Origin: Escherichia phage UPEC03
Length of the DNA stretch: 64,000 nt
Reading direction: 5' to 3' (one strand)
Sequence record: MW250785
Shown: positions 1 to 64,000 of the stretch, piece after piece
Layout of the letters: each line of letters begins with the position of its first letter
Numbering within the stretch: the first letter of the stretch is position 1
The notes under the pieces: model-generated
Databases searched by the model: none
What the model saw: the letters and a program-made list of their open reading frames with translations, nothing else
Told to the model about the DNA's origin: nothing
Made by a program: the position numbers and the translations under genes

Positions 1-748
1 TTCAGGTTAAAAGAGTACGCGGCGATCAAGAAAAATACATCAAGGTTCCGATCACCTATGCATCGAAAGAGAAGTTTCTCGCTTCCATGAACAAACTTAA
101 CTACACGTTGAGTCAGGAAAACGTTGCTAAAACGGAAACGATTTTACCGCGCATGAACTTATCACTGGTGGATCTGCAATATAACGCAATCCGTAAAACC
201 AGTATCGCGGTCAACCAAAAAATGACACAGTTAGCAACCCCACGAAAAACGATCACACAGTTTAACCCTGTGCCATATCGTCTGATTTTCGAACTGGGTG
301 TGTATACGCGATATGAAGATGATATGTTCCAGATCGCAGAACAGATTTTGCCATATTTTCAACCGCATTTCAACTGCAAGATTACCGAACTGCATAAGAA
401 CGAAATCACAGTTGACCGAGACATCAAAATCAGTCTCCAATCGGTTGCGCCGGATACCACATTCGAGGGCGATGCAAATCAACGCCGTCATGTTGAGTGG
501 TCATTCATGTTTGAATTACAGGGTTATCTGTACCCGCCTGTAACCGATGTTAAGGGCGAAATCAGAACCGTTTACACGGATTTCTTTTCCAACATGAACC
601 CGTTAGATAAAGATAACTTTGAATCCGTGGATAGTCAAGCCGATCCGGTAGATCTGCCTATGCAGGACTACACTGGCGAAGAATATATTCAGACGTACTC
701 GCACGATAAGCCGATCCCGTCTGGTGATGAACCTCCTAAGCCGAGGGA

Positions 749-752
<4 letters not shown>
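1..752 (+). CDS. 15: Tail sheath stabilizer/completion protein gp15 (5' end outside window)
   Basis: Frame continues from window start; translation (…VPITYASKEKF…ETILPRMNLSLVD…YTRYEDDMFQIAEQILPYFQPHFN…) matches recalled T4 gp15; stop overlaps next start. Confidence 0.9.
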
Positions 753-3095
<2,343 letters not shown>

Positions 3096-3113
3096 ATTAG
3101 AGGAAATTCTATA

Positions 3114-5105
3114 ATGGCTTTACAATCTCCAGGTATTGAAACCAAAGAAACATCGGTACAATCTACCGTTGTTCGAAATTCAACTGGTCGCGCTGCCATT
3201 GTCGGTAAATTTTCATGGGGGCCAGCTTATCAGATCCGTCAGATTTCTAACGAAGTCGAAATGGTAAACTATTTTGGTTCCCCAGACAACTTGACCGCTG
3301 ACTATTTCATGAGTGCTGTTAACTTCTTGCAGTACGGTAATGATCTCCGTGTGGTTCGCGTTGTCGATAAAGATGCCGCTAAAAACGCAAGCGCAATTTT
3401 CAACCAGATCAAAACAACTATCGCATCACAGGGTTCTAACTACACTGTAAACGATGTGATTAAAGTAAAATACAACAGCGTTGTTGTAGAAGAAAACGGC
3501 AAAGTGTCCAAAGTTGACAGTAACGGCAAGATCCTCTCGGTAATCATTCCAAGCGAAAAAATCGTTGCCCGTGCTAAACAGATTGGTACTTACCCAGATA
3601 TTTCTACTGGCTGGACTACCGAAATTGTTTCTCAGTCTTCCGGTGTTTCTGCGTCGATTACGATTGACGGCATCGAAAGCAATTCTGGGATCACTCTGTT
3701 GAACCTGGATATTGCAAAAGAAACAATTCAGGGAACCGCTTTCCAGACTCTTACCCAGAAATATCAGTTGCCGTCTGTTGTGGCTCTGTATCCTGGTGAA
3801 CTGGGTTCAACTGTTCAGGTGGAGATTATCTCCAAAGCTGCTTACGATTCTGGCGCTATGATTTCCGGCTACCCTTCTGGGGTTTCCGTTAAGAACAGCG
3901 GTCGTTCTGTAATGACCTACGGGCCACAGACCGATAACCAGTACGCTTTTGTTGTGCGTCGTGGTGGTATTGTACAGGAATCCTTCATCGTGTCAACTGA
4001 GAAGACCGATAAAGATATCTACGGCGTAAACATCTTCATGGATGACTTTTTCGCTAACGGTGGCTCTCAGTACGTTTACGGTACTTCCCTGAACTGGCCT
4101 AAAGGCTTCTCCGGTATCCTTGAGTTCGGCGGTGGTTTGTCCTCAAACGACACTGTAGGCGCTGATGAACTGATGACTGGTTGGGATATGTTCGCTGATC
4201 GTGAAGCGCTGCATGTACCTCTGCTGATTGCTGGTGCGTGTGCTGGTGAAACCGTAGAGATTATGTCTACCGTTCAGAAACATGTTATTTCAATCGGTGA
4301 TGAACGTCAGGATTGTACCGTGTTTGTGTCGCCTCCGCGCTCACTTCTGGTGAATATCCCGCTGGCAACTGCGGTTGATAACATGATTGAATGGCGTACT
4401 GGCTATAAACTCAGTGGTGGTGCTGCTGTTGATAACAATCTGAACGTAAGTTCAAGCTATGGCTTCCTGGATGGTAACTATAAATATCAGTATGATAAAT
4501 ACAATGACGTGAACCGTTGGGTTCCGCTGGCAGGTGATATCGCTGGCCTGTGTGTTTACACTGATAGCGTTTCTCAACCGTGGATGTCTCCAGCAGGTTA
4601 CAACCGTGGTCAGATCCGCAACTGTATCAAACTGGCTATCGAACCGCGCACAGCACATCGTGACGCAATGTATCAGGTTCAGATTAACCCGGTAACTGGT
4701 TTCGCGGGTGGTTCCGGCTTCGTTCTGTTCGGTGATAAAACACTGACTAACGTACCGAGTCCATTTGACCGTATCAACGTTCGTCGCTTGTTCAACATGA
4801 TCAAGAAAGACATCGGTGATAACGCGAAATACAAACTGTTTGAAAACAACGACGATTTCACCCGTTCTTCGTTCCGTATGGATACAGGTCAGTACATGAC
4901 TAATATTCGTGCGCTGGGTGGTTGCTACGATTACCGTGTAATCTGTGACACCACGAACAACACGCCGGACGTAATCGACCGTAACGAGTTTGTAGCAACG
5001 GTCTACGTGAAACCGCCTCGTTCTATCAACTACATCACTCTGAACTTCGTAGCAACGTCTACAGGCGCAGATTTCGATGAACTGGTAGGGCCGCAAGCCG
5101 TATAA
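3114..5105 (+). CDS. 18: Tail sheath protein gp18
   Basis: 663 aa; N-terminus SPGIE.KET.VQSTVV and overall size match T4 gp18; RBS GAGG upstream. Confidence 0.95.
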   Translation: MALQSPGIETKETSVQSTVVRNSTGRAAIVGKFSWGPAYQIRQISNEVEMVNYFGSPDNLTADYFMSAVNFLQYGNDLRVVRVVDKDAAKNASAIFNQIKTTIASQGSNYTVNDVIKVKYNSVVVEENGKVSKVDSNGKILSVIIPSEKIVARAKQIGTYPDISTGWTTEIVSQSSGVSASITIDGIESNSGITLLNLDIAKETIQGTAFQTLTQKYQLPSVVALYPGELGSTVQVEIISKAAYDSGAMISGYPSGVSVKNSGRSVMTYGPQTDNQYAFVVRRGGIVQESFIVSTEKTDKDIYGVNIFMDDFFANGGSQYVYGTSLNWPKGFSGILEFGGGLSSNDTVGADELMTGWDMFADREALHVPLLIAGACAGETVEIMSTVQKHVISIGDERQDCTVFVSPPRSLLVNIPLATAVDNMIEWRTGYKLSGGAAVDNNLNVSSSYGFLDGNYKYQYDKYNDVNRWVPLAGDIAGLCVYTDSVSQPWMSPAGYNRGQIRNCIKLAIEPRTAHRDAMYQVQINPVTGFAGGSGFVLFGDKTLTNVPSPFDRINVRRLFNMIKKDIGDNAKYKLFENNDDFTRSSFRMDTGQYMTNIRALGGCYDYRVICDTTNNTPDVIDRNEFVATVYVKPPRSINYITLNFVATSTGADFDELVGPQAV

Positions 5106-5150
5106 AGTCAAGGGGGCTGAAAAGCCCCCATAAATAATCCGAGGTTAAAA

Positions 5151-5636
5151 ATGCTTACTGACATTTTACGCGCCTTTGAATCCGGTGATTTCGCACGTCC
5201 GAACCTGTTCGAAGTAGAGATCCCGTATCTGGGCAAAAACTTTAAATTCAAGTGTAAAGCGGCAACCATGCCAGCGGCTACAGTTGAAAAAGTTCCGGTA
5301 GGATACCAAAACCGCAAAATCAACGTTGCTGGTGACCGTACCTATGATGACTGGACAATCACGATCTATAACGATGACGCGCATAATACGCGTGACGCTC
5401 TGGTAGCATGGTCAAACATGATGCACGGAATGGGCGATCAGATTAGTGGTGATATTCCAGCGAACTACAAAAAAACCGCTACGGTGAAACAGAAAAACCG
5501 TAACGATGAAATTACCGCCGATCACACCATCCACGGGCTGTTCCCTACTAACGTAGGCGAAGTTACCCTGGACTGGGATTCGAATAATGAAGTGTCAACC
5601 TTTGAGGTTACTTTCGCTCTGGACTGGTGGGAATAA
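5151..5636 (+). CDS. 19: Tail tube protein gp19
   Basis: 161 aa; RAFESGDFARPNLFEVEIPYLG and C-terminal DWDSNNEVSTFEVTFALDWWE match T4 gp19. Confidence 0.95.
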   Translation: MLTDILRAFESGDFARPNLFEVEIPYLGKNFKFKCKAATMPAATVEKVPVGYQNRKINVAGDRTYDDWTITIYNDDAHNTRDALVAWSNMMHGMGDQISGDIPANYKKTATVKQKNRNDEITADHTIHGLFPTNVGEVTLDWDSNNEVSTFEVTFALDWWE

Positions 5637-5640
5637 AGGC

Positions 5641-5648
5641 TATAAATA
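5641..5648 (+). promoter_or_regulatory. T4-type late promoter TATAAATA (gene 20)
   Basis: Exact TATAAATA ~40 nt upstream of gene 20 start, followed by a short hairpin. Confidence 0.6.
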
Positions 5649-5689
5649 CAGGGGTAGCAATACCCCTATCATTATTTTTCGGAGTTACT

Positions 5690-7264
5690 ATGAACTTTTT
5701 GGGCTTTGGCAATGTACTTAGCTTTTTCAAGAATTTCGCCCGTGAGGACGAATTAGATCTTGAACAGCAATTAAAAAATGATACAGGTTCGGTCGCGCCT
5801 CCTAAAAATAATGATGGTGCTTATGAAATCGAAACTGATCTGACTAATCAGAAATACGCAAGCGTATTCCAGCAGTTTTATTCTGGACAAGATCCGGCGA
5901 TTCAGAACAAAGAACAATTAATTAATACATATCGCGGCATCATGTCTTACCCAGAAGTTGAGAACGCTGTTTCTGAAATTATTGACGATGCGATCGTGAA
6001 TGAACAGGGCAAAGATATCATTACTTTGGATCTTGCCAAAACAGATTTTAGTAAGGCGATTCAAGACAAAATCGTAGAAGAATTTGATAACGTTCTAAAT
6101 ATCTATGATTTTGATAACATGGGTGCGCGTCTGTTCCGTGATTGGTATGTGGATTCCCGTATCTACTTCCATAAAATCATGCATAAAGACGAAAGCAAAG
6201 GTATCCGCGAACTGCGTCAACTTGATCCGCGTTCGATGGAACTGATCCGCGAATCTATCACTGAAACCCTTGATGGTGGCGTGAAAGTATTCCGTGGTTA
6301 TCGCGAATTTTTCGTGTATAGCGCTCCTAAAAATGGCTATACATACAACGGGCAGATCTACCAGCATAACCAGAAGGTTAAAATCCCGCGCTCCGCTATC
6401 GTGTATGCGCATTCTGGCCTGGAAGATTGCAGTAACAACATTATCGGATATCTGCACCGCGCAGTCAAGCCAGCAAACCAATTGCGTTTACTGGAAGATG
6501 CGATGGTCATCTACCGTATCACCCGCGCACCTGAACGCCGTGTGTTCTACATCGATGTAGGTCAGATGGGTGGCAACAAAGCGACACAGTACGTAAATAA
6601 CATCGCACAGGGGCTTAAAAACCGCGTTGTGTACGATGCTAAAACGGGTACTGTTAAGAACCAGCAAAACAACCTGTCAATGACAGAAGATTACTGGTTA
6701 ATGCGTCGTGACGGTAAAGCTATCACCGAAGTAGACACGCTTCCAGGCGGTGCTAACTTCTCTGATATGGATGATATCAAATGGTTTAACCGTAAGCTCT
6801 ATGAAGCACTGCGTGTGCCATTAAGCCGTATGCCTCGCGATGATGGGGGTATGCAAATTGGTGGTGGTGGCGAAATCACCCGTGATGAACTGAAATTCAG
6901 TAAGTTTATCCGCACACTGCAAATTCAGTTCAGCCCTGTGCTTTCCGATCCGTTAAAAACTAACCTGATCGCGAAAAAAATCATCACAGAGGAAGAATGG
7001 GAAGAAAACGTTAGCAAAATTTCCTTCATTTTCCAGCAGGATTCATATTACGCGGAAATGAAAGATATTGAGATTATGGAACGTCGCCTAACGTTAATGT
7101 CACAGGTTGAAGGTGTAGTTGGGAAATATGTCTCCCATAAATACATCATGAAAGAGATTCTTCGAATGTCTGATGAAGACATTGACGAACAAGCGAAGCT
7201 GATCGAAGAAGAATCCAAAGAAGAACGGTTCAAAAATCCCGAAGAGGAAGAGGAAAACTTTTGA
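5690..7264 (+). CDS. 20: Portal vertex protein gp20
   Basis: Strong similarity to T4 gp20 (IGYLHRAVKPANQLRLLEDA, MTEDYWLMRRDGKAITEVDTLPG); start chosen at ATG with GGAG RBS (track ORF begins upstream at 5627). Confidence 0.93.
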   Translation: MNFLGFGNVLSFFKNFAREDELDLEQQLKNDTGSVAPPKNNDGAYEIETDLTNQKYASVFQQFYSGQDPAIQNKEQLINTYRGIMSYPEVENAVSEIIDDAIVNEQGKDIITLDLAKTDFSKAIQDKIVEEFDNVLNIYDFDNMGARLFRDWYVDSRIYFHKIMHKDESKGIRELRQLDPRSMELIRESITETLDGGVKVFRGYREFFVYSAPKNGYTYNGQIYQHNQKVKIPRSAIVYAHSGLEDCSNNIIGYLHRAVKPANQLRLLEDAMVIYRITRAPERRVFYIDVGQMGGNKATQYVNNIAQGLKNRVVYDAKTGTVKNQQNNLSMTEDYWLMRRDGKAITEVDTLPGGANFSDMDDIKWFNRKLYEALRVPLSRMPRDDGGMQIGGGGEITRDELKFSKFIRTLQIQFSPVLSDPLKTNLIAKKIITEEEWEENVSKISFIFQQDSYYAEMKDIEIMERRLTLMSQVEGVVGKYVSHKYIMKEILRMSDEDIDEQAKLIEEESKEERFKNPEEEEENF

Positions 7265-7518
7265 TGAAAGAATTTATCGAAGCAATCAAAAGCGGTGATC
7301 TGGTGGAAGCGAAGAAACAATTCTATTCCATCATGGAAGACCGTACCGAAGCCCTTCGCCAAGAAATGCGCGTTGAACTCGCGGAAGCTGTACGTATCGA
7401 AGGTGAAACCGACGAAGACGACAACGATGACGATGACGACGACAAAGGCGGCGATGATAAAGGCGACGACAAAGACAAAAAGCCGTCTGATAAAAAAGAC
7501 GACGATAAAGACGAATAA
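7264..7518 (+). CDS. 67: Prohead core protein gp67 (acidic)
   Basis: Small ORF between 20 and 68; N-terminus MKEFIEAIKSGDLVEAKK similar to T4 gp67, acidic Asp/Glu-rich tail. Confidence 0.8.
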   Translation: MKEFIEAIKSGDLVEAKKQFYSIMEDRTEALRQEMRVELAEAVRIEGETDEDDNDDDDDDKGGDDKGDDKDKKPSDKKDDDKDE

Positions 7519-7530
7519 GAGGTGTAAATA

Positions 7531-7938
7531 ATGCAACTCGAACTCGAAGAAATCAGCGTCGAAGATCTCGAACCCCATTTAACCGAAGCGAAAGCCCGTG
7601 TTGATGTTCTGGGGATCGATGACGGCACTGTGAAGATCATCGAAAATTTGGCGGTCAATGAACCTCATTTAGCCCTGGCTATGATGTCCATTGTCGAGGG
7701 TTTGAGTTTAGATGAAGTCATTGTTAAACACGTAGATTCACGCGGTAATGTGGAACGTAAAAAAGACCGCAAAACCCGTGAACGTAATGCGTATCAAACA
7801 ACTGGTTTAACTAAATCTCAACGTCGCCAAATTGCGCGTCGTGCGCTAAAAACAAAACGTGCAAACCCTTCTATTACAACCCGCGCACAGCGTAAGCGTA
7901 AAAAAGCGCTCCGTAAACGCGCCGCATTAGGGCTATAA
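7531..7938 (+). CDS. 68: Prohead core protein gp68
   Basis: 135 aa ORF in conserved position between 67 and 21, basic C-terminus; RBS AAGAGG. Confidence 0.75.
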   Translation: MQLELEEISVEDLEPHLTEAKARVDVLGIDDGTVKIIENLAVNEPHLALAMMSIVEGLSLDEVIVKHVDSRGNVERKKDRKTRERNAYQTTGLTKSQRRQIARRALKTKRANPSITTRAQRKRKKALRKRAALGL

Positions 7939-7940
7939 AT

Positions 7941-8600
7941 ATGAATGAATCCCAACTCAATGAAAACGGCGATATGCTGCTAATCGAGGAATGGGGTTTA
8001 CCTTGTGCGGATATTTCCGATTCAATTTTAGAATCGGTCGGTGAGTCGAAAAAAGACGGTAAACTTCGGATTGAAGGTATTTTCCTCCAAGCCGAAAAAG
8101 TTAACCGCAATAAGCGACTGTATCCGAAAAAAGTATTAGAAGAAGCAGTAAACGATTATATCAGAACTCAGGTTAATACCCGTCAAGCTCTGGGTGAAAT
8201 GAATCACCCGCCGCGACCGAATGTCGATCCGCGTAATGCTTGCATCCTAATTGAAAAATTATGGTGGAAAGGTAATGACGTTTGGGGTCGCGCTGTTGTT
8301 GTCGAAGGTGATAACGGTGATGGGGATAAACTCGCGGCGTTAATTCGCGCAGGTTGGGTTCCAGGTGTTTCTTCTCGCGGACTGGGTAAACTTTCCGATT
8401 CTGGAAAAGGTTACGGTATCGTACAAGAAGGGTTTAAATTGGCAGTAGGCGTTGATGTTGTTTGGGGGCCAAGCGCTCCAGATGCTTACGTTAAGCCGAT
8501 TACCGAATCTCAGTCAAGCAAAACGCTTGTTGAGAATAATAGTGCTGATGATGACGCTTTCAGAAAACTCTCTGAACGTTTGAAAAGTCTATATAAATAA
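7941..8600 (+). CDS. 21: Prohead core scaffold/protease gp21
   Basis: 219 aa; RLYPKKVLEEAVNDYI, GEMNHPPRPNVDP, WWKGNDVWGRA, GWVPGVSSRGLG match T4 gp21. Confidence 0.95.
   Translation: MNESQLNENGDMLLIEEWGLPCADISDSILESVGESKKDGKLRIEGIFLQAEKVNRNKRLYPKKVLEEAVNDYIRTQVNTRQALGEMNHPPRPNVDPRNACILIEKLWWKGNDVWGRAVVVEGDNGDGDKLAALIRAGWVPGVSSRGLGKLSDSGKGYGIVQEGFKLAVGVDVVWGPSAPDAYVKPITESQSSKTLVENNSADDDAFRKLSERLKSLYK
8592..8599 (+). promoter_or_regulatory. T4-type late promoter TATAAATA (gene 22)
   Basis: Exact TATAAATA ~28 nt upstream of gene 22. Confidence 0.6.
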
Positions 8601-8626
8601 TATCATATCAAACAGGAAACTTAGAA

Positions 8627-9421
8627 ATGCTTAAAGAACAACTGTTGGCAGAAGCCCAGAACCTGGATACCCCAGTTGAGTTAGACAGCATTTTCGAATC
8701 AGTTGAACTTTCTGATGATGCGAAAGCAAACTTCACCACTGTATTCGAACAAGCTGTAAAAGCAGGTGCTGCGAAACTCGCTGAAACCCACATCGCCCAG
8801 ATCGCGGAACGCTCCGATGAACTGGTTGAAGCCCAGGTTGCCGAAAAAGCTGGCGAAATCGAAAATAAACTGTACGAAGATGCGAATAAATACTTCGACC
8901 ACATCGCGCAGGAATGGCTCTCTGAAAACAAAGAAGCTGTGTCCCGTGATATCAAGGCCGATCTGTTCGAATCTCTGGTAATGGGAATGAAAGAACTGTT
9001 CGTTGAACACAACGTAGTTATCCCAGAAGCGCAGGTTGATGTTGTTGCAGAACTCGAAGATGAACTGACCGAGAATCAGCAGGAAGTTAAACGCCTGTTC
9101 GAAGCTAATCAGGCTCAGGCTAAAGAGATCGCCAACATGAAACGCGATACCATCGTTTCAGAAAAAACAAAAGATCTGACTGAATCGCAAATTGAAAAGG
9201 TTCAGAACCTGATCGAAGGTTTGGAATATTCCGACAAGTTCGAATCCAAACTTACCGCAATCGTTGAAATGGTAGCGACTAAAGCGGAAAAACAGGTTGA
9301 AGAGAGTACCACTACTCAGACAACCACTAAAGATGACTTTGTTCCGGTGAATGAAAATACACCTCCAGCAGAGAAATCGAAGATCAATAAATATGTACAA
9401 GCGGCTAAAGCCCTTTCCTAA
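8627..9421 (+). CDS. 22: Prohead core scaffolding protein gp22
   Basis: 264 aa acidic coiled-coil protein in conserved position; TATAAATA late promoter upstream. Confidence 0.85.
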   Translation: MLKEQLLAEAQNLDTPVELDSIFESVELSDDAKANFTTVFEQAVKAGAAKLAETHIAQIAERSDELVEAQVAEKAGEIENKLYEDANKYFDHIAQEWLSENKEAVSRDIKADLFESLVMGMKELFVEHNVVIPEAQVDVVAELEDELTENQQEVKRLFEANQAQAKEIANMKRDTIVSEKTKDLTESQIEKVQNLIEGLEYSDKFESKLTAIVEMVATKAEKQVEESTTTQTTTKDDFVPVNENTPPAEKSKINKYVQAAKALS

Positions 9422-9440
9422 TCTTATAAGGTAAGAAACA

Positions 9441-11015
9441 ATGTCTAAGAAAAACGAATTGATGGAAAAATGGAACGATCTTCTGGAATCTCAGGAAGGT
9501 TTACCGGATATCGCTACCAAATCCAAAAAACAACTGGTTGCAGCAATTCTGGAAACTCAGGAAAAGGATGCTGATACTGATCCAGTATATCGCGACGAAA
9601 AAATCATTGAATCCTTCGGCGGTTTCCTGGCGGAAGCAGAGATCGCGGGTGATCACGGTTACGACGCAACCAACATTGCCTCTGGTAAATCCAGCGGTGC
9701 AATCACCAACATCGGCCCTGCTGTAATCGGTATGGTTCGCCGTGCGATTCCTAACCTGATCGCATTCGACATTTGCGGTGTTCAGCCTATGACTGGCCCT
9801 ACTGGTCAGGTGTTCGCACTCCGTGCTGTATACGGTAAAGATCCTCTGGCTGGCGGTACTCCTGCAAACGTTCGTGAAGCATTCCATCCGATGTTCGCTC
9901 CAGACACCATGTATTCTGGTGAAGGTGCAAACACCGCGTTTGCTGCTATCGCTTCCGGTACTGCTATCGCTTCCGGCGCTATCGTTAAGCACGTATTCCA
10001 GGAAACTGGTATCGCGTACTTCCAGAACGTAACCTCCGGCAACGTAACCGTAACTGGTGCTGATGCTGCTGCTCTGGATGCTGCTGTAATCGCAGAAAAC
10101 GAGAAAGGCACTCTGGCTGAAATTTCCGAAGGTATGGCTACCAGCGTAGCAGAACTCCAGGAAAACTTCAACGGTTCCAGCGCTAACCCGTGGAACGAAA
10201 TGGCTTTCCGTATCGACAAACAGGTTATCGAAGCCCGTAGCCGTCAACTGAAAGCACAGTATTCCGTTGAACTGGCGCAGGATCTTCGCGCTGTACACGG
10301 TATGGACGCTGACGCCGAACTGTCTGCAATCCTGGCAACTGAAATCATGCTGGAAATCAACCGCGAAATCGTTGACCTGATCAACTACACCGCGCAGATT
10401 GGTAAGACTGGTTTCACTCAGACCGTTGGCTCTAAAGCTGGTGCGTTTGACTTCCAAGATCCAGTAGATATTCGCGGCGCTCGTTGGGCTGGTGAAAGCT
10501 ATAAAGCTCTGCTGATTCAGATCGACAAAGAAGCGAACGAAATCGCGCGTCAAACTGGTCGTGGTGCTGGTAACTTCATCATCGCTTCCCGTAACGTGGT
10601 TTCCGCTCTGGCTCGTATCGACAGCGGCATCACTCCGGCAGGTCAGGGTCTCCAGAAAACTCTGAACGTAGACACCACTAAAGCGGTATTCGCTGGTGTA
10701 CTGGGTGGCACTTACAAAGTGTACATCGACCAGTACGCTCGCCAGGATTACTTCACCGTGGGCTACAAGGGTGATAACGAAATGGATGCTGGTATCTACT
10801 ACGCTCCATACGTTGCGCTGACTCCGCTGCGTGGTTCTGATCCTAAGAACTTCCAGCCAGTAATGGGCTTCAAAACTCGTTACGGTATCGGTATCAACCC
10901 GTTTGCGAACTCTCGCTCTCAGGCTCCGGCAGATCGTATCACCTCTGGTATGATCAGCAAAGAAATGTGCGGTAAAAACGCATACTTCCGCCGCGTGTGG
11001 GTTAAGGGCTTATAA
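9441..11015 (+). CDS. 23: Major capsid protein gp23
   Basis: 524 aa; extensive identity to recalled T4 gp23 (GPAVIGMVRRAIPNLIAFDICGVQPM, YYAPYVALTPLRGSDPKNFQPVMGFKTRYGIGINPFA). Confidence 0.97.
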   Translation: MSKKNELMEKWNDLLESQEGLPDIATKSKKQLVAAILETQEKDADTDPVYRDEKIIESFGGFLAEAEIAGDHGYDATNIASGKSSGAITNIGPAVIGMVRRAIPNLIAFDICGVQPMTGPTGQVFALRAVYGKDPLAGGTPANVREAFHPMFAPDTMYSGEGANTAFAAIASGTAIASGAIVKHVFQETGIAYFQNVTSGNVTVTGADAAALDAAVIAENEKGTLAEISEGMATSVAELQENFNGSSANPWNEMAFRIDKQVIEARSRQLKAQYSVELAQDLRAVHGMDADAELSAILATEIMLEINREIVDLINYTAQIGKTGFTQTVGSKAGAFDFQDPVDIRGARWAGESYKALLIQIDKEANEIARQTGRGAGNFIIASRNVVSALARIDSGITPAGQGLQKTLNVDTTKAVFAGVLGGTYKVYIDQYARQDYFTVGYKGDNEMDAGIYYAPYVALTPLRGSDPKNFQPVMGFKTRYGIGINPFANSRSQAPADRITSGMISKEMCGKNAYFRRVWVKGL

Positions 11016-11040
11016 GTTGTTGAAAAACAACGACTTTTTA

Positions 11041-11068
11041 AAGGGAACCTTCGGGTTCCCTTTTTGTT
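11041..11068 (+). terminator. Intrinsic terminator after gene 23
   Basis: aaagggaacc-ttcg-ggttcccttt hairpin followed by T-run. Confidence 0.8.
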
Positions 11069-11070
11069 TA

Positions 11071-11078
11071 TATAAATA
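11071..11078 (+). promoter_or_regulatory. T4-type late promoter TATAAATA (upstream of GIY-YIG gene)
   Basis: Exact TATAAATA directly after gene 23 terminator. Confidence 0.55.
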
Positions 11079-11101
11079 ATGAAAACTATTGAGGCTATAT
11101 T

Positions 11102-11737
11102 ATGAAACATATAATTTATAAAATAACAAACAAGATAAACGATAGAATCTATATCGGCGCACATTCGACAGATGATATTAACGATTCATACATGGGTTCT
11201 GGTAAAGCAATCAAAGCGGCTCAACGGAAATATGGAATTGAGAACTTCGTAAAAGAGATCTTGTTCGTGTTTGATACAAGCGAAGAGATGTATGAAAAGG
11301 AAAGGGAGATTGTAAACCTAGATTTCGTCAATCGTCCAGATGTGTACAATATGGGCGTGGGTGGTTCTGGTGGCCCTATGCTGGGAATGTTTCATTCAGA
11401 AGAAAAGAAACATGAAATCTCCAAAAGAACTCGTGAAAGAATGACACCAGAAGTAAAAGAACGCCTTTCAAAAATAAAAACAGGAAAGAAACAATCGGAA
11501 GAATCCAACAGGAAGCGTTCAGAGACTATCAAAGCTATGTACAAGGGTTCTGCATTCGACAGAACCGGATCTAAGCTCACAGACGCACACAAGGCCAAAA
11601 TAAGCCGTTCTGTGTCGATAGATGGAGTTGTTTACGCAAGCGGTTCCGATGCTTCTAAAGCGTTGGGGCTTTCTCGATCTGGCCTTGATTACCGTTTAAA
11701 GAGTGACAAATTTCCTGAATGGAAATTCGTTGCATAA
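11102..11737 (+). CDS. GIY-YIG homing endonuclease (seg-like)
   Basis: N-terminal YKITNKINDRIYIGAHS…MGSGK GIY-YIG motif; AT-rich; sits between genes 23 and 24 where T4 carries segD; TATAAATA late promoter upstream. Confidence 0.8.
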   Translation: MKHIIYKITNKINDRIYIGAHSTDDINDSYMGSGKAIKAAQRKYGIENFVKEILFVFDTSEEMYEKEREIVNLDFVNRPDVYNMGVGGSGGPMLGMFHSEEKKHEISKRTRERMTPEVKERLSKIKTGKKQSEESNRKRSETIKAMYKGSAFDRTGSKLTDAHKAKISRSVSIDGVVYASGSDASKALGLSRSGLDYRLKSDKFPEWKFVA

Positions 11738-11775
11738 ATAAACAATATACTCCCTATAATTCAGGAACCAAAGAA

Positions 11776-13074
11776 ATGAGTGATAAACACTACACAATTC
11801 ACAAGTTGATGCGTCAGTCTGCGCTTCCGTCTGGTAAACGAGAAAAAGTTATCAACGAAGCAACAGGCACGACCGACATCAACGTACAGAACACGCGCCC
11901 AGAACTGGTTTCTTTGACTCGCGCGGTTAACAACCTGATCTATCATGAACTGGTTGCTGTACAAGAAACAGAACTCCCTGTTGCAACACTGTTCGGTGTT
12001 CGCTATCGCAACCCTAACGGTGATATGACTTTCTCCAGTGCTGCAACCTATTCAGGCCGAATCTCTGGACGTACAGACATCGACGAAATCGATCTGACTA
12101 AAGCCTACGTTAAAGGTGATTTGTTCAAGCATGACGGCACTGACGTTGTTTATGAGGTTATCGAACCGATTACCCTGAACACTCTGGATACTGACAAAGA
12201 CACCGCGATCATGAAAGCTGTGTTCCAAAGCAAAATTCGACTGGTGAGTGAAGCCGCTGACACTTCTAAGTATGAAACCAGCGAAGATATCGCGTCAACC
12301 TCCTTCCAGATGGATCGCTGGAATATTCCGGTACGTTCGCGTAAGTTTAAAACCGAAATGACGGTTGAACTGATGCAGGATTTGGAAGCGAACCAGTTCG
12401 AAGCTGATGGGGTGATCGAAGACATCCTGGGAACCGTGGCAAGTGAAGAAGTCAACAAAGACATTATTCAAACACTGATCACCGTTTCCAAACGTTACAA
12501 CGTTGATGGACTCGTTACGGATGGTATTTTTGACGGTACTACCGCATACACCGCGAAGGATGCTCCAGCATTGGGTCGTATCCTGTATCAATTAGCGTGT
12601 GAAATGGGGCAGGAAATGAATAGAACGACTTCATTTGATGCTACCTACGTCCTCGCAACAGCGCGTGTTGTAGGCATTCTGGCTGCGTCTGGTTGGATGC
12701 ACGAAACCGACGAACAACACCCACTGGCAACAGGTAAGCTGAACAACGGTTATTATGTCTATACAGACACAACCAGTCCGTTCGATTATATGCTGACTGG
12801 CTGCAAATATGATCTGGGTGATATGGATCACGTAGGCTCTCTGTTCTTTGCTCCGTATACCGAAGCTGACGAAGCAGGTTCAATCAAAGTATCCGTAGAT
12901 CCGGCATCCCTGCAACCAAAAGTTGCTATTCTGATGCGTTACGGTCTTTCCGTGAACCCGTACACAGCAGAAAGCGAATCCGATCACCTGATCAAAGGTG
13001 ATGATTGGTCTGCTCTTGCAGGTAAATCTAAGCTGAGTCAGATCGTAGGTATTAAGTTACCTAAACTGGGTTAA
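11776..13074 (+). CDS. 24: Capsid vertex protein gp24
   Basis: gp23-paralog pattern (NLIYHELVAVQET, SRKFKTEMTVELMQDLEAN, ILAASGW, PYTAESE) matching T4 gp24; start at ATG (MSDKHY) within track ORF 11719. Confidence 0.9.
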   Translation: MSDKHYTIHKLMRQSALPSGKREKVINEATGTTDINVQNTRPELVSLTRAVNNLIYHELVAVQETELPVATLFGVRYRNPNGDMTFSSAATYSGRISGRTDIDEIDLTKAYVKGDLFKHDGTDVVYEVIEPITLNTLDTDKDTAIMKAVFQSKIRLVSEAADTSKYETSEDIASTSFQMDRWNIPVRSRKFKTEMTVELMQDLEANQFEADGVIEDILGTVASEEVNKDIIQTLITVSKRYNVDGLVTDGIFDGTTAYTAKDAPALGRILYQLACEMGQEMNRTTSFDATYVLATARVVGILAASGWMHETDEQHPLATGKLNNGYYVYTDTTSPFDYMLTGCKYDLGDMDHVGSLFFAPYTEADEAGSIKVSVDPASLQPKVAILMRYGLSVNPYTAESESDHLIKGDDWSALAGKSKLSQIVGIKLPKLG

Positions 13075-13120
13075 CAAGTTTTGTTTTGAGAAGACCATTA
13101 TAGTAATAAAGATCTATAAG

Positions 13121-13293
13121 GTCAAACGAGCGAAGCGAGTTTTCACGAACGAAGTGAGTGATGGGTAAGTACGATGTACTGTTTATAATATTTATATTTT
13201 ATATATAGAGAAAACAGTACATTTCCGTATACTTTTTAACCAACATTCACTCACTACGTTCGTTCATGTACTCGCTTCGCTCGTAGATTTGAC
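13121..13293. repeat. Long imperfect inverted repeat (~40-bp arms, 15-bp perfect core ACGAGCGAAGCGAGT) with nested 9-bp hairpin
   Basis: Left arm 13121-13160 pairs with right arm 13248-13293 by reverse-complement reading; inner gtactgttt / aaacagtac around an AT-rich loop; flanked by direct repeats TTTGTTTTGAG at 13080-13090 and 13322-13332. Confidence 0.7.
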
Positions 13294-13316
13294 TTCTTGA
13301 TCTAACTGGTTATAAT
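13289..13316 (+). promoter_or_regulatory. Sigma70-like promoter TTGACT-N16-TATAAT (uvsY)
   Basis: Consensus -35/-10; the -35 lies within the right arm of the long inverted repeat. Confidence 0.6.
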
Positions 13317-13339
13317 GTTACTTTGTTTTGAGGTGATAC

Positions 13340-13762
13340 ATGGCTGAACTAAAACTTGAAGATCTACAGGCTGAACTTGAAGAGGATATGCGTATTGATC
13401 CGTTGAAGTTACAAAGCGAATCAGCAGACATTCCGAAGATTTGGTCAAAATGGCTTCGATACCATTCGAATGCTAAGAAAAAACTTATTCAACTCCAGGC
13501 GAAGAAAGAAGCGATTGTAAAAGATCGGTTACTGTTCTACACTGGTAGACACGAAAGCGAAATGACCGATGTCATTTACACTGGTTCGGGTGAAATCAAA
13601 ATTGCTATCTCCGGTGATCCTAAGACCGTTGAAGTTAACAAGCTGATCCAATACTTCGAACTGATTGCAGAGTTTACCGGAAAAGCTCTGGATATCGTTA
13701 AGAACAAAGGCTACTCCATCAAAAACATGTTGGAGATCCGTAAACTTGAGAGTGGTGCATAA
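13340..13762 (+). CDS. uvsY: Recombination mediator UvsY
   Basis: 140 aa; LEDLQAELEEDM…KLQSES…SKWL…HS similar to T4 UvsY; preceded by TTGACT-N16-TATAAT promoter and GAGG RBS. Confidence 0.85.
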   Translation: MAELKLEDLQAELEEDMRIDPLKLQSESADIPKIWSKWLRYHSNAKKKLIQLQAKKEAIVKDRLLFYTGRHESEMTDVIYTGSGEIKIAISGDPKTVEVNKLIQYFELIAEFTGKALDIVKNKGYSIKNMLEIRKLESGA

Positions 13763-13763
13763 A

Positions 13764-13946
13764 ATGGCAGAAGAATTTGATTGCAAATGCGTTGTGTGCA
13801 AACAACCGATGAACTCCCGTAATACGGCGTTTGTCAATGAAGCTGGCCCGATCTGCGGTGTCGTATGTTTGCAATATCTCAACGAAAGGAATGATCGCGG
13901 TATCAATGAAGCCGACGATCTGAACGAAGTTCAAATGTTGCTATAG
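13764..13946 (+). CDS. Small Cys-rich (zinc-ribbon-like) protein, uvsY-distal
   Basis: 60 aa ORF, ATG overlapping uvsY stop; CKCVVCK…CGVVC motif. Confidence 0.5.
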   Translation: MAEEFDCKCVVCKQPMNSRNTAFVNEAGPICGVVCLQYLNERNDRGINEADDLNEVQMLL

Positions 13947-13954
13947 GTGGGAAT

Positions 13955-14092
13955 ATGAAAGACTATTCAAAAATCGACTTTAACGAAGTATTTCGTTTGC
14001 TGGGATTGATGGAAGAATGTGTGACCAGGGTTCATGCACTTCGAATTTCGTTTGAAAGCGGTTGTATCGAAGACGAACGCCCAGATTTATAG
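13955..14092 (+). CDS. Hypothetical small protein (45 aa)
   Basis: ATG with GGTGG RBS; not in ORF track (<60 aa). Confidence 0.3.
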   Translation: MKDYSKIDFNEVFRLLGLMEECVTRVHALRISFESGCIEDERPDL

Positions 14093-14288
14093 CAGTAAAT
14101 AGATGTGTACCCCTTGTGGGGCTTGGGCTTACCGTGTGGCGTACCCATTTGCGCCGTCCGATAGAATTTACTTTCGGTGGGGTGATTGGTAAGATACCTT
14201 CGAGTAAAGGCCAGTTAATTGTAATTCAGAATAGTACAGCACTGAAATAAAATAAATGTACGTGTCGGAACAAACGGTTTCCGAAATT

Positions 14289-14323
14289 AAAAAGCCCCTT
14301 CCTTTCGGTTGGGGCTTTCTTTT
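14289..14323. terminator. Bidirectional intrinsic terminator between convergent + strand genes and uvsW.1
   Basis: A-run, hairpin (agcccc…ggggct), T-run. Confidence 0.7.
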
Positions 14324-14553
14324 TAAAACTTCTCTTCTTCTCCGGTTTCAAGTTCGGCTTTCAGTTCTTCTCGCCGTCCCTTGATCGCGTCACGCATTGA
14401 AATGTCATCGGATGCTGCAACCTCGACTTCTTTCACGCGGGTGTTGTAATACTTTTCAAGTTCTTTCAAACCTTCTAGTGTCCGGCACGAAGCAACCTTA
14501 TTCATGAAATCATCAATCGCTGCTTCGTTTACGAATGTAGTAAAACTTTTCAT
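14323..14553 (-). CDS. uvsW.1: UvsW.1 small protein
   Basis: 76 aa ORF immediately downstream of uvsW on the same strand, as in T4. Confidence 0.75.
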   Translation of the reverse strand: MKSFTTFVNEAAIDDFMNKVASCRTLEGLKELEKYYNTRVKEVEVAASDDISMRDAIKGRREELKAELETGEEEKF

Positions 14554-14562
14554 TTTGGCCTC

Positions 14563-16062
14563 TTAAATTTCTACCTGTTTGATCGCGTAGTCGAATCGTT
14601 CTTCATTGTAGATCCGCACACGTTCCATAGCATGTTTCATACCGTAGTTTGTCGCACTGTATTTATTTTTGGCTGTCTTAGACTTTGACAGCGTAGCCAG
14701 GTTATCAACGATATCCCATACAGTAGCGAGCGCTTTCGATCCGTGCTTACGAAGTACACGACCGATAGACTGTTTCACCACAACAGCAGATTTGCAAGGG
14801 TGCGCAAAAATGATGTGGTGTAGGTTCTTGATTGAGATACCCGTACTCAGTACCCCGATCGAACCGATGACGATTAAACCTTTCGTCGATTCCGCGATTT
14901 TCTTCATTTCGTTACGATCGTCAATGTCTGTATCACCATTGACCAACACCACGTTATCGTAAACCTTGCTCAACTTCTCATACAGCCATTTTCCGTGTTC
15001 TTTGTAACGGAACATCACAAAGGCGTTTTCGTTCTTCTCACGGGCTAATTTGAGCGCTAATTTTAGAATCCACGCGTTGCGCCGTGTGTGGCTGGTTACG
15101 TACTTGATTTCCGTCTGGTAGTCCGCACCCTTCAATTTTTTGACCTCTTCTTCTTTGTATCGAAGGAAGATCGTGTTAATTTTCAGGTTGGTGACTTGTC
15201 CATCATCCATCAAACGACGTGTATCAACTGGTTTAAAGACTTTACCGAACGCACCGATGTATTGCATCATGTTCGTTTTCCCTTCTTTCAGGGAACCGGA
15301 TAAACCCAGTTTGAAGATACATTGATCCATCGTGTCGATAATCTTTTTGATGCTCATGCCTGTTGAGAGGTGGCATTCATCAACCATCAAACACATGAAC
15401 TGTTGGAACCATTCGGCAGGCATTTTAACCGCTGATTGCCAGGTAGAAACGTAAATCAGTGCATTACTGTTTTTCGCTGTACCGGAACGGATACCCAGCA
15501 TTGCCGATTTCGGGAACAAACGATAGTTTGCGATGTCCTCGATCATTTGGTCAACAAGTGCGGTAGTCGGAACGATGATCAACACTTTCCCGCTGTAATG
15601 TTCCAGACACCAACGAGAGATAAGCCCCTGAATCAGAGATTTACCTGCTGATGTTGGCAGGTTCAGAACACCGCGACGGTTTTTGATACCGTGGAACACT
15701 GATTCGCGTTGATACCAGTACGGGTCGATCTGTTTGTCGCCGTCATAAACCGGATGTTCGCTAACCCACTTATCAAAATCTTCTTGCGTGATATCCTCTG
15801 TTTCGTGGATCTTTGGATCAACCCAGATTGAATACCCGCGTGATTCTGCGAATTTGGATACCAGATAGGCTAACCCATACGGGAGTTTCCCGTTGTAGTC
15901 CATCAAGTAAATGTAACCGTTCCATCCACCATATTTGTATTTGGCCTGATACTGATAGCCTGGGGGCTGGAAGCTGAAATAGTCACGCAGTTCATAGACA
16001 ATGTTTGGTTCTGCCTGAATCTGTACGTGGCTTGTGTTTAAAAATTTGACTTCAATATCCAC
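14563..16062 (-). CDS. uvsW: UvsW DNA/RNA helicase (SF2)
   Basis: 499 aa; NLPTSAGKS Walker A, MVDECH DExH box, long blocks matching recalled T4 UvsW. Confidence 0.95.
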   Translation of the reverse strand: MDIEVKFLNTSHVQIQAEPNIVYELRDYFSFQPPGYQYQAKYKYGGWNGYIYLMDYNGKLPYGLAYLVSKFAESRGYSIWVDPKIHETEDITQEDFDKWVSEHPVYDGDKQIDPYWYQRESVFHGIKNRRGVLNLPTSAGKSLIQGLISRWCLEHYSGKVLIIVPTTALVDQMIEDIANYRLFPKSAMLGIRSGTAKNSNALIYVSTWQSAVKMPAEWFQQFMCLMVDECHLSTGMSIKKIIDTMDQCIFKLGLSGSLKEGKTNMMQYIGAFGKVFKPVDTRRLMDDGQVTNLKINTIFLRYKEEEVKKLKGADYQTEIKYVTSHTRRNAWILKLALKLAREKNENAFVMFRYKEHGKWLYEKLSKVYDNVVLVNGDTDIDDRNEMKKIAESTKGLIVIGSIGVLSTGISIKNLHHIIFAHPCKSAVVVKQSIGRVLRKHGSKALATVWDIVDNLATLSKSKTAKNKYSATNYGMKHAMERVRIYNEERFDYAIKQVEI

Positions 16063-16132
16063 TATGATTACCCTATGTACAAAGTATATACGTATTTATG
16101 TCATAAATATTGGATAAACACTGGAGATACCA

Positions 16133-16792
16133 ATGAACATTGATTACGAAAAAGTTGATGGGTTCCGTACCCTCGACGCAAAAGAACAGAAAGGTGCTTT
16201 AGCCGATTACGCTATGACTGTGTTTGCGGTTAAGCTGAACAAACAAAAATCCTTCGATAACATGCTGGCGGATCTGGTTGCTGCTTTACCGGAAGATGAA
16301 GAAAAACCGGAACTGCTGATCGATTCCCCTGAACCGGAAATCGTTGCATATAAAGGTGAGGTGACTATGGGTGAACCTGTCATCGAAGCCCCGAACGTTC
16401 CCGATGTGGTTATTGATGCTTCTGCGGATTTTATGGAGTACGTTAAAGAGGTCGCGCCGGAAGTAGCCGATCAAATCCAATTAGTACCTGATGTCGTAGA
16501 AGCTCCTGTAAGCGCTTCTGACGAGTCCAAAGGCGAACTGGTATGGTTGGAAGGGTTTAGCCCAACAATCTTCATGATGGGGCGCTCTGCGAGTTCTAAC
16601 GGGTATTATACCTGTCCGTGGTGGATCTATGACTGGATTAAGCAAACCCCAGACTGGTACAAAGATCCTGATAGCTGTCCACATGCAAGCGCAATCGACA
16701 CAATCAAATCACTTGCGTTCTATATCGTGCGTGATGGTGAAGTTCGTGTTCGCGAAACCAGAAATAGCCGATTCGAAACATTTAAGTTTTAG
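16133..16792 (+). CDS. Hypothetical acidic protein
   Basis: 219 aa ORF, first gene of a + strand early cluster; no family recognised. Confidence 0.55.
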   Translation: MNIDYEKVDGFRTLDAKEQKGALADYAMTVFAVKLNKQKSFDNMLADLVAALPEDEEKPELLIDSPEPEIVAYKGEVTMGEPVIEAPNVPDVVIDASADFMEYVKEVAPEVADQIQLVPDVVEAPVSASDESKGELVWLEGFSPTIFMMGRSASSNGYYTCPWWIYDWIKQTPDWYKDPDSCPHASAIDTIKSLAFYIVRDGEVRVRETRNSRFETFKF

Positions 16793-16813
16793 CACTTTTT
16801 GCTAAAAAACTTG

Positions 16814-16842
16814 TTGACACATACCCTCGTTTAAAGTATATT
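16814..16842 (+). promoter_or_regulatory. Sigma70-like early promoter TTGACA-N17-TATATT
   Basis: Consensus -35 with A-rich upstream (aaaaacttg), typical of T4 early promoters. Confidence 0.6.
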
Positions 16843-16891
16843 TGTACTCGAAGGCGGGGGAATGGCTCTCGCAGTGAAGAAGGAAAGCAAA

Positions 16892-17206
16892 ATGAAAAAC
16901 GAAATGATGAAAAACGCTTACTACCCAGTTCTGTTTGTTTGGGTTGATGGTAAAGTGAAGAAAGTAGTCAATTCAAATGCTCCTTACTATACTGTTGGTG
17001 AAGCTCTGCGCCACGCTTACGAAGCTGATTATCCTGTTCCTGCTGAACCTGGTTACGCTCGTTGGAACGGTTCAAAATGGATTGCTGATACCTGGGACAA
17101 CTACGAAGAAGCAAGAATGGAAGATCCTGATTTCGTTACTCGTCAGATGGAAGCGCACATGATTGCAGACCGTCGCCTTGATAACGAATCTCGCGGTTTC
17201 TATTAA
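16892..17206 (+). CDS. Hypothetical protein
   Basis: ORF downstream of TTGACA-N17-TATATT promoter; start chosen at ATG with AAGGAAAG RBS (track start 16862). Confidence 0.55.
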   Translation: MKNEMMKNAYYPVLFVWVDGKVKKVVNSNAPYYTVGEALRHAYEADYPVPAEPGYARWNGSKWIADTWDNYEEARMEDPDFVTRQMEAHMIADRRLDNESRGFY

Positions 17207-17213
17207 AATTCAA

Positions 17214-17236
17214 AGGGGGCTACGCCCCCTTTTTTG
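17214..17236 (+). terminator. Intrinsic terminator
   Basis: agggggc-tac-gccccct hairpin + TTTTTT. Confidence 0.75.
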
Positions 17237-17246
17237 TAGGTAAAAT

Positions 17247-17819
17247 ATGACTGAATTAAATCACGAATGCCTGAAAGACTTATCAGAAGGTAAAGAGATC
17301 GGAAACGTCATCTTCCTTGATATCGACGGCGTTCTAAATAATATGCGGTGCATGAAATTTGGTGAGCATATGGACATTGAATGTGCTCGACACCTGCGCC
17401 GGATCGTAAATCATGCGAACTGTGATATTGTCATTTCCTCTACATGGAGGATCGGCAACACAACCCATACTCTACGGGAAATCTTCTATCCGTGGGGATT
17501 GTATCGCATCATTGGGAAAACCTGTACGAATCTAACAGACCGACAAGCAGGACGCGGTGATGAAATCAAAGCATGGATCGACACCTTCGGATGTAAGAAT
17601 TACCTTATCCTTGATGACGATACCGATATGCTGCCGGAACAGAGTGAACATTTCATCAATACCGATGGGTTCGTAGGGCTGACAGAAGAACAATCCACTT
17701 ACGCGATCCGTAATGTGTTCGGTGTAACAAACCCGTTCTGTCCTGAATGCAACGGCTATGGGCGCGTGAACCAATATGATAAATGTCCGTCTTGTGACGG
17801 CAAAATTTTACTTCTCTAA
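17247..17819 (+). CDS. HAD-superfamily phosphatase-like protein with C-terminal CxxCxGxG zinc ribbon
   Basis: FLDIDGVLNN (HAD motif I), ILDDD; C-terminal CPECNGYGR…CPSCDGK. Confidence 0.55.
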   Translation: MTELNHECLKDLSEGKEIGNVIFLDIDGVLNNMRCMKFGEHMDIECARHLRRIVNHANCDIVISSTWRIGNTTHTLREIFYPWGLYRIIGKTCTNLTDRQAGRGDEIKAWIDTFGCKNYLILDDDTDMLPEQSEHFINTDGFVGLTEEQSTYAIRNVFGVTNPFCPECNGYGRVNQYDKCPSCDGKILLL

Positions 17820-17846
17820 ATAGAGAAAAACTAAGAGGTTTTGAAA

Positions 17847-18350
17847 ATGGCTACAGAAAAATGGACTACGGTACACCCGATCCCGTGGCGTAACACCAGC
17901 TTTACCTATCTGCCGTGGTGGATCTTTGATATCATCGTGGCTGCGAATGCTGCAAGCGAAGACTGGCGTGATTATGCCGAAGAAAAATACGCGAAAGAAT
18001 TCGACACACTGAAACAGGCGTATATTGATTACACCGATGTTGATTTCATCGAATCCCGTAACGGTTATCTGTATAAGCTGAGTGATTTTACTCCTGCTGA
18101 TCCTGTCGTAACAATTACACCAAAAACCGCTCCTGCTGATTTCAAAGTAGGTGATGCGGATCTGGCTGCAACTGATCTGTTTACCATCGATCCTTCTGGT
18201 ACAGAAATGACTCTGAGTGTTGACTCTTCCGGTCATGGTTCTATCGTTGGTGGTAAACTTCATGCGGTTAGTGAAGGTGATGTTGTCGTAACAGCAACCT
18301 CTGGATCTGTTACTGCAACTCTGACGGTAAACGTTAAACCTGCACCATAA
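17847..18350 (+). CDS. Hypothetical protein with bacterial Ig-like (Big_2-type) C-terminal domain
   Basis: C-terminal AVSEGDVVVTATSGSVTATLTVNVK typical of Ig-like beta-sandwich; RBS AAGAGG. Confidence 0.5.
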   Translation: MATEKWTTVHPIPWRNTSFTYLPWWIFDIIVAANAASEDWRDYAEEKYAKEFDTLKQAYIDYTDVDFIESRNGYLYKLSDFTPADPVVTITPKTAPADFKVGDADLAATDLFTIDPSGTEMTLSVDSSGHGSIVGGKLHAVSEGDVVVTATSGSVTATLTVNVKPAP

Positions 18351-18370
18351 TAACAACTAAGAAGGTAAAA

Positions 18371-18871
18371 ATGCTACTATTTGAATTCAATGATGTATTC
18401 GCAAAATTCAGCGACGCAATCGAAGCCAAATTTGGCAAACGCCCACAAAACATGACAGATGCAGAATATGAAGCTGCTGTATCGTCCCTGGTTCGTACAG
18501 ATTTCTATGAAAAACTGGCGATCGAGGTGTTGGGTTGGGATATGATGAAATGGGGCATGACCTATCGCGATCGCGAAGTCGGTTTTATTCTCGTCAACGA
18601 AGCAAAAAGCCCGTCCTGGGTGAATAGTCAAAAAATCGCGTACATGGATAAAGTATGCGCACAGATGGGTATTGTACGTTTAGACTTCTGGACTTGTCGG
18701 GATCTGAACGAACTGAAAGCCCACGCTTACCGTTGCCCTCTGATCTCCCGCAACGATAAGCATCGTCAAGCATGGGATAGCGCGGGTAAATATCGAAGCG
18801 TTTACCTGAACGACGATATGAACATCACTATTCAGGATGTGAACCGCTCCTTTGCGGATTACACACCGTAA
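18371..18871 (+). CDS. Hypothetical protein
   Basis: 166 aa ORF followed by strong bidirectional hairpin terminator. Confidence 0.55.
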   Translation: MLLFEFNDVFAKFSDAIEAKFGKRPQNMTDAEYEAAVSSLVRTDFYEKLAIEVLGWDMMKWGMTYRDREVGFILVNEAKSPSWVNSQKIAYMDKVCAQMGIVRLDFWTCRDLNELKAHAYRCPLISRNDKHRQAWDSAGKYRSVYLNDDMNITIQDVNRSFADYTP

Positions 18872-18873
18872 AC

Positions 18874-18906
18874 AAAAAAGGGAACCGCAATGGTTCCCTT
18901 TCTTTT
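18874..18906. terminator. Bidirectional intrinsic terminator
   Basis: A-run, gggaacc-gcaa-tggttccc hairpin, T-run; separates + strand cluster from - strand kinase/nucleotidase pair. Confidence 0.8.
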
Positions 18907-19370
18907 TATGCAATTTTTCTGATTTCTTTCAATGCTTCTTCTTTGCTACCAACGAAGAGAATCGCTTTACCTCCGGCTTTTCTGAATGGCAACACAGCTT
19001 TTGCCCTGTCATCAATCAGTATACCTTTGTCCGCATATGCTGCTTTCTCTCCGCTGCTTTTGGTGTAGTGGAATTCAGGCAGATAACCGAACACCTTCAT
19101 CAACGCTTTTCTTTTTTGTTCTGCTACCGCATCGGAATTGTATTTCCCTACGCTGGTTAAGATCGCAACCTGACCTAAAGTTCTCAAATGACAGAACAGG
19201 TCGATGCCCTCTTGTAATGGTTCCAGATTTTCGTAGAAGTCAGTTTTTGATATTTCCTGTTTTGCTTTTTTCAATTCTTCTTCCGGCATTCTCGCCGGGT
19301 CACCGTACATCGGAATAAAAGAACCTTCCCAGTCAAACAGTACACCATCCATATCAAAGAAAAATTTCAT
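18906..19370 (-). CDS. HAD-family 5'(3')-deoxyribonucleotidase-like protein
   Basis: MKFFFDMDGVLFDW matches the NT5C-type DxDGVLxDF motif; start trimmed from track ORF to the Met preceding the motif. Confidence 0.6.
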   Translation of the reverse strand: MKFFFDMDGVLFDWEGSFIPMYGDPARMPEEELKKAKQEISKTDFYENLEPLQEGIDLFCHLRTLGQVAILTSVGKYNSDAVAEQKRKALMKVFGYLPEFHYTKSSGEKAAYADKGILIDDRAKAVLPFRKAGGKAILFVGSKEEALKEIRKIA

Positions 19371-19419
19371 ATCAGTTCCTCGGTTTGTGTGTGCATAATA
19401 TTCATATATGTTCCCATTG

Positions 19420-20253
19420 TCAACCCCATGTATCAGTTTTCGGTGCGTATGCTGCAACTTTAGCCACTAACTCTTTATCAAGCTGATCAATGGATTTCTG
19501 CGGCTTGCCTTTTGCCTTAACTTTTATGTAGTTAGACTTAACAACAAACATACCGCCTTTGTCAGATTTCTTGATTTCGCTGTCAATGCCTACTTTGTTG
19601 AAACTGATCCAGATATCGCCGTCCATGTACTGTTTCAGAGAGTCGCCCATATTCAGGATCTTCGCCATAGTGAGCGCTGCCCCTTCGTGGGTATCCATGA
19701 GGATTTCTTTAGGCACAACACGATCGCGTTTAAGGTTCTGTTGCATCGCAATATGAACATCGTTCATAACCCAAACGATATGGATGTTTTCTTTCTGATA
19801 ACCCAGCGCTTCAACATCACGGGCGATACTTGCCAGCTTGCTCATGCTTTTTAGGGTTACGTCAAAGATCAGGTTTGGTTTACGGTCTTCCGGTGCTGCT
19901 GCGATACCCGCGTACACACGCGCCTGGTTTTTGTTGGATACGTTGAACACGTCTGCGATCACATGATGCAGTGTTGCTACGTTGTCCGGGTTTTTCAGGT
20001 TCATTGTTTTGACATCGTGACCAGTTTTCGCTTTGATCTCTGCTGCCAGTTTGGTACTACCCATGACCAATTTTTTGAGTGCGTCAACGTCCAGGGTGAT
20101 CCCTTCGATACCTAACAGCTTTTCGAGGGTGAACCCTTTACCAGAACCCGCACCGCCAGCCAGGATGACTACCTGACCAAATTTAGGATAAGCCTTACCG
20201 CCGAAGGTGATCAGCGCTTCATCAAGGCTCGTAAAGTCTTTGAATGATTTCAT
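19420..20253 (-). CDS. P-loop kinase-like protein (Walker A GGAGSGKG)
   Basis: 277 aa; VVILAGGAGSGKGF P-loop near N-terminus; family not resolved (does not resemble recalled T4 dNMP kinase gp1). Confidence 0.55.
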   Translation of the reverse strand: MKSFKDFTSLDEALITFGGKAYPKFGQVVILAGGAGSGKGFTLEKLLGIEGITLDVDALKKLVMGSTKLAAEIKAKTGHDVKTMNLKNPDNVATLHHVIADVFNVSNKNQARVYAGIAAAPEDRKPNLIFDVTLKSMSKLASIARDVEALGYQKENIHIVWVMNDVHIAMQQNLKRDRVVPKEILMDTHEGAALTMAKILNMGDSLKQYMDGDIWISFNKVGIDSEIKKSDKGGMFVVKSNYIKVKAKGKPQKSIDQLDKELVAKVAAYAPKTDTWG

Positions 20254-20287
20254 CTTAGAACTCCATGTGTTTATTTAAAAGTATTTA

Positions 20288-20316
20288 TTGACACGGTTTA
20301 TGAGTGTGTTTATAGT
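20288..20316 (+). promoter_or_regulatory. Sigma70-like early promoter TTGACA-N17-TATAGT
   Basis: Consensus -35/-10; spacer contains TTATGAGTGTG, shared with the promoter at 24651. Confidence 0.6.
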
Positions 20317-20429
20317 GTAATTTTTCGACGGATTACCTGTCCAGAACAAAAGAAGACGTTGAAAAAGAATTTGTTGACTTGTCGGGCGAATAACGATAAG
20401 CTGTAATCTCTGAAAACAAGGAGATAACC

Positions 20430-20747
20430 ATGAATACCATTCACTGCCGCAAAGAGTTCGTTGAGTTCTATCACGGATCATGTACTGCTGCCGGAATTGA
20501 AAGCATGTTGTTGCCTCCTTGTGCTTCTGATACTCTGTCTGAAAAAGGCAGAAAGAAAAATCTGGATCGTGTTTTCTTCACTGCTGATATCGGGCTGGCT
20601 CGTATCTATGCTGGAAGGGCTGCACGTTCAATAGGTGGTGATCCGGTACTGTATCGGGTTGTGTGTCCGGTAGATGTGGTATGCATGAACGATGACAAAG
20701 GCGCAAGCGTTTATCATGCTGCATGGGCTTTCTGTGAGGAATTATGA
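20430..20747 (+). CDS. Candidate Arr-like (rifampin ADP-ribosyltransferase-fold) small protein
   Basis: 105 aa; FYHGS…, RVFFTAD…, VLYRVVCPVD resembles the Arr H-Y-D pattern as recalled; two sigma70-like promoters upstream. Confidence 0.3.
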   Translation: MNTIHCRKEFVEFYHGSCTAAGIESMLLPPCASDTLSEKGRKKNLDRVFFTADIGLARIYAGRAARSIGGDPVLYRVVCPVDVVCMNDDKGASVYHAAWAFCEEL

Positions 20748-20917
20748 AAGATAAGGTGTTAGCGTATCTCGTTTTCTTGCTGGGATATCGCGTTGAAGTG
20801 ATGGGTGGTTATTCTTCTTTGTATGGGGATTTAACCGCGATCTGGATGGTTGCGTTGGGGGTTATGTTTACCTTTATGGCGATCTGTATTGCGAATGAGG
20901 CTGATCAAAATGCTTGA
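20744..20917 (+). CDS. Small hydrophobic (membrane) peptide
   Basis: 57 aa ORF; ATG overlaps upstream stop and its stop overlaps next ATG (translational coupling); hydrophobic LAYLVFLLGY…AIWMVALGVMFTFMAICIA. Confidence 0.4.
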   Translation: MKDKVLAYLVFLLGYRVEVMGGYSSLYGDLTAIWMVALGVMFTFMAICIANEADQNA

Positions 20918-21275
20918 ATTTTATCCTGCTGGTTGCAAGTCAAATCCGCCTGATGCATCGTTCCAATCCTGGATTTATTTTCACAGGGAACTAAACGACA
21001 TCATCGAAAGTCAGTGGAAAGACCATCCTGAACGAAGTGCCCCCGATTTAGTCGATAGCGTAACAGATGTACGCACCCTGGAAAAAGGGCTGTATGATTG
21101 TCTGGTTCAGGGAATGATGTGTAAATTGATTTTGTGGTATGCTCCGATCGGTTCAGATCTAACTCGCAAAATCGCCCGTGGTTATATCATGACGAAACGT
21201 GAGTTTGACCAGATCTGGAACGAACCCGACTGTTTCGAACGCGAAAAATACGAAAATGAGGTTAGTTGTATATGA
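20910..21275 (+). CDS. Hypothetical protein
   Basis: ORF; start at ATG (MLEFYPAG) in frame with track ORF 20850. Confidence 0.5.
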   Translation: MLEFYPAGCKSNPPDASFQSWIYFHRELNDIIESQWKDHPERSAPDLVDSVTDVRTLEKGLYDCLVQGMMCKLILWYAPIGSDLTRKIARGYIMTKREFDQIWNEPDCFEREKYENEVSCI

Positions 21276-21598
21276 AACTATTTCATGTTGTGTATGGTGG
21301 AATGAAAAACATCGACATCGCCGCGTTATCTGCTGGGATGCTGGACGAACTCGAAGCACAGATCGGGAAACGATTCAAAGCCAGTATCACCGAAACGCAA
21401 ACTTTGTTTGTCGATCACCCTACGGATATGGAAAACCTTGTCAACACTCTGGATGATCTGATGATCCCGTGTGCTGATGGTTGGAACGAAGCATCCGGTG
21501 TTCATGTAGTTGTAACTTTTGTTCTTAAAAATGTTGACAGCAGAAATGCCGAAGTGTTAGAGTTTATTCGTAAAATTGATTCTACTAAAGGAAAGTAA
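21272..21598 (+). CDS. Hypothetical protein
   Basis: ORF with GAGG RBS, overlapping-stop coupling. Confidence 0.5.
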   Translation: MKLFHVVYGGMKNIDIAALSAGMLDELEAQIGKRFKASITETQTLFVDHPTDMENLVNTLDDLMIPCADGWNEASGVHVVVTFVLKNVDSRNAEVLEFIRKIDSTKGK

Positions 21599-21600
21599 CT

Positions 21601-21945
21601 ATGAAAATCGTTCAGCGTAATATCAGCGAAGTTAGCCAGCAGGAAAAAGTACAGATTCATTTCAAATTCAATGATCTGAAACTGGGCTATGCACAGATCG
21701 CCCGTGAGCACATGCTCGATAACGGCGACATTTACGTGATTGTTCAGGAAATTGAGCGAATTCGTGCTTTCCGCGCAGAAAATCCAAAAGTGAAACATGC
21801 TCTGCGCCGTGTGTACATCAATAAACATCGTGAAGAACAGCGTAAGCCTAAGACAAAAGCTAAACGCGATCCGCGTCCAGATAACAAACGTAAAGCAATC
21901 AACGGCGCTATGGCGCTGGCGTTCCAGGAAGCGGGTTTGGTGTAA
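21601..21945 (+). CDS. Hypothetical protein with basic C-terminus
   Basis: 114 aa ORF. Confidence 0.5.
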   Translation: MKIVQRNISEVSQQEKVQIHFKFNDLKLGYAQIAREHMLDNGDIYVIVQEIERIRAFRAENPKVKHALRRVYINKHREEQRKPKTKAKRDPRPDNKRKAINGAMALAFQEAGLV

Positions 21946-21954
21946 GGGGTTTAT

Positions 21955-22497
21955 ATGTCTTCAATGATGAATCGCTGGTCGGGCGTGATAACTTCGACTA
22001 TCAAAAAGGATTTGGTGAAGGTTGAGACAAAACCAAAGCCAGTAGAATCGGAAACGGTATCCCCGAAAAAGGTTCAAACTTTGGTATCCCTCGATCCTGC
22101 TGAGTTAGAACACCGCCGCCGTGCAAAACAAATTGAATTCGATCTGCGTGTCGCTCGTTCATACAACAGTAAAAACGATGATGCGCGTAACCGCAACCTT
22201 CAATTTGCTCTGACGTTAAGCGACTGGGCGAAGTTAATGAGTGAACCCGTATGTTCTTACTCCGGCAGACCGTTTAGCAATAAAGGCGGTTGCTCTGACT
22301 CCCGAACAATGGAACGAATCAACGCTTCTCTGGGGTATACGGTTGAAAACACGATCGCAGTAACCAGCGCCGCGAATAGCGAGAAATCAAATCTCGATGC
22401 GTTTATGAAGGGTTCTGTGATCCTTCCAGAAGTAAAACTGAAACTGTTACGCAAAGCTGCGTATCAAATTGAAAAACAACTGAAAATCAAAGGTTAA
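21955..22497 (+). CDS. HNH-like (His-Me finger-type) domain protein
   Basis: CSYSGRPF…ERINASLGYTVENTIAVTSAANSEKSN resembles HNH core. Confidence 0.35.
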   Translation: MSSMMNRWSGVITSTIKKDLVKVETKPKPVESETVSPKKVQTLVSLDPAELEHRRRAKQIEFDLRVARSYNSKNDDARNRNLQFALTLSDWAKLMSEPVCSYSGRPFSNKGGCSDSRTMERINASLGYTVENTIAVTSAANSEKSNLDAFMKGSVILPEVKLKLLRKAAYQIEKQLKIKG

Positions 22498-22500
22498 ATT

Positions 22501-23547
22501 ATGTTTGTGAAATATTCTTCTCTGACTAACCATTATGAAGGTAAATTCATCAATGGTGTGATCATGAATGGTTTTACTGGTTGTGTGTGGGTTGCGCGTG
22601 AAAAGATCCACGGGGCTAATTTTAGCCTGATTACCTCGGACGGTATCAAAGTCATTCCGGCAAAACGTAGCGGTGAAATTCTCCCTGCTGAACAGTTCTA
22701 CGGTTGTGAACCAGTAGTTGCAAAATACTCCGAACCTGTTCGTAAGCTGTGGGAAATTTTAGCAAATACCTGTGAATATAAGGAATATGCTGATACTGGT
22801 TCTTTGGTTGTTCAGGTATACGGCGAATTTGCGGGGCGTGGTGTTCAGAAAGATGTTGACTACGGCGAAAAAGATTTCTACGTATTTGATATCCGCGTTA
22901 ATGGTCAATTCCTCCCTGATAACGTTGTTGCAAATTACGCTGTTGCTGTTGGCCTGAAAATGGCTCCACTGCTGGCATACGGTACGTTTGACGAGATCCG
23001 CGCATTGCCTATCACCTTTGATTCGGTGGTTAACCTGGCGAACTCCGGTGCGATCCCTGCAAAGAACGGTGTTGAACCTGAGTTCAAAAACTTCATGATG
23101 CTGAAAGATGATGAAGGTGAGAACATCGCAGAAGGTTTCGTGATGAAGCCTGTTCAACCCGCTTTCATGCCGAACGGTGAACGTGTTGCAATCAAATGCA
23201 AAACGACGAAGTTCACCGAGAAGAAGAACAAGCAAGCGAACCGCTTCAATGCTCCTTCTGAACTGTCAGAAACAGACAAAGTGAAGCTGAACGAATTCAC
23301 CTGCTTCCTGACTGAAAACCGTGTGAAAAACGTCCTGTCAAAAATTGACAGCGCGAATCTCACCGCGAAAGATTTCGGTCGCGTGATGGGGCTGACGGTA
23401 CAGGATGCGCTGGAAGAAATCGAACGTAACTACGGACCTTTCCTGGAACAGTTCGAAAATCCAACGCTGGCGAAGAAAACCTTCACTAACGAAGCGTCAA
23501 ATCTGGTTCGTGAGAACTGGGGCGCAATCCTGAACAATGAATTTTAA
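22501..23547 (+). CDS. rnlB: RNA ligase 2 (RnlB/Rnl2)
   Basis: 348 aa; WVAREKIHGANFSL (ligase KxHG motif I), DFYVFDI, VAIKCK, GRVMGLTVQDALEE match recalled T4 Rnl2. Confidence 0.92.
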   Translation: MFVKYSSLTNHYEGKFINGVIMNGFTGCVWVAREKIHGANFSLITSDGIKVIPAKRSGEILPAEQFYGCEPVVAKYSEPVRKLWEILANTCEYKEYADTGSLVVQVYGEFAGRGVQKDVDYGEKDFYVFDIRVNGQFLPDNVVANYAVAVGLKMAPLLAYGTFDEIRALPITFDSVVNLANSGAIPAKNGVEPEFKNFMMLKDDEGENIAEGFVMKPVQPAFMPNGERVAIKCKTTKFTEKKNKQANRFNAPSELSETDKVKLNEFTCFLTENRVKNVLSKIDSANLTAKDFGRVMGLTVQDALEEIERNYGPFLEQFENPTLAKKTFTNEASNLVRENWGAILNNEF

Positions 23548-24118
23548 ATCTGTTCTCGAAAACGCAAAAACGGCTACCCTGATCGGTAGCCGTGAACCCC
23601 CTGAACGTATCGCGAGTATAGCCATAAAGATTGGACGTGCTTTAAGTGATCGGGGGATCTTCGCTTACTCTGGTGGTGCTCCTGGAATGGATAGCCATTT
23701 CATGTTTGACTACTCACCAGAAAGACGGCGTATAATCCTCCCTGAGAACGGTTTTAACGGGTTGTATTCGAATGGTAAGGATATCATCGACTATACAGAA
23801 TACGACACGTACAAAGCCGCTGACGAAGCGAGAAAGGTAGCTGGACACTTCGACAACCAAAACGAATGGACACAACGCCGATACGCTCGCAATTCAATGC
23901 AGGTATTAACCGAAAACCTGGACAAACCTACAGATTTTGTTCTATTCTGGGCGGTAGAGAAAGATTTTTGTGTTAAAGGTGGTACTGCGATTGCTGCAAG
24001 GCTTGCCAGATTGTATAAAGTTCCAACGTTCAACCTTTGGAATCAAAACGTTCTGGATGAAGTCTGCGATACTTTAGGGATTAACACTAAACCTCCTACT
24101 CTGGATTTTCTCTGGTGA
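23537..24118 (+). CDS. DprA/Smf-like (SLOG Rossmann) domain protein
   Basis: GSREPPE…IGRALSDRGIFAYSGGAPGMDSHF resembles DprA GSR…SGGAxGxDxxxH motif. Confidence 0.4.
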   Translation: MNFKSVLENAKTATLIGSREPPERIASIAIKIGRALSDRGIFAYSGGAPGMDSHFMFDYSPERRRIILPENGFNGLYSNGKDIIDYTEYDTYKAADEARKVAGHFDNQNEWTQRRYARNSMQVLTENLDKPTDFVLFWAVEKDFCVKGGTAIAARLARLYKVPTFNLWNQNVLDEVCDTLGINTKPPTLDFLW

Positions 24119-24187
24119 TAACTCCCGAACAATCACGTAATTACGAACGCCTCTCTGTTGAAGAGGCATTAAAAAAGGCGAAACATA

Positions 24188-24631
24188 ATGGTAGAAATCA
24201 ATGGAATCGGTGTGAACGCACAGGCGGGAAGCGGGACATCGTGGGTCAAACGCGAAACACAAGATGATCCCCGCTGTGGACGTAGCCCGACACTGGCGGA
24301 ACGTGCGCGTAAACTGGTTGATGAAATCAACGCGAAAATGGTCGAAGCATCCCGTAAAGACATTTCCGAGTATGTCCTGAAATATCCGACTAAACAAGCA
24401 TATACCTTTGATATGAAACGTTTTATCGGTAAGGTTATGGATCAGGAATGTACCGAAAAAGCATATGCGGATCTGGGTGAATGGCTGGCGGAAGAAGGGT
24501 TTACTTTCGATACCCAGCGCAACCGACAAGCTGCGTTACTCAATACCTTCGCGGGTTCGCGTCGTATTACCAACTTTAGCGATCCTAAGCGTGACGGATA
24601 TAGCGATCTGACTTATTACATCACCTGGTGA
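24188..24631 (+). CDS. Hypothetical protein
   Basis: 147 aa ORF. Confidence 0.5.
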   Translation: MVEINGIGVNAQAGSGTSWVKRETQDDPRCGRSPTLAERARKLVDEINAKMVEASRKDISEYVLKYPTKQAYTFDMKRFIGKVMDQECTEKAYADLGEWLAEEGFTFDTQRNRQAALLNTFAGSRRITNFSDPKRDGYSDLTYYITW

Positions 24632-24650
24632 AAATAATTCGAAAAACTTG

Positions 24651-24678
24651 TTGACGGGAGTTATGAGTGTGGTAATAT
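24651..24678 (+). promoter_or_regulatory. Sigma70-like early promoter TTGACG-N16-TAATAT
   Basis: A-rich upstream, shared spacer block TTATGAGTGTG. Confidence 0.55.
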
Positions 24679-24718
24679 AGCTCCCGTAGACAAGACACTA
24701 ACCTAAAAGGAAAACATC

Positions 24719-24970
24719 ATGGAAATCAAATTAGTACCTACTTGCGCTGGCTACTGCTTGGCACTGAATGGTGTAGCACACAACGGTAAAGGCTTACGGG
24801 CTAACGTTGAAGCAATGCTGAACGAACTGGGTGCGGTTTATGAATATGATGACGTTGCAACCAGCGTTAAAATCATAAGCCTTGAAAAAGATGGTGTTAA
24901 CTGTGCGGGTTGGTGGGATTGCTACATCGACTATAGCGACAACCGGGTCTTCTTACTGACCAGCAATTAA
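24719..24970 (+). CDS. Hypothetical small protein
   Basis: 83 aa ORF downstream of TTGACG…TAATAT promoter. Confidence 0.5.
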   Translation: MEIKLVPTCAGYCLALNGVAHNGKGLRANVEAMLNELGAVYEYDDVATSVKIISLEKDGVNCAGWWDCYIDYSDNRVFLLTSN

Positions 24971-24979
24971 GGATCGAAC

Positions 24980-25444
24980 ATGTTTGGAATGAATGAGTGT
25001 TCAGAAGCGGAAGCGCTCGAAGATTGGGCTGACTTTGATGACCTTGATCTCGATAATGAAGATGGAGAATTCTTCTGTGTTGGGCGCGGGGTTGAAAGAA
25101 CAAAGCGTGAACTTCGAAGCCGTTTAGCAATGGGGCGTACTGTTGGATCTGGAAAGAAACAACAAGTTAAATATTCCGATGGTTCGATTCGAAATGAAAC
25201 GGTTGTCAAAGAAGTAAAGGGGCGTGTCATTACGTCCGAGCGGCAGAAGGACATCAAACAATTGTACGATGTTGCAAAAGCCGCTAAAGTAGGAACCATG
25301 ATCACTTGTCCTACGTGCAAAGAGTTGCACAAGAAGACGACATATCATAAGGTGTTCTGCTCTAATGGTAAAAAATCCAGGAAAGACTGTAAGAGTAAAT
25401 ACTGGAACACGATCCATCCAGAACGGTTGGATCGTATATTTTAA
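24980..25444 (+). CDS. Hypothetical protein with CxxC zinc-ribbon
   Basis: 154 aa ORF; acidic N-terminus, CPTCKELH…C. Confidence 0.5.
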   Translation: MFGMNECSEAEALEDWADFDDLDLDNEDGEFFCVGRGVERTKRELRSRLAMGRTVGSGKKQQVKYSDGSIRNETVVKEVKGRVITSERQKDIKQLYDVAKAAKVGTMITCPTCKELHKKTTYHKVFCSNGKKSRKDCKSKYWNTIHPERLDRIF

Positions 25445-25466
25445 TCAAAACGTGGAGTACGTTTAA

Positions 25467-26900
25467 ATGCAAAAATTTAATGAACTGAATAGCCTGATCA
25501 CCTCAACTGATTCCTATAAAGTGTCCCACTGGTTGCAGTATCCACAAGGCACTGATGCAGCGATGTTCTATATTGAATCTCGCGGTGGTAAGTTTGATGA
25601 AGTAGTAACCGCTGGCGTTAACTTCGTTGCGCGGGTTCTTGCTGAACCAATTACCATGAAACAAGTTGAGTTGGCACGGGTACTTTACCGTAAGCACTTT
25701 GGGAAAGAGATTTTCAACTACAAAGGGTGGAAGAAGATCGCAGAACTGGGTTATGTCCCTGTTACTTTCCGTGCGATCCCAGAAGGTACGGTTGTTCCGG
25801 TTAAAAATGCCGTTGCGACTGTGTACGCCGAACGTGAATTCTCATGGGTGGCTGGGTGGCTGGAGACAATGACGATTCGCGGTATCTGGTATCCGTCATC
25901 TGTAGCAACGCTATCGCGCGAGTGTAAAAAGGTTCTGGCTCATTACCTTGATATGACTTCTGACCTGACTGGTGAAGCATATAACATCACACTGGGTACA
26001 CGTCTGCATGATTTCGGGGCGCGTGGCGCGACCTCTGCTGAATCTGCTGGTATTGGTGGGCTGGCACACCTCTATAACTTCATCGGGACTGATACCGTTG
26101 AAGGTATGATTATGGCAATCAGTCTGTTTGCGGACTATCAAACTCTGTTTGACGAAGTTGAAAACGTCGAAGCAATCGGTGTTTCAATTCCGGCTCGCGA
26201 ACATTCGACTACGATTTCCTACGGTAAAGAGAACGAAGACGAAGCATACAAAAACAGCATCGAAATGTTCGGTACAGGGTTCTACGCTTGTGTGTATGAT
26301 TCCTGGGACTATAAAGGCGCTGTAGATCGCATCGCTGAATATAAAGAGCAAATCATTGCTGCGGGTGGTACTCTGGTTGTTCGTCCTGATTCCGGTGATA
26401 TGATTGATAACATCATGTACACCCTGCGTAAACTGGGCGAAATCTTCGGATACACCGTAAACAGCAAAGGTTATAAAGTTCTGCATAATTCAGTTCGAAT
26501 CATCCAGGGCGACGAGATCCACGGGCCTGAAACAATCAACCGTGTGTTAAGTTGGATGGAAGCGAACAAGTGGGCGAGTGAGAACATCGCGTTCGGTATG
26601 GGCGGCGGTTTGCTGCAAGAAGTTACCCGCGACACTCAAAAGTATGCTGAAAAACTGTGCGCTATCCGCGTGAATGGTGTGTGGAAAGGTGTTTACAAAT
26701 GCCCGAAAGGTTCCGAATGGAAACAGAGTAAGAAAGGTTTGCTGATGACCATCACTAACGGTGTGGAATTCAAAACAATCGACACTCTGGAAACTGAGAT
26801 TCCTGACGGGTGGCGTGATGCGATGATTACGTATTACGACAACGGTGTATTAAACACCTCCGATACAGTAGGGGTTATCCGTGAGCGAGCAAGGATTTAA
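25467..26900 (+). CDS. nadV: Nicotinamide phosphoribosyltransferase (Nampt/NadV family)
   Basis: 477 aa; N-terminal …TDSYKVSHWLQYP… signature and overall length typical of Nampt; phage NadV is known from KVP40-type T4-like phages. Confidence 0.85.
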   Translation: MQKFNELNSLITSTDSYKVSHWLQYPQGTDAAMFYIESRGGKFDEVVTAGVNFVARVLAEPITMKQVELARVLYRKHFGKEIFNYKGWKKIAELGYVPVTFRAIPEGTVVPVKNAVATVYAEREFSWVAGWLETMTIRGIWYPSSVATLSRECKKVLAHYLDMTSDLTGEAYNITLGTRLHDFGARGATSAESAGIGGLAHLYNFIGTDTVEGMIMAISLFADYQTLFDEVENVEAIGVSIPAREHSTTISYGKENEDEAYKNSIEMFGTGFYACVYDSWDYKGAVDRIAEYKEQIIAAGGTLVVRPDSGDMIDNIMYTLRKLGEIFGYTVNSKGYKVLHNSVRIIQGDEIHGPETINRVLSWMEANKWASENIAFGMGGGLLQEVTRDTQKYAEKLCAIRVNGVWKGVYKCPKGSEWKQSKKGLLMTITNGVEFKTIDTLETEIPDGWRDAMITYYDNGVLNTSDTVGVIRERARI

Positions 26901-27189
26901 TATCCGCGCCAACGATAACGGATCAGTAGTCTTCTACAACAATCAGCCCCTTGTCGCTCGCAAGGGGCTTTTTTGTAAGTTGGTGGGCTACGGGTTCAAG
27001 TTGGAACAGGTGGACAACGCGACACTAAAAGAGGTTGTTCGAATTGCTTATCTGCTGAAAGATAAAAAAGATGAACACCGTGCTATTGCAATGCTTGAGA
27101 AATTAGGCGAAAATTATTGCTTCGTGGTGAATCGTGGGTATAAGTACGAAACGATCGCCTTATTTGAGAAAGGACTTGGTGAATTATGA
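26881..27189 (+). CDS. Hypothetical protein
   Basis: 102 aa ORF with GTG start overlapping nadV 3' end. Confidence 0.45.
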   Translation: MSEQGFNIRANDNGSVVFYNNQPLVARKGLFCKLVGYGFKLEQVDNATLKEVVRIAYLLKDKKDEHRAIAMLEKLGENYCFVVNRGYKYETIALFEKGLGEL

Positions 27190-28025
27190 TTACCACAATC
27201 AAAGAAGGGGTTGACCTCCATTTAGGCGACTCCGTAAAGCTGATTAAACAGCTTGAATCTGGTTCTGTTGACTTGACCATAACTTCGCCTCCGTATGACA
27301 ACTTGCGCCATTATAACGGCTCTGGTGATGTCTGGGGTGAACACGTATGGAAAGAGTTGATATCGGAACTGTACCGCGTTACCGCTCCTGGTGGTGTGGT
27401 TGTGTGGGTTGTGGGTGACGCGACTATCAACGGTAGTGAAACGGGTACATCTTTCCGTCAAGCCTTGTACGCGATCGAACAAGGTTTTCGGTTGCATGAT
27501 ACGATGATCTATCACAAAACCGCTCTACCGAAGAACCATAACCGATACGAACAGGACTTTGAATACATGTTCGTGTGGACAAAAGGCGCACCAAAAACAT
27601 TCAACCCGATCCGCATTCCGTGTAAGTTCCCTGAAAAGGAAACCGCACGACAAAACAGCTACTTTTCCGAAACCAACGAAAAGAACCGTTCAGCCCGTTC
27701 CGGTAAGAAACGTAAACCTGTTGGCAAGGATAAAATTAAGGGTAATATCTGGTATTACGCTGTAGGGCGCAATCACTCAACGAAGGACGAGATTGCATTC
27801 AAACACCCAGCAATATTTCCTGAACAACTGGCAGAAGATCACATTAAAACGTGGACGGTTGAAGGGGACTTGGTTCTTGATATTTTCTCTGGTTCTGGTA
27901 CAGTTATGAAAATGTCGATACTAACCAACAGACGGTTCAAAGGCTTCGAACTGATGGAGAATTATTATCACGATTCTATTCTTCGTGTTCAGCCATACGT
28001 TAACAATCTGGAATCTTTTCTATGA
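27186..28025 (+). CDS. DNA amino-methyltransferase, beta-class (N4-cytosine or N6-adenine)
   Basis: Motif IV TITSPPY near N-terminus, motif I DIFSGSGT near C-terminus (beta permutation); the SPPY variant is more typical of N4C-MTases. Confidence 0.8.
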   Translation: MITTIKEGVDLHLGDSVKLIKQLESGSVDLTITSPPYDNLRHYNGSGDVWGEHVWKELISELYRVTAPGGVVVWVVGDATINGSETGTSFRQALYAIEQGFRLHDTMIYHKTALPKNHNRYEQDFEYMFVWTKGAPKTFNPIRIPCKFPEKETARQNSYFSETNEKNRSARSGKKRKPVGKDKIKGNIWYYAVGRNHSTKDEIAFKHPAIFPEQLAEDHIKTWTVEGDLVLDIFSGSGTVMKMSILTNRRFKGFELMENYYHDSILRVQPYVNNLESFL

Positions 28026-28873
28026 GTTATTTGGGTGTTATCCCGTATACAGGTAACAAGCAATCGCTATTGCCTGAACTCTTCAAGCTGTTCCCCGAAA
28101 GAAGTTCATACATGCGTTTCATTGATTGTTTTTGCGGTGGTCTTAGTGTGTCGTTAAACGTCCCTAAACCCGTTCTAAGCAACGATTATGATAAGACGCT
28201 TATTGATATGTATGAGCGTCTTAAAACGCTTCCTGACCTGTCTCCGGTGCGAGAATTGATTGCATCGAAGGGACTGGGGAAAGACAAGAAAGAAGAGTAT
28301 CTGAAATTCCGTGATGAATACAACCAGAATAAAGATCCTTTATGGCTCTATGTCCTGATCCTGCATTCATTCAGCAACGTTAACCGGACAAACGACAAAG
28401 GCGACTTCAACGCTAATTTTGGATGCCGGACGCTCAACGATGCAACAGTAAAACGCTTTGAACATTTCAAAAAGAATGTGAAAGGCATTGAGTTTTCCAG
28501 TGGTTCATTCCGTGACATTGATATCTGTGAAAATGATTTCGTGTATTGCGATCCTCCGTATCTGATCACTGATGCGGTGTATAACAAATTCTGGAACGCA
28601 GATCACGAACGCGAGTTATATGCTTTCCTTGACTCCCTGCATGAGCGGGGTATTTGGTTTGGTTTGTCCAACGTGACTCACCATGCCGGAAAACAAAATG
28701 ATACCCTGATTGAATGGATGCAGAAATACCGCGTTCATAATCTGGATAAAAAGTATCTGTTAGGCCAGCATACCGACTCTTACGAGCAAAACAAAACGCA
28801 AGAAGTCTACGTGTGCAACTACCAGAAACGCGACGTAAATACATTCCCTTTAACACTGAACGATTTAATGTAG
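28022..28873 (+). CDS. dam: DNA adenine methyltransferase Dam (T4 Dam-like)
   Basis: IPYTGNKQSLLPEL, FIDCFCGGLSVSLNV, DFVYCDPPYLIT match recalled T4 Dam. Confidence 0.92.
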   Translation: MSYLGVIPYTGNKQSLLPELFKLFPERSSYMRFIDCFCGGLSVSLNVPKPVLSNDYDKTLIDMYERLKTLPDLSPVRELIASKGLGKDKKEEYLKFRDEYNQNKDPLWLYVLILHSFSNVNRTNDKGDFNANFGCRTLNDATVKRFEHFKKNVKGIEFSSGSFRDIDICENDFVYCDPPYLITDAVYNKFWNADHERELYAFLDSLHERGIWFGLSNVTHHAGKQNDTLIEWMQKYRVHNLDKKYLLGQHTDSYEQNKTQEVYVCNYQKRDVNTFPLTLNDLM

Positions 28874-28879
28874 GTTAAC

Positions 28880-29149
28880 ATGTTTAAAATTTATGGCTAT
28901 ATCCCTTCTGTGTATAACTGCGCTCCGTGCCTGAACTCAAAGCGCTTGCTGGACGCGAAAAAACATCCGTATGAGTTCGTGTCTGTTGCGGATTCCGTGG
29001 AAGACGGTAAACCTGTACTGAACGAAGCGGTGATCGATGAACTCGAAGCGCTTGTTGGTACGCGCCGGATGACCATGCCTCAGATTTTCCATGACGGGAA
29101 ACATGTAGGCGGGTTCGACCAACTTCGTGAGTACGTCCGCACCCTGTAA
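28880..29149 (+). CDS. nrdC: Glutaredoxin NrdC
   Basis: MFKIYGY…CAPC…MPQIFHDGKHVGGFDQLREY matches T4 NrdC thioredoxin. Confidence 0.9.
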   Translation: MFKIYGYIPSVYNCAPCLNSKRLLDAKKHPYEFVSVADSVEDGKPVLNEAVIDELEALVGTRRMTMPQIFHDGKHVGGFDQLREYVRTL

Positions 29150-29181
29150 TAAATAATGACACCTTACTGAATGGTGTTATT

Positions 29182-29664
29182 ATGCTGACGAAACGAATTA
29201 CCAAAAAAGACTACCCAACTATCAAGCAAGCTCTCTTTGAAAAACAAGGGGGCTGTTGTGCTATCTGTAAACGTCCCCTGGAGGGCGAGATCGAGAAACA
29301 TCACCTTGACCATGACCATGCTTTAGACGGCGAAAACGCCGGACGTGTGCGCGGCCTACTGTGTAACCTATGCAACGGTACAGAAGGTATTGTGAAGCAC
29401 AAATTCAACAGATCCGGTCTGGTGTCCCGTGATGTCGATTACATCCAGTGGTTAGAGAACTTGCTTGCATATCTGAAACAAGACTATTCCGAAAACCGTA
29501 TTCATGACAAATTCATACCAGATAAGGTAAAATGGTTTTCAAGACTTACCAAACCTGATATGATTGCCGAAATGGTTTCTATGGGCTTCGAGTACGCCGA
29601 CAAAGACGAACGCAAAGCCTTAACCGCAAAATATAGAAAGCAATTAATGAAGGCAACGAAATGA
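29182..29664 (+). CDS. 49: Endonuclease VII (Holliday junction resolvase) gp49
   Basis: HLDHDH…GRVRGLLCNLCN…KHKFNRSGL…VDYIQWLENLLAYLK match T4 endo VII. Confidence 0.93.
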   Translation: MLTKRITKKDYPTIKQALFEKQGGCCAICKRPLEGEIEKHHLDHDHALDGENAGRVRGLLCNLCNGTEGIVKHKFNRSGLVSRDVDYIQWLENLLAYLKQDYSENRIHDKFIPDKVKWFSRLTKPDMIAEMVSMGFEYADKDERKALTAKYRKQLMKATK

Positions 29665-31778
29665 AAGTAGAAAAACGCGACGGCAAAACCGTTGATTTTG
29701 ATAAAGAAAAAATCCGTATTGCTGTAGAAAAAGCTGGCGGGACTATGACGGATGCTGATGCCGCAATCATGCTGGTTCAGTACAATCAGATCCGTGATGG
29801 TAGCGCAATGAAGATCGCCCGTATCCAGGAACTCGTTGAAGAATCCCTGATGAAAACGAACCCAGCGGTCGCCCGTGCATACATCGAATATCGCCACGAT
29901 CGCGATATTGCCCGTGAACAGAAAAGTAAGCTGTTCAAAGATATCTCCGGCATGGTGAATCTGTCCAACAAAGAGATCACCAACGAGAACGCAAACAAAG
30001 ACGCACGGGTATTCCCGACACAGCGTGATTTGCTGGCGGGTATTGTAGCGAAGCATTTCGCCCGTAATCATATCCTTCCGAAACATATCGTAGAAGCGCA
30101 TGACTCCGGCGACATCCATTATCACGATCTGGACTATAGCCCGTTCACCCCTTACACTAACTGCTGTCTGGTTGACCTGAAAGGTATGCTGGAGAACGGT
30201 TTCAAGATGGGTAACGCGGATATTGAACCGCCTAAATCGATCGGTGTTGCTACCGCTCTCATGGCACAGATCACCGCACAGATTGCCTCTCACCAGTACG
30301 GCGGGACAACCTTTGCAAACGTGGATAAAGTGCTGGCTCCATACGTTGAAATGACTTTCCAGAAGCACGTAAAAGAAGCCAGAAAATATAACGTTAGCGA
30401 AATCAAGCGATATGCTTTAGAAAAGACTGAAAAAGATGTTTTCGATGCGTTCCAGTCTTACGAATATGAAGTTAACACCCTACATACTGCCAATGGTCAA
30501 ACCCCATTCGTTACCATCACTTTCGGTACTGGATTGGGTAAGTTCGAGCGCATGATCCAGAAAGCGATTCTAAAAAACCGTATTCGCGGACTGGGTAAAG
30601 AGGGTATCACTCCGGTATTCCCTAAACTGGTTATGTTTATGGAAGATGGTATTAATTTACATCCTGACGATCGCAACTATGACATCAAACAACTTGCCCT
30701 GGAATGTGCTTCTAAACGCATGTACCCAGATATCATTAGTTCAGCTAACAACCGTGTTATTACTGGTTCTAGTGTTCCTGTATCTCCTATGGGTTGTCGC
30801 AGTTTCCTTAGCGTGTGGCATGATGATAACGGTAATGAAGTTCTTGATGGACGTAATAACCTGGGTGTGGTGACAATCAACCTCCCACGCATCGCTATTG
30901 AAGCGGAAGCACAGGAAGAAGAAGACGCGCACGACGCATTCTGGCGCATCCTTGATGAACGTCTGGAACTGTGTTTTGAAGCCCTGATGACTCGTATCGA
31001 AAGCCTACGCGGTGTTAAAGCCAGTGTTGCGCCTATCCTGTACACAGAAGGTGCTTTTGGTGTCCGACTGAAACCGGATGATGAAATTCTGGAACTGTTC
31101 AAAAATGGGCGTAGCTCTATCAGTCTGGGTTATATTGGACTGCATGAAACGCTGCTGATGTTTGGCTCAGGCCAACACCCATTTGATCGCATCGGCTCCC
31201 AGAAATTAGGTCGATTGATCATTGAATATCTCCGCGCTGCAACCGAAGCATGGAAGAAGAAAACAGGATATGGTTTCAGCCTGTATTCAACCCCTGCGGA
31301 ATCTCTCTGCCATCGCTTCTGTAAGCTGGACTTTGAGAAGTTCGGAAGCGTCAAAGGTGTCACGGATAAAGGCTGGTACACAAACAGTTTCCATCTGGAC
31401 GTTGATCGCAAGGTAACACCGTTCGAGAAAATCGACTATGAAGCCGATTATCATTACATCGCTACTGCTGGTCATATCAGTTACGTTGAATTCCCTGATA
31501 TGAAAAACAACCTGCAAGCCCTGGAAAAAGTCTGGGATTATGCGATGGAAAAACTGGACTACTTCGGAACTAACCTTCCGGTCGATAAGTGTTTTGTATG
31601 TGGCTCTGATGACGAGTTCACGCCTACAGAAGAGGGTTTCCACTGTAAGCACTGCGGTAATCACGATCCGGCTAAAATGAATGTAACTCGTCGTACTTGC
31701 GGATATCTGGGCGCTGCTGAACGTCCGATGAACAAAGGTAAACAAAACGAAATCATTCACCGTGTGAAACATAACTAA
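29661..31778 (+). CDS. nrdD: Anaerobic ribonucleoside-triphosphate reductase NrdD
   Basis: 705 aa; N-terminal ATP-cone (VEKRDGKTVDFDKEKI), C-terminal Zn-ribbon CxxC…CxxC and glycyl-radical region (RRTCGYLG); uninterrupted ORF. Confidence 0.93.
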   Translation: MKVEKRDGKTVDFDKEKIRIAVEKAGGTMTDADAAIMLVQYNQIRDGSAMKIARIQELVEESLMKTNPAVARAYIEYRHDRDIAREQKSKLFKDISGMVNLSNKEITNENANKDARVFPTQRDLLAGIVAKHFARNHILPKHIVEAHDSGDIHYHDLDYSPFTPYTNCCLVDLKGMLENGFKMGNADIEPPKSIGVATALMAQITAQIASHQYGGTTFANVDKVLAPYVEMTFQKHVKEARKYNVSEIKRYALEKTEKDVFDAFQSYEYEVNTLHTANGQTPFVTITFGTGLGKFERMIQKAILKNRIRGLGKEGITPVFPKLVMFMEDGINLHPDDRNYDIKQLALECASKRMYPDIISSANNRVITGSSVPVSPMGCRSFLSVWHDDNGNEVLDGRNNLGVVTINLPRIAIEAEAQEEEDAHDAFWRILDERLELCFEALMTRIESLRGVKASVAPILYTEGAFGVRLKPDDEILELFKNGRSSISLGYIGLHETLLMFGSGQHPFDRIGSQKLGRLIIEYLRAATEAWKKKTGYGFSLYSTPAESLCHRFCKLDFEKFGSVKGVTDKGWYTNSFHLDVDRKVTPFEKIDYEADYHYIATAGHISYVEFPDMKNNLQALEKVWDYAMEKLDYFGTNLPVDKCFVCGSDDEFTPTEEGFHCKHCGNHDPAKMNVTRRTCGYLGAAERPMNKGKQNEIIHRVKHN

Positions 31779-31831
31779 GAACACCTAGTATTAGCGCCTT
31801 CAATAAATAAAGAAAAATTGAGGGCGCTAAT

Positions 31832-32683
31832 ATGTTTTACACAATCTACAAAATAACCAACACTATCAATGGGCGTGAATATATCGGCGCTCATAAAACT
31901 GATAATCTCGATGATCGATACATGGGTTCTGGAAAGAACATCAAACATGCTATTGATTTCTATGGCATTGAATCTTTCGTAAAGGAAATATTGTATGTTT
32001 TTGATACGGAAGAGGAAATGTATCTAAAAGAAGCTGAACTCGTAACAGACGAGTATATTTCGCTTCCTCACACATACAACATCAAACCCGGTGGTAAAGG
32101 CGGAACGGCCTACGAACAAAGCGAAGAACATCGACGCAAAAACAGTAATGCGCTAAAAGGAAGAGAAATCACTCCATTACATCGCGATCGGATCTCCCGT
32201 GCATTGAAAAATCATGTCCGTAGTGAAGAACATCAACGGAAACTGAGTGAAGCATCAAAGATTGCTGTTAGTACACCCGAACATAAAGAAAAGATGTCTG
32301 CTCATTTTACAGAACTGTATAAATCTCGTCCTGAATTGAAACAGCAAATATCATCTTCTGTCAAAGCACATTATGCTAATGAAACAGAAGAAGAGAAAAA
32401 TCAACGTCGATTGCGTCATACAGGGAAGGTTCGGTCGGAAGAAACCAAACAAAAACTATCCATTGCTCATAAAGGAAAACATACAGGAGAGAAAAATCCT
32501 ATGTTCGGCAAACCTGCATCGAATCGCCGTATGGTTTCTGGTGATGGTGTTGTGTATGGTTCCGTCAAAGAAGCTGCGGAAACACTGGGGTTGTCGCAAG
32601 GAACAATCGTTGCTCGATGCAAATCACAGAAAAATGTAAATTGGTTCTATGTAGGTGTTGACTTGCCGAATCAAATCGATTAG
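31832..32683 (+). CDS. GIY-YIG homing endonuclease (seg/I-Tev-like), paralog of 11102..11737
   Basis: [30 protein letters not shown]; N-terminal ~70 aa near-identical to the other GIY-YIG ORF. Confidence 0.8.
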
Positions 32684-32732
32684 TATTTTCTACATCGAAG
32701 CAAATCAATTTGAAATCAAATAAGGTAAAATT

Positions 32733-33329
32733 ATGTTCAAGAAAATCGTAGCATTCGTGACTGGTAAAGTTGAAACTGCAATCGAACAAAACACTTCCCC
32801 AGAAGAAGCCTGGCGCAGTGCTGCACGTATCCTGATCAAAGAGATCGACCGTCTGCAACATACTCGCGTTTCTGCTGTTCAGGAAATCGTGAAGTTGAAA
32901 AAGAAAGTCAAAGAACACAAAGACCTTCACACTGGTAAAGAGTCGGAGATCAAAAAACTGCTGGCGGCGGGGCAGGAAGTGTCCAACAGTCATTATGTGC
33001 TGGCGCTGCAACATCGTAACATCTGGCAGGGCTTGCAGACGAAGATCGAAGAACTGGAAGGGATGAACAAAGAGATTGATCTCTCTGTCGTTGAACTGGA
33101 TCGCAAACTGGCTGATGTCAAAATCAACCTGGAGATTATCGAACTGAACAAGCAAACCGAAAGTCTGGGTCTGACTGTACCGGAAGACGTGATCGCCGCT
33201 GTAGGCCACACCTCCGTAAGCGTCGATACCATTGTGACGAAGATTGATGTGTTGCTGGGTGGCAAAAATGCTGCTTCTGTAACCTCCGCTGACGTTAGCG
33301 CTTACATCGACTCCCTGAACGCGAAATAA
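32733..33329 (+). CDS. PspA/IM30-like coiled-coil protein (candidate)
   Basis: 198 aa predicted helical protein; N-terminal pattern resembles recalled E. coli PspA N-terminus; followed by intrinsic terminator. Confidence 0.35.
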   Translation: MFKKIVAFVTGKVETAIEQNTSPEEAWRSAARILIKEIDRLQHTRVSAVQEIVKLKKKVKEHKDLHTGKESEIKKLLAAGQEVSNSHYVLALQHRNIWQGLQTKIEELEGMNKEIDLSVVELDRKLADVKINLEIIELNKQTESLGLTVPEDVIAAVGHTSVSVDTIVTKIDVLLGGKNAASVTSADVSAYIDSLNAK

Positions 33330-33335
33330 GAGGAA

Positions 33336-33356
33336 GGGGCGCAAGCCCCTTTTTTG
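33336..33356 (+). terminator. Intrinsic terminator
   Basis: ggggc-gcaa-gcccc hairpin + TTTTTT. Confidence 0.75.
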
Positions 33357-33358
33357 CT

Positions 33359-34312
33359 ATGTACGATTATACTATTGAATTTGATCGCGGTGAACATTGG
33401 TTGATTTCTCGTGCGAGAAACTTCTATGTTAAACTTCCAAAAAACTTTCATACTTTACCTGACGATGATACAGATCGTTTATTGAGAATTCTCATAGATG
33501 GGAATGTTCCACAGCGCGTTTTTCAGGAAATGGTTGATCATGCGTGTTCTGAATGGGATAAAAAGTATTGCGAAGAACTGACGCATGATAGTATAGTAAA
33601 CAGCAACCTTAAAGACGCTTACGAACGAAGAAGTGTATATGACATTTTTTATGAAAAAGAGAGGAAAAGTGAAATGATGTTCGAAGACGGCAACAGTGCA
33701 TTCAAACCAGCACGTAAAACTTATCCAGACTGGCGCAAACAGTACGCAGAACAGCTATGGCACATTGACATTCCCGAAGCGCTCATGAAAGCGATTAGCC
33801 CTGCGGTTGACTACTATTCAGGCTGGAAAGATGAATATGAGTTAGAAGTCGGTTCGTTTAAGGCGCACGTCATCAAAGCGACCAGAATTCTTGATTTCGT
33901 TGAAGCTGTTGCGTCATGTGATATCGTTGAAGATATTCGTATTCCATCAATCAACGTTTCGCGGTATAGTTCTCCGGGTAACATTCGCGGGGATCGTTAT
34001 GCGAACCTGGCAAGCACTACGGATAAGCTGAACTTCCACAAAATCAATGAAAAAGGGTTTGATGGTTGTGTTCTGATTTCAATGGTGGTCGCCACAACAC
34101 AAGGCGAATACAAGCTGATCATTGATTGTGACAAAGCAAACCGCGCAGTTCCCACAGTCAAACAATGCTTTGGTGAAGATTTCAAAGTGTTGATGAAAGC
34201 CCGCGCAATGGAAAAATTCATCCATTCGTGCAAAAAGAACGTGCTGGAGAAGTATGATCCGGCGCTCACATACACCAAAATTGATAAAGATCTGGTAGGT
34301 GATTTATGCTGA
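33359..34312 (+). CDS. Hypothetical protein
   Basis: 317 aa ORF; no family recognised; start uncertain (no RBS at first ATG). Confidence 0.5.
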   Translation: MYDYTIEFDRGEHWLISRARNFYVKLPKNFHTLPDDDTDRLLRILIDGNVPQRVFQEMVDHACSEWDKKYCEELTHDSIVNSNLKDAYERRSVYDIFYEKERKSEMMFEDGNSAFKPARKTYPDWRKQYAEQLWHIDIPEALMKAISPAVDYYSGWKDEYELEVGSFKAHVIKATRILDFVEAVASCDIVEDIRIPSINVSRYSSPGNIRGDRYANLASTTDKLNFHKINEKGFDGCVLISMVVATTQGEYKLIIDCDKANRAVPTVKQCFGEDFKVLMKARAMEKFIHSCKKNVLEKYDPALTYTKIDKDLVGDLC

Positions 34313-34590
34313 TTAACAAAACGCAGTGCAAAGCGATTAACTTTCTTCTACATGAACTGATTGAAAGCGGTATTCGTTTTGAATTCGTCGATCCGATTAA
34401 CAGTGATGATCGTCATCTTCTCCGCTGGGTATCTGGTAGCAATCCGCTGGATTCAGTATCCCAGGTGGTAGAGTCTGCACTTAAACATATGCCTTGTCGT
34501 GTTCTGTTGGGTAGCGTTAACGCCTCCACATGGAATGGATCTGATGCTTATTATGTCGGATTCAAAAAAGAGTTGACGGACGACGAATGA
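34306..34590 (+). CDS. Hypothetical protein
   Basis: 94 aa ORF overlapping the upstream stop. Confidence 0.5.
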   Translation: MLINKTQCKAINFLLHELIESGIRFEFVDPINSDDRHLLRWVSGSNPLDSVSQVVESALKHMPCRVLLGSVNASTWNGSDAYYVGFKKELTDDE

Positions 34591-34599
34591 TGTTATAAT
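34573..34599 (+). promoter_or_regulatory. Sigma70-like promoter (T)TGACG-N15/16-TATAAT
   Basis: Perfect -10; followed by hairpin gcccctgtag…ctataggggc. Confidence 0.45.
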
Positions 34600-34635
34600 A
34601 TGCCCCTGTAGACAACAAACTATAGGGGCTAAATC

Positions 34636-34830
34636 ATGAAAATCAAAAATACTGCTACTGAAAATCTTTGTAACGAAATCGCGGTGACTTACTGGAAAGA
34701 AGGTCACGTAAAAGCAATGAAGGATTTTCAACAGTGGTGTGATACCCAGAAGTTAGCCAACTGGGAATACGCCGTAATCGTGGAACGGATCAAAGAACTG
34801 ATCCTTGAGAAGAAAGGCACTATAAAATGA
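34636..34830 (+). CDS. Hypothetical small protein
   Basis: 64 aa ORF downstream of TTGACG…TATAAT promoter and hairpin. Confidence 0.45.
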   Translation: MKIKNTATENLCNEIAVTYWKEGHVKAMKDFQQWCDTQKLANWEYAVIVERIKELILEKKGTIK

Positions 34831-34888
34831 TTCAACTGAAATTAGACACCCATACGCTGAACAATCTGTTCCCAGAGGCAAAAGGCTG

Positions 34889-35380
34889 ATGAACTTTGAC
34901 CGCATCTACAACATGGATATGGTCAACGGTAAAGGAATCCGTGTAGTGTTGTTTGTCACTGGCTGCAATCATAAATGCGAAGGTTGCTATAACCGTAGTA
35001 CATGGAATCCCCGCAACGGTACACCATACACCGAAGAGACTGAAAACGAGTTGATTAAACTCCTTTCAAATCCCCATGTGGACGGATTGACGCTTACAGG
35101 CGGCGATCCGTTTTACCGCACCAATCATCCAACGCTCTTAAAACTGCTCCAGCGCGTCCGTGCGACGTTCCCTGATAAAGATGTGTGGGTTTGGACGGGT
35201 TACACCCTCGAAGCCTTACAGGGCGATACAGAACGCTCTAAGCTATTACCATTCATTGATGTTCTGATCGATGGACGGTACGAAAAGGATCAACCGACTA
35301 AGAAACCGTTTCGTGGTTCTGATAATCAGCGAATGATTGAGTTCAAAAAGAATTCCATCGAAATTAAAAATATCGCTTGA
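34889..35380 (+). CDS. nrdG: Anaerobic ribonucleotide reductase activating protein NrdG (radical SAM)
   Basis: VLFVTGCNHKCEGCYN CxxxCxxC radical-SAM cluster motif; size and context with nrdD. Confidence 0.9.
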   Translation: MNFDRIYNMDMVNGKGIRVVLFVTGCNHKCEGCYNRSTWNPRNGTPYTEETENELIKLLSNPHVDGLTLTGGDPFYRTNHPTLLKLLQRVRATFPDKDVWVWTGYTLEALQGDTERSKLLPFIDVLIDGRYEKDQPTKKPFRGSDNQRMIEFKKNSIEIKNIA

Positions 35381-35436
35381 CCTGGTTTGTGGTTCTGTTA
35401 AGATATCCACATCGAAACAAACTTGAGGACGAGAAA

Positions 35437-35598
35437 ATGAAAAACGCAATCATCAAAGAAATCTGTGAACTGGTTGATGTGTATGGTTGGAGTTTAGGCG
35501 CTGCTAAAGCAGAAGCCAAATCTCGTCTGGAAGTTGTAATCAAAGCCCGTAGCAAAGATGAATTTGTTACTAAATTGCAAGCCCTCTATGAGAGATAA
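35437..35598 (+). CDS. Hypothetical small protein
   Basis: 53 aa ORF with GAGGACGAG RBS. Confidence 0.45.
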   Translation: MKNAIIKEICELVDVYGWSLGAAKAEAKSRLEVVIKARSKDEFVTKLQALYER

Positions 35599-35602
35599 TA
35601 TC

Positions 35603-36553
35603 ATGATCCTGAATTTTAAAACCCGTAAAGAAGCCCGTGACTATTGCTGGAAGTGGTCGATTCCGCTGAAAAATATCAACAAACAATCCGCTGGTTCGCA
35701 TCCGTGGACGGTGAGAACAAAAGAAACCCGCTTCGTAAGCGGTAAAGATTATAAACTGATTGATGTCGAAGGTTTCACCGATAACGGCAAAAACGTTGCT
35801 AACCGCATCCAGGCGCAACAGATCAACAAATTCATGAACGGTGTTGTAAGCATCACAAGCCGTGATGGTGATCGCTATACATTCAACGCTCCAGCAGGTG
35901 TTGCTATGAACACCCTTCGTGCATGGGAAGCGAAATACTTCACAGAAGTTATTCCTGGTAAAGCCCCAGCGCCAAAACGCGCTAAAAAGCCAAAACCAGT
36001 AGGCAAACCGTCTGTTGCTCCTGCACCAGCTAAACCGGATCTGGATTCTGAACTGGATGGTGGCGTTAACCTCGCTCCAACAACAGAACCAGTTGCGAAA
36101 CCTGCTGCACCACAGCCAGCGACAGTTGAAGCAATGCCGCATAACTTTGTTGCAAATCGTCCGTATGTTCTGGTAGATGAACTAGGTTTCTTGCGCTCTC
36201 ACACTGCGAACGAACGCATTGTGCAACACATCAAAAACAACAACGGTGTTCTGGTGTTTGACTCGGTTGACGGCGACGGTGACGCGACTATCGAACAAGA
36301 TCGTAGCCTCCAGTTTGTGATGCATCGTGAGCGTGTATTCTTCCGTGAACTCGGTACTGGTAATCCGGCAAACACTCCATCGGTTCAGACCGTTGATATT
36401 ACCAAACAGCAACGCGATAAAGAGATCATCAAAGCTGCACAGGCAGTAGAAGACGCACTGGCAGAACACCAAACGGCGATCGTAGTTGTTACACAGAAAG
36501 CTCGCGCAGTTCGTGAAGCCGCTGCAAAACTTGCACTGCTGGCACGTAAGTAA
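35603..36553 (+). CDS. Hypothetical protein with Pro/Ala/Lys-rich linker
   Basis: ORF with central low-complexity APAPKRAKKPKPVGKPSVAPAPAKP linker; followed by terminator. Confidence 0.5.
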   Translation: MILNFKTRKEARDYCWKWSIPLKNINKQSAGSHPWTVRTKETRFVSGKDYKLIDVEGFTDNGKNVANRIQAQQINKFMNGVVSITSRDGDRYTFNAPAGVAMNTLRAWEAKYFTEVIPGKAPAPKRAKKPKPVGKPSVAPAPAKPDLDSELDGGVNLAPTTEPVAKPAAPQPATVEAMPHNFVANRPYVLVDELGFLRSHTANERIVQHIKNNNGVLVFDSVDGDGDATIEQDRSLQFVMHRERVFFRELGTGNPANTPSVQTVDITKQQRDKEIIKAAQAVEDALAEHQTAIVVVTQKARAVREAAAKLALLARK

Positions 36554-36561
36554 TATAATTC

Positions 36562-36589
36562 GGGGGTGCTTACGGCATCCCCTTTTTTA
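36562..36589 (+). terminator. Intrinsic terminator
   Basis: gggggtgc…gcatcccc hairpin + TTTTTT. Confidence 0.7.
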
Positions 36590-36601
36590 TTTGAGGTAAT
36601 C

Positions 36602-37336
36602 ATGGAATTATTCGCTGGAAAAACTTACGGTTTAACCGTATCCCCTGAAATCTTTGCAGAGAAAACCTGGAAAACAGGTATCGCAAACATCATTCGTGAA
36701 AAAGGTTACGTGACGATTGATCGCACCTCGATCGGTGAGTTCGAAGACCGCGCGTTTATCATGGACGGTGGTTACGAATATGAACTCCCTGCATCACTAT
36801 GGAAATGGTTCAAGGAAGTAACGCCGGAAAATGGTGAATTCACCTCAGAAGAACCAGAAGAAGTTAATCTGAGTAAAGGTGTAGAGGCTGAAAACGTTAT
36901 GCATATCGCTACGCCGGAAGAGGTTTCCGCTGGTGTTACCGGATCGGATCTGCGTCTGATGGAGATCCCTAAATTCACGTATCGCCCTGTACAGGAAAAT
37001 CCTCTGCGCGATCTCCGCATCGATCCATCATTCGGGGCTAACCTGGAAACGTTGAGCATCGCACCGATGCCTGTACGTAAATCTGATGCAATGCTTCGTT
37101 TCGCCTTGCAACATGTTTTCAGTGGTGGTAGCATCTATCAAATCAACATGGAATCTGAACTGAAAATGCAGGAAGACCAGATTGCAAACCTGTTCGAACT
37201 GCACACCCAGTTAACCGCTGTTGAGAATATCGAAAAACTGTTAGGCAAAGAGAAAAAGCGTATTTTGCAGGATCTCAAACCATACGGAAAGAAGAATGAA
37301 AGTCGAAATCTACGGAATTCCCGAAAGTCTTCATAA
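36602..37336 (+). CDS. Hypothetical protein
   Basis: ORF starting at ATG (MELFAGK) after terminator. Confidence 0.5.
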   Translation: MELFAGKTYGLTVSPEIFAEKTWKTGIANIIREKGYVTIDRTSIGEFEDRAFIMDGGYEYELPASLWKWFKEVTPENGEFTSEEPEEVNLSKGVEAENVMHIATPEEVSAGVTGSDLRLMEIPKFTYRPVQENPLRDLRIDPSFGANLETLSIAPMPVRKSDAMLRFALQHVFSGGSIYQINMESELKMQEDQIANLFELHTQLTAVENIEKLLGKEKKRILQDLKPYGKKNESRNLRNSRKSS

Positions 37337-37574
37337 CTGTTACGGGTGTATACAAGCACAAAAGCTGTTGACAGAAAAAGGGATAGAATATACATTTTAT
37401 CCCGTTCTGAAAGAAGCGAAAAACGATCTGGGCTTTGAATACGATCGCCCACGTATCGAAGAGTTAGCAAAACGGGTAAGGCAACGTAGTTTAGCGTTTC
37501 AATACCCGCGTATTTTTGTCGATAACAAACTTATCGGCGGTTATCTGCAACTGAAACAACTTATTGGTGATTAA
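37296..37574 (+). CDS. Glutaredoxin/thioredoxin-fold protein (CxxC)
   Basis: YGIPESLHNCYGCIQAQKLL…FVDNKLIGGYLQLKQLI resembles NrdC/glutaredoxin layout. Confidence 0.6.
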   Translation: MKVEIYGIPESLHNCYGCIQAQKLLTEKGIEYTFYPVLKEAKNDLGFEYDRPRIEELAKRVRQRSLAFQYPRIFVDNKLIGGYLQLKQLIGD

Positions 37575-37913
37575 ATGAGTCGTGAAATTTTACTCCCTGC
37601 TGCAAATGCTGTTCATGCTGAAACGATGGAATACATGGAGAAATTCGTTGAACGCGATAACACCGCGATCATCACTCCTACTCACCTGGACGCGCTCGAA
37701 GATCGTCTTCATAAGCAGATTAAAGATCAATTCCCTGAAAAGGTTAGCCGCAACTTCATTCGTCAGGAAATCGTTGCAATGATGCTGAAACATTACGGCG
37801 TTGAAATCTTCGGTGTCGAACCACTGAAACCGAAGAAAGCACGTCAAATGCCTAAACAGATCACCGACGAAGCAATCAAGAAATACCAGAAGAAATACGC
37901 TAAGAATAAATGA
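37575..37913 (+). CDS. Hypothetical protein
   Basis: 112 aa ORF. Confidence 0.5.
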   Translation: MSREILLPAANAVHAETMEYMEKFVERDNTAIITPTHLDALEDRLHKQIKDQFPEKVSRNFIRQEIVAMMLKHYGVEIFGVEPLKPKKARQMPKQITDEAIKKYQKKYAKNK

Positions 37914-39337
37914 TCTTTCATACGATTGAATGTGTTCCGTCAAGTGGTAAAACAAAGGCGATTCTGAACCATATCAATCAAACGGGCGAAAAAGCAATCA
38001 TCGCTTCGATTTCCATGATGTTATCAAAACAGTCTTATGACTACTACATCAACCAGGTAAAAGGGAAACGAGCGGTGATTGTGGACACGGATCACCGAAC
38101 CAAAAGAACCAATAATGATGCGCTGCGTGAGGTTGTCAAAGATTATGATGTGATCTTTATCACTCATGCAGCACTCAAAAACATTGATGACTTTGATTTG
38201 TATAAGGATTTTTCTCTGTACATTGACGAAGTTCCTGATTTGGTTGCGTTCGAAAGTCTGCGATTTAATAGCAATATCAAGCACATACGCGAGATTTGCT
38301 TGCCGTTTAGTTGCAATGCCGATGATATCGTTGATTTAAAACTTGACGAAGAAAAACGAGAACTGGTTACACGATTAGCCTATGATGGGCTTCGTAAACG
38401 TGATGATATCGCAATGAAGATGTTCCCGCTTTACCGTGCTCTGTTAGGGGCTATTCCGGTGAAGATGCAATGTAGCGATTCGGGATATGTCTGTTACTTC
38501 GTAGAGGATCATGACGTAAGCCAGTGGAAGTTCAAAAATGTAACCATTGCTTCATCCAACATCAAAGATACGATTACAGGGAAGATCCTACAAACGTTTC
38601 ATGATGTGGAGTTCAAAGATTCACCGCTTCAAACGCTGGTTGACTTTAAGCAATATAAAAACACGAAGCGCATTAAAATACATGTGCTCGCAGAGGGGGA
38701 TTATTCGCGTTATACGGGTGATCTCTCTCAATCTGGGACGACAGTATACACCCAGATTAAAAAACGCGTGGAGGCGCTTTTAGGGGGCGAACAGTTCATC
38801 TATTGCACCAACACGTATCGATCGAAGTTTAGCGAGGGGCAGGAAATCCCGTATAACTCGCACGGATTGAACTTCTATTCGAGCTATACTAACGTGGTAG
38901 CATTATTCAGTTACAACCCGTTACCCTGGCTTCGTCAAATGTTGCGAGCGGTTGCGGTGTCCTCTGGACTCGAAGAGGAAGAATTAGTTGATGCTTATGT
39001 TGTCAGTAAATATTACGAACCAGCCTTTCAGTTATGCGCTCGTTCTGATATCCGACACAACAACAGCAAAAGAAAGATTAATTTATTTGTGCCTGATATG
39101 CGGTTAGCGAAATACATGAAGGAAAAATATTTTCCCGATGCCATTATCGAAACCACAGAAGCAGTTCAAACGAAAAGGCAACGCAAATCATTTCAAACCC
39201 TTTTCCAAATGACGGACAAAGAGAAAAACGCTTTTACGCCATACAAGAAAAGAAACAAATTAGATTATGCGAATCCTCTTCATCACGCGATTGTTAAAGA
39301 TTGGCTGAACAATTACCGTGAGAAAAAGGCGACTTGA
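37910..39337 (+). CDS. P-loop NTPase-like protein (Walker A PSSGKT, Walker B LYIDEV), function unknown
   Basis: 475 aa; N-terminal VPSSGKTKAIL and ~100 aa later FSLYIDEVPD; immediately upstream of gene 34. Confidence 0.5.
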   Translation: MIFHTIECVPSSGKTKAILNHINQTGEKAIIASISMMLSKQSYDYYINQVKGKRAVIVDTDHRTKRTNNDALREVVKDYDVIFITHAALKNIDDFDLYKDFSLYIDEVPDLVAFESLRFNSNIKHIREICLPFSCNADDIVDLKLDEEKRELVTRLAYDGLRKRDDIAMKMFPLYRALLGAIPVKMQCSDSGYVCYFVEDHDVSQWKFKNVTIASSNIKDTITGKILQTFHDVEFKDSPLQTLVDFKQYKNTKRIKIHVLAEGDYSRYTGDLSQSGTTVYTQIKKRVEALLGGEQFIYCTNTYRSKFSEGQEIPYNSHGLNFYSSYTNVVALFSYNPLPWLRQMLRAVAVSSGLEEEELVDAYVVSKYYEPAFQLCARSDIRHNNSKRKINLFVPDMRLAKYMKEKYFPDAIIETTEAVQTKRQRKSFQTLFQMTDKEKNAFTPYKKRNKLDYANPLHHAIVKDWLNNYREKKAT

Positions 39338-39352
39338 TGGTCGCCTTTTTTG
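39327..39352 (+). terminator. Intrinsic terminator before gene 34 late promoter
   Basis: aggcgac…gtcgcct hairpin + TTTTTT. Confidence 0.75.
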
Positions 39353-39354
39353 TT

Positions 39355-39362
39355 TATAAATA
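39355..39362 (+). promoter_or_regulatory. T4-type late promoter TATAAATA (gene 34)
   Basis: Exact TATAAATA after terminator, ~32 nt upstream of gene 34. Confidence 0.65.
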
Positions 39363-39393
39363 TCAGTATTGAATAAGATAAAGGAAAACGATA

Positions 39394-42300
39394 ATGGTAG
39401 CTAAATCATTCCGCGCCACAAGTGGCCTTGATGCTGCTGGCGAAAAAGTTATCAACGTTGGTAAAGCATCACGCTCTGTGTTGAGCGACGGCGTGAACGT
39501 TGACTTTTTTAACGAATTTAACACGATCCAACAATACGATTCTACCCGTGGTTATGCTGCGTTTATGGCTATCATGTACGCGCGTCGTATTTGGTACGCT
39601 CGCGCAGATATTCCATCACCAGCGGGTGCTTTCGATGAAACAAAATGGATCTCAACCCGTAACGATCCAAAATGGGTATATAACAACGTAACGAGCAATG
39701 ACGGTCTCCCTGTTGAATCCGGTACGTACTTAATGGCTGACGGTCGTTTCTCTGAATTGACCTATATTCTGCCAGATGCCCCTGTTGAGGGTGATATTAT
39801 CACTATTAAAGATGGTGGCGGTCTTGCAGGGATCAACAACCTGTTAGTGCGTTCAAACACTCGTCAGATCCGTTTACGTGATATTCAGTCAAGCTCTTAT
39901 CGACTGACTCACCCATATATGACCGTTGCGTTTATTTTTAACGGCAACTTATGGCGTGTTGCTGAAATGCGTGATAACCGTGATTCGCAGTTTGTTAATG
40001 CGACTGGTTTAACCGCTTTCCAAATGCAAGCGGGTATGGTAACATTCCGTAACAGTGGAACGGGTAAAATTACGTTGCAGTTGCCTCGCTACGCAAACGA
40101 TGGTGACTCAATCACAACTTACGATCTGGATCGCCTTGCTTCGGTGAACGTTGCGACTCTGCAAGTTTATCCTGGTAGCGGACACACGATCAGTTATGAC
40201 GGTATCAATAACGTACCCTCTGTGACTTCACAGCGTTCCGGTTATGGTATTTTCATGTTCGATCAGGCTAATAACCGTTGGGTTGTTTATGACGGTGATC
40301 AGCGCGTTCGTCTGCGTCGTATCAGTGATGACCTGAACATGTTGCCGAACGATTACGTGTTCATTACTCCTGTTGCTGGTAGTCCTCCAACTGTGCGTAA
40401 CGTTACGCTGACTCTTCCGCAAGATGTTGCCGAAGGTGATCGCGTGTATATCAGTATGTACATGATGGGGAAAACGCAGAACTGCACGATCAAAGTTAAA
40501 GATGGTTCCGGTGAAAAGATCCGCACCAACAAAAACATGATGCAGTTCCCACAGCGTAAGGATTATCCGCCTAATGATTGGTTCAGTGTTGACACTCTGA
40601 CTTTCAATGCCGATACTGACTATCTTCCATACATGGAATTGTCGTATCTGAAAGCTACGAAAGAATGGGTAGTTGCACAGTATCGCCCGATCATTGAACG
40701 TGTCGATCCAACAAACCGTTCTCGTCTGGGTGTGATTGCGCTGGCTACACAGGCAGAAGTAAACAAGAACCATGAAGATACGCCGTCTGATGAACTGGCA
40801 GTAACCCCGCGTACACTGGCGAATAAAACCGCTACTGAAACGCGTCGTGGTATCGCTCGCCTGGCAACAACTGCGGAAGTTAACCAGAACACGACAGCAA
40901 CCTTCCTTGATGACGTGATCGTGACGCCTAAAAAGCTGAACGAACGATCAGCAACAGAAGATCGTCGTGGGGTGCTGGAAATCGCAACTCAGGCAGAAAC
41001 AAACGCTGGTACTGATGACACTACCGCAATCACGCCTAAGAAGCTCGACACACGCCGCGCGACCGAAACCCTAGCAGGTATCGGAAAACTCGTTACAACG
41101 GGCGCTACGACAGCGGAGGGGGCTTTACGTGGGGATGCTGGTACTAACGTCTACAACTTCAATAACGGTGTTGATCTGATCACTCCGAAATCATTGAACG
41201 AGAAGACGGCGACCGAAAAGTCAAAAGGTCTGGTTGTTCTGGCGACTGAAAACGAAGTGGTAACTGGTGCTGCTGCGGGATCTGCTTCAATGCCGATCGT
41301 AGTAACTCCTGAAATGCTGCATCGTAAAACGTCTACTGAAACGCGTATCGGATTGATTGAGATCGCAACCCAGACAGAAACAAACACGGGAACTGACGAT
41401 CTCCGTGCTGTAACGCCTAAGAAGCTGAACGATCGTAAAGCGACTGAATCACTTGATGGTATTATTGCCCTCGCTACCACTGCGGAAGTTGCAGCAGGTA
41501 CGGTAACGAATAAGGCGGTTGTTCCGGTTAAGCTGAAAGAGTTCTTCGACGTTACAAGTCATGTTGCGGTTGCTACCGATGACGGTTTAACTCAGTCCGG
41601 CACTATCTGGACAACGATTAACCTGGGGATTGCGTCTGCTACTGAAACACAGCGCGGTACTTTACGTGTTGCGACTCAGGGTGAAACTGATGCGGGTCTT
41701 CTGGATACCGTGTTCATTACGCCTAAGAAACTGCAAGCGAAGAAAGCGACGGATACCGCCGAAGGTATTATTCGTTGTGCGACTAACGCGGAAGCGGGTG
41801 CGGGTACTGCTACTAACCTGGCAATTACTCCGGCTACCATGCAGTTCTTGAACGGTACTGATCCGGCGTGGGGTGCGACGACAACTCGACGCGGTGCGGT
41901 GTTTATCACTACCCAATCAAACACTTTCATCGGTGATAATCTGGTTGGTTCTACTCAGGCCGTTGACGATTATCTCGAAGATTTCTATGCTGTATCGCCT
42001 CGCGGTCTGAACTTTGCTCTGCAAAACTTCTTACCGAAAATGGCAACGGCACAGAATAGTTTGAGTCTGGGCGGTGTGGTTGCTGCAAGCTGGATGCGTC
42101 GTGATGCAAACCAGACGGTAACTGGAAATAACACGTTTAACGGTACAAGCAACTTCGTTGGTAACGTAACCACTAACGGAACACTGACGGCTAACGCTGC
42201 GGTAACGGTTAACAACACCGTAACCACGAACAATAACATTAACCAGTCTGCGAAAGCAAACACTGTTTATGCAAATACTGTTCTGAGTGGTGAGGCTGCG

Positions 42301-43053
42301 GGAACCAAAAACTTGCTTCGTACCTTCCGTGGTGGTGTGGCGGATACGATCTGGCATGAAACTGTTCAGGCAAGCACGTATCGCCTGGCGACGGGTACAA
42401 CGGATCTGGTTGACGTTCTGACAGTAGGTGATGTCGGTAACGGCACAATGGCGTATTCCGGTACGAACATTCGTCTGAATGGTAAAGCTCTGGCTAACAT
42501 CAACACGGCGGGTGATTTGTTTGTTGCAAGTACAGCAACGCCTACGGTACAATTACGAACCGCTGCAACTAATGGTTGGAACGGTGTAACAATCAGTAAT
42601 GACGGCGGCACAACCACTGCAACCGTGATCAACACCCGAAACTTTACCCAGCATCTTGACAGTACCTATGTCAACGTAGCGGGTGATACTATGACTGGTG
42701 CGCTGTCAGTTAGCGTAAACGGTACGGGTGGACGCTTTACCAGTGTGAGCGGTACGGCACATGTTCAGGCGGGTGATTTCTCTGGGAACGTCCAGAAAAT
42801 GCGCTTAACTGGCATTGACGATAAGGTATTGACTGAGTTCAACATCAATATCACCGATTACAACAAAGCGATGATCAACGGAAACCTGATCTATCATGCA
42901 GGTCGTAAACCGACTCCGGCAGAAATCGGGGCGGTGGCGGTAGCGGGTTCAACCGTCGATACTCTGGTTGTACGTAACTATATCAAAATCGGTAACGTGA
43001 AAATCTTCGCAAACCCAGCAACTAAGACTTGTGAATTTGTGTGGGAGGAATAA
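39394..43053 (+). CDS. 34: Long tail fiber proximal subunit gp34
   Basis: 1219 aa; repeated …ATETRRGIARLATTAEVNQNTT…RRGVLEIATQAETNAGTDDTTAITPKKL… blocks and C-terminal IGAVA…NYIKIGNVKI…FVWEE match T4 gp34; TATAAATA upstream. Confidence 0.93.
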   Translation: MVAKSFRATSGLDAAGEKVINVGKASRSVLSDGVNVDFFNEFNTIQQYDSTRGYAAFMAIMYARRIWYARADIPSPAGAFDETKWISTRNDPKWVYNNVTSNDGLPVESGTYLMADGRFSELTYILPDAPVEGDIITIKDGGGLAGINNLLVRSNTRQIRLRDIQSSSYRLTHPYMTVAFIFNGNLWRVAEMRDNRDSQFVNATGLTAFQMQAGMVTFRNSGTGKITLQLPRYANDGDSITTYDLDRLASVNVATLQVYPGSGHTISYDGINNVPSVTSQRSGYGIFMFDQANNRWVVYDGDQRVRLRRISDDLNMLPNDYVFITPVAGSPPTVRNVTLTLPQDVAEGDRVYISMYMMGKTQNCTIKVKDGSGEKIRTNKNMMQFPQRKDYPPNDWFSVDTLTFNADTDYLPYMELSYLKATKEWVVAQYRPIIERVDPTNRSRLGVIALATQAEVNKNHEDTPSDELAVTPRTLANKTATETRRGIARLATTAEVNQNTTATFLDDVIVTPKKLNERSATEDRRGVLEIATQAETNAGTDDTTAITPKKLDTRRATETLAGIGKLVTTGATTAEGALRGDAGTNVYNFNNGVDLITPKSLNEKTATEKSKGLVVLATENEVVTGAAAGSASMPIVVTPEMLHRKTSTETRIGLIEIATQTETNTGTDDLRAVTPKKLNDRKATESLDGIIALATTAEVAAGTVTNKAVVPVKLKEFFDVTSHVAVATDDGLTQSGTIWTTINLGIASATETQRGTLRVATQGETDAGLLDTVFITPKKLQAKKATDTAEGIIRCATNAEAGAGTATNLAITPATMQFLNGTDPAWGATTTRRGAVFITTQSNTFIGDNLVGSTQAVDDYLEDFYAVSPRGLNFALQNFLPKMATAQNSLSLGGVVAASWMRRDANQTVTGNNTFNGTSNFVGNVTTNGTLTANAAVTVNNTVTTNNNINQSAKANTVYANTVLSGEAAGTKNLLRTFRGGVADTIWHETVQASTYRLATGTTDLVDVLTVGDVGNGTMAYSGTNIRLNGKALANINTAGDLFVASTATPTVQLRTAATNGWNGVTISNDGGTTTATVINTRNFTQHLDSTYVNVAGDTMTGALSVSVNGTGGRFTSVSGTAHVQAGDFSGNVQKMRLTGIDDKVLTEFNINITDYNKAMINGNLIYHAGRKPTPAEIGAVAVAGSTVDTLVVRNYIKIGNVKIFANPATKTCEFVWEE

Positions 43054-43058
43054 TTTAA

Positions 43059-44654
43059 ATGGCGAATAACGAATTTATGGCGTTATTCGGCCCTGATAGT
43101 TTCACGGCGAGTGTGTTTTCAGAAGCAAACGCCGTGAAATATCGCCTTGTTGTCCGTGGAACGAATAACGATTCTGCGGTCAACTCGGTTGAGGTATCTA
43201 TCAATGGGGCTGATATTATTAACCGAAACGTACAGCGCGGTCGAGGGATTAACCTTGCTGTAATTGACGGTACGAGTTTGGCTTTGCTGGATTTCAAAAC
43301 TTTTGATATGTATGGTGATCCTACTACGAATGGGACTGCGATTAGTGATTACCTATCTACACTTCCAGCAAACAGAATTGTATGTTTCTATACGTTCGAT
43401 GCTATAAAATCTACCGATGCGTTTTTGAGTTATATGCGCACAATCGGATCAGTTGCATGGCCTGAAACACGATTCTTTAACACGCCGTCATCATCAACAA
43501 ACAACCCGCACCGTTCATCCTATTCAGCAATCTATTCATCCACGATGAAAAAGATCTGTATGGAAAACTTCGTAGGTGGTTCTGGTACTGGACTCAAAGA
43601 CAACACGACGAGTTTTGTTGAGGTTGTATTCGATGAATTCAGTGATATCGGGGTAACTGGTATTCCTGAAAGAATGGTTGATGATGTTCAGGTATATCAG
43701 AACAGTGGCAGTGCTTACGGCTTCCATTTATATGGGATGTGGGATATTGGTTCTACTGTTTTCTTGGGGGACATCTTTAAGTTCACTGGTGATGTTTATT
43801 GCTCGCAAGAACTTCGCAATGCTGGCGGCGAATGTTATCTCTATATGTGGACACAGAACGCCTCTGGTCAATGGATATCCTCTGCGGTACTGCGAACAAC
43901 TGGGTTAGCTCCTGATGAATGGCATTCTCTGTCAGGATATTTCACTATCCCTACGGACGCGCTAAACGTGAAGATGGGATGTATGGTATATCACTACCCG
44001 TCTACCGTGAAAGTGGGGCTTGCTCAGTGTCGCAATGTCCAGATCAGTAAAGTTCCACGAATCGAAACCGATCGCAACGGGGCGGCAATTGGTGTAAATG
44101 GTATCAGGATGCAAACGCTTTCCGAAGTTGATGATGCTGGAACCCAAAACCCGATTGATAAATTGCTTTCTCTGCCTGTTTCGCCTACTGGGGTTATTAG
44201 TGACAAGAAAATCAGTTCGCATAACTTTGCTGAACTTGATTATATTGTTTCTGATCCGGTTGAATACACTTCGACAAATACAGCGGAGTACCAGTTCAAA
44301 GAATGGACTGCTACCCAGCAAGCGGCGGTAACGAAAGCATCACTAAGCAGTTACGGATTAAAAGCTGGTGATACGATCCGTATGCAATGCCAAATGAAAC
44401 GCGATGCAAATGCGATTGCTAACAATAAAGGCGCATATATTGTAATGCAGTTCTGGGACGCGAATAATACGTATATTTCAGGGATCAACATGCGTGATGT
44501 TGGTACGATCCCGAACGTATATTCATTCTACAAAAACGAAGGGGTTATTCCTGCTGGTGCGGTTACGTTTGATTTCGGTTTATATCGTTATCCAAACAAC
44601 ACAAACATCGGTACGATATCCGCTAAAGACGTTAATTTGTCAATCGTGAGATAA
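43059..44654 (+). CDS. 35: Long tail fiber hinge connector gp35 (enlarged, GG/ILEI-like N-terminal domain)
   Basis: Position between 34 and 36; N-terminal GINLAVIDGTSLALLDFKTFDMYGD pattern resembles the FAM3/ILEI 'GG' fold reported for gp35 proteins; 531 aa vs ~372 in T4. Confidence 0.65.
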   Translation: MANNEFMALFGPDSFTASVFSEANAVKYRLVVRGTNNDSAVNSVEVSINGADIINRNVQRGRGINLAVIDGTSLALLDFKTFDMYGDPTTNGTAISDYLSTLPANRIVCFYTFDAIKSTDAFLSYMRTIGSVAWPETRFFNTPSSSTNNPHRSSYSAIYSSTMKKICMENFVGGSGTGLKDNTTSFVEVVFDEFSDIGVTGIPERMVDDVQVYQNSGSAYGFHLYGMWDIGSTVFLGDIFKFTGDVYCSQELRNAGGECYLYMWTQNASGQWISSAVLRTTGLAPDEWHSLSGYFTIPTDALNVKMGCMVYHYPSTVKVGLAQCRNVQISKVPRIETDRNGAAIGVNGIRMQTLSEVDDAGTQNPIDKLLSLPVSPTGVISDKKISSHNFAELDYIVSDPVEYTSTNTAEYQFKEWTATQQAAVTKASLSSYGLKAGDTIRMQCQMKRDANAIANNKGAYIVMQFWDANNTYISGINMRDVGTIPNVYSFYKNEGVIPAGAVTFDFGLYRYPNNTNIGTISAKDVNLSIVR

Positions 44655-44675
44655 AGGGGCGAAAGCCCCTTTTTC
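44655..44675 (+). terminator. Intrinsic terminator after gene 35
   Basis: aggggc-gaaa-gcccct + TTTT. Confidence 0.7.
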
Positions 44676-44705
44676 ATAAATACAGTCATTACAGGAGAAA
44701 TTTTT

Positions 44706-44894
44706 ATGGCTGATTTGAAATTAGGTACAACGCTGGGTGGTGCGGGTATCTGGAGTGCTTCTAACCTTCCTCTATTGCCCTCTGGTGGACAATTAACGTA
44801 TAAAGGCTGGAGAGTATACACAGAAAATGATCGTCCAACAGCGGAGGATATAGACGCACTATCGACGATTAACGGCGGTACTGTTGCGGTATAA
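44706..44894 (+). CDS. 36: Distal long tail fibre protein (gp36/37 family), N-terminal fragment truncated by frameshift
   Basis: MADLKLGTTLGG…IWSASNLPLLPSG N-terminus parallels the downstream fibre gene and T4 gp36; terminates inside a 91-bp tandem duplication. Confidence 0.7.
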   Translation: MADLKLGTTLGGAGIWSASNLPLLPSGGQLTYKGWRVYTENDRPTAEDIDALSTINGGTVAV

Positions 44895-44979
44895 AGGCTG
44901 GAGAGTATACACAGAAAATGATCGTCCAACAGCGGAGGATATAGACGCACTATCGACGATTAACGGCGGTACTGTTGCG
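44798..44979 (+). repeat. Perfect tandem duplication, 2 x 91 bp
   Basis: Bases 44798-44888 and 44889-44979 read identically (gtataaaggctggagagtataca…ggtactgttgcg); 91 is not a multiple of 3. Confidence 0.9.
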
Positions 44980-47028
44980 AAGAATACTACATTCAATCAG
45001 AATTTGGTTGTGGGTGCTTCATTAACTGCTAACTTGATTCAATCGAATAGTGTTCTTACCATCCAACGTAGCGCAAACCCTGCGGAAATGATTTTCTATC
45101 GTCCCGATATTACGGCAACCCCGTCATCTGAAGCATGGGTTTTAAACATGTATGCGAAAGATGGTTTGAATCGAGGCATGGGTTCGTTGATTATTTCTGC
45201 TCGTACTGACGGTGGAAATAAAGTATATCTGCGGGCGAATAAAGACGGTTCCCCTAATACAAGTTTAACGCTGGATTCGCAAACCCAACAGGTAACAGTT
45301 GAGCAAGGATCTTTTCGCGTAATCGGTACTACGAATCTTGGTGTGACGAACGCCGCATCAATGGCGGTTAGCGGTGCGGTAACTGCGAATACAGTAACCC
45401 CGACAAACTGGGCTAACCATGATGAACGATATATGACGGGCATTCCTCGCGGTATGTCTGGAACAAGTTTCGGTGCTGCTGTTGTAACTGAAAAGAACGA
45501 TGTTCTGTCGGTAGGCGGTAACATCACCGACGGCCCATATGGTAACACTACGTATTACGGGCAGGTTGTCAACTATCGCCGTACATTGAATAGTGGGGTT
45601 TCATTAGTTCAAACATACTTCGGGAACGAAATGTGGTTTCGTCTTGGATCAGGTTCTCCGGGTGCGTGGTCATGGAACCAGGGCGATGCTAATGGTTGGC
45701 GGCGTGTTTATGATACGGTCAGTCCACCAACTCCGGCAGAAGTGGGGGCAGTAAACAAAGCTGGTGATACAATGACTGGTGGTTTAGCGTTACTTGGGGA
45801 TTTGACCTTTCGAAATTTGGTAAATCGTCATATTCGTTTCGAATACACCAAAAACGACGGTTCTACCGCTGTTGACGCTTACATCTATAAAGATGGTGTA
45901 GATAGCTCTACTCGCCGTGCTGGACTTCGCATTAACTGTGCCACACCGAACAAAGCGAGCGGGAATACTTTAAACTCAGGTGATTTTGTATTCGGGGAGA
46001 ATGGTAACTTCACACTGCCTGGCGGTGGTATGATTATTCAGGACGGCCTTAACTCTGGTGTTTATTGTATTTCTGCATTGAGTACATTATCAACAGGAAC
46101 GAAGAATTACCTTCGTCGTTTCCGTGGTGGTTCTGGTGATGTGATTTTTCATGAAACCGTACAAAGTAATACATGGCGTATAGCGTCGGGTGGTTCTGAT
46201 TCACAAGATGAAATGGTTCTTTCTACTGCTGGTTCTGGTTGGGTTCGATATCGTGGAGAGGTTGTTTCGCAATCAGCTAACGGGTTGCGGATTGCGTATA
46301 ACAATAAAGGATTCTTTATCCGAAATGACTCAAACACCACATATTTCTTGTTGACTAATGATAATGATCCCTATGGCTCGTACAACAGTCTTCGCCCTTT
46401 GTATATCAACAATGATACTGGTTCTGTAACGTTAGGTCATGCTGTTGGAATAGGCGGAAACCTCAGCGTCAACGGTACATTTACCACAGCAAACAGCAGT
46501 TTGAGCAATGGTCAATTAGTATTAAACGGTTCAGGCGATTCGCAAGTTTATTTTTCACGAAGTGGTGCTAACCCTCGCGATATGAGAATTTTCCATTCTG
46601 GTGATGCTTCTCGCGGGAACCGTGTTGAAATTGCTGATTCTACATCATATCTGGTTTATTTTGAGCGTCATCCGTCAAGTGGCATTCAGTTGTCCATGAA
46701 CGGTAACGGTATCTTTAACGATGTGTATATTCGTTCTGATGAAAGACTGAAAAGTAATTTCAGTAAGATTGAAAATGCATTGGATAAAGTTGATTTGCTT
46801 GATGGTATGGTGTACGACAAAGCAAACCATATCGGGGGTGAAGAAACTACCCGCGAGGCTGGTTTAGTCGCACAACAACTGCAAGAAGTATTACCGGAAG
46901 CCGTTAAGAAAGGTGTTGATGGTGAACAGAACGAGATCTTAACTGTTTCGTCTTCTGCTGTTATTGCGTTGCTGGTTAACGCGATTAAAGAACTCCGTGA
47001 GGAAGTCAGGGAACTTAAATCCCGCTAA
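44884..47028 (+). CDS. 36: Distal long tail fibre protein (gp36/37 family), main body, with C-terminal intramolecular chaperone (S74-type) domain
   Basis: Re-encodes YKGWRVYTENDRPTAEDIDALSTINGGTVA from the second repeat copy; conserved NYLRRFRGGSGDVIFHETVQ block; C-terminal DVYIRSDERLKSNF…LVNAIKELREEV self-cleaving chaperone signature. Confidence 0.8.
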   Translation: MRYKGWRVYTENDRPTAEDIDALSTINGGTVAKNTTFNQNLVVGASLTANLIQSNSVLTIQRSANPAEMIFYRPDITATPSSEAWVLNMYAKDGLNRGMGSLIISARTDGGNKVYLRANKDGSPNTSLTLDSQTQQVTVEQGSFRVIGTTNLGVTNAASMAVSGAVTANTVTPTNWANHDERYMTGIPRGMSGTSFGAAVVTEKNDVLSVGGNITDGPYGNTTYYGQVVNYRRTLNSGVSLVQTYFGNEMWFRLGSGSPGAWSWNQGDANGWRRVYDTVSPPTPAEVGAVNKAGDTMTGGLALLGDLTFRNLVNRHIRFEYTKNDGSTAVDAYIYKDGVDSSTRRAGLRINCATPNKASGNTLNSGDFVFGENGNFTLPGGGMIIQDGLNSGVYCISALSTLSTGTKNYLRRFRGGSGDVIFHETVQSNTWRIASGGSDSQDEMVLSTAGSGWVRYRGEVVSQSANGLRIAYNNKGFFIRNDSNTTYFLLTNDNDPYGSYNSLRPLYINNDTGSVTLGHAVGIGGNLSVNGTFTTANSSLSNGQLVLNGSGDSQVYFSRSGANPRDMRIFHSGDASRGNRVEIADSTSYLVYFERHPSSGIQLSMNGNGIFNDVYIRSDERLKSNFSKIENALDKVDLLDGMVYDKANHIGGEETTREAGLVAQQLQEVLPEAVKKGVDGEQNEILTVSSSAVIALLVNAIKELREEVRELKSR

Positions 47029-47031
47029 TTA

Positions 47032-47056
47032 AAAGCCCTTCGGGGCTTTTTCTTTT
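47032..47056 (+). terminator. Intrinsic terminator after gene 36
   Basis: aaagccc-ttcg-gggcttt + T-run. Confidence 0.75.
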
Positions 47057-47064
47057 TATAAATA
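47057..47064 (+). promoter_or_regulatory. T4-type late promoter TATAAATA (gene 37)
   Basis: Exact TATAAATA after terminator, upstream of gene 37. Confidence 0.65.
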
Positions 47065-47090
47065 TCATAAAAGCATTTGAGGATCTAATA

Positions 47091-49304
47091 ATGGCAGATT
47101 TAAAAGCGGGTACTACCGTTGGCGGTAATACTATCTGGAGTCAGGCAAATTTACCTGTTCTTCCTTCTGGAAATACTTTAACATACAAAGGCTTTAAGGT
47201 ATATACCGAAAACGACAAACCAACAAAAGCCGAAATCGGGTTAGGCAACGTAACGAACGACGCACAGGTGAAGAAAGCTGGCGATGATATGACCGGATCT
47301 CTGAACATCACAGGGGCGAATAGTCAATTAACTGTTCCTTATCGCCTGTTGATGCAACGTGCGGTTGCTGGAGATCCATACGTCCTGTTTGTTCGTCCAG
47401 ACAACAACCCAATTACTAACGGATATCCTTCTACAACGCTTCGTGTAATGACTATCACTGCCCGTGCTGCGACAACTACTGATCCGGTTTCTGGCGCTCA
47501 ACTGGCAAACATTTTGTCAGATCAGACAGCACAGGGTAACGGGTCATTAACTCTGCAAGCGTTTGCAGCCCCGAACACATCTACGGGCGCAAGCGGTGCG
47601 CGTACAGCGGAAGTCTATTTGAACGGTAACGGACAGTTATCAATGATAGGTTCCGGTTTAACGATCGGGATGCAGACTGTTGTAAACGGTACGATTTTCG
47701 GTACACAAATGGCTATTAAAGGCGATTCGAACCGAAACCTGTTCTTCCAGGATGCTGGCGATAATGAATTGAGTTTGATTTATGCGGATACCGGAAAGAA
47801 CTTATATGTTCGTACTGGTGGCGGCGCATATGCTACTCGTTTCGCTTCTGATGGAACTTTAGTATTAGCAAATCATCTAACCGTTCCTGGTATTGCTACT
47901 TTTAACGGTCAAGCAGTGATGAATAGCCGTTTGTCTGTGTCTACTGATTTTGACTCTCAGGGAGTCAATAGTGCGGTTATTCGTGTTGACACAAGCGGCG
48001 ACGGAAACGCGGTTGGTGATGGTGTAACCCATTTAGGATATAAAGACGGCAACGGAAGATTCAACCATTATTTCCGTGGTACTGGATCGTTATTTGTTAA
48101 CACCAAACTTGGTATGAACATCAACGTACCATCTTATTATAACGATGTACCACAAACCACTCCAGCACAATATTTCTTGTCTACGGGTACGCAAGGCGCG
48201 AAAAATTATTTGCGTCAGTTCCGAGGCGGCAACGCGGATACGATCTGGCATGAAACTGTTCAGGGTGGCTTATATCGTTTAGCGTCTGGTAGCACTGATG
48301 CGCAAGAAGAATTCATGGTTTCTACTGCTGGCTATATCAGATCTCGCGTAGAAGTACAAAGTGCTTCGTGTGGTTCTGGCGGTCAGTTCCGCGCGGTTCA
48401 GGGTAACTTCGGCGTGATGCACCGAAATGATGGTGGTAACTATTACTTCCTGATTACTAACTCTGGCGATCCGTGGGGAACGTGGAACGGATTACGCCCA
48501 TTCACCATTGGTTTGACCACGGGTATTGTATCGATGTCCAGCGGTGTTAATATCTCCGGTGGTTTCAACATCAACGGTGCTGCTGAATTTAACAACGGTC
48601 TGGGTTGTGGTACTGCAAACGGATTGGGCGCAAACGCAATATCTCTGGGTGATACCGATACAGGTTTTGTTCAAGAAGGTGATGGTATTCTCAACGCCTA
48701 CGCGAACAGCCAACGAATTCAACGTTGGACAACAGGGGCTAGTGCAGTTTATAAGCAATTGCAGGTTCAAGGCGTTAACGGGCCAGCATTACTTCTGAAC
48801 AACACCGCAAGCAACCAGTCTGTATACATGCTTTTGCAATATGCAGGTACAAACGCTGGTTATCTGGGCTTTGGTGGTTCTGATAACACCATGACAATGC
48901 ACAACTACCAGTTGAATACAAACTTACAGTTGCGCGTAAGTGACATATATGTAAACCGTGCATTGTATGGTGAAAGCACAGGCAACTTTACTGATGTGTA
49001 TATTCGTTCAGATCGCCGTCTAAAATCGAACCTGGTTGAGATTAAAGATGCTCTGGTTAAAGTAGAACAGCTTACAGGCTATGTATACGATAAACAATCA
49101 AAAGATGCGGACGAAATTGTATACCATCGCGAATCTGGTCTGATTGCACAAGATGTTCAGGAAGTATTACCTGATGCAGTAAAAGAAGATAGTAACTCCG
49201 GTATGCTTACGATTTCACCTGCGGGTGTTAACGCGCTTCTGGTGAATGCAATCAACGAACTGCGCGAACGTCTGGAAGCAATTGAAAACAAATTAGGGGC
49301 TTAA
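47091..49304 (+). CDS. 37: Distal long tail fibre protein gp37 with C-terminal intramolecular chaperone domain
   Basis: 737 aa; N-terminus MADLKAGTTVGG; NYLRQFRGGNADTIWHETVQ block; T4 gp37-like GDGVTHLGYKDGNGRFNHYFRGTG; C-terminal DVYIRSDRRLKSN…LVNAINELRERL; TATAAATA upstream. Confidence 0.9.
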   Translation: MADLKAGTTVGGNTIWSQANLPVLPSGNTLTYKGFKVYTENDKPTKAEIGLGNVTNDAQVKKAGDDMTGSLNITGANSQLTVPYRLLMQRAVAGDPYVLFVRPDNNPITNGYPSTTLRVMTITARAATTTDPVSGAQLANILSDQTAQGNGSLTLQAFAAPNTSTGASGARTAEVYLNGNGQLSMIGSGLTIGMQTVVNGTIFGTQMAIKGDSNRNLFFQDAGDNELSLIYADTGKNLYVRTGGGAYATRFASDGTLVLANHLTVPGIATFNGQAVMNSRLSVSTDFDSQGVNSAVIRVDTSGDGNAVGDGVTHLGYKDGNGRFNHYFRGTGSLFVNTKLGMNINVPSYYNDVPQTTPAQYFLSTGTQGAKNYLRQFRGGNADTIWHETVQGGLYRLASGSTDAQEEFMVSTAGYIRSRVEVQSASCGSGGQFRAVQGNFGVMHRNDGGNYYFLITNSGDPWGTWNGLRPFTIGLTTGIVSMSSGVNISGGFNINGAAEFNNGLGCGTANGLGANAISLGDTDTGFVQEGDGILNAYANSQRIQRWTTGASAVYKQLQVQGVNGPALLLNNTASNQSVYMLLQYAGTNAGYLGFGGSDNTMTMHNYQLNTNLQLRVSDIYVNRALYGESTGNFTDVYIRSDRRLKSNLVEIKDALVKVEQLTGYVYDKQSKDADEIVYHRESGLIAQDVQEVLPDAVKEDSNSGMLTISPAGVNALLVNAINELRERLEAIENKLGA

Positions 49305-49329
49305 TGCCCCTCTTTAAGAGGAATATTTT

Positions 49330-50142
49330 ATGGCTGTTGTAGGCGTACCTGGTTGGATCGGGTCTTCTGCTGTAAGCGAAACGGGTCAAAGATGGATGTC
49401 CGCTGCTGCGGGACAACTTCGATTATCTGCTGCGGGTTATATGTCACGATTTGCGGGGATCTCCCGTGAACAATCAATAACAATTTCCGCGAGTAACGCA
49501 TACGCATGGTCAACCCTGGTCAACCAGATTAAATCATTGGGTGTATCCGGTGGTGCATTCAAAATTACTGTTGTCGGGAACATCGTTTCAAACAGTGCTG
49601 GCGCTCCGTGCCTTAACTTCACATCCGATCTTGCTGGTGTCGATTATATCGAACTGATCATTAACTCCGGTGTAGGTGTTATGGGTCGTGGTGGTGCGGG
49701 TGGTGGTGATAACACAGGTGGCCCGTATTCGTCCGGTGAAAATGGTGGTGTCGGTATTACTAACGCGATCGGAAACAAACTGCGAATAACGAACAATGGT
49801 TATATTGCGGGTGGTGGTGGTGGTGGTGGCCTGGTAAACATGCCAACTTCTACATCACGACGTGTACAGGTATCCGGTGGTGGTGGTCGACCTTTCGGTG
49901 CTGCTGGTACAGGTGGTTATGACGGTAACGGTACAGCGGCAACAATTTCCGCTCCTGGTTCCGGTGGTTCTTCGAGTCTATCACAAGCTGGTGCGGGTGG
50001 TAACTTAGGTGCGGCTGGTCAATATCCACCTAAAGCCGATGGTCGTCTGGAAGCTCAAGCGGCGGGTGCTGCGGGTGCTGCGGTTAACGGTAACGCGCCA
50101 ACGTGGAGAACTGTAGGGACAATTTACGGTTCGAGAGTTTAA
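49330..50142 (+). CDS. 38: Tail fibre adhesin gp38 (T2-type, glycine-rich motifs)
   Basis: MAVVGVPGWIGSSAVSETGQRWMS N-terminus, poly-Gly islands (GGGGGGG, GGGGRPFGAAG), C-terminal WRTVGTIYGSRV as recalled for T2/T6 gp38. Confidence 0.85.
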   Translation: MAVVGVPGWIGSSAVSETGQRWMSAAAGQLRLSAAGYMSRFAGISREQSITISASNAYAWSTLVNQIKSLGVSGGAFKITVVGNIVSNSAGAPCLNFTSDLAGVDYIELIINSGVGVMGRGGAGGGDNTGGPYSSGENGGVGITNAIGNKLRITNNGYIAGGGGGGGLVNMPTSTSRRVQVSGGGGRPFGAAGTGGYDGNGTAATISAPGSGGSSSLSQAGAGGNLGAAGQYPPKADGRLEAQAAGAAGAAVNGNAPTWRTVGTIYGSRV

Positions 50143-50195
50143 GTAAATTCCTAAATATAATCGGGGGTCGGCATCCCCGAACTTGAGGATTAAAC

Positions 50196-50840
50196 ATGGC
50201 GCTATTACAAGATAAATTGGCGGTGCTTGAACGGGTAATATCGTTCATCATGGCGGTCAAAACATGGAAACAGTTATTCATTAAATTGGTTCTTATCGTC
50301 ACTATTTTCATTATGTTCGTAACATGGTACAAGTGGGATGACTTATTTTCAGTCTGGAAAACATCTTCAATCGTTATAGACGTGCCGACGATGGAGATTG
50401 AAAAGGCAAAAAAGTTTGAATCCGCATCCATCGAACAGTTAAACATAGTGCATTTAACTACGGATGCGGATTTTTCGGCAATCTTTGGTTTCAGACCTAA
50501 GAATGTCAATTATTTTGTTGATATAATTGCGTATGAAGGGAAGTTACCGCAACAGATTAACCCGAAAAATCTGGGTGGCTATCCTATAGACAAGACATCG
50601 GAAGAGTATAATAGACATATAAACGGGCTGTACTATATCTCAGATATTGCAAGCCCGTATCTTCCAACAAAAGACCTTGTTCCGGTAGCATATACCTTTA
50701 GTTGTCCTTATTTCAATCTCGAAAACTACTATTCTGGATCGATTCTAATGGAATGGTATATACAGAAGCCCGAAGTCACCGATACGAAGTTGATGATCGT
50801 GTGCAATCAGGCCGCTAGAATTTTAGGCAGGGTTCGATGA
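50196..50840 (+). CDS. t: Holin T
   Basis: 214 aa; N-terminal TM segment; FRPKNVNYFVDIIAYEGKLP, CPYFNLENYYSGSILMEWY, CNQAARILGR match T4 holin t. Confidence 0.93.
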   Translation: MALLQDKLAVLERVISFIMAVKTWKQLFIKLVLIVTIFIMFVTWYKWDDLFSVWKTSSIVIDVPTMEIEKAKKFESASIEQLNIVHLTTDADFSAIFGFRPKNVNYFVDIIAYEGKLPQQINPKNLGGYPIDKTSEEYNRHINGLYYISDIASPYLPTKDLVPVAYTFSCPYFNLENYYSGSILMEWYIQKPEVTDTKLMIVCNQAARILGRVR

Positions 50841-51098
50841 TAATTTCAGTTTCAAACCGCTTAAAGCCCGATCGATGAAATCTTTTACTTTCGTCATCGG
50901 GCTTTTGTCGTATATGTCCCATACGCGCATGAGTTCGTAAGGTGTCGGAACATATTCATCGTTCCAGTATCCAACATTACCTATCGTAACGCGTCGGAAA
51001 CCAGCCTCTACGCTGTGATATACAAAGAACCCAGCCTTACCCACAGGGGAGACTTTAAAACCGCGTGTAGCGGCTTTCATGGCTTCGTCGTGTGTCAT
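50823..51098 (-). CDS. Small protein, candidate DUF2829/Tad2-like
   Basis: 91 aa; N-terminal MTHDEAMKAATRGFKV… and …MRVWDIYD resemble the (F/M)xEAL..LK.GKKV … DWEIV pattern recalled for DUF2829. Confidence 0.3.
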   Translation of the reverse strand: MTHDEAMKAATRGFKVSPVGKAGFFVYHSVEAGFRRVTIGNVGYWNDEYVPTPYELMRVWDIYDKSPMTKVKDFIDRALSGLKLKLSSNPA

Positions 51099-51397
51099 GA
51101 TAGAATCACTTCGCCTCTGTATTGATTGTGATAGATGTATGGACGAACACCCAGTGGGTGATTATCTATGACTAAGATCAGGTCAAGTTCGTCGTGGTTA
51201 TCATCTTCTGCAACTATATCCCAGTCGGTCGCTTTCTGTTCTTCAACACTGGCAATGAATACCTGGTTAATCTCAACCTTACGGTGAGAACGGCGAATGA
51301 TCGTATCCCCTTCGCGGAACACGATCATATCTGGGTTAATCGGGCGGTACGCGGTTTTACCCGCGCACACTTCATTAAGCATTTCTTCGTATGTCAT
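51095..51397 (-). CDS. Small protein, candidate DUF2829/Tad2-like (paralog)
   Basis: 100 aa; MTYEEMLNEVCAGKTAYRP… and …ATDWDIVAED fit the same pattern. Confidence 0.3.
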   Translation of the reverse strand: MTYEEMLNEVCAGKTAYRPINPDMIVFREGDTIIRRSHRKVEINQVFIASVEEQKATDWDIVAEDDNHDELDLILVIDNHPLGVRPYIYHNQYRGEVILS

Positions 51398-52194
51398 TAT
51401 AATACCTTTACTCGCTGAACGATTGTTTGTTTAACTTCTTTGTATTCGTTGTGAAGTTTAGGTGTCGCTTTGAAGCGAATCACATCACCCTCTTCAACAA
51501 TTTTGTTTCCGTAGTAGATAACCACGTTACCATCTACGTTGATTTTGGTCATGAAACGTTCCACTTCGGTGTAATAAGAAACTTGGGTATATCCGAGAGA
51601 AATCACTTTCTCAACAACCCCGCTCATTTCCATACGCTTACCGATTTCCCCGATGTGCTGTGCTGCTGCGATCTTCGCCTGGCGCTCTGCTTCCCATTCT
51701 GCGCGGATCTCTTCACGTTTAGCGATGTAATCCTTCTCCAGCGCTACGCCCATGCAGTAAGAGCAAATAGCCTGAAATACTGGGCTATCGTTGCCGTTTT
51801 CTTTGCACTGATCAGCCCACCACAGAATCGTATACATCGGCATATCAGCAATCACTTCACCTTTACGCTTACCGATTGGCATGATGCCCTGTTCCAGCAG
51901 TTCCAGGTTTTCGGTATCCTGTACAGACAGTTTGCCGCGACGTTCAAACAGATCGAAATCTGCGAATCCCTGGAACACCATCTGGAAAGTGTCGGTCTGG
52001 TTCAGACGATCCACCATGCGATCGAAGTATTCACGCGCTTTCGCTTCTGCTTTATCTGGGTCGGTAGACAGGTTGCAGATATAGTTATCAGAAGTGAATC
52101 CACCTCCACGACGCTCTACACGCAGGGTGTACATAGCGTTTTTAGCGCCAGAAGAAATGAAGTATGTCGCGGTAACTTTAGTCAGGTTAGTCAT
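51397..52194 (-). CDS. Hypothetical protein (266 aa)
   Basis: Start at ATG (MTNLTKV) with AAGGAG RBS; first gene of a three-gene - strand unit ending with the two DUF2829-like ORFs. Confidence 0.55.
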   Translation of the reverse strand: MTNLTKVTATYFISSGAKNAMYTLRVERRGGGFTSDNYICNLSTDPDKAEAKAREYFDRMVDRLNQTDTFQMVFQGFADFDLFERRGKLSVQDTENLELLEQGIMPIGKRKGEVIADMPMYTILWWADQCKENGNDSPVFQAICSYCMGVALEKDYIAKREEIRAEWEAERQAKIAAAQHIGEIGKRMEMSGVVEKVISLGYTQVSYYTEVERFMTKINVDGNVVIYYGNKIVEEGDVIRFKATPKLHNEYKEVKQTIVQRVKVL

Positions 52195-52270
52195 GGTGAA
52201 TCTCCTTAGTGGTTTCGTTTCGACAAGGCCAATATAGCAAAAGCCCTCAACCGAAGTCAAGGGCTTTTTA

Positions 52271-52498
52271 TCATGCGTTCGAATCTTTCATAACTTTATG
52301 AAGATGGATATCAAAAATTTTCCAGTATGCTTTTCCGCGAGGATAAATTTTTGCTTTATCAATGTCTTCGTTGCTTCCCCATGTATTGTTTGGGTTACGA
52401 CAACGATTTTTTGCATAATCCATGTGCCAGAATAAGCGCTGCACCGATGAATCTGTGCCTAATGGATCTTCTTTGCTGAACAGAATTTGTGAACTCAT
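52271..52498 (-). CDS. Hypothetical small protein
   Basis: 75 aa ORF followed by hairpin terminator. Confidence 0.45.
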   Translation of the reverse strand: MSSQILFSKEDPLGTDSSVQRLFWHMDYAKNRCRNPNNTWGSNEDIDKAKIYPRGKAYWKIFDIHLHKVMKDSNA

Positions 52499-52911
52499 AA
52501 GAAGAAACCTGTTCGAACTACTAAATCGATCTGTTTTTCCGGTATCAGTGGCGCTTTATCGTCAACGTTGCACTGATAATACATCCCGACATACTCATGA
52601 GGAACGTTGGATTCGCTCGCCCATTTCAGGTTGTCATCTGTACGCGGCCCTAACATGAGGTTAACGATATTGACAGCGTGATCCTGTTCTGGGGTATTGT
52701 TGCATCCGTTCACATAATGTCCGTGAGCGGTTTTGAGGATTTCAATGATATCTTCGTCGGCTTCAACGAGATACAGCCCCGTGTTTTCTGGGATTTCCTC
52801 AAGAATAATCAAAGCGGTTTTCATCACACTTACCTTTATGTTTCTGCTTACGTTTTGCTTCTTTAAGTGCTCGCTTGCGATCGCGGTGAGTAGAAGCGCG
52901 GTTGAAATCAT
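52495..52911 (-). CDS. Hypothetical protein
   Basis: ORF; true start may be the internal Met at 52824. Confidence 0.45.
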   Translation of the reverse strand: MISTALLLTAIASEHLKKQNVSRNIKVSVMKTALIILEEIPENTGLYLVEADEDIIEILKTAHGHYVNGCNNTPEQDHAVNIVNLMLGPRTDDNLKWASESNVPHEYVGMYYQCNVDDKAPLIPEKQIDLVVRTGFFL

Positions 52912-52929
52912 GTTTCGCTACCAGGTTGT

Positions 52930-53160
52930 TCATCGAGGATATAATGGCACATGATGTTGAATACTGACTTCGCCATACAGTTTTACGATAGTTAAGCTAT
53001 CAGATCCTTTAACAATTCTGTATTTTTCTGGAACAACGCGGTCGATTTCTTTTTTGACAAAGTTAAGCAATCCGAAGTCATCTATATCTTTTGGTGCTTT
53101 GGAAATAGAAGACAACGATACTCGTTGACGTGAATCATAGTACGAAGAAATTACAAACAT
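52930..53160 (-). CDS. Hypothetical small protein
   Basis: 76 aa ORF. Confidence 0.4.
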   Translation of the reverse strand: MFVISSYYDSRQRVSLSSISKAPKDIDDFGLLNFVKKEIDRVVPEKYRIVKGSDSLTIVKLYGEVSIQHHVPLYPR

Positions 53161-53204
53161 ATATTATTTTCCTTATTGGGGCTTTTCAGCCCCATTTTAG
53201 ATAA

Positions 53205-53459
53205 TTAATCCAGCAGTTTGCGGATTTTATCCGCGATACGTCCGGCGCGTGTTGCGCTTGCGGTATGATCGCTTTCTTTGGTAGCCAGTTCAGCCAGCTT
53301 ACGCTGATGTTCTTCTTCCGCTGCTTTGCGGTCTGCTGCTACCTGTGCGACCTGTTCGTTATCGTGAGCAATACGCGCTTCGAGTTCGGTCAGGGTTTTG
53401 TCAAAAGTTGCTACGATTTCGTCTACAGAACGGATTTTGGAAAACAGTTTCATATTCAT
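53205..53459 (-). CDS. Hypothetical coiled-coil protein
   Basis: 84 aa charged helical ORF. Confidence 0.45.
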   Translation of the reverse strand: MNMKLFSKIRSVDEIVATFDKTLTELEARIAHDNEQVAQVAADRKAAEEEHQRKLAELATKESDHTASATRAGRIADKIRKLLD

Positions 53460-53467
53460 TATCTCAA

Positions 53468-53905
53468 TTAGTATGGTTGGAATTCAAAGTCAAACAGATC
53501 ATTTAGTGCGCGGTTGTATTCAGTATAGTTCTCACCATCCCCGAACCGCATCTGAATCGCGCTTTCCGCTATTGTACCAGTAAGATTCGAGAAACCAAAG
53601 AGGTTTTTAATCTTATCGTGTGCAACGAAGTACAGAGAAGCACTATCCAGCAAGGCCACCATCGCTGATGGTTCATGTTCGCGGCGTTTGATGCGTAACA
53701 GAGTACGGTTTGCGCCAGTCTTACGGCGTTGATTTGGGGCTACGTAGAATCGAAATACTACTTTACCCGTTTTATCATCAACTACCAGGTAGAAGCCGTG
53801 TTCTTTCAGGTCAACCCCTTCGAACTTGGTGAAGTCACCGCGCTTCATGTCACCTATCTTAACAGCGTATTTGTGGATGTCAAGCCTTGTCAGAATTCTT
53901 TTCAT
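53468..53905 (-). CDS. Hypothetical protein
   Basis: 145 aa ORF. Confidence 0.5.
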   Translation of the reverse strand: MKRILTRLDIHKYAVKIGDMKRGDFTKFEGVDLKEHGFYLVVDDKTGKVVFRFYVAPNQRRKTGANRTLLRIKRREHEPSAMVALLDSASLYFVAHDKIKNLFGFSNLTGTIAESAIQMRFGDGENYTEYNRALNDLFDFEFQPY

Positions 53906-54293
53906 TTTTCTTTACCAGTTTATTTCCGAATTTTGTGTTTACACCAGTTTTCATATTCATAGTCAGTGCCAGTAAGAAGATAGGGCATGACAAAATCAAG
54001 ATCGTTGATCCGAACAGCAAACGAACTAAGCGAATCAATAACGTCCCGATCCATTTCATCGGTATCTCTACCCACTTCTGAACCGTTGCGAGTACCAGCA
54101 TAACATAACCCAGATTAAATGCAAGGGCTGTTGCGATAATACCGTAAGGTTTTTTGAAGTATGTCTGTTCGCCGTCTTCTGTACGTCCAGCGGTAACGTT
54201 GCCTCCGTTCCAGAGTTCTTTGGCGGTTTTAATGGCTGTTTCTGCCCCGCTCAAGTTCTGCCAGTAGTCAGGAATGCTCTGTAGGAATTTCAT
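53880..54293 (-). CDS. Hypothetical membrane protein
   Basis: 137 aa with two or more hydrophobic segments (IIATALAFNLGYVMLVLA, STILILSCPIFLLAL). Confidence 0.5.
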   Translation of the reverse strand: MKFLQSIPDYWQNLSGAETAIKTAKELWNGGNVTAGRTEDGEQTYFKKPYGIIATALAFNLGYVMLVLATVQKWVEIPMKWIGTLLIRLVRLLFGSTILILSCPIFLLALTMNMKTGVNTKFGNKLVKKNEKNSDKA

Positions 54294-54338
54294 AATCGAA
54301 TCCTCCGCGCCTGAATCGCTCCAGGCGCTGTTTTGGGG

Positions 54339-55238
54339 TTAGTAGTGACTGAATCCCACAGTTACATCACGCATCACCTGATAACGGCATACACGCATCT
54401 TAGCGTTGTCGTAATCTGTCGGGATTGCTACAACATCGCGAGGATTAACCTTGACCTGAATAACTTTCCCGCGTCCTCCGCCATAGTGAGGCAGATACGA
54501 TTTTGCGGCAACATGCAAACCGCATGAACAGGTTCGGTTTTTATTCTCGTCTACCTGGTTACGTGGCATTTCAACCACAACACCAGGGGAGTTATCGAAC
54601 TTACCGGAAGCCAGATCGCGGAAGTCTTCGCGAACACGTTTCCATGCGTAGAAATCTCCGTCATCTGCCAGTTCGATATCGTTATGCACCATGAACCCAT
54701 AAAGCTGATACACAGCATCGCGTGAAGGGTTTTCCATCAACTTCTCAAAGAAGTTAACCAGGTGCTCGTAAGGGCGATCGTTGTACATTTCGCGAACGAT
54801 ACGTTGCGTGATACCGCTGTCAAACACAATATCTTTGTACAGGACTTTATGCCCGATGATTTTAATGTTGCCTTTGCTGTAAATCTTCAACGCTTGCGTT
54901 GTGTCCAACAGGGTAGCAACTCCCTCAATGTCACCCTTAACCATTAAAGCATGTGCTTTTTCGAAGTTAGGGTGTGACGAATCCGCTGTGATGATCTTGC
55001 CGTCCAGTACCAGAGTAATGAACGATTCAGAACCAATCATTTTAGATTTGACATCTGTTTGTGGAAGTGGTTTCGTCGCTTCCACATTATACTTAGCGTG
55101 TTGCTCGGTAATAACGCGCCCGATGGTTCGGACGCTTACACCAAATTGTTTAGCCAGTGCGGTTTTGTTTGCGCTGGTCAGAAAGCCCTCATAAACTGCT
55201 TTCTTTTGTACATCATCAAGGATCTTAACGTTTCTCAT
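54339..55238 (-). CDS. rIIB: rIIB protein
   Basis: N-terminal HTH (LAKQFGVSVRTIGRV); C-terminal FDNSPGVVVEMPRN…CSCGLHVAAKSYLPHYGG…VKVNPRDVVAIPTDYDNAKMRVCRYQV matches T4 rIIB; ATG overlaps rIIA stop. Confidence 0.9.
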   Translation of the reverse strand: MRNVKILDDVQKKAVYEGFLTSANKTALAKQFGVSVRTIGRVITEQHAKYNVEATKPLPQTDVKSKMIGSESFITLVLDGKIITADSSHPNFEKAHALMVKGDIEGVATLLDTTQALKIYSKGNIKIIGHKVLYKDIVFDSGITQRIVREMYNDRPYEHLVNFFEKLMENPSRDAVYQLYGFMVHNDIELADDGDFYAWKRVREDFRDLASGKFDNSPGVVVEMPRNQVDENKNRTCSCGLHVAAKSYLPHYGGGRGKVIQVKVNPRDVVAIPTDYDNAKMRVCRYQVMRDVTVGFSHY

Positions 55239-57487
55239 TATTTCCACCGTATAAGGTTGACCAAATCCATCACAATTTTATCATCATTAAACATACTGCG
55301 GAATGTAGAATAAGATGAATGCAACAACATGTAATGAATTGATGGGTTGCGTTCTGCAAATAAATCGTAAGCAGTATCAACGCGTTCTTTCATATCTTTC
55401 CGCATTTTGTAATACTTCGTTGACATTTCACGAAGTAACGGGTTGCGCACCACAGTTTTTGATTTGTTTTTGCCCTCGATAACATCATAGGTAAACTTAC
55501 CATCAAGATAATCGAGCAACAGATATAATTCTGGATTATATCGGTTTTTAACCATGCGATCAAGGGTTACGCCCATAGAATCGCGCAGGGTTCGGATCTC
55601 GCTTCCGTGGTTTGATGAAATCCATGCAGGGAACCAGTTAGGTTTTATCTTCTTCGCTGCGTCCGCAAAACGTTTTACCAGATAATCATCAAGGCATTTC
55701 ATGTTGCTATCTGGAATGCGACTCCACAGAGAGTTTCGCAGAACCATCACTTCGTTCAGCCCTGTAACCGTTAACATGGTCATCATACTGCTGGCGATGC
55801 TACCCAACGAATAGTTCTGTGCTTCTCCGTCCAGTCGGCTATATTCATCAACCCCATAAAGGCGCATAGCGTACATTTCATCCAGTTTCACAAACTGTGC
55901 TTTAGTCAGGTACAGATCGTTTTTCTGTAAGTTGCCCTGATCATCCAGGAAGTAATGATATGCTGTAGGCGTTTTTGGACGCGGTTCTGAATCACCAGAA
56001 GATGATTCACGCGTTGCTTTCCAGCGCTTGCGATCTTCGGTATACGTTTCGAATTCTTTGGTCATTTCACTGGTTTTCAGTGTAACGATCTCAGATTCAT
56101 CGAAATACCCAGTTCTGATCAAGTCCTGAACAGGTTCACTATTAATCTCTTTGGTTACGAAACTGATACGATCCGAACCATTCAACATGCAGTAACCGAT
56201 CAGATATGGGCGGAGTGAACGCGCTTCATTATCGTTTTCAACAATGAACAGTTTCTTCTGTCGCCACGGTTGAATCATGCGCATAACGTCCTGGCGTTTG
56301 GTAGTTTCCGCTTTGTATGTCTCGTGACGGCGACCAGAACCCATACGTTCAAATACGCAATCTTTCCCGTCATATGGGTTAGCCCAGAAACCACAGATAT
56401 ATTTTCCGGTTGCAGTTTCACTACTTTTAAGATGCGTCAGAATTTCAGCCAACGATTCTTTACCCACACGGAAACGATTATCACGGGTTACGAACCCCTG
56501 CAACAAACCAGGCAGATTATTAAACCATACGAGTTTATCGCGGGTTGTCTTCTGCTTTTTATACTGTTCCATCAACTCTTCATCAAAGCGTTTGTTGATT
56601 TTGTCCAGTCGATCCGTAATCACTTTCTTCGTGACTTTATCAAGGCTCAACTCTTCACGCGACGGCATGAAGTCCAGCGATCCCAGAGGGAAATCCAGAA
56701 TATATGCGTAATTGCTGTTACGGTAGCAGTAGAACAGCGAGTTTTCGAACATATCCAGATCGATTGGATAACAAATGTTACCCATACGCGCGTATACGCC
56801 GGAATAGTTTTTAGACTGATAACGGATGATCCCGCGATCGTCTGCTTCTTTTGGTTGCCAGTTAACATCAACCTGAACACCGATAAAGCGCGGACGGATA
56901 CCCGTAAACGGTTCGTAAACACGCGCCGCTTCTCTTTCCCATTCTTCGATATCTTCGACTTTAACCGGAACGGTGATTTGAACGCCGTTAGGTTCGTCTG
57001 TTTCGGTTTCGTAGATTTGGTCAACGAAAGGTTCACCATTATCCATATAAGCCGTGTACGCACGTTTAACGCCGTCCTGGATGGATTCGATAGTGAATGT
57101 TTCGGTGTAGCAGAACGGGGATTTACTACCCAGTCCCAGCGCCCCGATCAGTTCGTCGGTGTCGGTTTTGGTGGATTCGAAATAGGTTGCAAACACCTCT
57201 TTAACCATCCAGTCACTTAACCCTGTGCCGTAATCACGGACGATGAAACGCGGATCGAGAACAGTTGGTAACTGAACATCGAACGGGTTCATGTTACCCG
57301 CTACCATATGACCATCAATGGCGTTACTGGAGATTTCGCGAATGATTGCGCGGATCTTGTATTTGTAAATGGTTGATGACATGATTTTGTATGTTTTCGC
57401 ACTGGTAGCCATTTTAAACTTCGTGCGTTCGCCTTTATCGAAGCCCGTAGTGTGAATGGTTTGTGGTGCTAACTGACGCAATTTCAT
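55238..57487 (-). CDS. rIIA: rIIA protein (N-terminal HATPase-like domain)
   Basis: 749 aa; TYKIMSSTIYKYKIRAIIREISSNAIDGH, LDPRFIVRDYGTGLSD, GLGSKSPFCYTETFTI match T4 rIIA. Confidence 0.93.
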   Translation of the reverse strand: MKLRQLAPQTIHTTGFDKGERTKFKMATSAKTYKIMSSTIYKYKIRAIIREISSNAIDGHMVAGNMNPFDVQLPTVLDPRFIVRDYGTGLSDWMVKEVFATYFESTKTDTDELIGALGLGSKSPFCYTETFTIESIQDGVKRAYTAYMDNGEPFVDQIYETETDEPNGVQITVPVKVEDIEEWEREAARVYEPFTGIRPRFIGVQVDVNWQPKEADDRGIIRYQSKNYSGVYARMGNICYPIDLDMFENSLFYCYRNSNYAYILDFPLGSLDFMPSREELSLDKVTKKVITDRLDKINKRFDEELMEQYKKQKTTRDKLVWFNNLPGLLQGFVTRDNRFRVGKESLAEILTHLKSSETATGKYICGFWANPYDGKDCVFERMGSGRRHETYKAETTKRQDVMRMIQPWRQKKLFIVENDNEARSLRPYLIGYCMLNGSDRISFVTKEINSEPVQDLIRTGYFDESEIVTLKTSEMTKEFETYTEDRKRWKATRESSSGDSEPRPKTPTAYHYFLDDQGNLQKNDLYLTKAQFVKLDEMYAMRLYGVDEYSRLDGEAQNYSLGSIASSMMTMLTVTGLNEVMVLRNSLWSRIPDSNMKCLDDYLVKRFADAAKKIKPNWFPAWISSNHGSEIRTLRDSMGVTLDRMVKNRYNPELYLLLDYLDGKFTYDVIEGKNKSKTVVRNPLLREMSTKYYKMRKDMKERVDTAYDLFAERNPSIHYMLLHSSYSTFRSMFNDDKIVMDLVNLIRWK

Positions 57488-57497
57488 TGTTTATATC

Positions 57498-57734
57498 TCA
57501 CTTGGTGTTGAAGATGATGTTATCACATGAATATTTCATAGGCTTTTGATCAAGCCCATACTCAACAGGTGTACACATCCGGTCAAGGTATTCGTAAACC
57601 TGTTGCTTCTGACGTTCGCGGTCTTTCATATCCATGATACCGACCACGATAGCAGTTACAAAACATATTGCAATAGTACACAGCACAGCTATTGTAATAT
57701 ATTTTCCCGTTTTTGGTGCATCATATGGTTTCAT
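57498..57734 (-). CDS. Small membrane protein (rIIA-distal)
   Basis: 78 aa ORF with one TM segment (YITIAVLCTIAICFVTAIVVGI). Confidence 0.5.
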   Translation of the reverse strand: MKPYDAPKTGKYITIAVLCTIAICFVTAIVVGIMDMKDRERQKQQVYEYLDRMCTPVEYGLDQKPMKYSCDNIIFNTK

Positions 57735-58270
57735 TGAATCGCCTCTGCATATTGTTCTGGTGTCAATTTACGCGCTACTAAGCGCCCTTTGGTTGCTCGT
57801 TTGTTTCTTGAAATGTAGATGTTTGCAATGTTGCGTTTACCTTCCTGGATCTCATTGTACATCTTTTCGGTCATATTGCACTGATAAACTTCACCGTTCG
57901 GAGTTTTCAGGAAAAACGCGTATATGTCTTTTTCGCTTTCCTGAATTACTGATTTCTCACGGATACGGCTTTTGCATGGTGTAGGCTGTGCGCCCAACTC
58001 GATAGCTTTACGCTGCCATACGATCCCGTGTCCAGCCCCTTCGGTCAGAGCATGTGCAATTTCGTGCATGAGAGTATCTAAAACGTTCTCGTAGATATCT
58101 TCCTTAACGTGAGAACGGCTCAATTCAATTGACTTGCGACTGTAATTGCATTGTCCCAGAGTACGCTTGAAACGTCCGTTGATTTTGAAAGACCAATGAG
58201 ATAAGCCATGCTTCGCCATGATGCTTTTGGCCCAGATGGTTATTTCCATATCGCTACGAGTTTTGAACAT
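57731..58270 (-). CDS. SprT-like zinc metallopeptidase domain protein
   Basis: LMHEIAHAL HExxH motif with upstream WSFKINGRFKRTLGQC SprT-like region; start at ATG with GGAGG RBS. Confidence 0.55.
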   Translation of the reverse strand: MFKTRSDMEITIWAKSIMAKHGLSHWSFKINGRFKRTLGQCNYSRKSIELSRSHVKEDIYENVLDTLMHEIAHALTEGAGHGIVWQRKAIELGAQPTPCKSRIREKSVIQESEKDIYAFFLKTPNGEVYQCNMTEKMYNEIQEGKRNIANIYISRNKRATKGRLVARKLTPEQYAEAIQ

Positions 58271-58305
58271 TTTATATCCTCCCCAATCAGTGAGGACACT
58301 ATAAC

Positions 58306-58338
58306 AAAAAAGCCTCCCGCAATGCAAGAGGCTTTTTG
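58306..58338 (-). terminator. Intrinsic terminator (- strand)
   Basis: On - strand: hairpin agcctcttgcattgcgggaggct followed by TTTTTT. Confidence 0.7.
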
Positions 58339-58342
58339 TAAA

Positions 58343-59632
58343 TTATTTCAATTTCTTCGAAAGTTCTTTCAAATCATTGAGATATTCAGTTTTCGGGGTC
58401 GTTTCTTCCCAGTATTTCAGTTGCTTACGCAGTTCGTTCGCTTCGTCTTCCAGCTTTTGACGTTCATCCGTGGTTAGATGATAGATGTTCATTGCAACCA
58501 GAATTTCGGCGTGGTTCTCGCAACCCGTCCACGTAGAGACAAGTTTAACCGCTTCGCTGCGACTAAGCCCCTTCAATGCGTCAGGCTGTGCGATCATCTG
58601 GTCGATGAAGTCAACCTTCGCCAGCGCTTTATCTAACGCTTCCTTAGTCTCCTGGATGCGTTTATCAATACGCTGTTGGTAAACACCAATACGGATATCA
58701 ACGAAGTCTTTCAGCAACGTTTCAGGACGCTCGTATGAATGCAGTTTCCCGTTAAAGATAACGTTGATGTTCGGGTTTGAGTTCTCAATCAATCCGAAAT
58801 CTTTCAGGATCTTCTCACGGGTAAGCCCGTTTGCGTACTCACGTTTAAGGGTGATTTCGTAGCGGAAATCTTCTTTCGATAGATCCTTATAGCTTACGAT
58901 ATACCCTTTTTCTTCCAGCTTATCCAGAATAGAGATATATTTCACGCGATCATACTTGACCGGAATCTCTGTGATCACCAGTTTGGTTTTACCCTGGAGT
59001 TCGTACTTGCCGTACATCGTACCGTTTTCGATGTCGCCTTTGAAATGCGGGTATTTCAGATCCAGCGTGAAATCTTTCCCGTTCAGGTAACTAACACATC
59101 CATTCAGAACCGAAACCGGATCGTGTGGTGGAATGTTGGTAGCGTATGCTTTCGCAATCCCGCTGAACCCGTTCACCAATACCATCGGAATGATTGGCAG
59201 GTAATAGGCTGGCGGTACGTGTTCAGGATCTTCATGCGGAATTGTTAAATCCTCGTCCATGTAGATAGCCTTGAACAGCGGAGACAGTTTACATTTAATG
59301 TAACGCGGTGCGCCCGGCTTCTTAACCAAACGGGAACCAAAGAACCCATCACGATCGAAAAGCGGGATGTTATTGCACCAATGCGCCGCCATAAGAGACA
59401 ATGCCTCTTCAACGGATGTTTCCCCGTGGTGATAACCATACATAGCAACACCGCCAGCGATAGAGGCTACTTTCTGGAAGCCTGTACCGCCTTTCGCTGC
59501 GGAATGCACGAAGAAACGGTGAACGGGTTTGAACCCGTCTACCAGGTGCGGGATCGCACGAGAATAAATTGTGTAGAGGGCAAACGTAAGCCCTTCTACC
59601 TGCACAACATCTTTAATACTTCTTTCCATCAT
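58343..59632 (-). CDS. 52: DNA topoisomerase II medium subunit gp52 (GyrA-like)
   Basis: VDGFKPVHRFFVH, ASIAGGVAMYGYHHGE, PAYYLPIIPMVLVNGFSGIA match T4 gp52. Confidence 0.93.
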   Translation of the reverse strand: MMERSIKDVVQVEGLTFALYTIYSRAIPHLVDGFKPVHRFFVHSAAKGGTGFQKVASIAGGVAMYGYHHGETSVEEALSLMAAHWCNNIPLFDRDGFFGSRLVKKPGAPRYIKCKLSPLFKAIYMDEDLTIPHEDPEHVPPAYYLPIIPMVLVNGFSGIAKAYATNIPPHDPVSVLNGCVSYLNGKDFTLDLKYPHFKGDIENGTMYGKYELQGKTKLVITEIPVKYDRVKYISILDKLEEKGYIVSYKDLSKEDFRYEITLKREYANGLTREKILKDFGLIENSNPNINVIFNGKLHSYERPETLLKDFVDIRIGVYQQRIDKRIQETKEALDKALAKVDFIDQMIAQPDALKGLSRSEAVKLVSTWTGCENHAEILVAMNIYHLTTDERQKLEDEANELRKQLKYWEETTPKTEYLNDLKELSKKLK

Positions 59633-61530
59633 TTCACCGAAAATTTATGTTTTCCGTTCACCCAGTCTTTACGCGGATCGGATTCATCACCGAAACACAG
59701 TTCCAGAACGTCTTTGTGTTCGTCACCCAGTACGATTGTATCGTATTTTAACTGGTCGCCCAACACCCGATCGTAATCTTCTTTACGTAAAGAACCCAGC
59801 CCTTTGATATATCGTACCTCTTTCGCCTTATCGCGGAACGGTGCGAAATCTTCAAGGGAGTAGAACCATTTTTCATCTTTACCGACTTTCGCAATGATAA
59901 TCGGTGTGCGGATATAACGGATCTTTTTCTTCTCGAACAACTCAGGCCAGCGGCTAAAGAACGCAATCAGTAGGGTGAGAATATCGCCCCCGTCAACGTC
60001 CGCATCGACCATGATCCCGATGTTGTCGTAAGTCATTTCGGAAGAGTCGCCTGGATGGAGATTCAGGATCGCCATGAGTTCAGACAATTCTTTGTTTTTG
60101 AGCACTTCTAAGTTACTCATTCCCCAGGTGTTCAACGGTTTGCCACGTAGCGGAAATGCGCCTTGTGTCTCTTCGTTTCTGCACTCGATAAACTGCCCCA
60201 CAGCGGAATCACCCTCGGTCAGAAACAAAGTGGTTTCTACCCCGTCAGTGTCGATCCCTGATGCCGGAACATGTTTTGCAACCTTCGCCTTTTTCGCTTT
60301 CTTCTTCGCTTTGGTAATGGCTGCGGCTTCTGCTGCCTGTTTGCGAATCAGAGCGGACTCAATGATCGGAGTGATTATTTCAGAAGTATCCATAATCTGT
60401 TTCGCGATCTTTTTGTAGTTCAGTCCGGCGTGGTTGTTGAACTCCCCAGCGGTGTTAGTCAGTTTTTCTTTCGTCTGACTATCAAAAGCTGGTGCATTGA
60501 AGTTATGCAAAAACACAACCAAAGTCAAGCATTCTTTTACACGGGCTTTCGGGATCTCGATAGCGTGTGTTTTCTTGATCATCGGTTCGAGTTCGGAATA
60601 GATACCGTCGATCATGGTGTCAACATGAACACCGCCGTTTTTCGTATCCAGACCGTTAACGAAGGATTTCTGTTTGAAACCGTCTTCTGTGCTCGCCAAG
60701 ATGAAACTGATTTTGTTGTTTGTCTGGGTAATCGTTTTATCGCCGTACATCGCGCCATACATCGCGAATTTGTTCGGGAGGATATCGCCGTTATATGTGA
60801 ATTTAACGGCAGGGAAAGCCACTGCAAGCGCCATAAGGCGATCTTTGATGACTTCCTTTGTCTCTTCGTCGATACCGTCCACACCGAAGATAGAGAAGTC
60901 AGGGGTAAACTTAACGGTTGTCCCTTGCTCCTTCGTCGGGCTGGTGCGGTAATCCATGTTCTGCGCCCCGTCCGTACAGTTGATCGTGACTTTGCGTTTA
61001 CCGTTGGATGTTTCGCCGATAAAGATCGCGCTGTAACAGTTTGTCAGGAAAGAACCTACACCGTTCATCCCCATTGTTACGCGGTTTTCGTCATCGAAGT
61101 TAGAACCGGATTTAGCCATTGTCCAGGCTGCAACAGGTTTAGGAACAATCTTCCCTTCCGGCGTTCTCACGTCATCTTGTGGAATACCGCGCCCGTTGTC
61201 CGAAATCGTTACCAGATTGTGATCAATCTTCACTTCGATTTTGTTCGCATATTTGAAATCAGTTCGGATCGCTTCGTCGATGGAGTTATCCAGGATTTCG
61301 TTGATGATTTTCACCAACCCTTCCACGTATTCCACTTTGCGGAATTGCCCCATGATAAAACGTTCATGGGCTTCTTTGTTCACTGAACCCACGTACATAT
61401 TCGGACGTTTGCGAATGTGATCGCGATCGCTCAAGCAGAATGATTCATCCACCTTAGCGCCCTTTGCTGGGGCTTCTGGTGCTTTCTGCGGCTCGTTATC
61501 GTCCATTAAGAAATCTAAACTCATATTCAC
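59629..61530 (-). CDS. 39: DNA topoisomerase II large subunit gp39 (GyrB-like ATPase + Toprim; includes gp60-equivalent region)
   Basis: 633 aa; EILDNSIDEAIRT, DNGRGIP, GMNGVGSFLTN, TLFLTEGDSAVG match T4 gp39; length suggests 39/60 fusion. Confidence 0.93.
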   Translation of the reverse strand: MNMSLDFLMDDNEPQKAPEAPAKGAKVDESFCLSDRDHIRKRPNMYVGSVNKEAHERFIMGQFRKVEYVEGLVKIINEILDNSIDEAIRTDFKYANKIEVKIDHNLVTISDNGRGIPQDDVRTPEGKIVPKPVAAWTMAKSGSNFDDENRVTMGMNGVGSFLTNCYSAIFIGETSNGKRKVTINCTDGAQNMDYRTSPTKEQGTTVKFTPDFSIFGVDGIDEETKEVIKDRLMALAVAFPAVKFTYNGDILPNKFAMYGAMYGDKTITQTNNKISFILASTEDGFKQKSFVNGLDTKNGGVHVDTMIDGIYSELEPMIKKTHAIEIPKARVKECLTLVVFLHNFNAPAFDSQTKEKLTNTAGEFNNHAGLNYKKIAKQIMDTSEIITPIIESALIRKQAAEAAAITKAKKKAKKAKVAKHVPASGIDTDGVETTLFLTEGDSAVGQFIECRNEETQGAFPLRGKPLNTWGMSNLEVLKNKELSELMAILNLHPGDSSEMTYDNIGIMVDADVDGGDILTLLIAFFSRWPELFEKKKIRYIRTPIIIAKVGKDEKWFYSLEDFAPFRDKAKEVRYIKGLGSLRKEDYDRVLGDQLKYDTIVLGDEHKDVLELCFGDESDPRKDWVNGKHKFSVK

Positions 61531-61569
61531 CTCGTTATTAGTTCTCAGGCATTATATAGGGTTCTATGA

Positions 61570-61595
61570 AAAAGAAAACCCCTTTCGGGGTTTTA
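61570..61595 (-). terminator. Intrinsic terminator (- strand)
   Basis: On - strand: aaaacccc-gaaa-ggggtttt followed by T-run. Confidence 0.7.
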
Positions 61596-61757
61596 CTTGT
61601 TGTACGGGAATCCGTCTTTCACCATCTGCGGCTTATCAACCGTTCGTTTCGCCTCGCCCCCGCAATCACAATCTTTCGGTTCGTCGCGGCTTGCGATGCT
61701 GGACATTTTCGGAAATTCTTTTTCGCACTTGGTGCATTTATAGGTATATGTTGGCAT
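61593..61757 (-). CDS. FmdB-like zinc-ribbon small protein
   Basis: MPTYTYKCTKCEKEF…CDCGGEAKR zinc-ribbon pattern; ATG overlaps upstream stop. Confidence 0.45.
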   Translation of the reverse strand: MPTYTYKCTKCEKEFPKMSSIASRDEPKDCDCGGEAKRTVDKPQMVKDGFPYNK

Positions 61758-62188
61758 TAATAAATCTCTGACAATGGAATAAAACGGATCGGGGTTGCGG
61801 CTTTGCTGAAAACACATTGCTTGTTCCCTGCAAACATGAGATCAGTTTCGTACACCATACAAATATATCCCTGATTCTCCAAAATTTGCCGCTCCCAGCT
61901 ATCGAACCATTTAGACAACTTCTGCAATGAAGAGAAGCCGAAAATATAGCTACGATAATTTTTACCATGTTTTTTGAGGTTACGCATTAAACGAAGGTCT
62001 TCGCATGGTGCGGGGTGACGAGTCTCGGAGATACCGAAGTTTAAACCGAACTCGATTCCATGAATATCGAGATACTCATAGAGATCGTCTTCATCACCGA
62101 CACAACCCGTGTACGGGCCTAATTGCTTACACCATCCATCATATTTGGATAATATAGACGCTTTCAATTCAACGCGATAAACCAACAT
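61757..62188 (-). CDS. Hypothetical protein
   Basis: 143 aa ORF. Confidence 0.5.
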   Translation of the reverse strand: MLVYRVELKASILSKYDGWCKQLGPYTGCVGDEDDLYEYLDIHGIEFGLNFGISETRHPAPCEDLRLMRNLKKHGKNYRSYIFGFSSLQKLSKWFDSWERQILENQGYICMVYETDLMFAGNKQCVFSKAATPIRFIPLSEIY

Positions 62189-62208
62189 GATCCGATCCTC
62201 GTAATTGA

Positions 62209-62808
62209 TTAACTACAAGTAGAGTACCACTTATCTAATTTCTTATCAAGCAGTTTATTGATCACTTGCGCGATTTCTGTTGTTCCGTGGGTTGTACCCA
62301 GTTTCAGATAAATCACATCCAACGCACACACGATCGCATCAACGCTTTCTTCGACGATATCACCGCCGCGTTGAGGCTGAACGAGACATTCGGAGATCTC
62401 CCCAACCTCTGCGGACAGGTGGTGAACCACGTCGCTAACGGTTCGTTTTTTGACGCTATGAGCGGTCTTGAAAAACTTATCCAGAACTACAGCGGAATTT
62501 TCGCGCGGTACTTCCTCACCTTTATTGACGTGGATCGTAATTTCAGTTTCTGGTTCTGGTGCAACCCATACCGGATTGAAAAGCCCTTTCATATCGTTGA
62601 ACTTGATAGGAACGGGAATACCTTCAAGATAAAGAATCCCTGTTTCTTCATACACCATACTGATCCGGCGTGGTGAATTGAAGTCCATCGGGTTCTTACG
62701 CAACGCATCATACATACGACGAATCGGGTCGGCTTCGGATGCCATTTGACACACAGCCATTAACATAGATTTCGGGGCGTACATATCACCAATTTTATAC
62801 TTGCTCAT
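62209..62808 (-). CDS. Hypothetical protein with MazG-like NTP pyrophosphohydrolase-type C-terminal region (candidate)
   Basis: HHLSAEVGEISECLV…EESVDAIVCALDVIYL resembles MazG EExxE helical core. Confidence 0.35.
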   Translation of the reverse strand: MSKYKIGDMYAPKSMLMAVCQMASEADPIRRMYDALRKNPMDFNSPRRISMVYEETGILYLEGIPVPIKFNDMKGLFNPVWVAPEPETEITIHVNKGEEVPRENSAVVLDKFFKTAHSVKKRTVSDVVHHLSAEVGEISECLVQPQRGGDIVEESVDAIVCALDVIYLKLGTTHGTTEIAQVINKLLDKKLDKWYSTCS

Positions 62809-63094
62809 TTACAATACCTTTATGATAACCAACAATAAAACAGTTCACTTCTGGACGTTCGCCGGGAAAATGCACACATTGCATGACGCGTTCAGCCATG
62901 AGTTCTTCGCCCAAATAAACAGAGGTTGTTTCTTCGTTGTAATGGCAATCATACGAAGTTTTAACACTCATACCAGGCAATCCGGCAATATGCATAAACT
63001 TTGAGTTCGTGCATGGTTTTCCCTCGATGCTTTTTCCGTTTACATCAAACGTCATATGCATTTCGGTTTTGCTGTTCTTTGGGCGTCTGCTCAT
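62795..63094 (-). CDS. Hypothetical protein
   Basis: 99 aa ORF. Confidence 0.45.
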   Translation of the reverse strand: MSRRPKNSKTEMHMTFDVNGKSIEGKPCTNSKFMHIAGLPGMSVKTSYDCHYNEETTSVYLGEELMAERVMQCVHFPGERPEVNCFIVGYHKGIVNEQV

Positions 63095-63681
63095 TTATTC
63101 ACAACCTCATTATATGTTTTCAGGTTCCATTCATGCACTTCCGGCACTTTGGAGTAATGATCCAGGAATACTAACTGGACTTGCATAACACTAGCACGAT
63201 CCATATTGAAAAGGAAGCGTTGCGGGGAAGTAATACACAGAAAATCTTCGGTACTTCCTCTGCTTGCGCTAAACTCTTTTGTTTCTCCGCCGTCAAATTT
63301 AGCATATACAGGCGTAGAAAAATACGGGGCGAATAGTTCGCGTTTGGAATCGTCCGTAATCGCACTGAAACACACGTCTACGAGCTTTCCGGTTCCTTCC
63401 CGTCTGATGGTGAGCATTGTCCCTTTCGTGCGCCCTAAGACGTTTACAGAGCGCGTAGTGACATCACCAAAAGCGTTTGTGTAACTCACAGTCTCCACAA
63501 AGCCCATATCACGACGCTGTTGTAGCATTGCTTCGTGTTGTGCTTCTGCATCCTGTTCTACTACTCGTTGTGCGGCTTCATACGCCGCTTTGTTCGGATC
63601 TCTTGATTGCCATGCGAAGAATAAAACCCCTGCGGCTATCAGTCCGAAGATTGACCAACTTGCGGTCGCTGATAGTTTCAT
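63091..63681 (-). CDS. Hypothetical protein with N-terminal signal-anchor/TM
   Basis: N-terminal WSIFGLIAAGVLFFAW hydrophobic segment. Confidence 0.5.
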   Translation of the reverse strand: MKLSATASWSIFGLIAAGVLFFAWQSRDPNKAAYEAAQRVVEQDAEAQHEAMLQQRRDMGFVETVSYTNAFGDVTTRSVNVLGRTKGTMLTIRREGTGKLVDVCFSAITDDSKRELFAPYFSTPVYAKFDGGETKEFSASRGSTEDFLCITSPQRFLFNMDRASVMQVQLVFLDHYSKVPEVHEWNLKTYNEVVNK

Positions 63682-63713
63682 TTTAATATTCCAAAGGGGC
63701 CGAAGCCCCGATT

Positions 63714-63995
63714 TTAGCGAAGATAGCGAACGTACCCGCTACGGTCGATCGCGTTCTCTGGGTTGTTGAAGATATTACCGCGAATACCCTTAGCAGGTGC
63801 TTTCCATCCTGCGGCTTTCAGGATATTGCCGTCATTGTCGATGAAGCCAGCAACTGAACGCTGATTGAACATTTCACCAGTTTCTTTGTTGCGGGTATCC
63901 TGCACGATACGGTGATACTTACGGCCTTTTTCCAGAACGAACACAGTTTCGGTGTAATCGCTGAACCACATGCCAGTGTTACGGCCTTTATGCAT
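63714..63995 (-). CDS. Hypothetical protein
   Basis: 93 aa ORF at window edge. Confidence 0.45.
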   Translation of the reverse strand: MHKGRNTGMWFSDYTETVFVLEKGRKYHRIVQDTRNKETGEMFNQRSVAGFIDNDGNILKAAGWKAPAKGIRGNIFNNPENAIDRSGYVRYLR

Positions 63996-64000
63996 CGCGT

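Follow-up and report, generated by a model that had tools for sequence, protein, structure and literature searches.

A perfect 91-bp tandem duplication in a long-tail-fibre gene of Escherichia phage UPEC03 is most likely a genome-assembly error

The window that we analysed, a stretch of 64,000 nucleotides from Escherichia phage UPEC03 (sequence record MW250785), contains a perfect 91-bp tandem duplication that divides a long-tail-fibre gene between two reading frames. We consider the duplication itself most likely to be an error of genome assembly, not biology: the unit is single-copy in all of the relatives checked, and it is single-copy in an independent assembly of an identical phage. As for the specific cause, we infer with considerable confidence that the second copy is a k = 91 overlap from the ends of a circular contig, which was left untrimmed when the genome was re-opened (rotated) elsewhere.

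The two copies are directly adjacent (spacing 91) and identical at 91/91 positions by direct string comparison. The sole array reported by TRF is the same one (44798-44979: period 91, 2.0 copies, 100% matches, 0 indels, score 364), in agreement with a sequence-only reading that had described a perfect 91-bp tandem duplication here. The chance of a perfect 91-nt tandem repeat arising anywhere in 64 kb is about 1e-50; this repeat is far beyond chance. Its copies are as follows.

44798-44888, + strand: copy 1 of the 91-bp unit, which matches the native sequence and codes for fibre residues ~32-61 (YKGWRVYTENDRPTAEDIDALSTINGGTVA); from TRF, string identity and alignment to single-copy relatives
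44889-44979, + strand: copy 2 (the extra copy), missing in every relative checked and in the Logan assembly of the identical phage; from TRF, string identity, the relatives and that assembly

String comparison also reveals that the repeat cannot be extended by even one base on either side, i.e., there is 0 nt of junction microhomology: the left flank ends in AAC and the unit in GCG, and the right flank starts with AAG and the unit with GTA. The left boundary reads …CAATTAAC followed by GTATAAAG…, the right boundary …CTGTTGCG followed by AAGAATAC…, and the novel junction between copy 1 and copy 2 …GGTACTGTTGCG followed by GTATAAAGGCTGG…. Among native direct repeats at the site, the best is GACAATTAACG/GACGATTAACG (an 11-nt near-repeat, 7-11 nt, its halves 76 bp apart), and the duplication does not use it. 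Besides the 91-bp unit, the 64-kb window holds one exact repeat of at least 25 nt, a 31-mer (42340/48234).

Because 91 mod 3 = 1, the number of copies sets the reading frame of the gene: two copies bring in a stop at 44892, and one leaves an intact 743-aa ORF. The window as given therefore displays two frames.

44706-44894, + strand: truncated N-terminal fibre ORF, 62 aa; from ORF calls and translation
44884-47028, + strand: rest of the fibre gene in the +1 frame, 714 codons; from ORF calls

The 62-aa ORF begins with ATG and is translated as MADLKLGTTLGG...GTVAV; its stop (44892-44894) is created by the copy 1/copy 2 junction, and an exact protein look-up of this truncated product returned no match. 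The TTG ‘start’ of the longer ORF is a mechanical ORF boundary only. When one copy is deleted, 2232 nt (743 codons) run across 44706-47028 with no internal stop. The sequence-only reading had proposed just this: a first frame stopped at 44892-44894, 714 codons continuing from 44884 in +1, and a fibre protein of ~743 aa in the single-copy version; the ORFs bear out each part.

It could be argued that the duplication is real and that one protein with a 30-aa internal repeat is nonetheless made, by programmed +1 frameshifting or by re-initiation at 44884; the two frames share 11 nt (44884-44894), within which a +1 shift would fuse them. We regard this as extremely improbable. Under the established rules for frameshift sites, the overlap (GTTGCGGTATAAAGG) has no slippery motif, and its P-site GUA cannot re-pair in +1 with UAU; moreover, neither an in-frame ATG close to 44884 nor a convincing Shine-Dalgarno for the TTG is present, and such an arrangement of frames occurs in no relative examined.

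Key information on copy number emerged from an exact look-up of the single-copy 743-aa protein, which is recorded on one contig only, Logan SRR16019039_40. Once one copy is deleted, the window contains the whole of this 5832-bp contig (0 mismatches; window positions 42341-48263). Two further contigs of the same run are exact substrings of the window: SRR16019039_43 (27910-42369) and SRR16019039_41 (48235-60142). Together, the three tile window positions 27910-60142, that is, 32.2 kb with 0 mismatches, in which the sole difference is the extra 91 bp. Since the best GenBank relatives are no more than 96-98% identical (the nearest about 98%), SRR16019039 holds this very phage, and the same identity would link the run to the assembly of the window. 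No paper turned up in a full-text literature search for SRR16019039.

Logan contigs are assembled from 31-mers, and each 31-mer is present once only (PMC12424806). Such contigs can never show two copies of the unit; the argument for a single copy is the absence of a contig break. An internal control is provided by the window's only other repeat:

42340-42370, + strand: 31-bp exact repeat, copy A, in the gp34-like gene; left boundary of SRR16019039_40
48234-48264, + strand: 31-bp exact repeat, copy B, in the second fibre paralog; right boundary of SRR16019039_40

All three contigs end exactly at this repeat (42340/48234), i.e., the k=31 assembly does break at real repeats, and no contig of SRR16019039 breaks at the 91-bp unit. 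In a k=31 de Bruijn simulation, the single-copy sequence yielded the Logan contig base for base, as one unitig that starts at 42341 and is exactly 5832 bp long. The two-copy window, by contrast, broke at 44797, 44858, 44888 and 44949, with a 2487-bp unitig. The contig is reproduced from the single-copy sequence only; therefore, as tested through the k=31 assembly, the reads of SRR16019039 behaved as single-copy. Other look-ups add little: the 737-aa product of the neighbouring fibre paralog had no exact match, which is expected given that the break in the Logan contig falls within the paralog; a 429-aa ORF had none either, its start codon in the query probably being wrong; and a conserved 277-aa protein was found in other phages only, which is uninformative for SRR16019039.

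The relatives lead to the same copy number. Comparison with related T4-like genomes at this site, a check that the sequence-only reading had proposed, yielded exactly one copy of the unit in 8/8 loci, and an intact ORF of 721-745 aa in each of the seven loci that hold the complete gene. Ten INPHARED records match an 80-nt junction probe only as separate halves (0/10 contiguous). The novel junction was not found in IMG/VR or JGI metagenome contigs, and the first 36 nt of the unit had no match in IMG/VR, GTDB genome contigs or JGI metagenome contigs; no source contig with the unit at either end was thereby traced.

The surrounding region is the long-tail-fibre module of a Pseudotevenvirus (T4-like, Straboviridae), in the gene order gp34-like, gp35-like, fibre, fibre, gp38, holin. 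The neighbours of the split gene are:

43059-44654, + strand: gp35-like hinge/connector, 531 aa, with an ILEI domain, immediately upstream of the fibre gene
47091-49304, + strand: downstream fibre paralog, 737 aa, intact; from ORF, domain and paralog comparison
49330-50142, + strand: gp38 adhesin, 270 aa (Gp38_N + GP38), which ends the fibre module
50196-50840: holin t, after gp38

The repaired 743-aa protein has a T4 gp36-like N-terminus (47% identity to T4 gp36 over the N-terminal 72 aa, E = 1e-19 by direct comparison), a Gp34_trimer domain and a C-terminal Peptidase_S74 intramolecular chaperone. It matches the S16 gp37 tip structure 6f45; a PDB sequence search with its N-terminal 120 aa gave no relevant structure. 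N-terminus, module position and domains together assign the gene to the T4-type distal long-tail fibres (gp36/gp37 class). The 737-aa paralog combines a gp36-like N-terminus with Gp34_trimer, gp37_trimer and Peptidase_S74 domains, and the two proteins are 45% identical over 113 aa of the N-terminal block and 35% identical over 378 aa of the C-terminal half. Thus, two further observations of the sequence-only reading stand: the restored fibre resembles its downstream paralog (743 vs 737 aa), and both share the block YKG[WF][RK]VYTEND. Assembly confusion between the paralogs was also considered and was rejected, as their N-termini share no exact repeat of at least 25 nt. The module itself is ordinary for the genus; a literature search on Pseudotevenvirus fibres found nothing on the two-paralog arrangement.

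Redundancy is plausible, as the phage also has the gp38 adhesin and another distal-fibre gene that is intact and whose product shares the gp36-like N-terminus; it has to be weighed whether a stock or passage different from that in SRR16019039 gained the duplication by illegitimate recombination, so that the fibre was knocked out and its loss was tolerated. The 737-aa paralog with gp38 would then suffice on the propagation host. Laboratory phage stocks can lose fibres, the lambda PaPa stf frameshift being one example; furthermore, the duplication is present in the sequence as given, and the perfect identity of its copies fits a very recent event. However, the only evidence derived from reads of the identical genome points to a single copy, and no relative checked carries the duplication. 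Its endpoints, moreover, have 0 nt of short direct repeat even though a direct repeat of 7-11 nt was available at the site; endpoint microhomology is not an absolute requirement, bearing in mind that topoisomerase-mediated events can proceed without homology. Read support for the junction at genome-level depth, which could be tested indirectly through the k=31 assembly of SRR16019039, did not appear. T4-like phages have very active homologous recombination, and from what is known of T4 biology we would expect a perfect 91-bp repeat that inactivates a conserved structural gene to be lost quickly if that gene has any value. The recent inactivating duplication that the sequence-only reading had listed as a second option is thus contradicted by the only read-derived evidence, and we judge it unlikely.

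Its third option was a reversible slipped-strand switch: a mixed population of one-copy (fibre ON) and two-copy (OFF) molecules that interconvert by slippage or recombination, as bet-hedging over the distal fibre. Here, the arithmetic is suggestive: since 91 is not divisible by 3, a change in copy number does shift the frame of the target; that target determines host range, as is usual for such switches; and the step from two copies to one is easy by homologous recombination. Known slipped-strand switches, however, are arrays of many short units, and there are only 2.0 copies of a 91-bp unit in this gene, with no tract of several short units. With no boundary microhomology from which to regain the same duplication, the switch would be one-way. 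Neither the 10 INPHARED junction-probe records nor the 8 loci (8/8 single-copy) exhibit copy-number polymorphism, searches of IMG/VR and JGI metagenome contigs did not recover the junction, and the unit is absent from all three contig collections searched. We therefore find no support for the switch, and hold it to be very unlikely.

A two-copy minority might nevertheless escape notice. At the 4x coverage cut-off that we take Minia to apply, the hidden two-copy fraction would lie roughly below one third of the molecules. Logan graph cleaning drops low-coverage paths, by which a two-copy sub-population could be hidden (PMC12424806). The window's assembler would then have happened to report the two-copy form of a mixed population, which is hard to credit given that a minority path is not normally output by an assembler. 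A related proposal, that a real two-copy form coexists with the one-copy form, silences one of the two gp36-type distal fibres and reverts often by homologous recombination, strikes us as just as improbable; if true, it would give a T4-like phage a crude ON/OFF control over which fibre it uses, visible here only because one assembler put out the minority or stock-specific form. An invertase-type switch was likewise rejected: no inverted repeats flanking the 91-bp segment were found.

We favour an assembly artefact, the first of the options in the sequence-only reading: over 32.2 kb with 0 mismatches, the k=31 assembly of the identical phage is single-copy and encodes the intact 743-aa protein. 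Our proposal for the origin of the extra copy runs as follows. T4-like phages are circularly permuted. When a de Bruijn assembler handles a circular or circularly permuted genome, it leaves an overlap U of k-mer length at both contig ends; if such a contig (U...U) were re-opened elsewhere, or joined end to end, with one U untrimmed, the two U copies would come to lie side by side, as a perfect tandem U-U whose position is arbitrary. In this case, the join would fall 92 bases into the long-tail-fibre gene and, 91 not being divisible by 3, would look like a frameshift; the real phage would have a single copy of the unit and an unbroken distal fibre protein of 743 aa.

Several features of the duplication resemble such an end overlap. 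The copies are 100% identical, the boundaries are arbitrary both in sequence (zero microhomology, no recombination signal) and in position relative to genes, and the length is odd and no greater than 127; the extra copy is missing in the independent assembly, in which a minority variant could be hidden. Being odd and <128, 91 is an admissible de Bruijn k for SPAdes-type assemblers and may be the k that was used. It differs from the familiar default values of 55, 77, 99 or 127; we take it that 91 is not a default k of common assemblers, and the explanation presupposes a custom k or one that was chosen automatically. Another difference is that this artefact normally occupies both ends of a linear contig, whereas here the repeat is internal and tandem; an extra step, rotation or end-joining without trimming, is therefore needed. 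Rotation has precedent in this genus: the position of the fibre gene varies among records (~39 kb, 45 kb or 168-172 kb), and these differing linearisation points show that depositors rotate records routinely. The record of the closest relative is annotated as circular.

Comparison with known systems is instructive. Host-range duplications in T4 gene 37 have reportedly been described; these too are tandem duplications within a T-even-type long-tail-fibre gene that determines host range. They are, however, in frame and located in the C-terminal adhesin region, arise between short motifs that recur, came from selection for a wider host range and are experimentally verified, whereas the duplication here is out of frame, in the N-terminal attachment region, free of flanking repeats and unsupported by reads. 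In lambda PaPa, a frameshift in stf is said to account for the loss of fibres from the laboratory strain: as here, a tail-fibre gene is split into two ORFs, and restoration of the frame gives a full-length fibre. That lesion is a 1-bp change, for which genetics and the sequence of Ur-lambda provided confirmation, in contrast to the present case, in which an independent assembly is without the lesion. The invertible segments of Mu (Gin) and P1 (Cin), and phase variation at simple sequence repeats, toggle the expression or specificity of tail fibres. The duplication shares the frame-dependent ON/OFF logic of the repeat-mediated switches; unlike these systems, it has no flanking recombinase or inverted repeats, no short-unit array and no copy-number polymorphism among the relatives checked.

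Taken at face value, the duplication would make a pseudogene of a conserved host-range gene and invite stories of fibre phase variation or host-range loss. Reading it as an artefact prevents a false annotation, i.e., two fragment ORFs in place of one 743-aa fibre protein, and flags sequence record MW250785 for correction. The approach is also reusable: the exact ‘repaired’ protein is looked up in independent read-derived assemblies, and a k-mer graph is then simulated to establish which copy number is compatible with the contigs recovered.

Signals upstream of the fibre gene were found by an inverted repeat search and sequence inspection:

44650-44682, + strand: upstream signals of the fibre gene

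These comprise a terminator-like hairpin, GATAAAGGGGC-GAAA-GCCCCTTTTTC, at 44650-44675, and then CATAAATA at 44675-44682, which is one mismatch away from the T4 late-promoter motif (we take the T4 consensus to be TATAAATA). A Shine-Dalgarno, AGGAG, of the 62-aa fibre ORF lies at 44693-44697. The fibre gene's own expression signals are thus intact.

The window derives from a Pseudotevenvirus, a T4-like member of the Straboviridae in the GAP161/leB group, whose hosts are Enterobacter, Cronobacter, Klebsiella and Citrobacter. The region around the duplication is the long-tail-fibre module, and its gene order is the same as in T4:

39394-43053, gp34-like, 1219 aa
43059-44654, gp35-like, 531 aa
44706-47028, affected fibre gene (paralog 1), site of the 91-bp duplication
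47091-49304, fibre paralog 2, 737 aa
49330-50142, gp38 adhesin, 270 aa, Gp38_N and GP38 domains
50196-50840, holin t

Within paralog 1, positions 44798-44888 and 44889-44979 form a perfect tandem repeat (TRF: period 91, 2.0 copies, 100% matches, score 364), and string comparison found both copies identical; with a chance probability of ~1e-50, such a repeat cannot have arisen by chance. The ATG ORF from 44706 runs for 62 codons to a stop at 44892-44894, and the downstream remainder of the gene (714 codons) is read in the +1 frame as far as 47028. Deletion of one copy yields 2232 nt, or 743 codons with no internal stops. The sequence-only reading, which had described a perfect duplication that frameshifts a fibre gene, and a single ORF of ~743 aa restored on removing one copy, is borne out in each of these respects. 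That frameshifting or re-initiation operates across the junction of the two copies is scarcely credible: the junction sequence offers it no support.

The same reading's pairing of this gene with a downstream paralog of 737 aa also holds: the two proteins are 45% identical over their first 113 aa, including the common YKG[WF][RK]VYTEND block, and 35% identical over their last 378 aa. The N-terminus of the repaired protein (the product after deletion of one copy) resembles T4 gp36 (47% identity over 72 aa, E = 1e-19); its domains are Gp34_trimer and a C-terminal Peptidase_S74 intramolecular chaperone, and it matches solved structures of phage Mu tail fibre protein S, T4 gp34 and the S16 gp37 tip. 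Judged by these resemblances, 'distal long-tail-fibre gene' is a fair label. Paralog 1 is preceded by its own terminator hairpin, by CATAAATA, which resembles a late promoter, and by an AGGAG ribosome-binding site.

Each of the eight related loci that we fetched has the unit exactly once, and all seven with a complete gene have an intact ORF of 721-745 aa. The records closest to the window are those of Enterobacter phage vB_EkoM5VN, at 98.2% identity, and Klebsiella phage Kp_GWPR59, at 96.6%; both are single-copy, with the 743-aa CDS annotated and intact. The 10 INPHARED records that an 80-nt junction probe picks out match it as separate halves and in no case contiguously, and the junction was not found in IMG/VR or JGI metagenome contigs. 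A relative from another public run (Logan SRR18174251_1861, 9353-11578) has a single unit that matches the window's at 100% identity and lies in an intact fibre gene of 741 aa; this relative is a possible further control for read-level checks.

The exact 743-aa repaired protein is recorded on one contig only, Logan SRR16019039_40, the 5832 bp of which are an exact substring of the one-copy window (42341-48263, 0 mismatches). Two more contigs of this run are exact substrings of 27910-42369 and 48235-60142, giving 32.2 kb with 0 mismatches, and the extra 91 bp is the sole difference. Set against the best public relatives, at about 96-98% identity, this agreement indicates that run SRR16019039 contains the window's phage itself. 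In Logan, every SRA run is assembled by Minia3 on 31-mers, each of which occurs once in the output (PMC12424806); no Logan contig can therefore show two unit copies, and what is informative is whether a break falls at the unit. That real repeats interrupt this k=31 assembly is seen in the three contigs, which end exactly at the one other exact repeat in the window, a 31-mer at 42340-42370 and 48234-48264. We simulated the k=31 de Bruijn graph for both versions: the one-copy sequence gave a unitig of exactly 5832 bp from 42341, identical to SRR16019039_40, whereas the two-copy window broke at 44797, 44858, 44888 and 44949 and gave a unitig of just 2487 bp. The reads behaved like a single-copy genome. 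A fixed duplication in this run is excluded; a two-copy minority sub-population, pruned as a low-coverage path, is the sole form that could have escaped detection.

Beyond the edges of the repeat not one further base matches on either side, so junction microhomology is absent. A duplication that is real, fixed and inactivating could be imagined in a different stock, since a second distal-fibre paralog and a gp38 adhesin are present in the phage, but we regard it as unlikely: the read-derived assembly contradicts it, no relative supports it, and its endpoints lack microhomology. Earlier interpretation had also proposed a reversible slipped-strand switch of the fibre gene, which fails the tests that define it and is very improbable: a tract of many units is lacking, copy number does not vary among the relatives checked, and there is no route by which the same duplication could be regained. 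The one-copy assembly of SRR16019039 supports the artefact that had been listed beside it, and we consider that the duplication is very probably not a real biological feature. T4-like genomes are circularly permuted and come out of assembly as circles, for which a de Bruijn assembler reports a linear contig with its last k bases repeated at its two ends; in the proposed mechanism, re-opening that contig elsewhere, untrimmed, would join the two ends into a perfect tandem repeat at an arbitrary place inside the sequence. Such re-opening is common practice in this genus, since its records start at different points. Several features fit such an artefact: perfectly identical copies, an odd repeat length inside the allowed k range, arbitrary boundaries free of microhomology, a native direct repeat, the best that the site offers (GACAATTAACG/GACGATTAACG, 76 bp apart), that was not used, and a position within a gene that is otherwise universally intact. 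We infer that the cause was specifically k = 91 plus rotation. Searching contig collections with the unit did not trace the source contig of the window's assembly, and our literature search found no paper naming run SRR16019039. In practice, the record should be corrected and a single 743-aa fibre gene annotated.

Adjacent distal-fibre paralogs (721-745 aa and 737-743 aa) occur as a pair genus-wide (window 44706-49304 and five related loci). Both window paralogs begin with a T4 gp36-like N-terminus, where docking on gp35 is expected, and in all loci both carry Gp34_trimer and their own C-terminal S74 chaperone, an arrangement that suggests that the two are alternative distal half-fibres and not gp36 and gp37 in series. 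Relatives' annotations are inconsistent ('small' versus 'large' distal subunits), and a literature search found no paper addressing the two-paralog arrangement. The 31-bp identity between the gp34-like gene (42340-42370) and paralog 2 (48234-48264) is in frame in both, encoding ADTIWHETVQ inside the common motif N(L/Y)LRxFRGGxADTIWHETVQ; flanking DNA is 26-44% identical (ungapped), and paralog 1 keeps the motif with diverged DNA. Fibre-domain swapping could use this island for recombination or gene conversion. The window's 270-aa gp38 (49330-50142) has short glycine-rich repeats (GGT x6.7 at 49810, GCGGGTGCT x2.4 at 50062); at that position the relatives with the paralog 1 most similar to the window's (vB_EkoM5VN, Kp_GWPR59 and the SRR18174251 relative) encode a protein of 172 aa instead. 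The fibre module is a mosaic, with vB_EkoM5VN nearest for paralog 1 (98.2%) and EcL22g nearest for window 47000-64000 (98.2%).

Elsewhere, the window has two I-TevI-like homing-endonuclease ORFs. One (31832-32683, 283 aa, NUMOD3/I-TevI DNA-binding domain), directly after nrdD, is present in an SRR16019039 contig and absent at that spot in four related loci (L005-L008); the other (11102-11737, 211 aa) is an insert, shared with relatives, between the two capsid genes of the Gp23 family.

Follow-up and report, generated by a model that had tools for sequence, protein, structure and literature searches.

The locus next to the holin gene t in Escherichia phage UPEC03 raises the question of whether two small proteins encoded there side by side are members of the Tad2 (DUF2829) superfamily and, if so, whether they would capture the same host signals as the known members. 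An earlier note on this DNA had proposed that they are anti-Thoeris sponges for gcADPR that follow a “266-aa” protein. The window, meaning the whole 64,000-nucleotide stretch analyzed herein (MW250785), comes from a Pseudotevenvirus of the RB43/Cronobacter leB group. The ORFs of the note, three in number and all on the minus strand, lie where it had placed them (Table 1). The two small genes are real: about 177 phage records (from Pseudotevenvirus, Slopekvirus, Phynn, and POP12) have them side by side with their order preserved, and the pair has a dN/dS of 0.13 relative to phage Lw1. The first ORF, with AGGAG 5' of its ATG, has 266 codons including the stop, and its product is therefore 265 rather than 266 residues long. 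The ATG of the 100-aa ORF overlaps the stop of the 265-aa gene by 1 nt (TAATG), while the start of the 91-aa ORF and the stop of the 100-aa ORF share a 4-nt ATGA overlap. The terminator that had been claimed upstream of the unit is a hairpin with a 13-bp stem and a UUCG loop (dG -23.8 kcal/mol, z = -3.5), and a sigma70-like site overlaps it; indeed, the GenBank record of KP27 has both a terminator and a promoter annotated at the homologous place. This promoter-like site supports early expression of the trio. The early unit is bounded by the holin gene t, of which the last 18 nt overlap the 91-aa gene at its 3' end. The setting is as the note had described it, namely an early, sigma70-type-promoted, translationally coupled operon in the slot next to t, with the ndd/rIIB early cluster on one side and gp38 and t, convergent late genes, on the other.

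Table 1. Features of the three-gene unit and its borders (window coordinates).
Feature	Coordinates	Strand	Remarks and basis
Three-gene unit (265-aa, 100-aa, and 91-aa proteins)	51397-52194, 51095-51397, 50823-51098	-	
265-aa protein	51397..52194	-	First gene of the unit; three domains
100-aa protein, residues 1-62: minimal Tad2-like (DUF2829-superfamily) domain	51212..51397	-	hhalign, PF11195
100-aa protein, residues 63-100 and stop: acidic linker, then hypervariable tail	51095..51211	-	Family alignments
91-aa protein: second, more divergent Tad2-like protein	50823..51098	-	hhalign, PDB profile search, PHROG 7751
Hairpin with U-rich tail	52225..52268	-	Closes the upstream early genes
sigma70-like site TTGACT-18-TATATT with TG	52260..52231	-	Predicted promoter of the three-gene unit
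Holin t	50196..50840	+	PF11031, 187.7 bits; late gene, convergent with the three-gene unit

The case for a relationship with Tad2 begins with profile-profile comparison against a canonical Tad2 alignment that we built ourselves from 16 sequences collected via tblastn. With hhalign, the 100-aa family aligns to it end to end over 66 columns (94.9%, E 4.3e-8) and the 91-aa family over 39 columns (94.2%, E 1.1e-7), the latter in its N-terminal half only, where residues 1–37 form the confident match. When both families are merged the score is raised rather than diluted (97.3%, E 1.9e-11, 67 columns). The Pfam search that the note had put forward as a check gave a different outcome for the single proteins of the window, neither of which passes: the 100-aa protein scores 15.7 bits on PF11195 (E 0.023, model positions 1–73) relative to a gathering threshold of 25, and the 91-aa protein gives no match. 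Weak PF11195 matches are nonetheless seen in 15 of 19 homologues of the 100-aa protein (best, P0041 with 17.8 bits) and in two of the three divergent members of the 91-aa family; Phynn_58, the 91-aa homologue in Phynn, reaches 21.7 bits (E 3e-4), which is also below the 25-bit threshold. Tad2 chains stand at or near the top of profile searches of the PDB, and the top two matches of the 91-aa profile are the Tad2 chains 8v3e and 9eib (E 0.065–0.068). The N-terminal blocks on which the note had relied, MTHDEAMKAATRG and MTYEEMLNEVCAG, are present but offset by one residue. The DWDI element that it had assigned to both proteins exists in the 100-aa protein, while the 91-aa protein has VWDIY, such that its YVPTPYE...VWDIY near the C-terminus corresponds to WVPSQTD...DWDIV of Tad2 and is followed by two extra predicted helices. 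Direct similarity between the 100-aa and 91-aa proteins is not significant (BLASTP E 1.3; family-family hhalign P 0.04), and their resemblance goes beyond chance because each separately matches Tad2 profiles, and only by way of these.

With profile-profile values of 94–97%, clean controls (see below), and sub-threshold PF11195 matches, the resemblance to DUF2829/Tad2 that the note had drawn from motifs holds up as remote homology for both proteins. At the level of sequence, these comparisons establish the two as paralogous, highly divergent, minimal, and previously unannotated Tad2-like (DUF2829) superfamily members, and we consider homology to Tad2 itself to be very probable. An exhaustive HMMER search with the family alignment as query matched only 11 proteins and gave no intermediates between the 100-aa family and canonical Tad2; a locus search for relatives of SPO1 Tad2 returned SPO1 itself only, and we found no literature linking Tad2 or DUF2829 to Pseudotevenvirus, Slopekvirus, or RB43. 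Four other candidates were rejected. A match to the YhaM OB-domain, at E 0.003 with the first 100-aa alignment, fell to E 1 with a broader profile and is attributed to chance; an IcmE match was a repeat artefact; weak matches to RE_MjaI and type II REases were inconsistent across family members; and T4 TadIV-1 (vs.3) belongs to an unrelated family at another locus.

What the pair would bind is best approached through the residues that are lost, kept, and gained relative to Tad2, a homotetramer with two pockets between protomers, whose fold consists of an N-terminal alpha-helix, a five-stranded antiparallel sheet, and a short C-terminal helix. By alignment, both small proteins appear to keep the core strands together with the N-terminal helix that in Tad2 mediates tetramerization. 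All canonical sequences (16 of 16) share an invariant GWNG loop between beta1 and beta2 that both families lack, the loop at this position being two residues shorter and reading R-P-I-N-P-D (100-aa protein) or P-V-G-K-A-G (91-aa protein). Also absent is the beta2–beta3 insertion (SPO1 residues 36–59; an alignment gap of about 25–30 columns), which is why the domain is only about 62 aa long, and which in long-insertion Tad2 proteins forms a second pocket for cyclic dinucleotides, His-ADPR, and cUMP. In both proteins, an Arg-Arg at positions 35–36 takes the place of K-T-A on a strand that, in SPO1 Tad2, lines the pocket. The C-terminal motif, aromatic-x-(P/A)-(S/T)-x-x-acidic ... W-(D/E)-I, is kept in both. 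Specifically, the pocket residues W73, S76, and D79 of SPO1 and the closing DW correspond to F47, S50, E53, and D58-W59 in the 100-aa protein, all invariant or nearly so in its family, and, by motif alignment, to Y49, T52, E55, and W60 in the 91-aa protein; these are conservative replacements rather than identities.

Based on these data, we now put forward a coupled Tad2-like pair that acts as an early immune-signal sponge as the best overall explanation, with a probability of roughly 45%. The 100-aa and 91-aa proteins would oligomerize, as every characterized Tad2 does, and the oligomer may be a mixed one since the two genes are always adjacent, coupled, and co-inherited. Made early, it would capture a host immune signal, small, anionic, and derived from a nucleotide, in a remodeled and more basic pocket; this signal is unlikely to be gcADPR held in the canonical manner. 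An anti-defense sponge role for the pair is plausible, and the sponge mechanism as such we advance only tentatively. A narrower version, in which the two proteins form an obligately mixed tetramer (2+2, for example) of the Tad2-like type, whose pocket between protomers is without GWNG, is lined by the shared Arg-Arg pairs, and sequesters a signal that Tad2 is not known to bind in this way, is doubtful; if true, it would be the first hetero-oligomeric phage sponge and would provide a handle on the signal, possibly an uncharacterized enterobacterial one.

The alternative that fares best is that the Tad2-like ancestry and fold have been repurposed, so that the proteins would have given up small-molecule binding and, made early, would bind a host or phage factor and inhibit or modulate it, with the fast-evolving, acidic or hydrophobic tail of the 100-aa protein as the contact surface. 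In its favor, neither the invariant ligand loop nor the insertion pocket has been retained, and in the 100-aa protein the linker AEDDNHDELD joins a nearly frozen domain (dN/dS 0.04; 95% identical to that of Lw1) to a hypervariable tail (42% identical). Elevated dS suggests allele exchange. Across the genes of the unit dN/dS is 0.04–0.17 (0.08 for the 265-aa gene), and all three are under purifying selection; in one relative, vB_CsaM_leE, the 100-aa gene is broken. Repurposing would also suit the slot next to t, which in T4 is occupied by anti-host factors that bind proteins (asiA and arn, for example). A further point is AcrIIA7, a DUF2829 protein reported to antagonize Cas9, by a route left unresolved, as cited in 10.1101/2023.05.01.538930. 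Against this, the biochemically characterized members of the Tad2 family are all small-molecule sponges, with gcADPR, His-ADPR, cCMP/cUMP, N7-cADPR, and cyclic dinucleotides as ligands (10.1101/2023.05.01.538930; 10.1101/2023.11.15.567273; 10.1101/2024.01.03.573942; 10.1101/2025.08.24.671296). Moreover, the aromatic/Ser/acidic motif that is kept and the Arg-Arg that is gained both occupy pocket positions, which suggests that a pocket is still under selection. We regard repurposing as possible but on the unlikely side.

It could also be argued that convergence or chance accounts for the resemblance to Tad2, the pattern of a helix followed by beta-hairpins with a W-D-I ending being common among small proteins, and that the two ORFs encode early proteins that are unrelated and specific to their lineage. 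Indeed, none of the single-sequence or sequence-profile searches is significant: Pfam, NCBIfam, and PADLOC gave nothing significant for single sequences, PHROGs gave families of unknown function only, phmmer and profile searches of the PDB gave no significant match, and the canonical Tad2 HMM matched none of the 692 ORFs of the window. Nor did the structure prediction suggested by the note provide confirmation. AlphaFold2, run with shallow family alignments that predate the more divergent homologues, gave low-confidence models (pLDDT 53 and 48) with a helix at residues 3–11 and strands at about 16–19, 24–29, and 32–38 in both small proteins, which is the same order of elements as in Tad2, and Foldseek searches of the PDB and BFVD with these models returned no significant Tad2 match, a result that is uninformative because the models are of low confidence. 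In addition, shallow families (Neff 2–3) and a self-built profile of only 16 sequences make the profile statistics less reliable. Nevertheless, the real hhalign scores of 43–60 (46.8 for the 100-aa family, where the shuffle maximum is 17.6, and 42.9 for the 91-aa family, where it is 17.7) lie well above those of 200 shuffles (60–80 columns; ≤17.7), reversed alignments (≤15.8), and seven real neighbor families (≤12.5). The matches run collinearly from end to end and their domain boundaries coincide, the score rises on merging, and three independent resources, our own alignment, the Pfam HMM, and the PDB chains, all lead to Tad2. We therefore consider a chance resemblance to be improbable.

Closest to the original proposal is the reading that both are conventional anti-Thoeris Tad2 sponges for 1''-3'/1''-2' gcADPR, duplicated to broaden specificity. 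It can draw on the remote homology, on early expression from the promoter-like site, and on W73 being kept as F/Y, S76 as S/T, and D79 as E. However, W25 and N26, which make the main contacts to gcADPR in SPO1 Tad2 (van der Waals and phosphate), are deleted in both families together with the insertion that would offer an alternative pocket, and mutation of W21/N22 in HgmTad2, whose counterpart residues are W21, N22, and G23, abolishes binding. By the estimate of Li et al., a functional gcADPR site is missing from only about 1% of Tad2 proteins, so that this pair would be an outlier, and the Pfam threshold is also missed. Binding of gcADPR in the canonical mode is thus unlikely, and the claim of a gcADPR-sequestering pair is not supported, this reading as a whole being quite improbable.

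The 265-aa protein that heads the unit has a conserved N-terminal domain, a central DUF3820/QSregVF_b motif (residues ~94–129), and a beta-rich C-terminal domain. The central motif is an ExoX-C-like MPxGKxKG, in the family form MP(F/I)GK(H/R)KG...P..Y..W. The protein matches PHROG 3628 (E 2e-122), and PF12843 is matched by 27 of the 29 members of its family (best E 8.8e-7), the protein of the window reaching 20.2 bits where the cut-off is 22. Its POP12 homologue matches PF20600 (ExoX-like_C), and relatives are labeled “DUF3820 family” in their sources. Its N- and C-terminal domains match no known family, and it has no exonuclease domain attached. It is a widespread DUF3820-motif phage protein, with 108 homologues in unrelated phages, and is no obligate partner of the small pair; although co-transcribed, it probably acts independently, as its phage family is much wider and is found without Tad2-like neighbors. 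The least probable reading, in which the trio is one module around the DUF3820/ExoX-C-like protein, for example in DNA metabolism or nuclease control, with the small proteins as subunits or regulators, would agree with co-transcription, translational coupling, the strict synteny of the trio beside t in four T4-like lineages (Pseudotevenvirus, Slopekvirus, Pantoea phage Phynn, and Pectobacterium phage POP12), and the occurrence of the motif at the C-terminus of exodeoxyribonuclease X (the PF20600 match), but the small-protein families are far narrower (11 matches versus more than 100) and the 265-aa protein works without the pair elsewhere, given that none of the 29 ORFs adjacent to its homologues in N4-like, Agrobacterium jumbo, and other phages resembles Tad2, the 100-aa, or the 91-aa protein (all E > 0.06).

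The proposed sponge pair matters because no family of phage immune-signal sponges is more widespread than Tad2, and every new clade to date has turned out to have a new ligand. The pair, annotated as “hypothetical” everywhere, is present in ~177 sequenced T4-like phages of Klebsiella, Enterobacter, Cronobacter, Citrobacter, and Escherichia, many of them candidates for phage therapy. Should they turn out to be sponges, a new and possibly hetero-oligomeric pocket architecture, and perhaps also a new signal, could come to light; otherwise, they would show the Tad2 scaffold reused for another purpose. Either outcome would refine the prediction of anti-defense genes from DUF2829 matches.

The pair can be compared with several known systems. 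Like SPO1 Tad2 (gp34.65; PF11195; PDB 8SME, 8WJE), the two are small (~90 aa) early phage proteins with a collinear N-terminal helix, M-x-F/Y-x-E-A/M-L...G, followed by the core strands and a domain-ending W/F/Y-V/I-P/A-S/T-x-x-D/E ... (D)W-D/E-I-V motif. They differ from it in lacking GWNG and the insertion, in having R-R for K-T-A, in scoring below threshold on Pfam, and in their additions, the acidic linker and hypervariable tail of the 100-aa protein, the tail being foreign to known sponges, and the two predicted C-terminal helices of the 91-aa protein. Two adjacent Tad2-family genes also occur in Bacillus phage phi4J1 (XO28_0062/0063); both of these copies are annotated as DUF2829, XO28_0063 keeps GWNG, unlike the pair described here, and neither coupling nor hetero-oligomerization is known for them. 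Within the same superfamily, HgmTad2/AcrIIA7, SptTad2, and ModTad2 demonstrate that one scaffold can be adapted to different ligands, and ModTad2 is, with a sister chain, the best PDB match of the 91-aa profile; HgmTad2, SptTad2, and ModTad2 gain their extra specificity from an enlarged beta2–beta3 insertion, whereas the pair has none. A positional precedent comes from the KVP40-group vibriophages (e.g., phi-pp2 pp2_294; D486 VPHD486_0351), also Straboviridae, in which a bona fide Tad2 (PF11195, 90.6 bits) is the last gene of an early cluster and abuts convergent late tail-fiber genes. There it is a single gene after asiA that encodes GWNG and a long insertion, while here two divergent copies follow a DUF3820-motif gene.

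The pair of small proteins encoded by the 100-aa and 91-aa ORFs is best described as a new, unannotated Tad2-like variant; no link of the trio genes to Tad2 was found in the database records, PHROG families or literature searched. The motifs from which the earlier note suggested this family stand in part: the N-terminal blocks exist, but with a one-residue offset, and the element given as DWDI reads VWDIY in the 91-aa protein. Its Pfam assignment failed at the level of the single sequence, where the 100-aa protein scores 15.7 bits on DUF2829 (PF11195; cut-off 25, E 0.023) and the 91-aa protein has no match. This sub-threshold match joins residues 1-62 to the entire 73-position model and is repeated in 15 of 19 close homologues, with 17.8 bits for a distant family member (P0041), and the divergent syntenic 91-aa homologues Phynn_58 and POP12_137 reach 21.7 (E 3e-4) and 14.4 bits. 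Searches of the PDB with family profiles, non-significant in themselves, point the same way. SPO1 Tad2 (8sme) was among five matches to the 100-aa profile, aligning FIASVEE..ATDWDIV with WVPSQTD..AEDWDIV of SPO1 Tad2, and the best two of 177,635 sequences for the 91-aa profile were the Tad2 chains 8v3e_E and 9eib_A (ModTad2; E 0.065-0.068). Exhaustive HMMER searching with the 100-aa family across 1.84 billion representatives gave 11 proteins in total; this family is narrow, with no intermediates linking it to canonical Tad2.

For profile-profile comparison, canonical Tad2 was represented by SPO1 Tad2 (gp34.65 of the SPO1 record) and 15 diverse homologues from tblastn of phage genomes. The invariant columns of this alignment (R22, G24, W25, N26, G27, W73, S76, D79, and D84) take in W25, N26, W73, S76, and D79, the reported ligand contacts of SPO1 Tad2.

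Profile-profile comparisons (hhalign) of the small-protein families with canonical Tad2
Query	Probability	E	Score	Columns
100-aa family	94.9%	4.3e-8	46.8	66, end to end
91-aa family, close homologues only	44%	2.3e-4	26.2	33
91-aa family with KP27, Phynn, and POP12 homologues	94.2%	1.1e-7	43.4	39
Both families merged	97.3%	1.9e-11	59.9	67

The 39-column match of the broadened 91-aa family corresponds to alpha1-beta1-beta2. The controls gave a clean result, with scores of at most 17.7 for 60-80 column shuffles of each query and at most 15.8 for reversed alignments, and seven real families of the neighbourhood (the four small early ORFs, Ndd, the holin, and the 265-aa family) scored 6-12.5 with a probability of at most 0.2%. 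From these comparisons we conclude that the 100-aa and 91-aa proteins both belong to the Tad2-like superfamily as remote members, which supports the fold-level hunch of the earlier note. They are probably paralogous to each other; direct comparison gave no significant similarity between the two sequences by BLASTP (E 1.3) or between the two families by hhalign (P 0.04). AlphaFold2 models from shallow alignments (pLDDT 53 and 48) have a helix at 3-11 followed by strands, an order that is compatible with Tad2 and is not counted as evidence. Foldseek of these models against the PDB and BFVD gave no significant match, with two DUF2829/Tad2-like entries among the weak BFVD matches (E 0.5-0.9).

The pocket region is remodelled. 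The beta1-beta2 loop of both small families is two residues shorter than that of Tad2 and lacks Trp-Asn, R-x-G-W-N-G being replaced by R-P-I-N-P-D (100-aa) and P-V-G-K-A-G (91-aa). In SPO1 Tad2 the main van der Waals and phosphate contacts to gcADPR come from W25 and N26, and mutation of their equivalents W21 and N22 abolishes binding by HgmTad2. Also absent is the beta2-beta3 insertion (SPO1 residues 36-59), which is enlarged in HgmTad2, SptTad2, and ModTad2 and forms a second pocket for cyclic dinucleotides, His-ADPR or cUMP. Other positions change conservatively in the 100-aa/91-aa proteins (W73 to F47/Y49, S76 to S50/T52, and D79 to E53/E55) and the closing Trp is kept. Both families have Arg35-Arg36 where canonical Tad2 has (I/M)-K-T-A, on the strand whose I63 and T65 lie on the adenine side of the pocket in SPO1 Tad2.

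We propose that the small proteins would oligomerise in the manner of Tad2, possibly as a mixed 100-aa/91-aa complex, since the two are coupled and invariably inherited together, and that they would sequester a nucleotide-derived immune signal. A new ligand is plausible given the versatility of the family, for which gcADPR, His-ADPR, cCMP/cUMP, N7-cADPR, and cyclic dinucleotides are documented. Since both known pocket determinants are gone, there is real room for a role other than that of a sponge. The same loss makes conventional gcADPR binding unlikely, and the specific anti-Thoeris gcADPR function first suggested for the pair is unsupported, the W25/N26 loop and the beta2-beta3 insertion both being missing. 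A demonstrated hetero-oligomeric sponge or new ligand would raise the importance of the pair.

The three ORFs lie where the earlier note placed them, in a coupled tricistronic layout.

Features of the trio and its surroundings
Feature	Position	Strand	Remark
gp38 adhesin	49330-50142	+	PF05268
Holin T	50196-50840	+	PF11031
Overlap of 91-aa gene and holin t	50823-50840	both	18 nt, tail to tail at 3' ends
91-aa ORF	50823-51098	-
100-aa ORF	51095-51397	-
Acidic linker and tail of 100-aa protein	51095-51211; also locus L029, 1314-1601	-
265-aa ORF	51397-52194	-	ATG at 52194, preceded by AGGAG
Hairpin	52225-52268	-	13-bp stem, UUCG loop, U-rich tail
Early gene	52495-52911	-	longest ORF 138 aa, ATG at 52911
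Four small ORFs	beyond 265-aa ORF	-
Ndd	53468-53905	-
rIIB and rIIA	farther along	-

The 265-aa TAA shares a base with the 100-aa ATG (TAATG) and the small ORFs overlap by ATGA, which confirms the arrangement expected for translational coupling. The terminator predicted ahead of the trio is present (-23.8 kcal/mol; none of 200 shuffles folded as well) and is overlapped by an early-type promoter, a sigma70-like TTGACT-18-TATATT site with an extended TG; both elements are annotated at the homologous position of the KP27 record. For the early genes upstream this one hairpin is an intrinsic-terminator-like element, and for the trio it is the promoter spacer. At the other end, early and late transcripts converge and would be antisense to each other across the overlap with holin t, and the invariant C-terminus of the 91-aa family, KLKLSSNPA, probably reflects dual coding there.

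Over 1.9 kb the region shares 97-99% identity with Pseudotevenvirus (RB43/leB group) phages of Enterobacter, Cronobacter, and Klebsiella, most closely Enterobacter phage Nando (99.3%). In all annotated relatives the trio genes are labelled 'hypothetical protein' and lie between holin t and a stretch with small early genes, ndd, and rIIB. By tblastn, 178 phage records have the 100-aa protein and 177 the 91-aa protein, the genera being nearly the same, and at the loci examined the two genes sit side by side in a constant order. All three genes together (products of about 265-283, 93-101, and 89-96 aa) adjoin the convergent holin in four T4-like lineages: Pseudotevenvirus, Slopekvirus (KP27), Pantoea phage Phynn, and Pectobacterium phage POP12. 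The trio genes are under purifying selection, with dN/dS against phage Lw1 of 0.08 (265-aa), 0.13 (100-aa), and 0.13 (91-aa), and 0.08 for the holin. The extra tail of the 100-aa protein is hypervariable, only 42% identical to that of Lw1 whereas its domain is 95% identical. Between these two genomes the gene has a dS of 1.33 against 0.30-0.49 for its neighbours, a 3-4-fold difference that suggests an allele exchange limited to it. In Cronobacter phage vB_CsaM_leE (locus L001, 5499-5797) the 100-aa gene is split into two tblastn pieces, with a 60-aa CDS (E_278) alone annotated; this copy is frameshifted or truncated, so the gene may not be needed under laboratory conditions.

The gp38 of the window is a 270-aa T2-type adhesin (PF05268 166.6 bits, plus Gp38_N) whose allele is shared at ≥91% nucleotide identity by only 5 Enterobacter phages, whereas gp38 has about 172 aa in the closest genomes overall (Nando, leE, and Lw1), which looks like a host-range cassette swap. 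The start of the early gene in the table is uncertain; relatives annotate a 330-bp (109-aa) gene and a separate overlapping 44-aa gene at the homologous site.

The 265-aa family is much wider (108 clusters), extending to a ~68-kb Serratia phage (SMP) and Agrobacterium phage OLIVR5. A central DUF3820/QSregVF_b motif matches 27 of 29 members, the POP12 homologue has an ExoX-C-like match, and no relative of solved structure was found. None of 29 ORFs neighbouring its homologues in three unrelated contexts resembles Tad2 or either small family, so the 265-aa protein is no obligate partner of the small proteins.

Tad2-like domains also occur as fusions, since several phages encode longer proteins with the canonical DUF2829 domain as their C-terminal part (N4 gp49, locus L007; loci L006, L015, and L009); the long proteins of N4 (gp49), phiAH14a, and BS-TP2 have a conserved N-terminal 'Y-(I/E)-S-W-S-P-K..F(E/D)..Y' region. 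Tandem Tad2-family genes have a precedent in Bacillus phage phi4J1 (locus L005, 39288-39793), where two adjacent canonical DUF2829 genes overlap stop to start. T4-like vibriophages of the KVP40 type carry a bona fide Tad2 homologue (PF11195, 90.6 bits), annotated only as hypothetical in phi-pp2 (loci L014 / L023, 3437-4041) and D486 (locus L011), as the last early gene, immediately downstream of asiA and directly abutting convergent tail-fibre genes, and the small-gene pair of the window occupies the equivalent boundary position.
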